DNA of 52,583 bases, the filler included, from Streblomastix strix (lineage: Eukaryota), in assembly GCA_008636045.1 (NCBI GenBank). It is 3 parts of 3 records of this genome, joined end to end, with 100 filler letters (N's around TTAATTAATTAA, not from the genome) between each part and the next. Parts side by side here need not be neighbours in the genome. Positions count along the whole stretch, not along the records: positions 1 to 17,467 come from SNRW01000703.1; positions 17,568 to 35,028 come from SNRW01000704.1; 1 more part is not named here. One strand, written 5' to 3'. Of the stretch, positions 1 through 52,583 are shown piece after piece. The notes under the pieces are model-generated. The model did no database searches and had not been told where the DNA came from. It saw nothing but the letters and a program-made list of their open reading frames with translations. Made by a program: the position numbers and the translations under genes. How positions within the stretch are numbered: the stretch's first letter is position 1; each line of letters begins with the position of its first letter.

Positions 1-555
1 CAATCTCATCTTTTAACAATTCAAATTAATCGTAATATTCTTGTTTAAACATATAATGCCATTTATAAATTTATTATTTTATATTCGTTTCAAATAATCC
101 ATATCTAGTAAAGATTGAGGAAAATTATAGGAGTTATGTTGTATTAAAATGTAGTCCAATTCATAAAGGAGATAGTTAATACTTTAAAGAATTATGTAAT
201 AGTTATGATGTTAATTTTTACAATAATTTATTTATTTTCTTCATACAATAAGATTTGAAAGAGTTTGATAGCGGCAACTACCTATGACGGAAGAAAAACG
301 TGATACAATTAAGGCTATTAAATCATAGATAGAAGATATTAAATTAAAACATATAGACGAATTTTAAAAAAAAAAGGTGTTCCATGTGCTAATGCATTAT
401 AATTTAAACCAGAAAATATAAAACAGTAATTCTTTGAGATTGGGATTAAGACTTATTGCGAACATAAAAAGATATAAAATAATAAATTTATAAATGGCAT
501 TATATGTTTAAACAAGAATATTACGATTAATTTGAATTGTTAAAAGATGAGATTG
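1..555. repeat. Perfect 84-bp inverted duplication at contig start (1-84 vs 472-555), probable whole-genome-amplification fold-back chimera
   Basis: The reverse complement of 1-84 (caatctcatc...ttttatat) is identical to 472-555; one copy abuts the contig end. Confidence 0.85.
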
Positions 556-650
556 ATTATGATGATAATGAGTTTTTAACGGATGAAAAGCTATAAATAT
601 TAGACCCCAACGGTGATTCAATCAATGTCCACAATGACGGAAATGTTTGA
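85..650 (+). pseudogene. Fragmentary, frameshifted coding remnant of unknown function
   Basis: With TAR=Gln, protein-like pieces lie in different frames (GVPCANALQFKPENIKQQFFEIGIKTYCEHKK; KWHYMFKQEYYDQFELLKDEIDY...DGNV-TGA at 648-650). Confidence 0.3.
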
Positions 651-1799
651 TTTTCAGTTCTATTTTTGGGTGTCAACTCAATAATTAACTACTTTCTGCT
701 ATAAGAAATACGTTAACATTTCCTTTCTATTCTCTCATTGTCTTATTGTCGCCTAATTTCTCTAATTAAGAGAGTGCCCACCTTAAGTGCCCACCTTCTA
801 TGAGCACCTGCCAACTCATTAAATGTTCAATTATTCATGGAGTTCATCAACGGTTTCATCAATGATTTCACCAACAATTTTAGACTTCCAAATATAATTT
901 CATCAACCAAATTCATTAGCAATCCTATGTTATTATGTGAAGAAGATCAGTGTCATACGTACAAGGAATATAAAATAATAACGTATTCATTTACATACAT
1001 CACTAATTCATTCATTAATCATACTCAATCGCGTCAATCATTAACATAATTCATTTGAATATTCTGTCTTACATTATTGATTCACTGATAATTATATTCA
1101 TTAAATAATCTCAATTTTTTTAAATTTAATTTATTTTCTTTATTTATAAAAATCTTTATTCATGGGGCACTCATTTTCTTCACATTTCCACTTTCATATT
1201 ATCTGAAAATAAAATAACAATTTTCATTAAAATTTAAATTTATATTTTTATTAATGATAAAAATATTATTATTACGCATTCATTTTGAGAATAGAAACAA
1301 TGAAGCCGACCTCCCGTGATGCTTCTTCGAAAAATTAAAATCAGGATATGGGTGATATTTTAGCTTTAAACTCGTTTTCCTCTCTATGCGCATGATTACA
1401 ATATAATTTTAGTATTTATAATTTTTATATTTTTATTTTATTAACTAATTTCTTGGAGAACTCTTCAAAAATATGCACAGAAGACATATAAAAATACATA
1501 TTTCTCTTAGATACCCTTAAACGGGTTCTTTGCTAACCTATCGATTAATTAATATATATAATTGTTATTTTATGAATTAATTTTATAATTAATCATCCTT
1601 TACAGTAAATATCGAATTTACAATACTGAATACCAGCGATTTACTTAGAATCCAACAAATATTAAATTCTTTTATTTGTATCAGCACTTTTTATTACTTC
1701 TAAAAATAAATGTGTATAAAATTTATTGTTATTTTACTTATTTTATCATTTTTTTTACTTTTAAATCAACTTAGAATTAGTTGATATACACTAGATAAA

Positions 1800-4172
1800 A
1801 TGGAATAATTATTAGGAGTCATGAATAAATTGATGCGCGTTTTTGCACAAGCAAACGTGCCAAACATTCAGCTTCCACGTATTGCTGTTGTTGGGTCTTA
1901 AAGTAGTGGTAAAAGTTCTGTAATAGAAGCCATTGTATAACGCGATTTCTTACCACGGGGATCTGGTATAGTTACACGACGTCCGCTTGTCTTGCATCTT
2001 GTTAATGAATCACGCAATGCGGATAAGACAGAATGGGGTGAGTTTGGTCATCAACCTGGAAAGCGAATTCTTCAATTTCCTCTAATAAGGAGTGAGATTG
2101 AACGTGTTACTGATTAAGAAGCAGGAAATAATAAAGGAATATCAGACAAACCAATCTTCTTAACAATTCATTCACCTAATGTAGTAGATCTAATTTTAGT
2201 TGATTTGCCTGGTCTTACTAAAGTAGCTGTTGGTGATCAACCAAAAGATATTGAGAAGTAAGTTCGTGATCTAATTGAATCATATATTAAGGAACCTTTA
2301 ACAATCATTCTTGCTGTATCACCTGGAAATGTAGATTTAGCTAATAGTGATGCATTGAAACTATCTCATAAATGGGATCCAGAAGGTAATCGTACATTAG
2401 GAGTCATTACTAAGCTAGATCTTCTAGATTAAGGTACAGATGCTGCTGATATGCTCCAAAATAGAGTAATACCTCTTAGATTGGGATATGTTGGATTAGT
2501 AATGAGATCATAGAAGGATATATCAGAAGATAAGGATGTTAAACTTGCTTTGAAGGATGAAGAAGCTTTCTTTAGACAACATTATGCTTACCAATCATTT
2601 TCAGATAGATGTGGAACTGCATATCTAGGGAAGACATTAAGTAAGATGCTTCTAAGTCATGTTTAGAGATTCCTTCCAGATACACGTAATAACATTCAAA
2701 CTTCAGTAAGACGCATTGAAGCTGAATTATCTAAATATGGAGCATCTCCTGAAGAATAAGGAGGATTTGGATCGGTTCTTTTGCGTATTATTTCAGAATT
2801 CTCTAATAAATATGCTTAGAAGCTTGAAGGAGAAGTGAGTGATAGTGAGTTGGAGCAGTTGAAGGGAGGTGCTCGAATCAATCGTGTTTTCAAAGAACTT
2901 TTCATTGATGATCTTTCAAAGACAAATATGGAACTTGGAATGACTGAAGAAGAACTCTTTGTATAGATGCGAAACTCTCTTGGTGTAAACTCTGCATTAT
3001 TTGTACCTGAGAAATGCTTCTACCAAATATCTGTTAAGTAGATAGAAAGACTTCGTGCGCCATCATTACGATGTTTAGAAGTAGCGCATTTGGAATGTCT
3101 TTAGCTTCTACGAACTACTCTCACTACTGTTGATGGCTTAGAACGTTATCCCAAACTTCGGTTGTAGCTAATAGACGAAACAACTAAACTTCTTGCTGGA
3201 ATGAAAGTATCAACTGCAGAAATGGTGAATAACTTGATTGATATTGAAGAAGCTTACATCAATACACGCCACCCAGAATTTGATTCATATGGATGTCTTG
3301 CTGCTATTGTTCGTGAATAAGATTAATCTCAACAAGGAGTTCCTGGAACAGCAAGAAAATAAGATTCAGGTCTATCAGGAGCAGGAGGAGGAGTAACAAC
3401 AAATCTTGGATAGCCTCCATAGAGAACTGCTCCTCGTGCACCTGCTGATGGAGGTTCAAATACTGATAGAGATTAAGATCGTGGTGGATAAGGTGGGAAT
3501 CCAGGTACTGATCAATATAATATTCTGGTTTAGACATTAACTGCTTCAGATTCTATGAAAGTTGAAATTGTGCGTAGATTAGTTCTGATGTACTACAACA
3601 TTGTACGTAAAAATATTGCAGATTCTGCACCAAAAGCAATCATGCATTTCTTAGTCAACAAGTCTAGGTAGAACATGTAGAATGAATTAATGACACGATT
3701 ATACAAAGAATCTCTGTTTTCTTCACTTTTAGCAGAAGATGAGGATGTCAGTAGACGTCGTACGATCTGCTTGTAACGATTGAAGGTTCTTAAAGAAGCA
3801 ATGGGTATTCTCGATGAGTTATCATTCTCAAGCACATTCTATGAACTTGGTCAATAACCAATGCCTACATTTGAAGTACCACAAGCAGGTGCCACTAGAG
3901 GCCCTACGCGTGTGCCCGAGCGTGGTGCTGAACCTCCTCGTAGCTCTCCTTAAGGCAGTTTCAAACCAACTAATGGTCTTCCACCTCCAAATTAACCTCT
4001 TGGATAGTCATTGCAATTACCTCCTCAATCTCAAATTCCACCACGTACTCAATCTCCACCTTTATAGCAGTTCAGAACACCTCAAACAGGGTAACAGTAG
4101 ATTTAGCCTCCACAGCAACCAACAACTGGAGTTACGCTGTTCCCGTAAATTGCTATGGGCAAAAAGAGGTGA
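1800..4172 (+). CDS. Dynamin-related GTPase (790 aa, intronless) with Pro/Gln-rich C-terminal tail
   Basis: [11 protein letters not shown]...[19 protein letters not shown]...[29 protein letters not shown], middle domain ([16 protein letters not shown]) and GED ([23 protein letters not shown]). One frame from ATG1800 to TGA4170-4172 when TAA/TAG=Gln. Confidence 0.96.
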
Positions 4173-4408
4173 TAATGTTAAATAAACTTCTTTCAGGTTA
4201 CAATAGCATTTCAATCGTTTTTCTAAGAGTTGTACCTACAAATATAATAAAGAATAATGTTTGTGTAAATTCATGAAATTTTAACATTTATTTATTTGTC
4301 AAGTTTTATTAACTGAGTAAAGTTACAAATATCAAAAATGATCTCTGAACCATTCGAGAAGCTTAATTCCACCTATCATTTCATATCTCTAAATCTATCA
4401 ATATAAAG

Positions 4409-7400
4409 TCATTTGGCAAGTTCTAATGCAAACAAGGTTGCAAGAGAAGTTTTTCCATCTTATATCTAATTTTATTTCTTCCCTTTCTTTGCATTTGCCT
4501 TCTGTCCGATTTAGATATTGGCTGTTTGTGCAGGAATATTACCTTCAAACATCTTAGCATGAATAAGAAGTGCTTTCTTAATTTATTCTTTCATTGCTTT
4601 ATGTTCAGTCGCTGAACGAGCAACGAGTACAGAAGAGAGAAGACCACGACGAATTGCATTGAGAAGGAGTAGAAGTGAATCAGATGAAGGAGTAAGACGA
4701 GAGAGGAAGGTTGTAATTTGCAGAATAAGTGACTGTGAGTGATTGTTGAACAGAGCTGTTGATTTTATTGGAGTTTCAGAGGAAACAAGTGATTGAAGTG
4801 ATATTGAATGTGCAGACGAACTGAGATTCAGCAAATATTCAGAGAATAATAACGAAAGTTCTTATTCCTAAAATATATTTATAAATATTAAGAAAAATTA
4901 ATAATAAAATGTGCATGCTTTTTTTTAGCTTTTTTCCATGCAATCCCATAGATGATCTATAATGTACATCCTTTCGTGAATTTCATCATCTTCTTCTCTG
5001 CAAATATTATCCATTTCAATAGGTACATTATCATTAATATGTTATCTTCTGCATCCATGAATAAATACGTCAAATATTACACTAGTCTAAAGTGAGATAG
5101 CAGAAAGAGGCTTTGATAATTATTAAACGACTAAAGTATCTCCATTTTATTTTGGTATTTACTTATCTGACAATTATGAAATAAGAATCTGATCTTCAGC
5201 ATTAGCTTCATTAACCATTATATTATCCTCATGTTTCTCTTTCTATCCACGTTTTGTATTCTTTCTCCCGAATAATTTATCTTTTTTCTCTTTTCCATAA
5301 TCTTTAGAAGAATGTACAAACAAAAGTGCAAAGAATTTTTCTGCTAAATGTTCAAGATGCATAAAGGATTTATTTGAAGAAGTTAGTCCATTTGATTATT
5401 TATATGTTTGACATCCTACAGACTTGTTTAACCCTAATTTAAACTAATTTGTATGTAATGGTTATTTAAGTATAACTGCAAATGGTTATGTGGATTGTTA
5501 TAAAATAGATTATTAAGGTGAAGATGATTAATTATTCCGTGAAAATGAAGGAAGCAAAGCTCTGGAAAGAGCTAGAATTGGATCAACACCTTTAAGCAAT
5601 CCATGAAGAAGTAGAGTTGAAATAATAATGAATGTTGGTTCACGAATACGTTTTTGAGCAACAAAAGGAAATAAATCAAGTTAATTTTAGTCGTGCATTT
5701 TAGTCATTTCTAATATATTTTCCTCTATTTTCTTATTTTCTCTTAAATGATCCTCCATTGTTGTGCATAATATATTTTATGGGTTTGAATTAATTGGTGC
5801 AAGATTACGTAAAGGATAATGAAGCAATGATGAAAGATCACTAATCAAAGAATGTGCTTCATTTGGTGCAGAAAGAAATAGTTCTCCCGATAAAATAATC
5901 AAATTATTGATATGATAATATTGAAGAAAAGATAATTATGATGATTTCATGTCTAAAACATTCTTAATGATTTTGTTAATTTATTAATTAATCTTATTCT
6001 TAACCATAATAATTGTCTTTTTAGCAAAGTTTGGACAGGAGTTAATAAATGAACTTATGAGACTTAATGCATAATTTTAAATAAGAACCTGAGAATGAAT
6101 ATCAAATTAAAACAATTAATTTTGATTATTATCATAGTTGGTGCTATTCTAAAAATCTTTTATGTCTTATTCTTATTAAATTGGAGTGTGAAATGCAGAT
6201 TGAATCCAAGGAATTAGCTTTCTACCAATCCAGCCATTTGCAATAACATCTTCCATAGCAGATTTAACACATCGAAGAAGAAAATCTTGCTCATTGTGCA
6301 TGTGCATATATGATGCACCAATTTCCTCATTATCTAATTCGTATTTTATTTCATCATTTCCTATTTTAAGTTATTTAAAATCTTATTCTTCAGGAATATT
6401 ATCTTTAATCATTTCATTTTAATGATTCGTTCTATTTTAATTCTTTTTTTCATTGGATTAATGCAATTATTCTGAAATAGCTTTATCTCCTTCATTAGAT
6501 GCTTGCAAAGAAAGATGTTATACAAGATCAAAGATAAATGACATAAATGCATTTAAAGTACAGAAAAGATGCCTTAATAATTAATAATATTCGGTATTAT
6601 GATTTAATTCATTAGAAAATAGAGATTAACTTTATAAGCATAATGGCTAACTTAAATCAAGAGACTTTATCATAGAAGATTTTTATTCTTCTTAGTTCTC
6701 GTGAAATTATTGTTCATTCTTTAATATTAATACTTATTCATCTTCAAACATTATTTTTGATTAGTAGTTATGTGTTTCAATAACAATTAGTTTAGAAATA
6801 TCATATTACATTTAATAGTTAATTGTTTATAATATATGAGCTGCAGTTGACTGTGGAAATTAAAGTGCAAAAATTAAATCCATAATTTAGAAATAGCTAA
6901 TCTATTAATGTAATTATAGTTATGATTACGAATCTAATTCATTTTCATTTGAACTAATAATATTGGTACCAGATTATAGAAGAAGCAGGTTGACTGCATG
7001 GTTCTCGAGATATAAAGATACAAAAGAGGAGAGGACTAAATAAAGAATTTTCGGTTGATTCTATTCATGGTAATCTTAATTATGATTTTTTGGGAGCAAT
7101 ATATTTGAATGTTGATTTACATTATTATTATCAATCTGATTGTGTATTCCAGTTCCTAACAGTGATACATGTAAATTATTTAGATTATTCTAAAGTAGCT
7201 AATTATCAATCATGTTGTTATCATTATCATTAATAACGTCCATATTTTTCATATTAACTTATTTCTACATAAAATTATTTTAATTATTATTTTTATCTAT
7301 AATTATTTTCTTTCTATTCTTTGATATCTATAATAATCTATCCTCTAAAGATGCATTTTCTAGCAATTCACGAATAAATTGAAGTGTGATTGGCAAAAAA

Positions 7401-10400
7401 ATTGGAGCAATGAGATGTAGAAGTGTTTGAGATTATTCATCCATATTATATTATGAATTATTTAGATTTAATTCATTATTATTGTTTTTAGTTTCATTTT
7501 ATCCAGAAAATGTTGTAAGGAGATCAATCATTTAAATAACTCTCCCAATATTACTATTTGGCATTTTCATTAGAATATGTTCTTTTATATTATTATCTTT
7601 TATACATTCAAAAATTCCTTTATTATTTAAGAAGAATGTAGGCAGGGTTATTGGATTTAATACTCCTCTTAAAGCAACCCATGCTCCATGCATAAGTTAA
7701 GCAGGTGTTAGAAGTCTTAGAGATGTTGCATCTGATTAGTTTGTAATATTTTACAGGACACTTCCATCTTCAGCGTTGCATATATCAAGCGGACAATTAG
7801 ATGTGAGTGAACTATACGGTTCTATAATATTTAATATTGATTATTCTTTACAATGTTCATTATTATTCACATGTTTTAATGCAGGGGCACAAGCAATAGC
7901 CACGAGATGTCCTATTACAGATGCAGTAAAGATTGATAATGGTGAATTTTATTAATCTGTTAGTTTAAACATATTTGTCTATTTTGTAAGGTCAAGAATT
8001 TAATTGATAACTTATTATATCACTGATAATTTATGTTTTGATAATATACTGAGAATAAAATAAGAAAAAGAAAATAATAATAATTTAAAAATATGATAAA
8101 AAGTAATATAATAATGATTTCAGACCATTCTGAAGAAATTGCTATATTGACTGCAGTTTGTTGTGGGCTATTCAAACACATAAGACGAGCTTTAAGAATG
8201 CTCCCAACCAAACTTTATGAAGATTATGCTGATTATGAAAATTATGAAGAAGCAGTGATATGTAATTAAAGAGCATTAGATAATTCAAATGAATCAAGAC
8301 GAAGTGTATGAAGAGAAATATTAGTACTTATTTCATCTTATATTTAATCTTGTTGCTGATATTTATTTGAATCATATTTTTGTTCTGAAATTTATTTTTT
8401 TTACCCATTATAACACATGCCTTTTTAAATATCTTCTTCAGAACTAGAATCTGACGTTTCAAACTTACTTTCTTTATACTCACTTGAATAATCTTCTTCT
8501 TCATAATCATTATTATTATTTTCAATTTCTTTTCTTTTATTTTTTATTTTTTATTTTATTTATTTTTTATTCAGATTATCATTTCTTTCTTTCTTTAACT
8601 TCTTTTTATTAAAATCTTTTATTTTATGCATATGAGGAAGTTATGATTGTGCAGATAATAATGCTGCTGCAAAAGAGCGAATATCAGCAGAAATTCCAGT
8701 AGCTGATTAAATTCCAGGAGAAAAAGTATTTATTAAGTTCGCCCTTGAAGCTTTCCAGATCAAATCATTATCACGATTAAAAATTATTAATTTAATCATT
8801 TCTTACACAGCACCAAGAGATGAAGGATATTAATTATAAGAAAATTTTGACGATGAAGGAATAGATTGAAATAATATAGAGTATATAAGAGGAAAAATGA
8901 AATGATGAAGAGTAAATATAAAGTGAGAATGAACACGAATATGATGAAATCTCTGTTAAATGAGTGGGCGTTGTGTAAAATCTAGAAGCTAAGTAGGTCG
9001 TACAATAGATACAGAATTGGATGTAAAATGTTATTAAAGAAGATTGTGCAGAATAGATGAGCTAGGAATTTTTCCATGAAGAAGGTTTAAAGAAACAAAA
9101 ATAACTCTGATAACAGCTTCATCGACAGGAACAGCTGTTTAAAATTAAACGCTGATGTTTTGCTGACTATTGCACTAGGTCGATTATATACCTGTAACAA
9201 ATGGATGTTAAAGCGAGTCATTAATCCACTCCTAGAACGATTAATATTTCTATTGTGACTGACAATCATTTATATCCTATAAAAGATCATAATATTGCTA
9301 ATATTATTCATTCTTCTATTCTTCATTGCAACCAGATGCTAATTCATTTATATTGAATTTACCATTTGAAACTTTCTAATTTAATTCTCTTCTTCTCGAA
9401 TCACTTAAAAAATGTTATTCAACACTATTCCAGGCTGTTTTAAGAATGTGTTCAACTACATCAAATGCTGCTCTTTGTTCACAAACACGAGCGAGGGATA
9501 ATTTAGCGCATTTTACATCAATATGAGAGTGAAAAGGATTTGCAATTAATAACGCATGAAGAATACGAAGAGCATAGAGTTTTTCGGTAGCTGTTGAAGA
9601 TATTATAGCTAAATTTTATGAATGTGATTGAGTTACTTATTATGAAAATGAATAAGATTGTTAGGTTTTAATGGATGAGAAAGATGTTGGAACAAGAAGA
9701 TGAGACACACATCGAAGAAATACATGTGCATGACAAAGTAAAAAAGTGTCCGATGATCTTAATGATAATTTTTGTACACTCAGATTGGAGGATGAAGATT
9801 GTAGATGTGTTTATTATTCATCTCTTTGCTCAAATTCTGCTGTAGTCCTTATAATTTACTGTTTTTCAATAGGTTATCCAGTTATTAGACGCAGAATCCA
9901 TCCAGCTGCACGAATACGAACATGAGAATCTCTGTCATGTAGAAAACATGTAAGCACAAGAAGTAAACAGCTAAATCTTCTGGGAATAAAAAACGGTTTT
10001 GTAGTCTTGGATACTAAATTTGTGTTTCTATTGTGACTATTAAAAGATGATTATCCAGAAATTTCTTAGTTTTACTTTTTATTTTCAAGCATTTGCTATA
10101 TCTGCTGTTAAGTACAAACATTGAGCAATTCATTCATTCTCAATTATAATTTAGATGTTAAGATATTACAGAAGAGATGTTCAATATTTTATGTATCAAT
10201 TTCAAAATTATTAATCTTTTTTTCATTATGATTAGCTTTGTTGTTAAGTATTATTAATTGAGTAGATAAATCTATTTACTACTTTATAATTAGATTTGAT
10301 ATAAATCTTTTCATTTATACCATTTTCTTCTCAGATTCACTGCAATATTTCTCATTGCTTAAAAGTTGTATGTTTAATTATTCATTTTCTTAAGAAATAT

Positions 10401-12192
10401 ATAAAGATTTTTCTTTCTAATTATTTATGTTATCCATTTCCATTTAATTTTCACTTTCTTTTATTTATATCTCTTAATAGTTATCTTATTTTGAATCTGT
10501 TATACTATCTTCATTTTCCTCTTTTTCCCAATCAAGCGTACAACTACAAGTCCATCCATCTCCAATCTAACTCGATTTTATTCCAGAATTTCCAACATTC
10601 ATGTCTTTAATTAATGCTTTTTATGAAATAAGAGATCCAATCATATCAATTACAAACTTTGTAATCGGTACACGTGAAGGAACAGAGTAATTATATATGT
10701 GGAAAGAGGGAAGAAGTTGATAATTGAATATAGAATGTTACTTATCCAAGTCAGAATTGTTAAGTGAATTAGCAAGTGCTGGAATGCACATCAATATCTC
10801 TCTAAAGCATACTTTTAGAAGAATTGGATTGTACATTGTCATAAGTTCTACAAACTTCATTTCAGCAACAGGAAGAGGATTGTTAGAAATTGTTGAATTC
10901 TTTCTCCCATCATCTTTATTCTCTTTTTCAATAATTTTCTTTGTGAATTTTTAGTTTGCAGCAGCTATAATATTGAGGCAGGCATTCATAATCCAAAATG
11001 AAGGTTTATGCAATCCAGTGTTGAAAAGATCAGTAAAAAAAGAAGCAAAAAATTAAAATTGCTTTTCTTATAACACCTAAGCAGATGGTAAAGAATTTGA
11101 TGAAACAGCAATTTCGTTGTGAGAATAAGGAACTCTGATCATTTACCAAAAGAAGTTCAAACTCATTATATGGCATATCGCACTTTCAAATAATTAACGT
11201 AAAAGACGTTTCAAAAAAAGACTTGCTCCACCAACTTGATCGGACAAAGTCAATTCTCCTGTTCCTCCAATTGGACGTTTGGAAAGTCCTTATATTGTTT
11301 CTCCACTCAATAAAGAAGCGCTGCTAACATTAGAAGTATACTATATAATAAATGAATATAACAAAACAAAAAAAATGAAAATTCAAACAGATAAATTCCA
11401 GTTCCAGCGAAGGCATTCAGCAATTGTCATTTACAAACATTACGCGAGTCGAATAAGTCGACTTGCATCAAAATAATCTTCAGCTGAAGGATATCTTATA
11501 GAAAGTTGATTTAAAAGCGAACATTTCTAACTTTCCCATTAATTTGCAATTGATATTCGTTGGTTTGTTTTATCTTTTTTTGACTCAATGTTCATCAGAG
11601 AATATTTACGCTCATATATTTATATATATATGCAAGTAAGAAACAATAGAATCTCAAAAGCTGAAAATAATATTGTTAAAAATAAATAATAATAAATGTA
11701 TAATAAAGCAAACCATTGAGTAAGTATTGTTTTTGTTAAGTAATTTCTGCCCCAATTATGACAAGAGATCTGTTAAGAAATAAATATATTTTCTACGGAA
11801 GTAAACCATCAATGTTTTATGCCTATATGTTCGCTATTTATTGAGCAATACCAACAACAAAATTGTTATCTTGAATAATTCTTACGATATCATCTAGCCG
11901 CCTTGATTTTTGAACTGTATTAAACAAGTTCTGAAGTTCACTATTATTATTATGGTTAAATATAATGTTAAAGGATCAATTTCATACTTTTCAGAGACTT
12001 TATTTGAGTGTTTCAAGTAAAATTACGAGGTTTGGAATGTTAAAAGATCTGGTGTTACAAAGAAAGATTCAGGAGAAGTCTTTAATAATTATAGATTATA
12101 AATAAAAAATTAATCAAAAAATGAAGGAGATAAAAAATGACCTGTTCTTCTTGATTCTCAAAGTTGGAGTTATCAATAAGTTGTTTCGACAT
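4409..12192 (-). CDS. Very large (~2,400 aa) multi-exon hypothetical protein, helical/HEAT-like with N/Q-rich inserts
   Basis: Starts MSKQLIDNSNFENQEEQ at ATG12192. Short AT-rich GT-AG introns (near 12090-12141, 11943-11987, 11661-11713, 11340-11388, 8049-8125) restore the frame. Long TGA-free exons contain HEAT-like segments (LTCFLHDRDSHVRIRAAGWILRL). First in-frame TGA is at 4409-4411; the true end may lie further downstream (see findings). Confidence 0.8.
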
Positions 12193-12813
12193 TTCACCTA
12201 TTAAAAATAAAAAAGTAAAATATTGACCTTAACGATCCTATAAACAAAAAAAATGTTAATTTGCAAATTATTGGATTTTTCAGCAGCTATATAGGTCAAA
12301 TAGATATTAATGTTGGTTATATTTGATTAAATGTTCATACTTGAATAAATAAATAAAAATTTGAAATGGTAAATTGAACATTACGTGCTAAATTTGATTT
12401 TGTTGATAATTGGATGTTTCGGCTGTATTATGAAAAATATAGCTGATGTATTTCGAATAAGAACACAATGAGAATATCAGAATATACAATAACAACCTTA
12501 GCAAACAGAGAATAACAAATATAAATTTTTGGGATATAAATGATTTCATAATAATTTCTGATGAAAGTTAATTCCAACTTATGTTTAACAAATAATAGAC
12601 CTAAATTATGCCAATTATATCTAAGGAAATATGAATAAAATTATTCAATTTTAAAACTGCTCATATGAGTGCACTAGGACTAAATTATACATAATTTACA
12701 TATAAATTGTTAATTCATTACTGTATATCACAAATTACAACAAAATTAAGCCATTAACAGCTAAGGAAATCCGACTTTAAATGAATTTTTAATTATTATT
12801 TTTTTGAATTTAG

Positions 12814-15800
12814 ATGCAATCAACAAATATTGAGAGTGAATCCCTGAAAATTGCTGAATAATATGATGAAATTGCAAGAGAGAAATTAAAAGTACCTCTA
12901 TTATTTCAATTGCTGAACGAATGTAGAAATGAAATTTTTGTATGTTAAAAAGAAAATGAAATATTAAAATTTAATGTTAAGGAATTAAAGAAAGAAAAGT
13001 TTGAATTAGCTGAGACTATTAACTAAAATGTACTTTTAATTGAAAATTATTGTAATATCATTTAAAATTCAGAAAATAATTATTAATAAGTAATGAATGA
13101 ATAAATTTAAGAAATCATATTAAAGTCTGAAGAATAGCAGAAGGAAAACAAAACAATATAAATTGGATTGATATAAGAAAAAGATTTGCATATTACTATA
13201 TCATAATAAGCGCTTGATTCATGTGAATCATTAACAAAATCTCTAAATGATTTAGAAAATTAAAATAAAGAATTGTAAATACAAAATGAAATTTTAAGGA
13301 GATAAAATGAAATGAAGGATTCAATTATAAAATAAGATTTAGAAAAGGTATATGAAGATAGAATTAATAATCTCGTTCAATAAAATGAAGAATTTAGAAA
13401 AAAGATTAATGAGTATGAATAGAATTTAATTTAATATAAGTTGAAGGCTAATCCAAATTCAACATTAGATCTATTCAATCGTTTAACAGCAAGTGAAGCA
13501 CAAACAATTCAGCTAATTCATGAAAAGTAAAAATTAGAAATAATGTTATAATCTACAATTGAATCTCTGAATAAAGCGGAAGAATAGCTTCGATTTCACG
13601 AAGATCAGCGTATATAGATGAATGAACTACAAAATAAATTCTCAGATAAAGAGATGGAACTTGCAGCAGCAAACAATGCCGAGAGAATTGCAAAGATTGA
13701 ATGTAATGAAGCAAAAGAATAATTCACTGCATTATTCAATGAAATTAATCAATTTGATGGATTTCCTAATAGAAATGATAATATAGAGGTATAGGAAAAT
13801 AAAAGAAATACAAATATTTAATCTTTTACTTATGATGATGAAGAACAAACGACAAATTAAGTCATTGAATAATAATAAAATCAGGAAAATGAATAATCTG
13901 GTATTTAAGATATAATAAGAAGAAAAAGAGGAAGTTAAGAAGCAGGTATTTCTATATAATTATAAAGAAAGAAAATAAGAAGAATTTAATCTAATTCGGA
14001 TGATGAAGATGAAGATATTAACACCGAAACACTTTATTAATAATAGAAAAATCAAATATCTGATTAAAATATGAAAAGTGATGACATCCCTTAATATCCA
14101 TTACATTCTACACATGAACTTTATTCTGCATATATTCATGTTCGTGCTCAACTTATATAATAATATGAAGCTAAACGTAATGATGATTCTACCAAAATAA
14201 TTAATACATATACGTAGCTTTTTGAAGAAAGAATGAAATTAGCTGTGAATGATTTATAGTATTAAGTTGAATAATGGAAATAAATTGCATAAGCAAGGAA
14301 AGATCTTCAATTGGAGAAAGTAACATCTTAATAAGATGTACCTGATTCTGTAGAAATAAATTTATAATCCAATTTAAATTAATCAGATTCAACAGATGAA
14401 CCAAATTAAGAATTAATCTTTTCAGCTCCATTATTAAACATTCCTTCAACTCACCATATAACATGTAATTCATTATTTCCTGATTAATTGAGTGATTAAT
14501 TGAATAATTCATCTAAGTCTTGTATTGATTAAGAGTAACTTAATTAAACTATATTATTGAATAATGCATAAATAAAAGAAGGAAATTATGAATTTAATAT
14601 TAATAGCCAATAAACTTTATCAGATAATAATCACAAAGAAGAAATTAGTTTTAAGACAACACAAAATGAGTTGGAATCATTAAAGATATTAGTCAATAAT
14701 TTGAAATTTGCTTTAAACTAAGCCAAAATTGATAGAAACTATAACTTACAATAAATAAGAGCTGCCAGAGAGATCAGTGCAAGATTAGAAGAATAATTGG
14801 ACTAAAGAAACAATTTACTTTCTGCAACACTAAATGATTTGTAAACTCAACGCAGAAAAGTTGAGATTTGTGAAACATAAGCTTCAGACTAGATTCGGAA
14901 GAGAGATGTATTATAAGAAGAGTTGTAAAGACTTCAATGAATAATCGACATCTTAATTAAAACAAAGAATAATAATGAGGAGTTAAATATAAATACTTAG
15001 AAGCCAGAATATGAAATGAAGTAAAAGAATTTAAGAGAAGGTGAAAATATAGAAAATGTATTATAATCTGCATTAGTGTATAAAGAGCTTGCTCGAACGG
15101 AAAAGAAACTTGCAAACACTCAAGATGAATTAATATAAGTGAAGAAGAAATTGGAAGAATCTGAAACGATTGTTGAACAGTTAAAATATGAATCAAATTT
15201 AGAGATTTAAAAACTGTAAAATGAACATGAAAGAAAGGATTAATCTAATGAATAATTAATTTAATAGATGAATGATAGTTTATAATAAAAAATTTATGAT
15301 CTACAACGAACCATATAATCATTAAATGAAGATAGAATTATTGCTGAATCAAAAACTTTGAAAGAAATTACAGATTTATAAAATAATTTCTAAGAAGAAA
15401 AAGATAAAATACATTCCAAGCATTAACAAGAATATGAATAATTAGTTACAAAATTTAATTCCGAACATTAATTACTTATCCATCAATAAGAATAAACTGA
15501 TATTTTTCAAATGAAGTTGAATTCTCAAAGAATAACAATTGATTAATAAATGGAAGAAATTGTTTAAAAGTAGAAAGAATCTAACTAAAGTTAAGAATAA
15601 GTTAAAATACTCCAAACTTAACTATCAACTGTTAATTAGAAATAATATTTGGAAAATCCTGAAGAAATGCACAACAAAAAAGAAGAATAAAATGCCATTA
15701 TTAAAATTGAAAAAGAAAATATTGAAAATGAAAATAATTTGAAATAAGAAATAAAACGCCTAAATACTGAAATTACTATTTTGAAAAATGAAATTAAATA

Positions 15801-16425
15801 ATTGCGAATATCTTCATCAAAACAAGAATCTGACCAAACTTCTATTCCACCACAAACTGCTGTTTCAATTCTTCGTGCATAGCTTTAATCTGCAGAAGCT
15901 AAATACTAATTGCTTACTTAAGAGAATAAATAATTAAAAGAAGAAGCAAAATAAAAGAAAGCTAAGAAATAACAAAAACATAAATAAGAATAAGAGATAT
16001 AAGACACATCAATTAAATCAAGTGTTAGAAATGGACCTACTCAAACACCTTCTACTCGAACATAATCTCCAATTTATTCATTTTCTGCTTATTCCAAACA
16101 TTAAATTGCAGTTAATCCAACATTTCTTTATTCCAATCTTATTAACACACCCAAACTACAATCAAACAGCAACTCTGTTCCTCTTTAAACTCCTTTTGTA
16201 GAATAATCTTCTCTCTCCTCTAATTTAGATTAATCTGTCATTCTTGAATCCAATCATTAATTGAGAAATGAAAAACAGACTCTTGAGAATTTATTGAAAT
16301 AATAGAAAAGTGAAAATATTTCTCTTATTGAAAATATCAGAGAATTAAAAGATAAGTTAAATAAGAGTTCAGATGGCAATTCAAATCCAGAGACAAGTGA
16401 AATAAAACTTTAAAATAAAAATTGA
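12814..16425 (+). CDS. Long coiled-coil protein (~1,200 aa) with one internal in-frame TGA at 14938-14940
   Basis: One frame from ATG12814 (MQSTNIESESLKIAEQYDEIAREKLKVPLLF) to TGA16423-16425, E/K/Q/L heptad-rich on both sides of the internal TGA. Confidence 0.8.
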
Positions 16426-16518
16426 GCTTTGAACGTCATGATCTATCATACTACTAAGAGGGAAAACAATTTGATTAATAAAATATTATTGAAATACAAA
16501 TATTTAAATGTTTATTTT

Positions 16519-17467
16519 TCATTTAAGTTCATTGAGCAAAAAATTTATACGACTTTAAAGGCCAGAAAGTGCTTTTGAATCATATTCAAGTATAACTAAG
16601 TTACTTTATATCCAATCTGAGCGTTTTTCATCAGTTGAGTCTTACTAACCAACTTCTCCATTACAGACCTCTTCTGATATAGATGCAACCAGCGAAGCCA
16701 AAATTTAAGAACGTTTTACGCCATTCTCAGCTAATTATTTAGAATAATGTAAAGTTTTAATTATCCCTAATTATTACTTCTTGACAATAATTTCTTGAAG
16801 ACTTTCACTAAGAGAAATAATCACGGTTTATATTTGCTGAGTTCTGTTTGCTTCTTCGTCTATTAAAATTATTTCCTTATCAAATGTTTTATTTGCTTCC
16901 TCTGGTGACATTCCATCGTCAATGAATATTTATTCTTAAATAAATTTGTCAAAATCTAGATTATTCTCAAGATATTATTTGAAGATTGATTCAATATCAA
17001 ATGATCCTTTTTATTCATTTAATTCACGGTTCGCTCTTAGAATGAAACCCTATATGCATTTAATGGAGTTATTAAGTTGTTATATTTCAGGGTCAACTTA
17101 AGATCCATAATTCACCTATAATGCATTATCTGCAATTTAATATAGGTCCAAAAGATTATTTTCCAATCTGTTGAAAGCAAAAGTTATCAAGATAAAAAAT
17201 GAAATGTGATTAAATATTATATACCGAGAAAACATTGACCTGTTGAAATAAAACATATAGATATAAATAAATAAATTGGGTTTAAAGAATTTAATATAGT
17301 TTTGAGAATTCAATCATTCTAGAGAAAAGAAATTAAATAATGATATGAGTAATTATTACAGATGTTTCTTTTGATATTAATACCAATTGAAACTAGTAAT
17401 TCAATGATAAATATATTAAGCAATGCAATTTTATAGGGTTGGTGTTTAAATTGTAAAAATGTTCATT
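16519..17467 (-). CDS. Hypothetical helical protein, 5' end truncated or uncertain at contig edge
   Basis: Main exon ~17167-16519 reads LENNLLDLYQIADNAL...RSDWIQSNLVILEYDSKALSGLQSRINFLLNELK-TGA; upstream exons are separated by T-rich GT-AG introns. Confidence 0.65.
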
Positions 17468-17567
17468 NNNNNNNNNNNNNNNNNNNNNNNNNNNNNNNNN
17501 NNNNNNNNNNNTTAATTAATTAANNNNNNNNNNNNNNNNNNNNNNNNNNNNNNNNNNNNNNNNNNNN
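17468..17567. other. Artificial contig spacer (100 nt of N with TTAATTAATTAA at 17512-17523)
   Basis: N run with a palindromic six-frame standard-code stop linker; identical design at 35029-35128. Confidence 0.97.
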
Positions 17568-18153
17568 ATGGCTATATCAGTAACTTAATTAATAAGAAAT
17601 TGCGTATAAAATTGTTAATTACAGATTTGATTTAAGTCCATTATCAGAATTCCCAGACAAATTAATATCTTCTTTCTTAATTAATTCATCGTTTGTTAAT
17701 TCATCTTATTCTTCATTATTTCTAACATCTTAATTTCTAATGATTTTTTTGTTCTGTAAATTTTCATCAGCAATATGAATTATTTCCGTTTCATTATTCA
17801 TTGGTGTATTATTAATATTACTAATTTATTATTAGTCATCATTTCCTTCTGAATCATATTCATATTCATATTCATATGAACTATCATTTTCTGTTTCAGT
17901 TTCGCTTTCATCAACAATATACTAATCTCTTTTATTGTATTTAATATCTCTATCAATATTCAAATCAACATGTTCAACTTCAATTAGTGGTTAATCTAAA
18001 TCTTAGATAATGCAGCCCCATCTGTTGTAATAATAGTTTAAGTAAGAAGAAGATATTAATTTGTCTGGGAATTCTGATAATGGACTTAAATCAAATCTGT
18101 AATTAACAATTTTATACGCAATTTCTTATTAATTAAGTTACTGATATAGCCAT
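17568..18153. repeat. Perfect 107-bp inverted duplication at contig start (17568-17674 vs 18047-18153), probable fold-back chimera
   Basis: 17568-17674 is the exact reverse complement of part of the Dicer PAZ-coding region; it abuts the contig end and truncates the gene. Confidence 0.85.
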
Positions 18154-21100
18154 TATGATGATTAAAACAATAATTAGGTATTAAATTATGATTATTATGA
18201 TGAATCAAAGAATGGAGATGATTATGATTATTATGAATCTGAAGGTGGAGGATAAAATATAATTGATTTTTATACCTCTTTCAAGTCTTCAGTATTTTAT
18301 TATTATTAATCTGTATCATTTTTCAATTATTTTCTTTTCTTACTTATTTATATTTAAAAATCTTTTATTCTTTTTAATGTTTATTTATCTTTTTATTATA
18401 ATGATTATTTGTAAAGTGGAAACACATATGTACCAATTGGAGGAAGATCATAATATTTATGTACTAATTGTTATTCTTAATTTTAATTTTACTTTAAATC
18501 TAATAAATTTATTATTTATTATTATTATTTACTTTATACCTTATTATGCAATTGAGAATGCATATAATTTAGAATTTATTAGTAGTTCTAATGATCGAAA
18601 TATTATGGGCAAAATAATTAATGAAGAAGAGGCCAATCAACAGCAATTAAATTATTTTATTATTATTGATATTAATTTATAATTTAATTGTTATTAATAT
18701 TATCCATATTATTATTATTCTATTATATGTTTAAACAATTGTCTTCCTCAATTTCTGGAGGAGGAAGGAAAATAATTGATGATTTGGAAGACTAAGAAGA
18801 TTAAGAAGATATAGAAGGTGTAATAGAATAAGAATTAATTGAGGATGAAGAAGATTATTACGATAATAAAGATGAAGAAGATGATTATTATGATAATAAA
18901 GATGAAGAATATTATTACGATAATAAAGATGAAGAAGATGATTATGACAATGAAGAAGAATTATGAGTATATGGTGATGATTGTAAAACAGATGAAATTG
19001 GAGAAGGAGATTAATTTATATATTATTAAGGAGATAACAATGCATTAGGAGAACTATTATCTAAATTATTACTATTATTATTTTAACTATTGTTCCCAAC
19101 ATTATTAGAATTATTATTAATATTACTTATGAATAAATCATCATCAGTATGAGTAGTTAAAATGGGAACTAATAAATAACACATTGAATCAGGAATTAAA
19201 GTATTAATGTTAAGGAATTAATTTCCATCGTTCATATCTTCTTTTCTTTCATAATTATTATAGTCTTCTTCCCTTCCAAAATTATTCCATTCAATGTTTT
19301 ATTCTTTCTATATTTCATAAAACACATCTTTATCAACATATTATTCACAGTTAGAATCAAACTGCTATAAAAATGAAGAATATATATGATTAATAATATA
19401 TTCACCTTTTACTGATTTATTTATTGACTCATTTTATTTTTCATTCTTGGCATCTATATTATTTTATAATTAATTTTATTATTATTTACTTGCACTATTA
19501 TAAATATATTTGGAAATAGAATTTTGATCAAATAACATCGAATGAAATAAAAGTAAAAATTAGAACTACTATCTATTTATATAAAACGGTATGTTAGCTT
19601 AATTCTGCTGATATTACAAACCTATTTGTTATTAAAATAATTATTATTGCAATTATAATTACTAAATTTAAGAAGAATATTAAAATAAAATATCAAATTA
19701 GGATTAGATTTTGTTATTGTTGTTATGATTAATATTATATTAAAATTATTATTATTCATTCTAATTATTTAGTGGTGTAACTTATTAAACGTAAACTTAA
19801 CATTGAAGAATGTATTTTATATTTTTATATTTATCATATATATGCTTAATTTTATCTTATCTATGTTTGATAGATCTTTAATTATATCTTTTATTATAAT
19901 TTTCTTTTCCTCCATCTTTTGTGTATTTATTGTTAATATGAATTTTTTCTCCCTGTTATTAATTATTAATTATTTAATTATTTCTTTATTCTTTCTTATT
20001 CTACTTCTCATTATTCAACTTTAATTAATTATTAACTTTCATATTTATTTTCATCTATATTTGTTTTTTCTCTTATTTCTTTTTTAATTTTTCTTCTTTT
20101 CTTTTCATTTTCTGTTTATAATAATGTTTAATTCTTAATCTGTTTAAACATTGAGTGAGTTTTTTATTCTTATTCCAATTAAAGTCATTTATATATTAAT
20201 AAGAAATTGATACATTAAATGGGATAATTTGTAGATGAAGAGGAAGAGGGGAATGAGTAATGATTGCAAAAGGATAAATAATATCTTATTCTTTTTCTTA
20301 TTTGTCTTATTATTGATCTCCTAATAACTATTACTCTAATTGTTATTATTCATTTAAACAATATTCATTTTCATCTTCTTCTTCTTATTATTAATCTATT
20401 TATTTATCACCATCATCAATATTATCTTCATCATCATTAATATATTCTTCTTCTTCCGTATCTTCATCTTATTCATCTTATTCAACTTCTAATCCATCAT
20501 CTTAATCATAGTAATGTTATTCTTTCCCTTTATGTCGATTCTTTGTATGTCTTCTTTCAGTTCTTTTTCCAACTAATAATGTTGACAGAATATTGAAATG
20601 TGATTATTATTGTTGTTATTGTTTCTATTATTCAGTCAATTATTTGTCTTCTTCTTTTTCTTCCTTATTGTCATTCAATAATATTAATGAAGATTACTAA
20701 ATATTATTACTATTCTCTTTTTCAATGTTTTTCTTGTTATTCATTAGCGTAATTTTATAAGGTTTAATAATGAATACTGATAAATATAAAGGAATAAGAT
20801 CGTTATTATAATACTATATGATTTAATCATATTCGTTTTATTAATTTCTCTTTATATTATCTTATTAACTTTTATTTAAATCTAAATTACTTTCCAATTC
20901 TTATTTTTATTCATTGTTCTTCTTAACAATAATTATTTATTCTTATTCAATATTTTATTATTTCTCCGTATTTTTTAACAATTCATTTTCTATTAACTCT
21001 TCTTACATTTATTTATTTACAGTTATTTTATTTTATGTTTATTCATCTTTAATTTATTAATATAAATCAATTTTCTATTTAAATAGCAAAGAAGGAAACC

Positions 21101-24100
21101 ATAATAATCTTCCTCTTCTTAATGATAAACACAATGGGACATGAGATTAAACAGGAACTGCTTCAACTTCATCATTTTCATACAATTGAATTAATTATTA
21201 TCTTTTCTATATTAATGTTTATATTGTTACTTGTTATTAATCAATAATCTGAATTTACTAATTTCCTAGATTTGTTTCTTTATTATCCTTCTCCTTATCA
21301 TTTTTATTGTTTTCTTCTTTATTTTTAATTTACTGTCTAAATTTATATTAATTATTATGCAATCTTCCGATTCCAAATATTAAATTAGAAAAAGAAATAT
21401 TTGGAAGAAACTAAAACAATTTGCGAGAAATTAGATTATTGTACCACTAATATTACTGTAAATCTGTACATTTACACTTATTTATTATTCCTATTTGTTA
21501 TTCTCCTTATTCAATTTAATGTAACTGTTGCTTTTATATTCCTTGTTATAATTATTCGTTTTTCTTTGGTATAAAAATCGATTCATATTAAATAAATTAA
21601 TTTTATTTATTTTATTTTTGTACAACTTCATTTTTCAAAGAAATATTATTTGAATGAATTTATTATATCATACTTCTTATTGTGATATCTGCATATTTAT
21701 ATACATATTAAATATCAATATTATTCTTTCCATTGATTTATTCTTTATTACCTTCATTCTTATTTTTCACCTTCATTATTTATTTTTGTACATCTTCATC
21801 TTCATCATTTAATATATTTCCAATATATTCACCACTATCATTCAGAAATGTTGGCTTTAATTCTTCATTTAATATTCCTTTTTCATAAAAATCCTTTATT
21901 ACGCTCATGCATACTTTACGTTATGCTTCTTTTTTTGATCAAAATTACAACGATTAATATTAAATTTATAATTATTGCTCTCCGAATTATTATTGTTAAT
22001 TGAATATATTAACGAAATGAACTGGAAGTAATAATTTAGCTGTATATAATGATTATAATGAAGATTAATATTGAGGTCGAGATAATCTTGATAATGATGA
22101 AGATAACAATGATGAAAATTATGAATTATATTTATATGATTTTGAGTATGAAATTATAGCAGTAATTACTTAATTATATTTGTGGGGAACAGATGAGCAT
22201 AATTTATTAACAAAATTTCGAGCGCTTGTTTCATCAATAAATGCACCTGTTGGAGTTCGAATTACTTTATCTTCATCAATGTCAAGATCATTATCCAAAT
22301 CTATTTCATCTTCATCATCTTCATCATCCTCATCATCTTCATTTTAATCTTCATTATCTTCTTTCTAAACATTTTAATTTTTCTCTTTTTCTTTCTCTAT
22401 TATTATTTCTCTATTTAATTTCTTAATGTTTTTATTATTAAACTTTCTAACATGATTTTATGCAAATCTCAATATTTCATCCTCGCAGAACCTATTCTTA
22501 TCTAATTACTTATTCATATAATTGTATTCATCTCCATCTTCACACAAATGCCCATAAATTGCTTATCTTCTTCTTGCTCTTCCTCTTGATTATAAATATT
22601 GAGGAAGATTTTCAAATGAATCAAATCTAACAACAATATTGCAAGGTTGGAAATCAAGGCCTTCTTCAGCAACATTTGTTGCAAAAAGAAGATTAGCTCT
22701 GTTTGTTCTGAACTCTCGAACTACTTTCTTTTATGCATTAATCAACATTGAAGGTCTTAAATACTATGAAAAATCTTATCCTTGCTAATTAAATTATGAA
22801 TTATTTTACTTATTTAACATATTTTATTATTATTATTACTATTACTATTACTATTATTATGAAAATGATGTTAATGTAGAAGATAAAGATGATGATTATA
22901 TTTATGTAGAAATATTATTATTAGTATTTATTTTCAATGTTTACTGCATTGTGTGACCGACCAATACTCTAAAAAGGGTTTTAAAGAGGAAGAAAAATTA
23001 TATAAACGGAAGTTATATATTGGAGATCAAATATTAAAAATGAAAAAATCAAACCTAGAATTAAACATTGTACGAAGAGGAAGACTTAATGTGAAAAGTT
23101 TATGAAGAAGAAATGCATCCATTCTTCTTTTACATAATACAAGAGCCTTAAATTCATTTCTAAATTGTTTGGTTAAATAAATAATAAAATAAAATATATG
23201 AAATTTAGAAAAGGCAAGGTTAGAAAAAAAAATAAAAAAAATTTGTTATTAATTACCCAAGTTAAAGTCTCTTTGCAACAAGAAAAGCAATAAAAGAACG
23301 AAGTTTATTTGAAAAGCTTTGAGTTTTAACAATTAATTAGGAAGGTAAAGAAGTAAAAGATGATGAAGATTAAATTAATTAAATATTTCTCTTCATAATT
23401 AATTTCTCCTTATTTTCTGCAATATTCTTCTTTTCAATTAACATTAGCATATCCTTCCTTGATAATGGCATCCTGAAGTGAAAAAGAAGCAATTTAAATA
23501 AACAAATTAATTCCAATTCTTTATCTTTTATCTTCTCAGAAACCCATTCATTCTACAAAAATTAACATCTGTCTAAAATAGCATATATAAGAAATTCACT
23601 TTATTCACCAATATCAACTTGGTACCCAGTTTATAAATTTGTTGGAAGTATGAAATTCTAATTAATTTTATCATCAAAGATGCATTTCAACACATCAAGA
23701 ACAATCTTATAACAAGGATTAATAATTTTACCACTTTTAATTTCTTCTATGCTATTATTCTCATTTCCAAATTCTAAATATATAGATTTTCCAAATAATT
23801 TCTACATCATTGAATATATTGGAAATTCATCAGCTAATCATTGCAATGATGGACCAAGATCCGACATTTATGTACAAACATATATTATTCCCCAAGGTCC
23901 ATATATATCTATCAATTGAAAGGGTGCCAAAATTTTTATAAAAAATATAGAACAGAAATTTAAATAAAAACAATTAAATTATTTAATTCTTATAATCTTT
24001 CCTATCATACTATAAATAGATTTAATGCTATTCAAAACAGATAGAACACGATTAAATTTCATCAATTTTTAATCACGAAAATCTAATAAATTTACAACAT

Positions 24101-25090
24101 CAATTAGAAGAGAATGAATTAATCTATATCTTTAAGCAAATTCTTCAACAGAATTTAAATCATCTGGTTAATAATTCTTTAAATTAAGATTGAAATTTAA
24201 ATTAGTAAAATGTGAGTATGCATTTTTAGAATTTCTAATGAGTTGTGCAATTTATTCATCTTTCTCCAATTTGTGTTACTTATTCTTATTCGCAAAAAAT
24301 TATTAATCTCTAAAAATAATAATTAATTCTTCAGGCTTTGGAGAATATATTCAAAGGAGTTTTACATTCTTAGTTGGAGTTATAAGTTACGAATCAAATA
24401 AATCTTCAATGAATTTTATCTGGTTTTTCTGCTTTCCTGCTTACATACATGGAGATGCAGTCAGACCAAGAATTCGAGGTTTGTTTGAGAATATCTATGT
24501 TTATACTCCACCATGATAGAAGGTCTTCATAATACGTGCATACTTATTGTAGAATATATGTAAAGTTAGTAATAAAATTAATAAATAATGACATTGAATT
24601 AAAGTAAAAACAATACTATATCATCCTTCTGGCAATGATGGCACTCATCAAAGACAATAAGAGATATGCTATCTAATGTTAAATATATATGACTGACTAC
24701 ATGAAGAAATACTTCACTTACAAATATCAATATATCTCTTTCTTCTATTTCAGTCTTCCAGTGTTGTGCATCCCACTCATTGATAGAATCATCTCCATAA
24801 TAAACTCCACTTTTGTATGGAAGAGTAGCACTAATGACTTCAAATTGTTAAAGTGCAATTAAAACCTGTGGAGCAAGAAAAACTACCTTTTTTCTAATCT
24901 TTTAGTCGGAATTTTCAATAATATGCTTAATTACATAAACAGCTACAAGAGTTTTACCTGATCCTGTCTATAAAAAACAAATTGAATTGTTCTTTGTAGC
25001 AATTTCCACCATTTCAGTCTGGTATGATCTCAGCGAAACATTTCTTTGTTTTGTTTTCTCAAACTCTGTAGCTTCTTTAATTGGTATCAT
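17675..25090 (-). CDS. DCR: Dicer-like protein: DExD/H helicase + DUF283 dimerisation domain + platform/PAZ; 3'-truncated (RNase III domains not in window); two in-frame TGA
   Basis: LRSYQTEM, FLQTGSGKT, LIVFDECHH, PRILGLTASP, YGPWG, ATNVAEEGLD, YLQSRGRAR; DUF283 TGAFIDETSARNFVNKLCSSVP...YTAKLLLP...SKKEAQRKVCMSVIKDFYEKGILNEELKP; YLLVP, VDW; PAZ YKIVNYRFDLSPLSEFPD...YLNYYYNRWGCIIQDLDQPLIEVEH. About four AT-rich introns between 22970 and 24620. Confidence 0.92.
18844..18946. repeat. Short tandem repeat (27-30 bp unit, ~3.5 copies) inside Dicer, encoding SSSLLSQQ repeats
   Basis: gatgaagaa(gat)gattattaygataataaa repeated on the + strand. Confidence 0.8.
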
Positions 25091-25468
25091 TTAAATAATG
25101 GTGTCTATAAATAGCAAATATAGAGAAAAAATATAAATCATAGAAATAACAATCTATTAAGAAGGAAAATGTAATTTAACAAAAAATATTTTAATTTTTC
25201 CGTCTCTAGCCTTGCATGGTTTTAAATAACCAAAAATTTATTAATATATATGTATGCCATTAAATATATTTGTTAAAGCCAAAAATAGTTATTGAAAGAT
25301 ATCCACGGCATTATATTCTTGCTTTTTTGTAGAAAAAAAAATTGACTTGTCATCAAAGCTCGCAATAATTTAAAAATATTTATTTTTGTAATAAAAATAT
25401 TTATTAATTGCTTTTAAAGGTTACTGATAGCTTTTCTAGAAAGCAATGAGGGAAAACAAAATTATTAC

Positions 25469-26023
25469 TCAAGTTTTTTTCAACAATGGATGCCGAGCAA
25501 AATATCGTTCGCGAGCCCTTGTTATTGCCTCATCATCATTTCTACGAATATTTACTCTTTCAGAAAATGCATTCTCTCTTTATAAACGTCTGTTCTCGCG
25601 TTCCTCCATGCTGAATTCTCCAAATACTTTAAGAGTTGGGTGTGAATCAGTTGGTTACTATTATTAAGTAATCTTCGCTTTTTTTTGAGTAATTTCATTA
25701 TGTTAATTGTTATTATCTTCATCCTCATCTTAATCATCAGTAGATGAAATTGTATTAAAAAATTTCACTGATTTCTTTAACTCTTCCACTTCTTATTCTT
25801 CTTTCTTAGCTTTCTCTATAAGATCCTCTTCTCTCAGCTTTTCTCTTATCTTTGCATCTCTTATCATATTATTCAAAAAGACTGGCTGATAATAATAATA
25901 ATAAATTATATTGATATGAGAATAAATTAATCTTACCTGGTCGCCTTTTATGGTGTTTATAGGAGCTTTTGGTTTTGCTCTCGTTTCTGATCTTCTATAC
26001 ACGCTGCCAGGAAATTAAATCAT
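25469..26023 (-). CDS. NSRP1: NSRP1/CCDC55-like nuclear speckle splicing regulator (start may lie further upstream)
   Basis: QPVFLNNMIRDAKIREKLREEDLIEKAKKEEQE resembles the DUF2040 helix; C-terminal RRNDEAITRARERYFARH resembles the conserved CCDC55 end. One GTAAG...CAG intron; ends TGA. Confidence 0.65.
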
Positions 26024-26681
26024 ATCTTAAGTTCCACTTTAATACTACAGTTGTATAGAATGCTATTTTTATTCTCAGATAGTTTATAAAAATATGAAAA
26101 AAAATAATAGTTCAGAGAGAAACAATAAAATAAGAGTAAATAAAAGAAAACTAAATTTTAATAGAGAATAACTCATTTATTTCTCATTGACTGATAAAAA
26201 ATAATATATTTTCAATTAAAATGCAATATATGTTAATTAAATATTAGAGATAATTAGTCAGTAATTGAGAGAAACGTGGGAAACTATTTTCTCTTCGAAA
26301 AATGTATGAATATTGAAATTACAATAAAAATTATATCTTTCAACATAAGTATTAGTTATTAATGTTATTATTTACTGATTAATAATCAGAGGTCGGAGAT
26401 ATTTAAAAAAAATTAATATCCCAGCAGCCGCTTAATGATTGTATTTATAAATATGTTAAGTGATGTACTATTATAACTTAAAACATATTTTTTTTAAATT
26501 CATGTTTATTGTAACTGAAACAATGAAAAAATATCTAAATAAGAAAATTATGAAAATTGAGCTTACTCCGATTAACCAAGTGAAATAATTTTATTATTTA
26601 AGAAAATTCATTTAAATAGCACGGAACTTGACTATTTAATATATTTTATTATTCATTATTTTCTTAATTCATTCAGAACTC

Positions 26682-28488
26682 ATGTAAATTGGATAAAGAT
26701 TTGCAAACTTGGAAGTTGTTTCATGCACCTCTGAAGAAAAATCTCATCCAGCTACAAATATCACACGAAAAGACGTTTGATCAAACATTTAAAAGCTTAA
26801 ATTTTATAAACTTTTACAATTATTAATGCAGAAATATTGGAAAACACTCAAATCTGTTAAAACTGCATCTGTTGAACTTATTTTATCCCCACCAAAAAGG
26901 ATTAAATCCATTAAGTTTCGCAATTTCGGTGCAACATCTATTTAAATAATGGCTTCTAAGAAAAATGAGAATTCAAACAATTATATAGTTATCCATTCTT
27001 TTTTTTATAGTCTTATTAGTATTTCTAATTTTTTTTATTTTATTTTCTGATTGTATCATTCTTAGCTCGTTCTTGATAAAACAATTCTAAATACATCGGC
27101 TGATGCAGAATAATTAATTAACGCTGATAAGCGATTTTGTTTTGAAAATGAGAGATTAGCTTCATTTATTTCACGAGTCCCAATTAAAAGAATAAAAGTG
27201 GTATTTTTATTTTATTATTATTATTTATTTAATAATTTCTATATAGACCGTAGAAAATCCAAATGTGGGATAAGAAAGCATTGGACTTTCTGAATTATAA
27301 CTTATTTAAATAGAAGAAGATGACATTGATGATATTTCCGAATAAATGCACAAAGTTCATTTTGAAATTCCTGAAGCTATAGATATATTTGCACCTAGAA
27401 TTGATCAACAGAAACTAATTTCAGGCATTGCACCAACAATGGTCTCAATGTCAAAACTGATTGACTAACTCAAAGTTGATGAACTTAAAAAGAAAAGATT
27501 GAAGGATGATGCGAGTTCAGGATCTTCGTCTGTGAATGTCTCTTCAAAAGCAAGATTTGGATAATTGGCAGCAAAAATGAAAGGTAAATAGAAAGAGAAA
27601 GATGGATCATCACAATCATAGACATCACAACCATCTCATTTATCATCACCATCTCCACCAAGATCAACTTCTCCTAATTAAGTTAAGGAACCTTATAATA
27701 ATAAGACTCTTACTCCAAATCCTAAATAATCCAACCCATTAATCATTACATCAACATATTCAGCTTCTGCAGATTCAAATGTTGGCAGAAAACCACCTCT
27801 TGCTCGATTACCACAAACAATAACAGCTTCGCCTTCTAAAACAAAATTGAATAAATCAGATACTGTTGATAAGGAAGATGAATAAGAAACACACAACCGT
27901 CCATAAATTTTAAAATCTTCTCCATTGAAAAGAAAAAGAGATTTAGAAGACCAGGAAGATTCAAAACAAAATAATAAGATTCAGAATATTAAATCAAAAG
28001 AAGCGGAAAATGACACAAAATCGGATGGAGTCAAAAGAAGGAGACTTGATGACAAAGAAGATGAAGATGATGAATAATAGAATAAAACTAATTAAGATAT
28101 ATTGGTATTATCATTTACTACTTTATTTTTCGATTAACAAATTACAATGTAATAATATTTTGTTATATAATAGGGTGGATTAACATTTGTTCTGAGTGGT
28201 TTCATTAATCCTGAGCGAGGTGATCTCGTTAATATGATTGTAAAGATGGGTGCCGCATATACCAATGATTTGTATGCCAAAATATCTTATTATTTGTTTA
28301 TTAATGCCACTTTTGTTTAATTGGTTAAACAAAGCTCTGAGAAAGTTACTCATGTTGTAGGGAGTTCTCCGCTAGGTCCGAAAGTGATACAGGGAAAGGC
28401 AGATGGATTAGTTGTAGTCAATGCAAAATGGCTTCGTGATTGCTACAAGCAGAAAAAGAGGCTTGATACGACCAGCTATAAAATATGA
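26682..28488 (+). CDS. XRCC1: XRCC1 DNA repair scaffold (N-terminal domain + BRCT1), five introns
   Basis: LEVVSCTSEEKSHPATNITRKD|KYWKT...IKSIKFRNFGATSIQI matches the XRCC1 NTD; ILGGLTFVLSGFINPERGDL...MGAAY...THVV...VVNAKWLRDCYKQKKRL matches BRCT1; ends TGA28486-28488. Confidence 0.9.
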
Positions 28489-28947
28489 ATAAATTAACGC
28501 TCTATTTATGCGTAAACTTTTAATCATATCAATTTCTTTAAATTTTTATGTAAAAATTTTTTAAACAGAATTAAATCAAAAATTTATCCAAACATGCTCT
28601 ATTAAGTGAGTTACACAAAACATTTATTTTTTCATCACGCAAAGATTTAATTTGGTAGTTAAACATATAAAATTATATAATATTTTGTATGATATAAAAA
28701 ATTCGCTTAATTATGCAAATTTTACGGTTACTAGTAAGACAATTCACTAAAAATTTAAAAAATACACAAAATGTGCTTTTTTTCAACATACTTACTTTAT
28801 TTAAATATTAAACAGAACCATTTTATAAAATTTATATATTATTAACTAAATAATTATGTTAATATTTCAGTTTATTTACTTAATAAATTATTTTCTTATT
28901 AATTTATTATTTTTTTTTATTTTAATCATTCTAGAAAACATTTTTTC

Positions 28948-30948
28948 ATGAATTAAATTAATAATATAGAAAATTCAACCTTTGATATTAATTATGCAAA
29001 TGTTATCAAGGATTAAATAGGAAATTGTACTTCTTAAAATCAATAAGATACCTTAGTTAAATTACTTGAGTTTACAGAGTATGGGGCTAAAAGAGTAAAT
29101 AGAAGTCAAAATAATTTATATATAAATATTCTTGAATAATCCGGCTTAATTAACAAGCTTAAGATATTAATAAATTCAGGTAATCTTAATAAATAGACAT
29201 TAATTCAATAAAAAACATCAAATAAAATACAATAATCAATAAAAACAAAGCACTTTGAAAATATTGAGCTGTATGTGTGTCTTGTTTTTTGCTACTCATA
29301 CAAATGCAAACGATTAGATAATAATATTTTTACCTAAATTATAGTGATTCTGAAGAAATATTTAGATGATGAAGAAGAATCATACAAATTATTTTCAAAA
29401 TCAAAATAGTGGGATAAATTTAGTAGAGAAGAAAATGATTAATAAATTTCTAGAATACTTTAAGCTTTTGAATGGCTTTCTTAAGATTTAATCAATCGTA
29501 ACTTTTTAATTGAATTTAACATACATAGATCTATTGTTATATTTGCCAGATTATAAATTCCTAATTCATCTTCACTAATAAATTTAAAATCAGAGAATAA
29601 TGATTAGTTAAAATTACCTTTATCATCAATATAAGTTGTTAGCAGTGCATTCGCAGCATTGGCTGAATTATCATATCAACATCCCTGTATTTAGAATGTT
29701 CTTATTGATGAATATATGCTTGATTCATATGTCCTTAATTAGCTTACTATTTGTGCATAACAATCTAAAATAAGCTCAAACTAATAGTATAATCAGGAAA
29801 GCTAATAGATTCCTAATAATAATATGAAGAATATGCAAAATAATGCGTGGATATCATATTTAGTTCATATTTAATTATTAGCAAGTTCATGTTAACTTCT
29901 CACTTCGCTTCTCTAAAACAATGAAAATACTCTCAAATTAATTCTTCCAACTCTATAAAATTCAAATTCTATTTCTTCATCTAAACTCACTACTTAAAAA
30001 CGCTTATCTATACAAAAATCTTAATCTTAATCAAATCTAATTTTATCTTAGAATGAACATATTCATTTGATATAGAATTGTCTTTGGAATTTTTTTCCTT
30101 GCTTATTATCTCATAAAAATCAACCTTTCCTATTTCAAGATTAGTAAATGAATGTTGATGATGATATTGATTGTACTAGGAACATTGAAGATGAATGAAG
30201 ATTAACTTCCATTTTACGATATAATTTAATTATGCTAATAACTGAAATACTCAAAATGTCTGATCGTAGTATGTTTAATATCTTCTTTAATCGTGAATCA
30301 ATGACAGTTAAATCGATCATTAAAAAGATTAACAAGCCATTTGCTGAATAAACATCTAATTTCTCTTTTATTAGTTGGAATTATGACAACTTCTGGAGAA
30401 TCAGAAGATAATCAAAAATTCAGGATGGAAATTAATTTCAATAAACTTTATCATCAATCTTAGTTCCAAATTGTTTATTATGTAAATAATATTTATTAGA
30501 AATTGCAGACAGTAATTATGAATCACACCATTCAATTTGCAACTAAGGAAGTTTATTATTTTTTAAGGATGAAAAAGAGACTGCGTGTTATTATTCATTT
30601 TCATTACTTCTCTAAACTATTATAAGAAGAATATGTTGTTTGGGAGGTGAAGAAGATAATGAATTTGTAATTGTTGAAGCTTTAGGATTAATAAAAAAGA
30701 TTTTTAATTTAAGAGAGATTTCTTTGAATTCTTTAATTGCTAAAGATGTTTTAAGCTAGATCGAAGAATTTGGTCTTTTGGAAGAATATGATGGGATGAA
30801 ATCAGAAATCAGCAATTAAATTAATAGAAATGCATACTATTAAAATGAAATTTCTCCTTTGAACATCATTTTTAGTATAAAAAAGTTAGCTTGTGAACTA
30901 TTGCAATTTCATGTTTATCAAACATATGTAGTTAAGCACCAAAATTGA
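28948..30948 (+). CDS. Hypothetical ARM-like helical protein (~666 aa) with one internal in-frame TGA at 30196-30198
   Basis: One frame from ATG28948 to TGA30946-30948; ARM-like segments (SSAFAALAELSYQHPCIQNVLI; ASSCQLLTSLLQNNENTLK); six TGG Trp codons plus one internal TGA. Confidence 0.75.
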
Positions 30949-31039
30949 ATAAAAAAATTAAATATTTAATGAATTTGTTTATATTAAGCCTTTTTATTAT
31001 AAGTAATTCATTTAAACATAATTTAAGTTATAGAGTCGT

Positions 31040-31386
31040 TCAGCGCCCAAGGGCATAATATTCTTAAAGTGGGAATTTAACAATATGAGCAATGTGAAAT
31101 GCATCAACAACAGGAATAAGACATACTAATTTCTGTTCCTTTCTGTGTAAGAAAATCTTCTATTCTTTTCCTTAAAAGCGAACAGCGCCAATCTGAAGAA
31201 GAGTATTTAAGGAAGTAAAGATGGAAAGTGAAATTGGGAGTGTAGAGTGCATAATATCATCCAATAGATCTTTTTTTGCTTCATCATCGTACGGTGATAG
31301 GATATTTTATTATTGTTACTTTTATATAGCATTATTATTGGACATATTTTTTTGAGGTATATATTGTGATGATGTTTTTGGCTGAG

Positions 31387-31475
<89 letters not shown>

Positions 31476-33143
31476 GGTTCGTGAATTACTTGAACCCACT
31501 TACCTTAAATTCCTTAACTTGCTTTAATTGGAGTTTTTTATTTTTTCTCTTTTGCTACTTTATTATTTTTCCCTTTCTTTATAATTTGTTCATCATTAAC
31601 CATATTATTTTCAATTGATGCTTTAATTCTTTTCCGCTCCGATATAATTATATTATGCTTTATTATAAATGCATTATCAAATGAAAGAATAAACTATTTA
31701 ATTTGATCTGGGATTATGTGACTCAAATTCATCATCATTCGACTGATATTAAATGTGGTTGCAGTATATGCTTTCTTTTCCTGGTCTGATGCAGATGCTT
31801 CTGTTTTGCCTAATTTCTTTCTTCTGTTGTAAACATTACTGAAAAGTTGATCATTCTTTTTAGCTGTTGTGTTTCCTGCGATGAAGCATGCCAATGCAAG
31901 ATAGAGTGTTGCCCAAGGAAGATGTTGGAAAATGGATTAAACTGTTATGAATTAATATCTTGGTAAAGTAACCTTCTAAATTATTGGGGAAGAATTGAGT
32001 TTATTTGGTGATTTTTAGATCGAGAGAGAATTTGTTGAATTTGGATTTTTGATTTGAGATTATATTTCATCTGGTGATAAATCTTGTGGAGAAAGTGCAT
32101 CATAGTTTAATAAATTATAGATTGGTTAAGTTTATTAAGTTTTTTATTTTTCTTTTTACTTCTATAATTTCTTAAGCATAGATATCTGCTAATAAATAGT
32201 TGGGTATTCACGTCTAATAGAAACATATTGACGTACAAGCTGAATATCTTCCGTATCATCTGTATCTTAATCTTTGTTCATGTTTATATTTGCTTTCACA
32301 CACTCAATTACAATTTTCTACTTCAGATGTGTTGATATTAATATCATCATTAAGGAATAAATTTAAAATTAAAAGAAATTAATATTTTACATTAATTGTA
32401 AAAAAAATAATATAAAAATAAGTGGCAAATCTCTTTTTATTTCTGGGAAAATCAAAGAAATCTAACGTCCAGGAAGTTAGAGATAATAAGTTGATAACAT
32501 AATAATTGATGTTTTTCTTGTAAACTTGATCAATTTTTTTAAAAAAAAATATAAAAATAAAAATAGTTCAAATATCGAAAGAAAACCTCCATAATATTAA
32601 ATAGTTCTTTCAATGTGAAAGTCTGTTCAACATTTAAATGTACATCACCTCTATTGCTAACTGTTACTATAATAATCTTTCTCCTGGACTGTTAACGAAT
32701 CTCATATTTTCGAATTAATGGAGCTATGCGAGCAAGAGCTGAAGGCTTTAATAAATGATTTTCTGAGAAAATTGGCGTTCCTTTCAGAGAATTAGTAATA
32801 AAATTGGACAGTGAAAAGAGAAAATAATAAATGTTTAACATACTGAATATAAAATTAAGAATATCTGTTAAAATTTCAAATGAATGACGAAAATCATTGA
32901 AATTGAGTGTTTGGAAATCAGAGTTCCAAGATTCACCTCTCTTTAATATGTAGTCTTGAATAAATTGAGGTTCAATTCCCCAGCAATGAATAAAACAAGC
33001 TGTTTACTGAACAAATATATTGAATTGAAAATCCTTAAAACTAACGAAGCAAAAAAAAGGCAAACACTCTCCAACTAACTTTCTATAAAATCCAGACGCT
33101 GCTAGATATCTTTTTCCAACTAATCCATAAAATTTCTCTGCAT
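31040..33143 (-). CDS. ORC5: Divergent origin recognition complex subunit 5-like protein, multi-exon
   Basis: HLPWATLYLALACFIAGNTTAKKNDQLF...TTFNISRMMMNLSHI and SIFTSLNTLLQIGAV...KLVCLIPVVDAFHIAHIVKFPLQEYY match the ORC5 C-terminal winged-helix pattern. The N-terminal AAA+ region is degenerate. ATG33143, TGA31040-31042. Confidence 0.7.
31388..31474 (-). repeat. (TAA)29 microsatellite encoding poly-Gln inside the ORC5-like gene
   Basis: 87 nt of tta on the + strand; in frame on the minus strand as CCA-(TAA)29-TCT-CAG. Confidence 0.9.
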
Positions 33144-33580
33144 AATTAAAATATAATTATTTAATTTATATTTAAAGAAAAAATTAAATTAGGGAGTGTG
33201 TGAAAAGCGTTTTTTTTCTAGTTTTTCATTTTGTATCTTTTTTGATATTGTCAACAATATTTATAATATGCAAATAAAAATCATTATAAAAATAATGAAT
33301 TATTAAACAGTTGCGCAATGAAAGACGAAGGAAATGCAAAATTAATATAATTTAGTTTTCTCACTCTAGTTACATCATTACAACTAATTTAAAGCAATTT
33401 TATTAATCAAAATATTATTATTATTTAAATAATAATATTTTATGTATACAAATATCAAGAAACCTCGCCAAATTTATTTTATTTAAATTTATGAAATTCT
33501 TGCTTTTCATTCAATAATTTTGTGATTTTATACTAATTTTTTATCTTTATTATTTTGTTATTCGAAAGAGCGATATATAG

Positions 33581-35028
33581 ATGACTGATTTAGATGCTAT
33601 GGAACTGTTGAGAATAAAAATAGAATAAATTGAAAACGAAATATAAAAAACGAAAGTTGAAAGTCTTAGAAAATAGATTGAAAATGAATATCTAATTTAA
33701 ACGATGAAAAATAAAATAGATAAAATTGATACAGAGAAATTCTCAAACACGTTAACATCTTCATATTCTTCAGTAAATACCAGCAACAAAAGTAGATCTT
33801 ATCACCACCATAGGAAAAAATATCCAAGAAGTAATAATACACTAAGATCATCATTAAATGATACACGTTCTCTATTATTGCAGTAGTAGAGGTGGGAAGA
33901 GGAAGATTGAGATAGAGCATTAACATTAAAGATTAAATAATTCAAATAATCTGAAAGAGAATTTGAGAGAAAATAAAATGAGAAAGAAAACATAAAAAAT
34001 TTCATTTTATTTAATTAAACAATAAATTCATTGAAATCTTCTTAATCACCTCATTCAGCAACATAAACGGAATTTAACTAATAGAAAAATGCAAATTTAT
34101 ATCAATAATTAGAAGATGAATTAAAAAGAAAATATTTTGAAGATTTAGATTAGAAAATAAAGTTATATAAAATTCACAGTATTTAAGTAGAAAAGTAGCT
34201 AAATAGCGAATATAGAAAATTATAGAAGAATTCTGAATAATTTAAAATTCCGTAGATATTTTTATAAATGGAACAATAATCGTTATTAATAATTCCAAAA
34301 CCAATTAGACCTCTATTAACCGAGTAATAATAGTAATAGTATACAAATGAGCAATTAATATATTAAGAATTAAAAGAAAATGATTAAGTTAATGAAAATA
34401 TTAACAAATCAACTAAATCACCTAATTTTTAATAATGATAACAGTAATTCAATTCTCAGAATGTATTACAATAATCACAACATTTAAATATAAAACCATT
34501 TATATCCGAGTCAATAGATCAGATTTAATAATATCAAAATGATGAAATTAAGAGGAAAGAAGAAATCGTTGAATAATAATTTGAGAAAAATAATCAATTA
34601 GAAAAGAATTAAATAAATGAAGGAGAAATAAATATGAAAGAGAGTAAGAGAGAAAGAATTGATAATTAAAATTAATTAAATTAGGAATAAGAATTCGAAT
34701 AATAGAAAAAGTTGGAAAATGAAGAAATTATTAAAGAAGAAAAAATTAAGAAAAAGAAAGAATAAAAACGAATGGAAAAGGAGAAGATTAGAAAAGAAGA
34801 AGAAGAAAGAATACTTAAATTAAAAATTGAAGAAGAAAACAAAAAATCGGAAGAAAAAATTAAATAGGAATAATTAAAGATTTAAGAAGAAATTAAAAGG
34901 AAAAATGAAAGAATAAAAAAAGAAAATATAAGTCGTTCTTTATCACCATCAAAATTAATTATATCGCAAAATCAATAAAAAGAAGAAATAAATGAAAAAG
35001 AAAGATAAAGAAAATCTGATGATGAAAG
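33581..35028 (+). CDS. Low-complexity coiled-coil protein, 3'-truncated, with internal in-frame TGA at 33908-33910
   Basis: MTDLDAMELLRIKIEQIENEIQK...LLLQQQRWEEED-TGA-DRALTLKIKQFKQSEREFERKQ...; the E/K/Q-rich frame continues to the contig end. Confidence 0.75.
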
Positions 35029-35128
35029 NNNNNNNNNNNNNNNNNNNNNNNNNNNNNNNNNNNNNNNNNNNNTTAATTAATTAANNNNNNNNNNNNNNNN
35101 NNNNNNNNNNNNNNNNNNNNNNNNNNNN
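35029..35128. other. Artificial contig spacer (100 nt of N with TTAATTAATTAA at 35073-35084)
   Basis: Same design as 17468-17567. Confidence 0.97.
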
Positions 35129-35182
35129 CTCATTTATCCACATCAGATTAACGCACACCATTGATGCAAAAATAAATCAAAC

Positions 35183-35614
35183 TCATTAATTATAACGATC
35201 AATTATATCACTAATTTAAAGTAAATCCTGTACGTTAGTTATGATAGTTTTCTAAAGACTTCGAATCTAAAGGAGTTATAAATCGTTGGCAGATGCTCGG
35301 AATTCCTATCGCTGTATACTATATTTTTATTATGCATGGGATCGTTACTCTGCGGCAATGCGTTTGACTTCTTCTTGTGAGCTATATTTTTTAGGTCTAC
35401 CTCTTTATTCTATTTTCTCCTCATTTAGTTATGTCAATTGAATAGGATTAATTGATTAATCGGTTAAAGGAGCATGAAGGACTTCATCAATTGGACTGGA
35501 TTATGTTTCAACAAATTATGGAACTGGTTTCTTCGATTATCTTTTACGCATTTGTTTTGCTTCACTGATTGGTTAGATTTGTAGGATTTGTTTTGTTTCA
35601 CCGATTGGAGGCAT
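35183..35614 (-). CDS. Viral small AT-hook DNA-binding protein (143 aa)
   Basis: MPPIGETKQILQIQPISEAKQ...EQRGRPKKYSSQEEVKRIAAEQR...IIDRYNQ-TGA; RGRPKK is an AT-hook. Confidence 0.7.
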
Positions 35615-35633
35615 TTCATTTTAAGAAAAATTC

Positions 35634-36965
35634 TCAATTACTTATATTAAATTAACTTTTATAATTAGCTGGCAACGAATTGATATCATCACTAATAAAT
35701 TTGCAGTAATATATAGGCAACTTAATAACACTAATTTTATCATATGAATTCAATAACTTACACACAACATTACCGTTCCTATAACTAATGAATGTTGCTA
35801 ACTCATTGAATTAACGTCTCTATTTCTAAAATCTTATAGGCAATTTGACATAATCAGCGTGAATCATTAATATATTTCCACTCTTGGAATTTAATAAATT
35901 CTCATATAATTGTCTTATCATCACCTGTTCTAATTACGCTTATTTTTATCGTATGAACTTACCTTCTATTTCTCTATTATACTACACTTATTTTGGAGTA
36001 AATCTGTTCATAAATGCAAGGTGTGGAGTTCAATTATAAATCTCCACCATTTATTACATCTAGCTAGGCGTTGCAAAGCCTAACAAATCTTATCCAAATC
36101 CGTTTCTGATTGTTCGAATGACACTATCAACTACCCTATTATGCTATGTGAATGGTGAACCTGTAAAATATAATGAAATCTTATTATCTTTACAAAATTA
36201 TCTAATAATATTAGCTTTAAATCCAGTTTCACCATCACTTCTAATATTGTTAACATATACTTAATTAATGATCTTCTTTAATGCAACTAATATAAACGTA
36301 GCATTCTTCTCATCTACAATTAATGGAATGACCACTAAATATTTTGTATTAATGTTGATCGTAAATAAATAATTCTATCTCCTTCGAGTAACTGGATTGG
36401 CACCGAATACAAGATCAATCTCCCAAGATCCAAGTTTTGGAGAGAAGTATGGACGTTAGAGTTTGTTTAATGGCTTCACTTTATTATCGTTGATTTAAGT
36501 TTATTGTATTATCTTCACATTGTTAATTTTTTCATATTATTTGATTTTAGATTTGAATGGGAATAATGAAAGAGGTTTTTGAGGTTAATTGATTCGTTAA
36601 ATTTATTCAGTAACATATGATCTGTTAGAGTCTTAGCTTCTGATAGATCTAGCTCGTCTTAATGGAGCATTATACTTTTCTGCTTCTGTTTAATATATTT
36701 CATACCATTCAAGTAATGTCTTTCCACCTATCTATATTTCATCTGACTGATTAATTAAAACAGTTTATTCTTCCTTACTAGGAGTTATTCTCATATTTGA
36801 TATAAACTGTGCAAATTTCATTATTCCATTATTTGTGTTCGCTAATCGTGTGAGTTACTGCTACATATTATGTGATTCATATTCTATTTGTTCATCTGTT
36901 TATGCAAATCTTGCTAACAATAATTAGTAAATTTAGTCTTAATTAGCATATGGATCTCTGCTCAT
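35634..36965 (-). pseudogene. Retroviral-like (rve, c-integrase) integrase with a frameshift near 36690 and an in-frame TGA at 36030-36032
   Basis: GSWEIDLVF...YLFTININTKYLVVIPL...IRSDGETGF...HNRVVDSVIRTIR...EIYN*TPH: Maverick-type integrase core. Confidence 0.88.
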
Positions 36966-36991
36966 TTCATATTCAAAAATAATCATAGATT

Positions 36992-37141
36992 TCAATGGCA
37001 GATCTTAGATTCGCAAGCATATTTGATAGCGGCTTCCCAAATAGCTTTCCAGATAGACTTCCAATCAATATTCAATGATTCAAGCGCATCAATGGCTAAG
37101 GTTATATTTGCAGATAATGGTTCAAAGATAGGCATTTTCAT
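36992..37141 (-). CDS. Viral 49-aa Trp-rich amphipathic peptide
   Basis: MKMPIFEPLSANITLAIDALESLNIDWKSIWKAIWEAAIKYACESKICH-TGA; fills the gap between neighbouring genes. Confidence 0.55.
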   Translation of the reverse strand: MKMPIFEPLSANITLAIDALESLNIDWKSIWKAIWEAAIKYACESKICH

Positions 37142-37160
37142 TAGTATAAAAATAAATCAA

Positions 37161-37550
37161 TCACTCTAATGTTTTAATGAACTCTTCTAATTAATATATA
37201 TAATTATCTCGTATTTCTCTATATTCTTCGCAAGCATTATGAAGCATATTTTCGACGCTACTTTCTGAATTCATCCAATGAATCTCATCTTATATTCTTT
37301 CCTAAAGTGATATTCGCATCTCAAACGCTGTATCGCTATTTACCTCATCGAAACAAACTGTCTTCTTTTTATCTCTATAAAGTTATACACCTGCAATTTT
37401 TGCATCTAATTTTCTATCACATCTATCTAATCCATCAAGTACCCTTTATAAATCCTACGATAACTTACATAATGCACTTGTTTTTTGCATCGATTGAATA
37501 CGTTATTCAAGTCAAGTAACGGTTTCGTTTCGTTTCTCTTCGTTTCTCAT
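37161..37550 (-). pseudogene. Viral hypothetical protein with a frameshift (~37445) and an in-frame TGA (37512-37514)
   Basis: MRNEEKRNETVT*LEQRIQSMQK.../GQLDGLDRCDRKLDAKIAG...EIHWMNSE...LEEFIKTLE-TGA. Confidence 0.55.
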
Positions 37551-37574
37551 TTAGATAAAGTAAAAATAATATAA

Positions 37575-40500
37575 TCACTATTTAAAAAAATAACTATCTG
37601 CTTTAATATTATTGATAAATGGAAGACATAATTAATTAGGTAGTGCTATCATTTTTGTATGAGATCCCGTGATTGCATTTTTCTCCATTTTCAACCTGAT
37701 CATAGTACCTTTCCTCTACGCTAATGTTGTATTAATAGCTGTGGTGATAGTTCCTTTGTTATTACAGTCTATAAACGTTTGTTCATTAATCTAAGGATTC
37801 TGATCCAAAATAACACCTTTCAATGCATTCTCATTATTAATAATGTAATTTTTAGGTGATAGAGCTATGCAATTATAACCATATTTTTCCACTCCAATAT
37901 GAAGTACTTATTTCTTTCCATTCTCTGAAAACACGCAATCCTTATAAGTGTCAAAGAACACCTAGTCCCTTATGACTTCTTCAAACAGTTGATCTGGACC
38001 TCTATTTGGATTACCACTAATTGCCCAAGTTAATGAATCAGTATCTCCCTGTATAAAGTGCATTCTATTCATATTATACGCCTTGTTCATAAAATTATAT
38101 ATGAAATAAACGTATCAAAATTTTACAGAATCAAATACGAAGTAAGCTACTTATAAACATGTATTGCAACGACAGTTTTTCCTATCCACTTACATAGCAT
38201 ATAGATCTTCATTTAATTCGGTCGAATGAATGAATCCACCCAACATATGCTATATGAATGTCTTATTTGCAGAGAGTAATCTTGTATTACAATATTTCTC
38301 ACTATTCAACGCATCACTTCCAAAAGCTGAATTCAATATCAACTTACAGAACTATCCTAATCCTTCATTTTTAGCATCTTTCGCCTGCTATCTAAGATTC
38401 ATAAATTCCTTCACGAATGAGTTGAAATTAGTGTGTATCGTAAATGTGGTAACACTTACTATCTCATCGATTACAAGATGACATGTATCAATTAGTAGCC
38501 ATAAGTAGTAGTTATTGAACGACATTACCTCATTATTTGTATCGACAAAATTTGATAATTTTCGTTCAGTTTTATCATAAGGAAGTTAGTGATTAAATAG
38601 ATGATTATACATAAATTCTCCAATTGTTTCCATATTAGTTGTGATATCAATATTTCTCAGAACTGGACCCCAATTAATCACTTCATTCAAATATTTCTCA
38701 TCAATGTGACCCTTAATCTCAGCAACAAATAATATCATTTTATCGACTACTAATGGGTCATTAGAGAACCTATTAGTGTCATATATTAATGCTTTACATC
38801 TATCATAATCAGTAATCTTTTCAATAAGTTATGCAGACATGTATATAATGTGATTAGTGTATAGGTTTAGCGCATTCGGTTCACCACTCATAACACTTGG
38901 ATATTAGCTATGAAAATCTAACTAAACTACATGAGTCATCACATAATCTGAATCAATTGAATACACACACTTATTTTCTTAATCAAATTCGAAATGATTA
39001 ATTCTCGTTTCTCCTGCAATATTGTATCTATGCATCACATTTGATATACCTCCAGTAATACCTTTACGCAATAATTGATACGCTTCATCACTCGTTAATG
39101 TCATGGGTAATTGTTTAAATAACGCATATTTCCTTAGTTGACTCGTTAGTTTCATTTATTTTTCATCATGGTTAGCTTTTCATACGTTGCAGTACAAACA
39201 GCATGGAATTACATTATCTTTTGAATGACGTTTACTATTATCTATTCTATCTAATGTGGGCCTATTCTTCCATGTGAATCGTGCATTGCATATATGACAA
39301 CGTTAATTCTTGAATAGTTCTTTAAAATAACTATAATCATCAATCGTTACATTATTGCTTGAATCTCTATTTTTTTTATTATCTTATTCAATATAACTAT
39401 CCGCTTTAGCTCTCCAATAATTCTATGTGATTTCGATTGATTTGTCAGTGCTTTCATAATTATAATCTCCATTGATATCAAAATCATTATATGACATAGA
39501 ATATTTGATTGCGTTAGAGCATTAAGATATAGATATATTGTCTAGCATGTCCACATTATATTTAAACATTTACTCAATCATGTAATCAATAGGTTCAATA
39601 AGAACTCTAGTATCGAGTATGTTATAATGCTTCAAATAATCCCATCGTGATTTGTGTTTAGCTGCTTCGACAAGATACTCCTTGTACTTTACTTCACTGA
39701 GCTTCATATTTCGCAACTGATTATCAAATGCTTCGATCGGGAATGGTTCATATTTATTCAATTCATTCATATAATTATTAGTGTTTATAAATTCATGAAG
39801 AAAACGACCTTTCTTATACAATCCATTCCCAAAATCTCTTACAGCTTCCTTTAACTTATGTTGCATAGAATACATCTTAAAATCAACGAATTACAATTGA
39901 ATGCTTGAGGATTAATGCTTGACAACTATCTATTTTGCGATTGTGTTTTGACCTAAATACTTCGAGATAGTCCATTCTTTTGATCTCAAATTCTTGAATA
40001 GAATGGAGACATCAAATTTTGCAGAATTGAACCCAATTACAGGTACCTCATAGTATTATGGGATTGTTTCATCTATATATTTATTATCTTTCTTTACTTA
40101 TTTCGCTTCTTCAAATATTTACTCTAACCACTTATCTAAGAAATCTTCTGTTCGAATATCGTGATAAAATGAATGAATACCGCTAGCTAATTTGACAGTT
40201 GATGCGATAGCGTATGGAATTAACGTAGCAGTAACTTATGAAATATCACCATATTTTTCATTAACTTTCTTTTCTAATGTTTCAATATCATACGTTATGT
40301 AATATCTTGTAGGTTTAAACAAATGGGTTAGATTATTCGCTAATAGATACTTATAAGTCTTATTGGATAAAATATGAGGAACAAACGGTTTTGCAAACTT
40401 CTCTAAGATGACTTTCTTAACTATTTTTCCATCATTCTTCTGACATTTTTTCATATGATTTCTCATCTGTACTTATAGATTTTTATCACCTATTTTGAAC

Positions 40501-42078
40501 CCTTATCTATGACATATGTTACAGTAACGGAATCCAGTTAATGCTTCCACATCAGATATATACATAATGTGAGTGTTAATTCCATCATTAATGAATAGGA
40601 TATTGAACTGTTTGTCTGAATCATTTATGAGATAATTTTATGTAAGTTCATAGTTTGGAGGATCACTATCATAGGTATACATGTGCACATTAATCTATTC
40701 TTTATTAATAAAGTTATCAATATCTCCTACGAATTCGAATCTTTAATAATTATCTCGAAACTCCACTCCATTAACTCTTGAAAATATACGCTTAGCTTTA
40801 GCGATTCTTGAACAATCTTTCCATCGTTTGTCTTTTGAATTAGGCATTGTGATGAATGAATAGGCTGTCCAGAAGCATAGATTCACCTTACAATCTATAT
40901 AATAAATCTCTCTTCGTTTAATATGCTACTTTAATGATGGAATAGCTGCATCTGCTAATGGATATCGAAATACAAAGAGCATTACTGAGAATATTGATAC
41001 TATTTTTTCATGAGTATCTGTATTAGTTCTCTCTTACATGCATCCTATAACTGTTTGAAGATATTATTTGTACATATTAATGTTATCTCTAGACCTTATC
41101 TCTAATGGTGCTCTTCTTTCAGAACTTGCATCTACTGGAAGCATATATTTGTATTTAATTGATTAAACTTCATTATTACCATCAACACGTTCAATTAGAA
41201 TTCCAAAATCAACAGCTAGTTTAAACACATTACCTTTTTCTATATCGTATATTGAGTCTAAGTGTTTATCTAAATCAGCCTAAGAAGCAATATTACTATA
41301 ATACTATTTAGTTGGTTTCATTTAATTAATTGATGACTAATTATTTGATTTATATGAAAGACTGCCTGTTTCTTTATTGTATTTATTAAATGCAATGTTC
41401 TTAATCCTATTGAATTACGCTTCATTCTATATATCACATAGCATTATCATATCATTATCAGTATTTAGATGATGATACACATATTTTTCATGTGTTCTAA
41501 TGTAATCACTAATTTGTTATTAGTCTGTTTCGAATAGAATATCGATGTTCATATCCTCAACATTATGAAATTCATCTAACAATTATGCTTATCTTGCCTA
41601 TATATCTTCATCTTATTTTCTCCTATGTTCTTCTATCTCTTATGCTCTTAATTAATGCTGCTATTATCTATATCGTTCTGCATCGAATATACCTTCTTCA
41701 TCTAATAATTCTGGATCAAACTCTTCTCTAAATTCTTTTATATCCAATTCACGTTATTTTTATAATTATTCTTATTCCCTTTATATCTATTCTTCTCGTG
41801 CTAATCGTTATTACTCCCGTTAATTGAACCATTTTCGAACATGAATTTATATAACAGTTGCTGCTTTAGATTGTTCCATATATATATCGTGAAACTACTG
41901 CATTGATCGCTTATTCCTCAGCATTAACGATATTACGTTAGCCATAGAATCCGATCTTAGTCAGTATTGAACTTAGATTTGATCTCTTTTATTTATCATT
42001 CACATTCATGTTTGCGTTTGGATCGTATAATTAGAGGAGCTGATTAACGTCTTCAATTGATATCTTTGATCTAGTCAT
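37575..42078 (-). CDS. polB: Protein-primed family B DNA polymerase (~1,500 aa) with IQ-like motif, Zn finger and embedded HNH module; frameshift near 41885, TGA at 39180-39182 and 38115-38117
   Basis: ExoI YDIETLE, ExoII VIGFNSAKFD, ExoIII HYNILDTRVL, KGITGGIS, motif A LDFHSQYPSVMS, motif B CKLILNSAFG, motif C IQGDTDS; one frame from ~41880 to TGA37575-37577. Confidence 0.95.
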
Positions 42079-42120
42079 TCTTGTAATTGAAAAATAATAT
42101 TGTCATATTCTTACTCATTA

Positions 42121-43422
42121 TCAATCTTGTTCCATTTATGATGCTGGAGCTTAATATCCTAACATTGGTTAATTTCTTTGCTTTTCCATATATGCAAGTT
42201 GAGCTATACTATTATATAAGTTTCCAATATTTGTTGCCAATGCTACTTCATCATCATCAACCATTTGGAAATTTTTAGTTGCAATTTCATTCTTATATAT
42301 TCTTGCTGCTTGTTTAACAGTTTCTTTACTTGCTGCATCCCAATTTACTTATGTATCAATAATTTTCAATAGATGTCTTATAATCAAATCCCAAGCTGCT
42401 GCAGCAACATACATGTATGCTCCTTTAAGTTTCCATAAATCTCCTCCATTATTTTGATTAAATTCTTCAGCCATAGTTGGAACGTATGCAGACATGTAGT
42501 GTTGATGTGGATTCAATCTATAATAATCAGTTGCAACTTTATCCTTTCCATATGGAACCTATTTTCCTTTCATATAATCAAAGAATTTCGTAAATTTACG
42601 TTAGCCTTTTGGTATATCATGTATATAATTTTCTTGGAAAGCATCATATTTACTTTCAAGTTTTGGAATATTTCCACCCATGGAATATAGCTTCCCTTTA
42701 TCAGTATAAACAGTTGCGAAACTAGGAAGTGGTCCAGCACCATCAGGATCAACATTTCTAACTCTCCAGCCAGCCATGCTTTTCCTACTACCGATATAAG
42801 CTTATGCAGAAGGTAATATTCTCAATTCTTTATTGTATTTAATATCTCTATGTTTAAATTTCTTTACATTAAATATTTCCGTTAATGTTGCAAGCTATGT
42901 ATCGTTAAATGCTTACCCTAGATCTATATGTTTTCTTGCCGCACCAGCCTTCATTTTTTCTACTGTAGCATATTATTTTGCTGTTAACGGTTATCCCTAT
43001 CCTGCTTACCAACTTTAAAATCTTGATTGTTACGCTTAAGTCATGTTTTGGTTTTAGATAAAAGTTGGTTATTATACTTATTTTATCAATTATTCTCTTG
43101 GCTATTATGTTGGTTATTAAATCTATTGTGATTATACTAGTGGATTTTAAGTTATTATTTAAGGTTAACTTACAATTTAAGTCTATAAAGGATTTGGAGT
43201 CATTTATAAAATTGGAGTCTAATATTTTTATTAAATTCTTCGGAATGCTTCAGCTGTTTCTTCTAATATAGTTAATTCTTCTGCTTTACTTTTACGACCT
43301 TTGTGCCTATGTTAACTTTGTATTTGTTACTCCGCTTCACCTAGTTCATTAAAGAATTCGTCATCACCCGTTGCATTTCCCCAAATGTCTATAATTTCAT
43401 TGTTTAACTCTTATGCACTCAT
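42121..43422 (-). pseudogene. Viral hypothetical protein (~430 aa, possible core protein) with frameshift(s)
   Basis: MSAQELNNEIIDIWGNATGDDEFF.../...GWRVRNVDPDGAGPLPSFATVYTDKGKLYSMGG...YVAAAAWDLIIRHLL...; the frame changes near 43150 and probably near the 3' end. Confidence 0.6.
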
Positions 43423-43465
43423 TTTGATAACAAGAAAAGGTTCATAAGTGAATGAAATAATTAAT

Positions 43466-44248
43466 ATGAAACAAATGTCCTTGACAGCATATGTAGACCA
43501 ATTACTTAGCAAATAGAAAACCAATAAACATGAAGAATAATCAATCATTCATAATGAACTGAATTTCTCGTATAATTCTATCAATCTACTCATAGGATAA
43601 CGTGGAAGCGGTAAGTCATATAATGTATTCAAAAAGCTAATCAAATTGAGCTAATTGCCTAATAAATGTTACACATTGTTCATATATGTTACTGATAGAA
43701 ATAATGATATAACTTATAAGAAAATGAAAGATTTAATAAAAATACCTACAAAGATAGTACCATATGCAGAAGTGAATGAAGCATTAGACGAATTGACTGA
43801 AAGTAAGAAGGCTTATGATGACGTTATTGAATATAAATTATAGGATTAAATGAAAGAAGAATCGAAGAAAGATATACTATCTCACATTGAAGCAAAGGAC
43901 TTTTCTATCAAATTTCCACATACAATAGTGCTGTTCGATGATGCAATGAGTATCTTCAAGAATAAAAACAATCCAATATACAAAAAATTATTCAAAAATA
44001 GATAGTCAAGAATCACTTATTTCCTATGTTTGTAAGATATAATAGGTCTAGATGCTAGTATTAAATCTAATGTAGATACAATATACTTTTTCGGTGGTTT
44101 TAATACATAAAAGTTCAATTTATTCTTCTATTAGTCGAGTCTTCCAACAGATAAGGAAACATTATGGAATGAGTATGTGTAACTAGGCAAACGAGAAGCA
44201 TTACTGGAATAGTATAATAATGATGGAACAATGGTACGAGTTATCTGA
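43466..44248 (+). CDS. A32/FtsK-like genome-packaging ATPase (260 aa)
   Basis: Walker A LLIGQRGSGKS (Q=TAA), Walker B IVLFDD, NRQSRITYFLCLQD, IKSNVD; intact frame to TGA44246-44248. It is the only + strand gene of the element. Confidence 0.92.
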
Positions 44249-44249
44249 T

Positions 44250-44653
44250 TCAATGAACGTACTCATCATCTTAATAGGATATTGATTATTATTTTTATTC
44301 AAAGAAGCTAACTAAATACGTTAATTTGTCATTAATTTCTTTGATTTATTCTTATAGATTAGCCAGTTCAATTTGTTCAGATTACTTATGTTTTTCTTAT
44401 TTCAATGCCATTTATTCATTCTATTTTGTGAAGGTATATCCATCTATTTTATACAGTTTATTTAATTTTATAGTTGGCATCTTATCAATAGATTCTTTAT
44501 TAGCCGCATAATATTAGTGGAATTCATCAGTCGAATCAAACGTTAATGGTTGTACATCAGTTTTTTGATTATTTTTAATTCAGGTAATGGTTGTATTTTA
44601 TCTTAGGATTTATTGTTTTTAACTAGCTTACTATCGAATAGTATACGAGACAT
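44250..44653 (-). pseudogene. Viral small hypothetical protein with a frameshift near 44570
   Basis: MSRILFDSKLVK.../QPLTFDSTDEFHQYYAANKESIDKMPTIKLNKLYKIDGYTFTK...DDEYVH-TGA. Confidence 0.55.
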
Positions 44654-44686
44654 TTCAATTAAACAAAAATAAATTAAGCTCATGTA

Positions 44687-45571
44687 TCAATGTGCTCTTT
44701 CTGTATTAATAGTAGCTTATATGATATCAATTATGAAATCTAATTAGTCTTCTGGGAAAGTATAATGAGTTGACCATATTTTTACATCTTGTCTTGATTG
44801 TAGAGTTTCTTTAATTTTCTCATTAATCGTCATAGCTATTGGTAAATTATCTACAAATAATGATGATTCACGACGATATCGTTCTATTTTTGCGGGACGT
44901 AAGTCTTTTCTATTGATTCTTCTGATTCGTATTGTTATTTGATCTTCCTGCTAATCTTCAAGTTATTCATCTTCATTAACCTCTTCAACTATCAATATAT
45001 TCGTTCTTTCTTTACCATTTGGAACAGCTCTTGGTGCTAATTATCTAATTTATTAATTCAAATCAGTGATTCTATCAGATAATGTATCAGTAATTGTATT
45101 TATTACAATATGGAATTGATCTGCTATTGCTTATGTTTTATCAGCTTCATGTTCTGCAATGACTGTTTCGTTAATTTTATCCATTATATCAGTTACAATA
45201 TCAAGATATTTGATAGATGTCTTCATATAAATTATGTTAATTAATTTTTTATATACATATGTTCCTCTGACTTCATTAATATATTCATTAATCTGCTAAT
45301 ATTCAAGTTGAATGGGTTGGATGGTTTTACAGCCTACAGATTTATCCTAGATAAACTTCTTGTAATCCCTATACATCTATGTTGATGTTATATTCTTAAG
45401 TAATTTTCTTATATTCCCTTATTCATTAATCAATTGAACTAGTTTAGTAGCGTTAACATATTCATCCTAATCTCTTATCAATATTTCGAAACCATTATAA
45501 GAATCAATTGTGATTGTCTCGTTGTTAGAAGTTATTTTGCGCAAATTGGGTGTTGCTGCTTGTGATGCCAT
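44687..45571 (-). CDS. KilA-N/APSES-like DNA-binding protein (294 aa)
   Basis: SYNGFEILIRDQDEYVNATKLVQ...EVRGTYVYKKLINII: KilA-N hallmarks YxNATKL and GTYV; followed by a coiled coil. Confidence 0.85.
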
Positions 45572-45738
45572 TTTCTGATTAGTAAAAAAGTAGGATTAGT
45601 AAATTGAAACGAACGATAATTAATTGATGCTTAAAAATAAATCGAGAGAATACATTTAGCTGGTCAATTAAACCGATAATTTGAGCACTAATCTCCATAT
45701 CAAATTGGTCCGTTCAAATTGAACGGGCTAGTTAAAAA

Positions 45739-46113
45739 TCAATATTATAGCATCAATTCAAGAACAAATTTTATATCCGTTTATGAAACATTCAAATTCA
45801 TATTATTTTTGAACCAAATCAACATACTTGGCTAATGATTCATTTATTAAATTTCAGTAGATGTTCCAGTTTCATTACAAAAACTTACAAAACTATCATA
45901 ATATTATTCTTTTTATACTAGTGTTGAATGAATAGAGATAATATTAGGAGTATTTAGAATCTTACATTATATGAATACTATTTTTCGTTAATTATTTGAG
46001 TTAACAAAATCATAAGGCAACTACATTTTAAACATTCCATCTACATACATACAATCATCCTACATTATTTCGAAGCGTTTTACATTCGAAGCTGAAGTCA
46101 TATCAAATGGCAT
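45739..46113 (-). CDS. Putative minor capsid (single jelly-roll-like) protein (124 aa)
   Basis: Beta-strand-rich ORF right after the MCP: LPYDFVNS...ISIHSTLV...YDSFVSFCNE...MLIWFKN...KFVLELMLQY-TGA. The function call is inferred from position and composition. Confidence 0.5.
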
Positions 46114-46141
46114 TTTATAACAAAAATAATATTCATCAATA

Positions 46142-47863
46142 TCAAGCAGTAACCTAGTTAATAAACTAATCAAATGAATGAGTTGTATCAAATAAGCAAG
46201 ATCCTCCATCTCTTGGGCTAAAGAGCCAGAAAGTATCATGAACAGTGCACAGAATCGGAGGAAGTGGATGTTTTCCATTAGTGTCAACATTATAATAAGT
46301 ATCTACTTCTCCTGCGAATATTGGATGTCCTTTTAGTTCAATGGAAGTATTTTAGTTCTAGGTATCTAATCCATCAAATGTTAATGCACCATTGCTATTG
46401 CGTTCACATTATATTGTAATGAAGAATGATGTATAATCACTAACAGGATTGTATCTTCGTGTTTTATTAGCCCTTGGAGTTGCGAGTGAATCTTCATATT
46501 CATCACATGCTTCGAAAATATTATCGAGATTATTAGCTTATAATTACATTGTGAAGAATTATTCATTAAGAGTATTCTTTGGGAAATCTGGGAAATTTCT
46601 ATTCATTGTGTTAATTTACATATCAAAATAGCATGGATTTTCATAGCAAGTAACATGTCTAGCATCCTTAGGGAATAGTAAGCACATATCAGTTACATGA
46701 GATAGAGGTATATTTTAAGTTGATTTTATTCCTACAGATGAAGCTGCACTTAGAAATACCCATGATTCAATACGTTATATAGGAACAACAAATGAACGAC
46801 TTTAATAGAATTATCGTACACGATTAAGACAAGATTCTGATGCTTTATATCCACACATATTTGCTGTTAAGGTTTCAATAATATAGTTTCTTACGGATAC
46901 TGTAACAGGCTTAATATCACATACGAGATTCTTTAATCCTGAAGGAGCAAGCACTTCTGCACGTATTCCAGTTATCAAATCAGCAGTGCATCCAATTTAT
47001 GTGTACATTTTAATGTATTAGAATGTGAGACTCCAGTTGCGGAAGAATAGATCAATATCCTTAAGCTTATCTTAATCTGAACTCAATAATTCATCTTCAT
47101 TAATTGTTTAATATTTAGCCATTGAAAGTACTGGATCTTCTTAGCAGAATACAAATGCGCTTGGATTAATCTTGAATTTAATTTTGAGATCACCAAATAG
47201 AGAATTAGGATATTCAGAGAATGCAAAGAAAATGAGTAAATCATCCAAAGGAATTGATATTGTGAAGCCAACTGGCATAGCATATGGAGAAGAAGTTTAT
47301 GGTGCAAGTACTTCTGAAATTTCTTTAATGCTTAGATATCTACCACAGCAAGATATGTCATCTTTACGCACATTTTAATAAAGAGAATGGACAAATTTTT
47401 TATTATTTTTCTCTGATTTTGGTTTGATAGTATTATAAATAAATGATTCAGTTGTTGCATCGTTCTAGAGAGATCCATCAATGGTATTTCCTCGATGATA
47501 TAGAACATACTGTTTAATCAATTCAGCTGAATTCTTCAATCCTACAAATATGAAAGTACCTTCTTTATAGGCATCATCAAATTAATCAAATTTATTATCG
47601 AATAACAGGTTCATTTTAAACTCAAGTGTAATGAATGAATTTTATATTTATGTTACATCATGATCAGAATCGGATAAACTGATGATAACTTCCTTATCAA
47701 ATAATGATGGCATTTATGATTCTGGCTTGATCTCTTTGATTGAAAAATGGTGCTCACCATCGTTCTAAAATGGTTGAATTACGAATGTCTTTAACAGGTT
47801 CTCAACAGTCTACAAGTTTTCCTGTGATTTGGGGATATGAGTCTTCATAAGCTAGCGATTCAT
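46142..47863 (-). CDS. Putative major capsid protein (573 aa, double jelly-roll inferred)
   Basis: Open beta-rich ORF (NSFITLEFKMNL, FIFVGLKNSAELIKQY, ISIPLDDLLIF...YPNSLFGDLKIKFKINP, FDGLDTQNQNTSIELKG) of MCP size in a pPolB/ATPase/integrase element. A homologous N-terminus may extend ~30 nt further via a 1-nt indel at ~47832. Confidence 0.72.
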
Positions 47864-47916
47864 GTTTAATTGCGCAAAAATAATCTGATTATATGTTAGT
47901 TAACTCAATTAATGAT

Positions 47917-48246
47917 TCACTATAATTCATCTCCAATTAGCGTTATACGGTTACTTATTATATCAATCGGAATCTTTCACCTTAAGTAATCATCCTATCG
48001 GAATGTCTTAAAATCCTATCTGAACTGTTATTTTGATTATTATTTATTCGGTCCAAATAAAGCATCAACTGCAGATGATCCTACACTAACGCCTTTCGCA
48101 ACCATACTTCCTGCTGGTCCCAAAGATGATAGAAGTGCGTTAGTTATGGGCATTATTGGTTTGACTACTTTATCATTCATCCAACTGATTCCTTTACCTA
48201 CTACTTAGACTAATTTTTTTAGCTTGTTGAATATTCCTGCTGTCAT
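47917..48246 (-). CDS. Viral small protein with N-terminal cationic amphipathic helix (adenovirus pVI-like); in-frame TGA at 47977-47979
   Basis: MTAGIFNKLKKLVQVVGKGISWMNDKVVKPIMPITNALLSSLGPAGSMVAKGVSVGSSAVDALFGP...; lies directly upstream of the MCP. Confidence 0.65.
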
Positions 48247-48299
48247 GATTTTAATAGGCAAAAATAAACGTATTTGCATCAATTTATCGAATCAATGTC

Positions 48300-49913
48300 T
48301 CATAAGTAATACATTCCACTTGAGCAATATTTATAAATATCAGTTGATGAATCAGGGATAACATCTTGAATATTTTATAAAACGCAATATAGCTTTTTAA
48401 ATTGTTAATTGAAACAGAAATAACACATACCCTACCAATTAATATATCCACCAGCATTTCTATAGACTGATGCAGGAAATCCTATGCTTTTACCATCAGC
48501 TGGTAATACAGCATCTGGAAGCAAACCAATCTCTTATGTACTTGTTGCTTATCCTTTTGTCTCGAAATATAGGTTGAATACACAAACTTTGCATGTTCCA
48601 TCATCAACAATATAATAAGTATTATAGGCATGACCTCCGTAATCAAAAGGTGCAATAAGTTGAATTTAATTGAATACATTAGTTATTGTAAATATATGTA
48701 TGGATGATGCTAATTTTCCATCATGTTTTATTATCACTTCATCAATATGGGAATCTGGTTTTTTTGGATCAGTTGGATGTGCATTTGGCTCCTCATTTGA
48801 TGTTGGATTCTTAAAGTTATCCAGTATATATGTTCCTTGAAATTCACAATCATACTTATTCAATATTCCACTTACAGCTACTTCTACCGCTAATGATTTA
48901 TCATAGATATCTTTGAACAAACACATAGCAGCATATTCCTATTGCTCAGTTCGAACAGGCATATATATTATATTTGGAAGAAGTAATTTTTAAGTTATTG
49001 TCGAAAATAATCTATGAACTGTTTATCTGTTTTCTGAATTCGATTGTTATATAATTTATCCTAATTTTGCTCCAAAACTAAATGTAATAAATGGACCTTC
49101 CTTAATGAAGAATGCTGCTCTATCCACTTTATAGATTGCTGATTCATCCTATAAATTTATATCACTATTCAAATAATTTACTTTAACATCACCAAACAAT
49201 CCAGTTGCGATCAAATCAGTTTATTTTTTCACAGTTTCATATACATGAGATGAAGTTTCAAATGATCCTTTACCATTAACATGCCAAGTATCCATTATAT
49301 CAACTCGTCCGTCATTATTCGCATCATAATTTATTTTCTTCGATTATTCATATTTTTTATAATATGTTACGTTTATGGAGAGACCAGTTTTAGATGGTAT
49401 CTATGAAGTACTGATGATAAATGGTCCATTCTAATCAATATAACAAAATATACTATTTTTATTCGTTGTGTTTGTTCCAACTAATGCAATCACTTTATCC
49501 CCCTCTTTTGGTCTCGCAAATTCTGGATAACTTTTGAATAAATATCCATTAGGAAATAATCCAGTAGTTTCATATGACGCGGTTAATGTAACACGACCAC
49601 CGTACACAATTAATTATGGATCTGATCCACTTGATGCTAAGAAACTAGATCGTTCCAGTAATGAACTTAAGTCTAATTTTTAAGTAGCGTTTGATACTGG
49701 AGGGATGAACTCTTCGTTTGCACTAAAAAGAATATCATCATTATCTTTCACTTATTTTTGTAAAGTTTATTGTTCGATTGGTACTCTCTCAGCTGGTGGA
49801 ACTGGCTTCTGATCTCTCTCGATAATATACGCATAATATTCTGGAAATTCAAATAGCCCTGCTGCTTCTAATAATGCTTCATCTAGGTAAACAGTACCTA
49901 TTTCATAACTCAT
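48300..49913 (-). CDS. Viral beta-rich fibre/spike-associated protein (537 aa) with a Ca-binding loop
   Basis: One frame joins track ORFs 49767-50033 and 48666-48926 under TAR=Gln; fibre-tip-like motifs (YPEFARPK, IGLLPDAVLP) and YDANNDGRVDIMD. Confidence 0.7.
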
Positions 49914-49986
49914 TTCATAGTTCAAAAATAATAGTATTAGACTTGTTTGATAGGTAATGCTAATATCAATAGCTCCATAATTGTTT

Positions 49987-52583
49987 TCAATTTGCTGCAG
50001 GATATGTAACGTTGATATATGCTGATGCTGCACCAGCCAAACCTGCAGTTCCAGATAGTGCTTTAATAGTTATCGTAACCTTTCCATCAGTTCCAAATCT
50101 GAAATTTGCGATATGTGGTGCAGAGCCAACAAAAACAATATTATCTGCATAAAATAAATACTTTGGAAATCCAGCACTTTCAAGTGTACAAACTGCAACT
50201 GATGCACCAGATGCTCCTGCTCCATTACCCATATATATATATATATATATCCGTAAAAGTTGATTACTAATCCATATTTATAACATTTTAGTGGCATTAT
50301 TGAAGTTGGACTAACAACATTACTAGTATAACTAATATTTACTAATTCTAATCTTTCAAATGCTGATAGTAGCATATCTCCTCCACCAGCTAATAAGACT
50401 GATGAATCATCTTTATTTGTTTTCGCAAATCCTGTTGCACTAACATTTGAATTGAATGTCTTTGCCCCAGTTATTGATTGAGTTGTATTTGTAGTAACAA
50501 CATTCGTTAATTTTGCATCAACTTCTGACTAAGTCAAATAGGTATTTTCAACTGGATTTTATGTCTCATCATATGTTCCACCGAATGGATTTACATATTT
50601 TAATCTTCCTGTTATTGTTTATTGAATTGAACCTTCCAATCTTACAAATTTATTATTTGCTTCAGTTTGTGAATAAGTCTATGTTTTATTTTAATAATTT
50701 GATAAATCAGTTGTAGTACCAGTAAATTCAGATATTGATTTTGTTACACCTGCTCCAAGTTATACTACAGTATCATCTGCACCTGATTTGACAAATGATG
50801 ACCCTGTTACTGTCGACATTCCATCTATAGAACTTACAAATCTACAAGCATTATTGAATGTCTTATTTGCATTTATTGTTTATGAAGTACCTAAGGTCAT
50901 ATAATTAGATAGTTCGATTGCATCTGCTTTCTCTCCTAATAATTCATCTGTTTTTGTTTTATTGTAATAATCAGTCAAATCAACATCTCCAACATCAATC
51001 TACGATATTAATTGATCAGTTTCTGTTTTGGTATATGTTGTTGATTAATTTGCTTTATTATTTAACAGATTATTTGTTTCAATTTTTGTATATGAATCAA
51101 TCAGTTATGTCTTATCAGCTTTCAGTAATTAGAGTGCATCATCTTCTGTCTTGGTATATGTTGTTGATTTATCAGCTTTAAGTAATAAGAGTGCATCATC
51201 TTCACCTTTCGTATAAGAAATTCCAGTATCTGCTTTATTATTTAATAAGTTATTTGTCTCACCTTTAGTGTATGAATCAATCAGTTATGTCTTATCAGCT
51301 TTCAGTAATTAGAGTGCATCATCTTCTGTCTTGGTATATGTTGTTGATATATCAGCTTTCAATAATAAGAACGCATCATCATCATCTTTCGTATAAGAAA
51401 CTCCAGTATCCGCTTTAATATTTAATAAGTTATTTGTCTCACTTTTAGTGTATGAATCAATCAGTTATGTCTTATCAGCTTTCAGTAATTAGAGTGCATC
51501 ATCTTCACCTTTCGTATAGGAAACTCCAGTATCTGTTTTATTATTTAAGAGATTATTTGTCTCAACTTTAGTGTATGTTGTTGATTTATCAGCTTTCTGT
51601 AATAAGAGTGCATCATCTTCTGTCTTGATATATGTTGTTGATTTATCTGCTTTCAATAATAAGAGAGCATCATCCTACGATTTAGAATATGAAACACTTT
51701 AAATATCTGCAATTGATCTAGCTCCTTCTCCTGCGCAAACAACACTTGAATTATCATACGTTTGAACCATGATTCCAACTGAATGAATTGTTGTATTGAA
51801 TGTCTTTTAACCACTAATACTTTGATCATAATCTGTATCTACAAAATTTTTATTTTTCGCTGGGGTTAGTAAATTTCCATCAATTGATATATCAGTAATA
51901 GCATTACCTCCTCCAGTAGCTATTCCTAGAGTTGTGATAACATTACTCATATCAGGTAATTCTGTTTCTAGCACTTTTATGTCTGTTCCATCCCACCAAT
52001 AATTTGTTACTTCCTTATCAACAATATATAAATTATCTCAAATTACTAATTTTGCTACATTATCTTGAACAGCCATCCAGTCATTCAGCTCCCCTTAAGT
52101 TGAGAATTCATATGCTTTTGATTTTCCAGTCGCAATATCTCTAACTTCTTATAATTATGGTTGTATTACTAATGAACTTACTAACATATCTCCACCACCT
52201 GCATGAAAAATAGAAATATCATTTTTACTCAATTTAAGTATGCCGGAAACATCAATTATACCGAAATATTTTTATCCTGTTATTGTTTGAGCTGAAGTTA
52301 ACCAACATAATTAGTCAAATCAGCAACATTAGCTTTCAAGACTAAGAGTGCTTCATTTTCTGTCTAGAAATAAGCATCAATTAGTTGAGATTTATCAGCT
52401 TTCAATAATTGAAGAACATCATCTTCTGTCTTGAAATATGAATCAATTAGTTCAGATTTTTCAGCTTTCAAGAGTAAGAGTGCATCATTTTCTGTCTTGG
52501 AATACCTATCAACAATATCTACAACATTAGCTTTCACTAATAAAAGCGCATCCTCTTCAGTCTTAGTATATGCTTCAATTAGC
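49987..52583 (-). pseudogene. Repeat-rich virion fibre protein, 5'-truncated; frameshifts near 52300 and 50240, TGA at 52038-52040
   Basis: Many KAD...YTK.E.D.LL repeats, four Q(T/S)I.(G/A).K.F motifs, GGG/GAG hinge motifs, and a C-terminal beta-rich tip ending YINVTYPAAN-TGA. Confidence 0.8.
50920..51680 (-). repeat. Tandem coding repeats (57-66 bp units) of the fibre shaft
   Basis: Recurrent tatcagctttcagtaattagagtgcatcatcttc and gtatgaatcaatcagttatgtc blocks encoding KADKTQLIDSYTKGETNNLLNN, KADTGISYTKGEDDALLLL and KADKSTTYTKTEDDALLLL; more copies at 52320-52583. Confidence 0.9.

Follow-up and report, generated by a model that had tools for sequence, protein, structure and literature searches.

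In-frame TGA codons inside intact host genes of Streblomastix strix, an oxymonad of the termite gut, are likely read as a polar residue, most likely Arg, and TGA likely terminates translation only near the transcript end. We give this reading, which is drawn from DNA, a probability of about 0.6. The window, that is, the whole stretch of 52,583 nucleotides that was analyzed (assembly GCA_008636045.1), consists of three spacer-joined contigs (positions 1-17467, 17568-35028, and 35129-52583); contig 1 starts with an 84-nt perfect inverted duplication that resembles an amplification chimera. The host genes of the window contain 7 in-frame TGA among 8,861 codons (0.08%), together with 37 TGG, 28 CGA, and 630 TAA codons in the same set. 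The TGAs fall in 4 of the 10 host genes, all without a frameshift. Each of the 13 TGAs cited in a preliminary description was found at its given position and in its given frame, yet its list of internal host sites was incomplete, missing 24351-24353 in Dicer and 34436-34438. Another candidate, near 11430, is out of frame and was rejected. The internal sites are as follows:

14938..14940, plus strand: coiled-coil gene at 12814-16425; 494 further open codons
24351..24353, minus strand (new): helicase exon of Dicer; the Blattamonas ortholog has Arg, within a gap-free stretch
23838..23840, minus strand: Dicer Hel2i region, after GPSLQ; the ortholog has GPSVQ and then Glu
21939..21941, minus strand: Dicer DUF283 domain, directly before the conserved SKKEA helix; 1,453 further open codons
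30196..30198, plus strand: helical-repeat-like gene at 28948-30948; 249 further open codons
33908..33910, plus strand: charged coiled-coil gene, from 33581 to the contig end; common to read run X2
34436..34438, plus strand (new): charged coiled-coil gene from 33581; within a TAA/Gln run

In the four TGA-bearing stretches, TGA makes up 0.06 to 0.41% of codons in the coding frame versus 0.6 to 7.4% in the other five frames; therefore, these open frames do not reflect chance. TAA and TAG encode Gln, as previously described: TAA is opposite Q at 30 of 102 positions and TAG at 11 of 31, Q being the most frequent residue, and this trait, common to NCBI tables 6 and 27, is present in the host genes. 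The base after TGA likewise shows no obvious difference between internal and terminal codons, in line with the earlier observation. The codons following the seven internal TGAs are ATA, ATA, TTA, TCA, AGA, GAT, and TAA, none of which begins with C. No tRNA genes were found within the window, and searches of viral contigs, JGI metagenomes, and GTDB genomes returned no related loci.

Homolog comparison of internal TGA covers the three Dicer sites, with 14938, 30196, 33908, and 34436 outside it. The gene and its introns are located as follows:

17568..25090, minus strand: Dicer-like gene with Pfam DEAD, Helicase_C, and DUF283; truncated by the contig end, start uncertain
24616-24543, 24010-23909, and 23256-23160, minus strand: Dicer introns marked on the sequence

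The closest match is Blattamonas Dicer (34% identical), and homology to this ortholog is found both upstream and downstream of the three in-frame TGAs. The Dicer motifs are intact and there is no frameshift; changes at conserved columns (5 of 24 and 1 of 22) are conservative only, with 3 and 2 in Blattamonas. At the DNA level, in-frame UGA inside a conserved gene, a trait of table 27, is present three times. Single-sequence structure prediction for the Dicer exon reached a pLDDT of 47.9 and could not be used.

Opposite these TGAs, Blattamonas has Arg (24351), Glu (23838, where the alignment is uncertain past the Glu), and Lys (21939, where the residue depends on the aligner, being K with MAFFT and a gap with BLAST). 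The column at 24351 contains E15 A11 N9 L8 R6 Q6 K5 S5 among 79 homologs, and that at 21939 contains R30 K14 S9 P7 Q5 among 85, with no W in either; at 23838, the family alignment has gaps only (37/37). These residues contradict the Trp-like meaning put forward in the preliminary description. Trp faces TGA at 0 of 3 host sites, versus 8 of 9 positions for TGG (Fisher P = 0.018). Over the three alignable sites, the likelihood of Arg exceeds that of Trp about 125-fold and that of a neutral nonsense mixture 15-fold, while Arg and Gln are tied on the ortholog residues (ratio of 1.16); these likelihoods refer to one window, three alignable sites, and a single 34%-identical ortholog. A sequence-context classifier, which separates R weakly from Q, favours Gln owing to 34436 and scores W and C lowest. 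By our mutation supply estimate, TAA is a source about three to four times as large as CGA. Given read-through, we would divide the odds among Arg (about 45%), Gln (35%), a mixture (12%), and Trp (8%). Selenocysteine recoding is at odds with the absence of Cys from two Dicer columns (0/85 and 0/79), as is programmed read-through, with its UGA-C context and one leaky site per gene, with the absence of any internal TGA before C.

If table 6 were correct, the TGAs would be nonsense alleles: fixed or single-cell loss-of-function variants, decayed genes, or amplification damage. We regard this as unlikely, although viral copies do gain TGA by decay. In these copies, GC>AT changes reach 1.3 to 1.7%, versus 0.1 to 0.4% for the reverse, and 23 of the 97 non-partial ones end within the conserved region. 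The 84-nt inverted duplication that opens contig 1 could also be taken as a sign of amplification damage. The viral TGAs within the window are the following:

38115..38117, minus strand: TGA in a Polinton-like pPolB that has decayed; 40 of 54 homologs have W
39180..39182, minus strand: second pPolB TGA, left out of the preliminary description; C20 Y19 F11 and W0 among 75 homologs

Over its 1,461 codons, the decayed pPolB carries two TGAs but lacks frameshifts; thus, the absence of frameshifts alone is weak evidence. Site 38115 had been offered as evidence for Trp, but neutral G>A decay explains it, and the second TGA is at a Cys/Tyr column. Across 557 cells, W>stop occurs 6 times and W>Gln through TAG 8 times, so the former is not the more frequent change, as neutral decay predicts. 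Viral TGA was rejected as evidence on the code because the pPolB copy is decayed and the stops of sister copies fall at a mixture of columns (W/G/C/R 6/5/5/3).

For the host, however, nonsense alleles would require 4 of 10 genes to be dead, with Dicer hit three times, yet its motifs are intact. Where Blattamonas has Arg, the window Dicer never shows TGT, TGC, or TGG, so this gene shows no general CpG decay. Other reads also argue against nonsense alleles. In run X1, which is possibly the source sample and hence not independent, contigs bridge 23838 and 24351 (record 3), 30196 (record 8), and 34436 (record 7), all with unchanged codons; 33908 is at a contig end, and 14938 and 21939 are outside the pieces listed. 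X1 has 47 variant places across 10.5 kb, so no second allele diverged by several percent is seen. Run X2, from another study and about 4% diverged, retains TGA at 33908: its record 14, a contig with a depth of 2, covers 33826-33976 with six other letters, none listed at this codon. Downstream of 33908 and ahead of the first in-frame ATG (codon 120), the listed X2 differences are at third codon positions in 6/6 cases (P = 0.0014), consistent with a frame that continues past the TGA, although this support comes from one depth-2 contig at one site, and 3/6 change the residue. X2 record 11 covers 24351 with four differences, whose positions are not given. Runs X3 and X4 yielded no long pieces over the stretch.

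Correction of the mRNA is a considerably weaker explanation. U-to-C editing to CGA would give Arg, as seen at 24351 and as the modal residue at 21939. We know of no nuclear U-to-C editing. A-to-I editing of the stop codon, suggested in the preliminary description, would yield Trp and falls with the Trp reading, which the Dicer columns reject. Against editing in general, S. strix cDNAs retain TAA and TAG unedited in the available part of the earlier report (PMC1501061).

UGA as Trp or stop, the table 27 code proposed in the preliminary description, appears very improbable. Such a code has precedent in karyorelicts and Condylostoma, according to the available portions of the sources (PMC4967479; 10.1101/2022.04.12.488043); pPolB 38115 is at a W column, and 14938, 30196, and 33908 are outside the homolog comparison. 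However, neither the alignable host sites, of which 0/3 are at Trp, nor the likelihoods, the context scores, or the viral W>stop counts agree with it. The dual role asserted earlier, in which TGA appears terminal as well as internal-sense in host genes, is supported, whereas its Trp meaning is not.

Removal of the TGAs by short in-frame introns is the least probable account. GT-AG options exist at six scored sites (12 to 44 per site), 5 of the 8 marked introns have a length divisible by three, and 23838 adjoins a real intron, with options scoring near zero. Yet the best options at 14938, 21939, 30196, 33908, and 34436 have T fractions of 0.26 to 0.39, mostly with A>T, versus 0.44 to 0.63 with T>A in the marked introns (n = 8), a partly circular comparison since that set was chosen in part by T-richness. 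Real introns score -0.04 to +0.23, whereas the best in-frame option at 14938 scores -0.10. At 24351 no gap interrupts the ortholog alignment over the codon, and every option at 23838, and at 21939 as had been claimed, removes ortholog-homologous residues. Five sites thus offer only poor candidates for an intron by sequence, and at the other two homology argues against one.

TGA is the terminal codon at all eight mapped host ends; those cited previously were confirmed, and the NCBI capsid gene model also matches exactly. Two convergent pairs are closely spaced:

16423..16521, both strands: convergent terminal TGA pair, 93 bases apart
30946..31042, both strands: convergent terminal TGA pair of the helical gene and an ORC5-like gene, 91 bases apart

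The gaps between convergent stops are 91, 93, and 236 bases (few sites), and the first two suggest short 3' ends. Every internal TGA is separated from a gene or contig end by 592 bases or more, though the sites are few (seven).

A polar, most likely Arg, reading of internal TGA is favoured by the non-Trp host columns, the intact Dicer motifs, and the site common to a diverged sample. More tentatively, S. strix may have a nuclear code without a dedicated stop, in which all three stops would be read like the codons that carry C at the first position instead: UAA/UAG like CAA/CAG (Gln) and UGA like CGA (Arg) or as a stop. This would be an ambiguous code in Metamonada, with a UGA meaning other than Trp, Cys, or Sec. 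Under the polar reading, eRF1, already blind to UAA/UAG, would have little affinity for a UGA at a distance from the poly(A) tail, and a near-cognate tRNA would win, probably tRNA-Arg(UCG), pairing by G-U wobble at the first position, or else a mutated tRNA-Arg(UCA). A close alternative decoder would be tRNA-Gln(UUA) through second-position wobble; our literature search on UGA reading by Tetrahymena tRNA-Gln found nothing relevant. Decoding of UGA is probably costly, which may keep TGA rare and leave it missing in those conserved genes here that are richer in GC; the assignment of table 6, made from tubulins and ESTs, would be accounted for in this way.

Few lineages are known to have ambiguous stop/sense codes, and those covered here read UGA as Trp. 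A code with UGA as a non-Trp residue inside genes and as a stop at their ends was not found in the literature searched; the S. strix genome paper, outside this search, may bear on novelty. If correct, the oxymonad case would be an independent origin of ambiguous UGA, and a meaning other than Trp would show that termination becomes position-dependent before the residue is set, the latter by whichever near-cognate tRNA prevails. The ambiguous-intermediate model would become testable with existing DNA and the 2026 single-cell RNA data. Table 6 gene models of S. strix would be truncated or contain false introns, as exemplified for pPolB by P0197, which stops at 39180, and P0127, which has a gap across 38115; such faults would bear on claims of gene absence.

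The karyorelict code (table 27; Parduczia, Loxodes, and kin) shares UAA/UAG = Gln, internal and terminal UGA, low UGA use, and, probably, short 3' ends. Internal UGA frequencies, in the part of PMC4967479 available, are 0.042% in Condylostoma and 0.120% in Parduczia, a range that includes the 0.08% found here. Known ambiguous codes with UAR = Gln, as described in that source, assign UGA to Trp, whereas internal UGA here aligns with Arg, Glu, and Lys and never with Trp. Karyorelicts belong to a different supergroup, which implies an independent origin here. Condylostoma (table 28), Amoebophrya sp. ex Karlodinium, and Blastocrithidia (table 31), as far as the sources available describe them, can likewise use all 64 codons as sense and have context-dependent termination, but they read UGA as Trp, and two of them, Condylostoma and Blastocrithidia, have UAA or UAG as further stops, whereas every mapped end here is TGA. 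Table 6, assigned to S. strix and a Cryptocercus oxymonad, shares UAR = Gln and TGA gene ends (PMC13002328 and PMC1501061, available parts); the 2026 assignment was based on tubulins, and the accessible main text contains neither TGA nor UGA (PMC13002328). It permits no internal TGA, unlike the seven in host genes here, whose function is inferred. Near-cognate read-through also inserts Arg, along with Trp and Cys in yeast (PMC4150775) and with Trp in human MDH1x (PMC5133446), according to the sections available; it is a context-driven, few-percent process, whereas three Dicer sites would need high efficiency and none is UGA-C. Finally, Euplotes (PMC10235951, available part) terminates only near 3' ends, as is proposed here, its sites having spread by drift under weak selection, but its internal stops cause frameshifts, while here the frame is kept.

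The best matches of the dynamin encoded in the window (three contigs of ~17.46 kb each, with spacers between them) come from Blattamonas and Monocercomonoides. The closest homologs of pPolB, a viral Polinton-like DNA polymerase, are Streblomastix strix entries at NCBI (P0127 at 96%), and the capsid protein, translated under table 6 (UAA/UAG as Gln, UGA as stop), has an exact copy in the protein collection. These matches indicate that the source is an oxymonad with TAA and TAG as Gln, a reassignment already published (PMC13002328, PMC1501061, PMC10120064). Four features matter below.

4409–12300, minus strand: very long multi-exon gene of >2,300 codons, with no internal TGA
17568–25090, minus strand: Dicer-like gene
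26632–28488, plus strand: BRCT gene, whose BRCT domain is C-terminal and whose terminal codon is TGA 28486
35129–52583: decayed Polinton-like element, with rve integrase, pPolB, packaging-ATPase-like, KilA-N, capsid, and repeat-rich fibre-like genes

The 4409–12300 gene had no Pfam or PDB match, and a suspected resemblance to condensin Cnd1 was not borne out; the BRCT gene is presumably XRCC1-like. The ORC5-like gene (minus strand) contains a perfect run of ~30 TAA codons (poly-Gln) at 31387–31475, and a perfect 84-nt inverted duplication at the contig start (1–84 and 472–555) is possibly an amplification chimera.

Every in-frame TGA cited in the preliminary description was found in place, and there are two further host sites, 34436 and 24351, the latter the third in Dicer. 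Internal TGA thus totals 7 in 8,861 host codons, spread over 4 of 10 genes, alongside 37 TGG, 28 CGA, and 630 TAA; dynamin (38% GC) has none. Base composition alone predicts ~100 (computed on 8,726 codons). The count is far under mutational equilibrium, so internal TGA is likely mildly deleterious.

The host genes were checked for signs of decay. Against its homologs, Dicer is altered at 5/24 and 1/22 conserved columns, always conservatively, much as Blattamonas Dicer is at 3 and 2. None of the Blattamonas Arg positions is TGT, TGC, or TGG in the window Dicer. In X1, a sequencing run that is possibly the source sample, 47 variant places in 10.5 kb were seen, noise from 80% matching included; a strongly diverged intact allele is therefore not visible there. 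In X2, a run from another study, a 151-base contig covers 33908 at least 66 bases inside either end, with 6 differences, none at the codon among the 3 listed. Downstream of this TGA but upstream of the first ATG in frame, all 6 listed differences (3 silent, 3 not) are at third codon positions if the frame is read through, at a depth of 2 to 3.5. Site 24351 is likewise covered by an X2 contig, which differs from the window at 4 places in all, some of them possibly within the codon. Among Dicer differences listed in X1 and X2 and classified base by base, 14/23 are silent. X2 also carries Dicer pieces (window 22200–22680 and 24696–24898) of a more distant relative; these too use TAA for Gln, and the run may therefore hold a second table-6 oxymonad.

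Removal by splicing, which the preliminary description had allowed for, appears unlikely. The 8 marked introns have GTA donors and a T content of 0.44–0.63, and the best options at five TGA sites are purine-rich and score under 7 or all 8 of them. Options at 23838 score near zero but would remove a conserved helix, and an intron over 24351 is ruled out by a gap-free ortholog alignment. Two homology-anchored introns, 24543–24616 (minus) and 28272–28334 (plus), have an apparent AAG rather than YAG 3' end. As for assembly error, X1 contigs bridge four TGA sites unchanged, which counts against this explanation only, since X1 may be the source sample.

We aligned Dicer to 85 homologs. The column at 21939 reads R30 K14 S9 P7 Q5, with no Trp. 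At 24351, KNVKLL*IYSPKPEE aligns with KYSRLLRLYAPKPEE of the Blattamonas ortholog, and the TGA faces Arg. Across the family this column varies, and Trp occurs in 0/79 (6 of the 85 homologs, lacking the anchor, left out). At 23838, Glu follows GPSVQ in the ortholog, and the alignment stops there. TGG codons lie opposite Trp in 8/9 cases and Tyr in 1/9. Likelihood ratios from Dicer-ortholog pairs were 125 for Arg/Trp, 705 for Arg/Cys, 14 for Arg/Gly, and 1.2 for Arg/Gln. Sequence-context scores over all 7 sites place Trp and Cys worst and Gln best, driven mostly by the Gln-run site. Judged by these alignments and scores, the Trp-like meaning first proposed is not supported, and we reject it. We lean toward Arg over Gln on three grounds: Arg stands opposite the best-aligned site, it is the modal residue of the DUF283 column, and it is, with Trp and Cys, among the residues that UGA read-through inserts in published work (PMC4150775, PMC5133446).

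The viral polymerase had also been offered in support of Trp. One of its TGA columns is indeed Trp (40/54); the other is Cys/Tyr/Phe (W 0/75). The window copy is altered at 12/128 conserved columns, several changes being radical. The S. strix pPolB models retrieved number at least 158, and 23/97 non-partial copies end within the conserved region, at columns W6, G5, C4, and R3, with F, L, S, V, and Y once each (the F end is at the C/Y/F site of the window copy itself, and ends hidden by predicted introns are left out). Trp is replaced by Gln via TAG 8 times in 557 cells, about as often as by a stop. These counts amount to neutral decay; the viral site is of another kind than the host ones. Elsewhere in the element, an (AT)10 run (50231–50250) marks an apparent slip of the fibre-like frame. 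Two short JGI proteins, P0327 and P0358, fall in one 90% cluster with pPolB of S. strix, which places this lineage in some JGI data set; scans of JGI contigs for it found none.

Overall, we put position-dependent sense UGA at a probability of roughly 0.65–0.7; that form of it in which the residue is other than Trp is reasonably probable. Convergent terminal stops lie 91 and 93 bases apart, which fits short 3' ends. T-starting Gln codons make up 11/18 in the last 30 codons versus 358/471 elsewhere, the numbers being small. In a search of mainly open-access literature, to which the species' genome paper did not belong (PMC10703272, PMC10089648, PMC5304391, and PMC10235951 among it), internal UGA was not reported for any oxymonad, and "UGA as arginine" brought no match. 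The codes of karyorelicts, Condylostoma, and Blastocrithidia are NCBI tables 27, 28, and 31. For Condylostoma and karyorelicts it has been proposed that a stop codon is translated by default, with termination imposed on it only close to the poly(A) tail (PMC4967479; 10.1101/2022.04.12.488043). UGA here would likewise be translated by default and acquire its stop function near the poly(A) tail. The ambiguous ciliate codes would thus share their manner of working with this one, but table 27, in which UGA is Trp or stop, would differ from it in the residue, which here appears to be non-Trp.

Follow-up and report, generated by a model that had tools for sequence, protein, structure and literature searches.

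A probable decayed copy of a capsid-encoding Maverick/Polinton-type element in the reassigned genetic code of its very likely host, Streblomastix strix

A contig in the Streblomastix strix assembly carries a dense block of virus-like genes, raising the question of whether it is a near-complete endogenous virus, as the initial annotation proposed, a transposon, or the remains of either. The window analyzed (the whole stretch of 52,583 nt) consisted of three contigs with N-spacers between them, and positions 35129..52583 corresponded to a single complete contig (17,455 nt) with an N-spacer on its left at 35029-35128. The GC content of this contig was 29.9% compared to 27.8% and 24.0% in the other two. 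Under the standard code, the longest stop-free stretch in any frame was 152 codons, and reading with translation table 6 rendered approximately 93% of the 17,455 nt coding. The contig is very probably a decayed and likely integrated copy, representing an internal part of an element from the multi-copy Maverick/Polinton-type family named the “Metamonada group,” in a termite-gut protist that reads TAA and TAG as glutamine and is very likely S. strix. All genes of this contig described below were on the minus strand apart from the packaging ATPase candidate.

The assignment as a capsid-encoding element was based on the 573-aa ORF at 46142..47863, whose frame was intact and which the initial annotation regarded as the probable major capsid protein (MCP), adding that lack of a double jelly-roll fold, along with no capsid gene in other copies, would indicate a capsid-less transposon. 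Sequence matches to the MCP were absent from Pfam, PHROG, and PDB, as such a transposon would predict. However, the AlphaFold2 model was confident (pLDDT 91.9, pTM 0.91) and double jelly-roll capsids occurred throughout its structural match lists, including PBCV-1 (Foldseek E = 1.1e-13; Vp54 with Z 20.2, rmsd 4.3, and 343 residues aligned) and the Sputnik MCP (E = 3.2e-12), the latter in line with E = 2.6e-12 reported for an S. strix MCP model against the same protein (Bellas et al., 2023; PMC10120064). The capsid-less reading was thereby refuted and the identification of a capsid-encoding Maverick- or polinton-like virus (PLV)-type element using the host code was upheld by the modeled fold together with the table-6 reading.

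The genes surrounding the MCP were assigned with differing strength. Two 124-aa ORFs were present in the contig, and the better minor capsid candidate was that at 45739..46113, just after the MCP. The proposed minor capsid role matched its position, but a search for homologs of 68-217 aa and sequence comparison with Pfam, PHROG, and PDB returned none. The other 124-aa ORF (47802-48176) was not accepted as a gene because it overlaps, in a different frame, both the 89-aa gene and the start of the MCP. The 89-aa protein (47977..48246), encoded upstream of the MCP in other copies as well, had an amphipathic N-terminal helix with a hydrophobic moment of 0.59, a value reached in 14 of 2,916 windows of six other element proteins. 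The description “pVI-like” is retained by analogy only; Pfam gave no match to adenovirus pVI. The 89-aa protein resembled the ORF upstream of the MCP in the relatives L004 and L002 in position only: tblastn gave a non-significant E of 0.18, and the HMM list at E ≤ 1 did not include it. The 537-aa ORF (48300..49913), which in other copies likewise comes before the genes for the 89-aa protein and the MCP, had no PHROG or PDB match; a receptor-binding or spike role would be a guess. The two fibre proteins of the initial annotation look like this unassigned ORF plus a single broken fibre gene at 49987..52583, where a fibre-like frame with 57-66-nt repeats matched PHROG 5004 (E = 1e-19) and a PHROG tail-fibre family (E = 7.9e-6) and was cut by the contig end. 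The packaging ATPase candidate (A32/FtsK-like; 43466..44248, plus strand) was intact and carried both Walker motifs, A (GQRGSGKS) and B (IVLFDD), but the specific A32 label found no Pox_A32 match at E ≤ 0.1, with weak terminase-type matches only.

The replication module included a DNA polymerase B gene of the protein-primed type (pPolB) at 37575..42078, with its start set at 42078 from homologs. The exonuclease and polymerase motifs, including the palm, were present with catalytic residues conserved among copies, and a homolog with 83% identity across residues 498-1450 passed the Pfam DNA_pol_B_2 model (PF03175), confirming the pPolB assignment for a gene that is interrupted here. An HNH/EndoVII domain was inserted in the protein (HNH E = 2.4e-12). 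The N-terminus likely holds a terminal-protein domain according to its modeled fold, since the top PDB rows were mostly Y-family LF/PAD domains (best Z 6.1, below 8; rmsd 4.0 over 102 aligned residues), as has likewise been reported for terminal proteins, and the top seven BFVD rows were adintovirus, bidnavirus-like, and MELD proteins (E from 7e-5 to 1e-2, TM 0.2-0.27). A candidate vOTU-like Cys/His domain fell in a region of pLDDT <50, where 17 of 21 alignments retained Cys357 and 25 of 28 retained His459; OTU structures were absent among the matches listed for the N-terminal model, in which this region was of low confidence. The integrase at 35634..36965 had Pfam rve as its best match (E = 2.2e-4, profile positions 6-97 of 102), supporting an rve-type enzyme, but the 21.9 bits fell below the gathering cut-off of 32.6 and the frame contained one premature TGA at 36030-36032.

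Further ORFs completed the gene map. The KilA-N domain protein (44687..45571) was intact and, as initially annotated, matched its Pfam model above cut-off (E = 1.6e-10). A 143-aa ORF (35183..35614) had a weak AT-hook-like motif (Pfam AT_hook, E = 0.072 only); in another copy, one fused gene model carried matches to this ORF, pPolB, and the integrase. A possibly real 49-aa ORF (36992..37141) was preceded by the TTATTTTT motif, which occurred 8-13 nt upstream of most element start codons. Frame reading also identified a small ORF of approximately 129 codons at 37161..37550 with a premature TGA near 37513, the 109-aa part of which had no significant Pfam or PHROG match, and another at 44250..44653 split between two frames by one frameshift, where other copies carried an indel near 44560. 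The 433-aa ORF at 42121..43422 was Gln-rich in its N-terminal third and without a meaningful Pfam or PHROG match. The reported lack of an adenain-type protease was borne out by Pfam in 17 ORFs or pieces, PHROG in 15, and a six-frame motif search, within a contig outside which the element ends lie; such a lack is ordinary for PLVs.

The claim of near-completeness did not hold. An end-to-end terminal inverted repeat was searched for within the 17,455 nt and not found, the contig contained neither host flank nor target-site duplication, its end cut the fibre gene, and at least nine breaks affected four genes plus the fibre gene. These were one in the integrase, one in each of the two small ORFs, three in pPolB (one frameshift around 41880-41890 and two TGAs, at 39180 and 38115), and at least three in the fibre gene (at least two frameshifts and one TGA). 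With pPolB and the integrase interrupted, this copy as assembled cannot copy or integrate itself. The premature stops were copy-specific, as homologs had a residue at the site in 13 of 13 alignments and in 7 of 9, and other copies had a different base at the integrase stop. Some breaks may be assembly artefacts; Bellas et al. (2023; PMC10120064) reported artefacts of this kind and, for other protists, cleared premature stops by polishing. Near-identical pieces of the contig (98% identity) were at most 81 nt among the matches listed and none spanned the stretch, which would be compatible with a mosaic contig whose breaks are artefacts. A reading in which related copies were merged into a short-read mosaic, the stops and frameshifts stem in part from misassembly, and the genome also has intact, active elements draws on this shattering of the assembly graph and on the catalytic residues conserved across copies. 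However, gene models of many other copies were also truncated or fused, which also fits real decay, and this reading was judged rather doubtful.

As the contig lacks host flank, terminal repeat, and target-site duplication, integration of this copy is likely rather than demonstrated. A free or episomal virus genome sequenced alongside the protist cell would account for the absence of host DNA at either contig end, but is very improbable given the gene breaks, the hundreds of divergent copies that the named genome contains, and a sister MCP (L001) that lay on a 3-kb contig with a table-6 cellular gene, GH92. The integrated family reading was further consistent with the relatives recovered. All 119 MCP relatives other than self and all 34 pPolB relatives among the matches listed were S. 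strix proteins, the former named as such and 48-91% identical, and the gene order was common to fused gene models of other copies. In a midpoint-drawn tree of 77 MCPs, the 12 S. strix-type sequences were on one side of a branch with SH-aLRT 100. In 4 of 4 termite-gut or coded runs, drawn from three studies and possibly including the source itself, related pieces covered every one of the 30 bins. Depth differed between the capsid and replication halves, a difference that is no measure of copy number. JGI metagenomes gave 0 loci by protein pattern and 1 by DNA pattern, and GTDB genomes gave 0 with alignment A3 and 3 with P0173.

The heavy use of reassigned codons noted initially was confirmed, as 278 of 360 Gln codons (77.2%) in 13 element ORFs were TAA or TAG and the stop codon of every complete element gene was TGA. 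This share matched the 76.6% of host ORFs (Fisher p = 0.88), a host set comprising raw ORFs that possibly include introns. A non-circular check was provided by 65 distant homologs, in which Gln made up 27% of the residues opposite MCP TAA/TAG codons, a 5.7-fold enrichment, with Gln in 63 of 65 at one such column; a check of the genetic code among these homologs covered a single lineage (1 of 65 rows). A sister copy with 70% DNA identity was likewise recoded, and in the distant relatives L002 and L003 all 44 Gln codons were CAR, with TAA serving as a stop in L002. The host-like Gln usage, recoded sister copy, and standard-code distant relative together argue for long residence in a table-6 host. 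Of the proposed “long co-evolution,” the codon pattern shows amelioration to the host code and gives no date. In a table-6 host, AT-biased mutation would shift Gln codons from CAR to TAR until the host level of approximately 77% was reached, for which drift would suffice and adaptation would not be required. In these genes, T/(T+C) was 0.79 at two-fold third positions, near the TAR share of 0.772; selection favoring TAA/TAG was rejected as unnecessary, since the share fits the genes' own T/C bias.

Two further claims followed from the code. In the standard-code reading, 10 of 10 element genes reached a stop within 4-49 codons, so a code-imposed barrier to host range is predicted from the sequence, but it would be one-way and is not absolute because a second table-6 oxymonad lineage exists (PMC13002328). 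The supposed invisibility to standard-code virus searches was half true, as a study in 2023 detected and tallied the family by treating S. strix separately. That study reported 820 such MCP matches in S. strix, within the Metamonada group and with the host code, and inferred a long association (Bellas et al., 2023; PMC10120064), and proteins of the P0020 type (60-62% identical) start like the S. strix MCP of its Table S3. The virus family, host, code, and copy number are thus already in print. The available text of that paper is MCP-centred and, in the parts accessible, is without an S. strix gene map, codon counts, pPolB domains, or the upstream motif; the additions here are the Gln codon shares, the standard-code distant relative, the likely terminal-protein domain and HNH insert of pPolB, and the TTATTTTT upstream motif.

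Compared to known systems, the element shared its MCP family, host, and table-6 code with the Metamonada-group viruses (MCP cluster 40) known from S. strix and Trichomonas vaginalis, and the accessible account of these, which also infers a long association, indicates no difference in kind (PMC10120064). The double jelly-roll MCP characteristic of Preplasmiviricota was present in the model. Similarly to Maverick-Polintons (Polintoviricetes, groups 1 and 2), the element combined pPolB, an RVE integrase, a candidate packaging ATPase, and a double jelly-roll MCP, with a likely terminal protein fused to pPolB (10.1101/2024.03.18.585575); unlike group 1, no adenain/Ulp1 cysteine maturation protease was found in the contig. 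A minimal morphogenetic module without protease and a similar size are shared with the PLVs of Yutin et al. (2015; PMC4642659), but with a single exception those PLVs have no RVE integrase, its absence being part of their definition, and most also have no pPolB; the present element has both, its integrase being rve-type. Its MCP was too divergent for placement within the Maverick-Polinton groups, and Metamonada elements are still ungrouped (10.64898/2026.06.19.733378).

Intact family members would work like polintons. The RVE integrase would insert the linear genome into host DNA; pPolB would copy the genome from its own N-terminal terminal-protein domain, predicted by fold, which the candidate vOTU-like domain may cleave off; host ribosomes would translate the element genes; and the ATPase would pack DNA into the modeled double jelly-roll capsid without a maturation protease. 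Alternatively, the family may spread only within the genome as a self-copying transposon with capsid genes as leftovers and no particles. This accords with Maverick-Polintons having no virion reported, with a code barrier that would restrict new hosts, and with the lack of relatives in IMG/VR, searched with peptide patterns back-translated without TAA/TAG and hence of limited sensitivity. It is nevertheless unlikely, as the MCP, ATPase, 89-aa, and 124-aa genes are intact in a copy whose replication genes are broken, and the MCP retains 35 of 37 strongly conserved columns. A more speculative and quite improbable extension of the polinton-like cycle would have the S. strix family as a still-active lineage code-locked to its host, TTATTTTT as a virus-specific promoter read by a hypothetical, equally recoded helper giant virus from the termite gut, and the hundreds of copies serving this amitochondriate protist as an antiviral, virophage-like reservoir.

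The value of the contig lies in a worked gene map for an unplaced virus group, the Metamonada Mavericks, which is modest and of little weight as discovery, and in a measured case of a virus at the reassigned-codon equilibrium of its host with a relative still on the standard code. Should particles or a helper virus be found, the family would offer a natural test of whether the genetic code limits the host range of eukaryotic DNA viruses.

The 573-aa ORF at 46142..47863 on the minus strand of contig 3 (35129-52583) gave no family match and no PDB sequence match. Its AlphaFold model was confident (pLDDT 91.9, pTM 0.91) and matched the double jelly-roll capsids of PBCV-1 (E=1.1e-13), Sputnik (3.2e-12), and mavirus (9.4e-12) as well as an iridovirus capsid, with 343 residues structurally aligned to PBCV-1 (Z 20.2, rmsd 4.3). 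The possibility that the element is a capsid-less transposon, which depended on this ORF not modeling as a double jelly-roll, therefore fails, and the proposed role of the ORF as major capsid protein (MCP) stands. By its position after the MCP, the 124-aa ORF (45739..46113, minus strand) is a candidate minor capsid gene, and the 89-aa ORF before the MCP (47977..48246, minus strand), with a strongly amphipathic N-terminus, may be called pVI-like only by analogy. The brief intergenic segment that separates the 124-aa ORF from KilA-N (45670-45740) contains a small palindrome; other copies differ there by local duplications, and it is a possible module boundary.

The genetic code of the element was evident from the longest stop-free run in any frame of contig 3 under the standard code (152 codons), compared with about 93% coding under table 6. 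TGA was the stop of all complete element genes, and TAA/TAG (TAR) accounted for 278 of 360 Gln codons in 13 element ORFs versus 655 of 855 (76.6%) in ten raw host ORFs (Fisher p=0.88). In a non-circular test, 65 long distant homologs, picked from 150 listed, were aligned to the capsid. At its TAA/TAG positions Gln represented 27% of homolog residues (5.7-fold enriched), and eight of the nine columns with Gln in at least 40% of homologs were TAA/TAG in the window. These data confirmed the initial annotation of TAA/TAG as Gln. Mutation pressure is enough as an explanation, since the TAR share lies near the value of T/(T+C) at two-fold sites in the same genes (0.79).

The pPolB start was placed by homologs at 42078, and the exonuclease and palm acidic residues were retained in nearly all aligned copies. 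An HNH/endonuclease VII domain (39110-39450, pPolB residues 835-944; PHROG E=2.4e-12) forms an in-frame insert between exonuclease and palm that is common to other copies. Modeling of residues 200-520 gave low confidence overall (pLDDT 45.6); for the better-modeled first domain of this region, Y-family LF/PAD domains ranked top with a weak Z of 6.1, a result reported for PRD1-like terminal proteins (10.1101/2024.03.18.585575), and the top seven viral matches, also weak, were adintovirus, bidnavirus-like, and MELD proteins. A TP-vOTU layout of pPolB is given by Krupovic 2024 (10.1101/2024.03.18.585575). As both sets of structure matches are weak, the model points to a likely terminal-protein domain at the N-terminus, while the vOTU domain, with its putative Cys and His kept in 17/21 and 25/28 alignments, is only a candidate. 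The annotated integrase and A32 ATPase (43466..44248, plus strand) were retained with qualification, the former being a sub-threshold rve match and the latter recognized from motifs only. Family and motif searches of the element found no protease, in agreement with the earlier absence of an adenain-type enzyme.

The description "near-complete" was not upheld. Contig 3 lacked both a terminal repeat and any host flank, its right end truncates the fibre gene, and the copy carries at least nine breaks: one stop each in the integrase and the first small ORF, two stops and one frameshift in pPolB, one frameshift in the second small ORF, and at least two frameshifts and one stop in the fibre gene. 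A residue was present opposite the two pPolB stops in 13/13 and 7/9 homolog alignments; near-identical run contigs were at most 81 nt, too short to show whether the breaks are real. The MCP, ATPase, KilA-N, and the 89-, 124-, 433- (42121..43422, minus strand), and 537-aa ORFs (48300..49913, minus strand) were open.

The motif TTATTTTT occurred 12 times on the main coding strand of the element (minus, 35175-49931), with an ATG 8-13 nt downstream in nine (background 0.155, p=7e-6, for a motif and spacing window chosen post hoc). The same spacing was not enriched on the other strand (1/10) or in host contigs (5/36). A less likely reading of TTATTTTT is a 3'-end signal. The motif correctly marked the independently located pPolB start and lies upstream of a 49-aa ORF encoding a Trp/Ile-rich helix (36992-37141, minus strand), and it was not found before the two divergent starts (ATPase and 433-aa ORF) or before the MCP of L001, a separate contig of 3 kb. 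TTATTTTT is likely a compact promoter or initiator, resembling but not identical to the Monocercomonoides TATA-like motif (PMC6759080). Shared promoters tie some PLVs to helper giant viruses (10.1101/2022.07.28.501842); nothing in the present data shows such a helper.

PLVs were defined as lacking a protease and, with one exception, an RVE integrase (Yutin 2015, PMC4642659), and among the major PLV groups a core protease is described for Gosseviruses alone (10.64898/2026.06.19.733378). Its gene content makes the element a Maverick lacking a protease, and not a PLV in the strict sense; in the same 2026 preprint, Metamonada elements remain ungrouped. The predicted invisibility to standard-code searches held in that standard gene callers would miss the genes, but the family had been detected through separate handling of S. 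strix (Bellas et al. 2023, PMC10120064). The feature is real and already known, and its outline was recognized correctly with its completeness overstated; the upstream motif TTATTTTT is one new detail. None of the papers listed by the literature searches offered a gene map of an S. strix element, figures, preprint supplements, and subscription papers aside.

All non-self MCP relatives (119/119) and pPolB relatives (34/34) among the matches listed were S. strix proteins, other copies had the same gene order (in fused gene models), and related pieces covered all 30 bins in four of four runs from three studies, one run possibly being the source. On L001, the 5' portion of an MCP from a sister copy (70.5% DNA identity; 15/20 Gln codons TAR) lies alongside a table-6 GH92 alpha-mannosidase-type gene (L001 1930-2460, E=3.6e-24), perhaps a bacterial gene acquired by the protist, and this shared contig suggests integration of family members. 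In an MCP tree of 77 rows, rooted at the midpoint for drawing only, a branch with SH-aLRT 100 separated the 12 S. strix-type rows from the others. An organism label was available for one of 20 distant rows checked, and the loci of that lineage (L002-L004) used the standard code (44/44 Gln codons CAR; TAA as the L002 MCP stop); their contigs, filed under an alphaproteobacterial genome, are probably protist DNA carry-over. With this one checked outgroup in the standard code, recoding likely occurred along the S. strix branch.

Long residence in a table-6 host is supported. A code barrier is indicated because 10/10 genes, read in the standard code, would terminate within 4-49 codons, although it would be one-way and another table-6 oxymonad exists (PMC13002328). 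Each of the three N-spaced window contigs is about 17.46 kb, and contigs 1 and 2 are not physical neighbors of the element. These two hold cellular genes open under table 6, including a dynamin-family gene (1800-4172, plus strand, 790 open codons) and fragments of one large gene encoding DEAD and Helicase_C domains (17577-25141, minus strand). The latter gene looks Dicer-like, which, if true, would have a bearing on the silencing of such elements.
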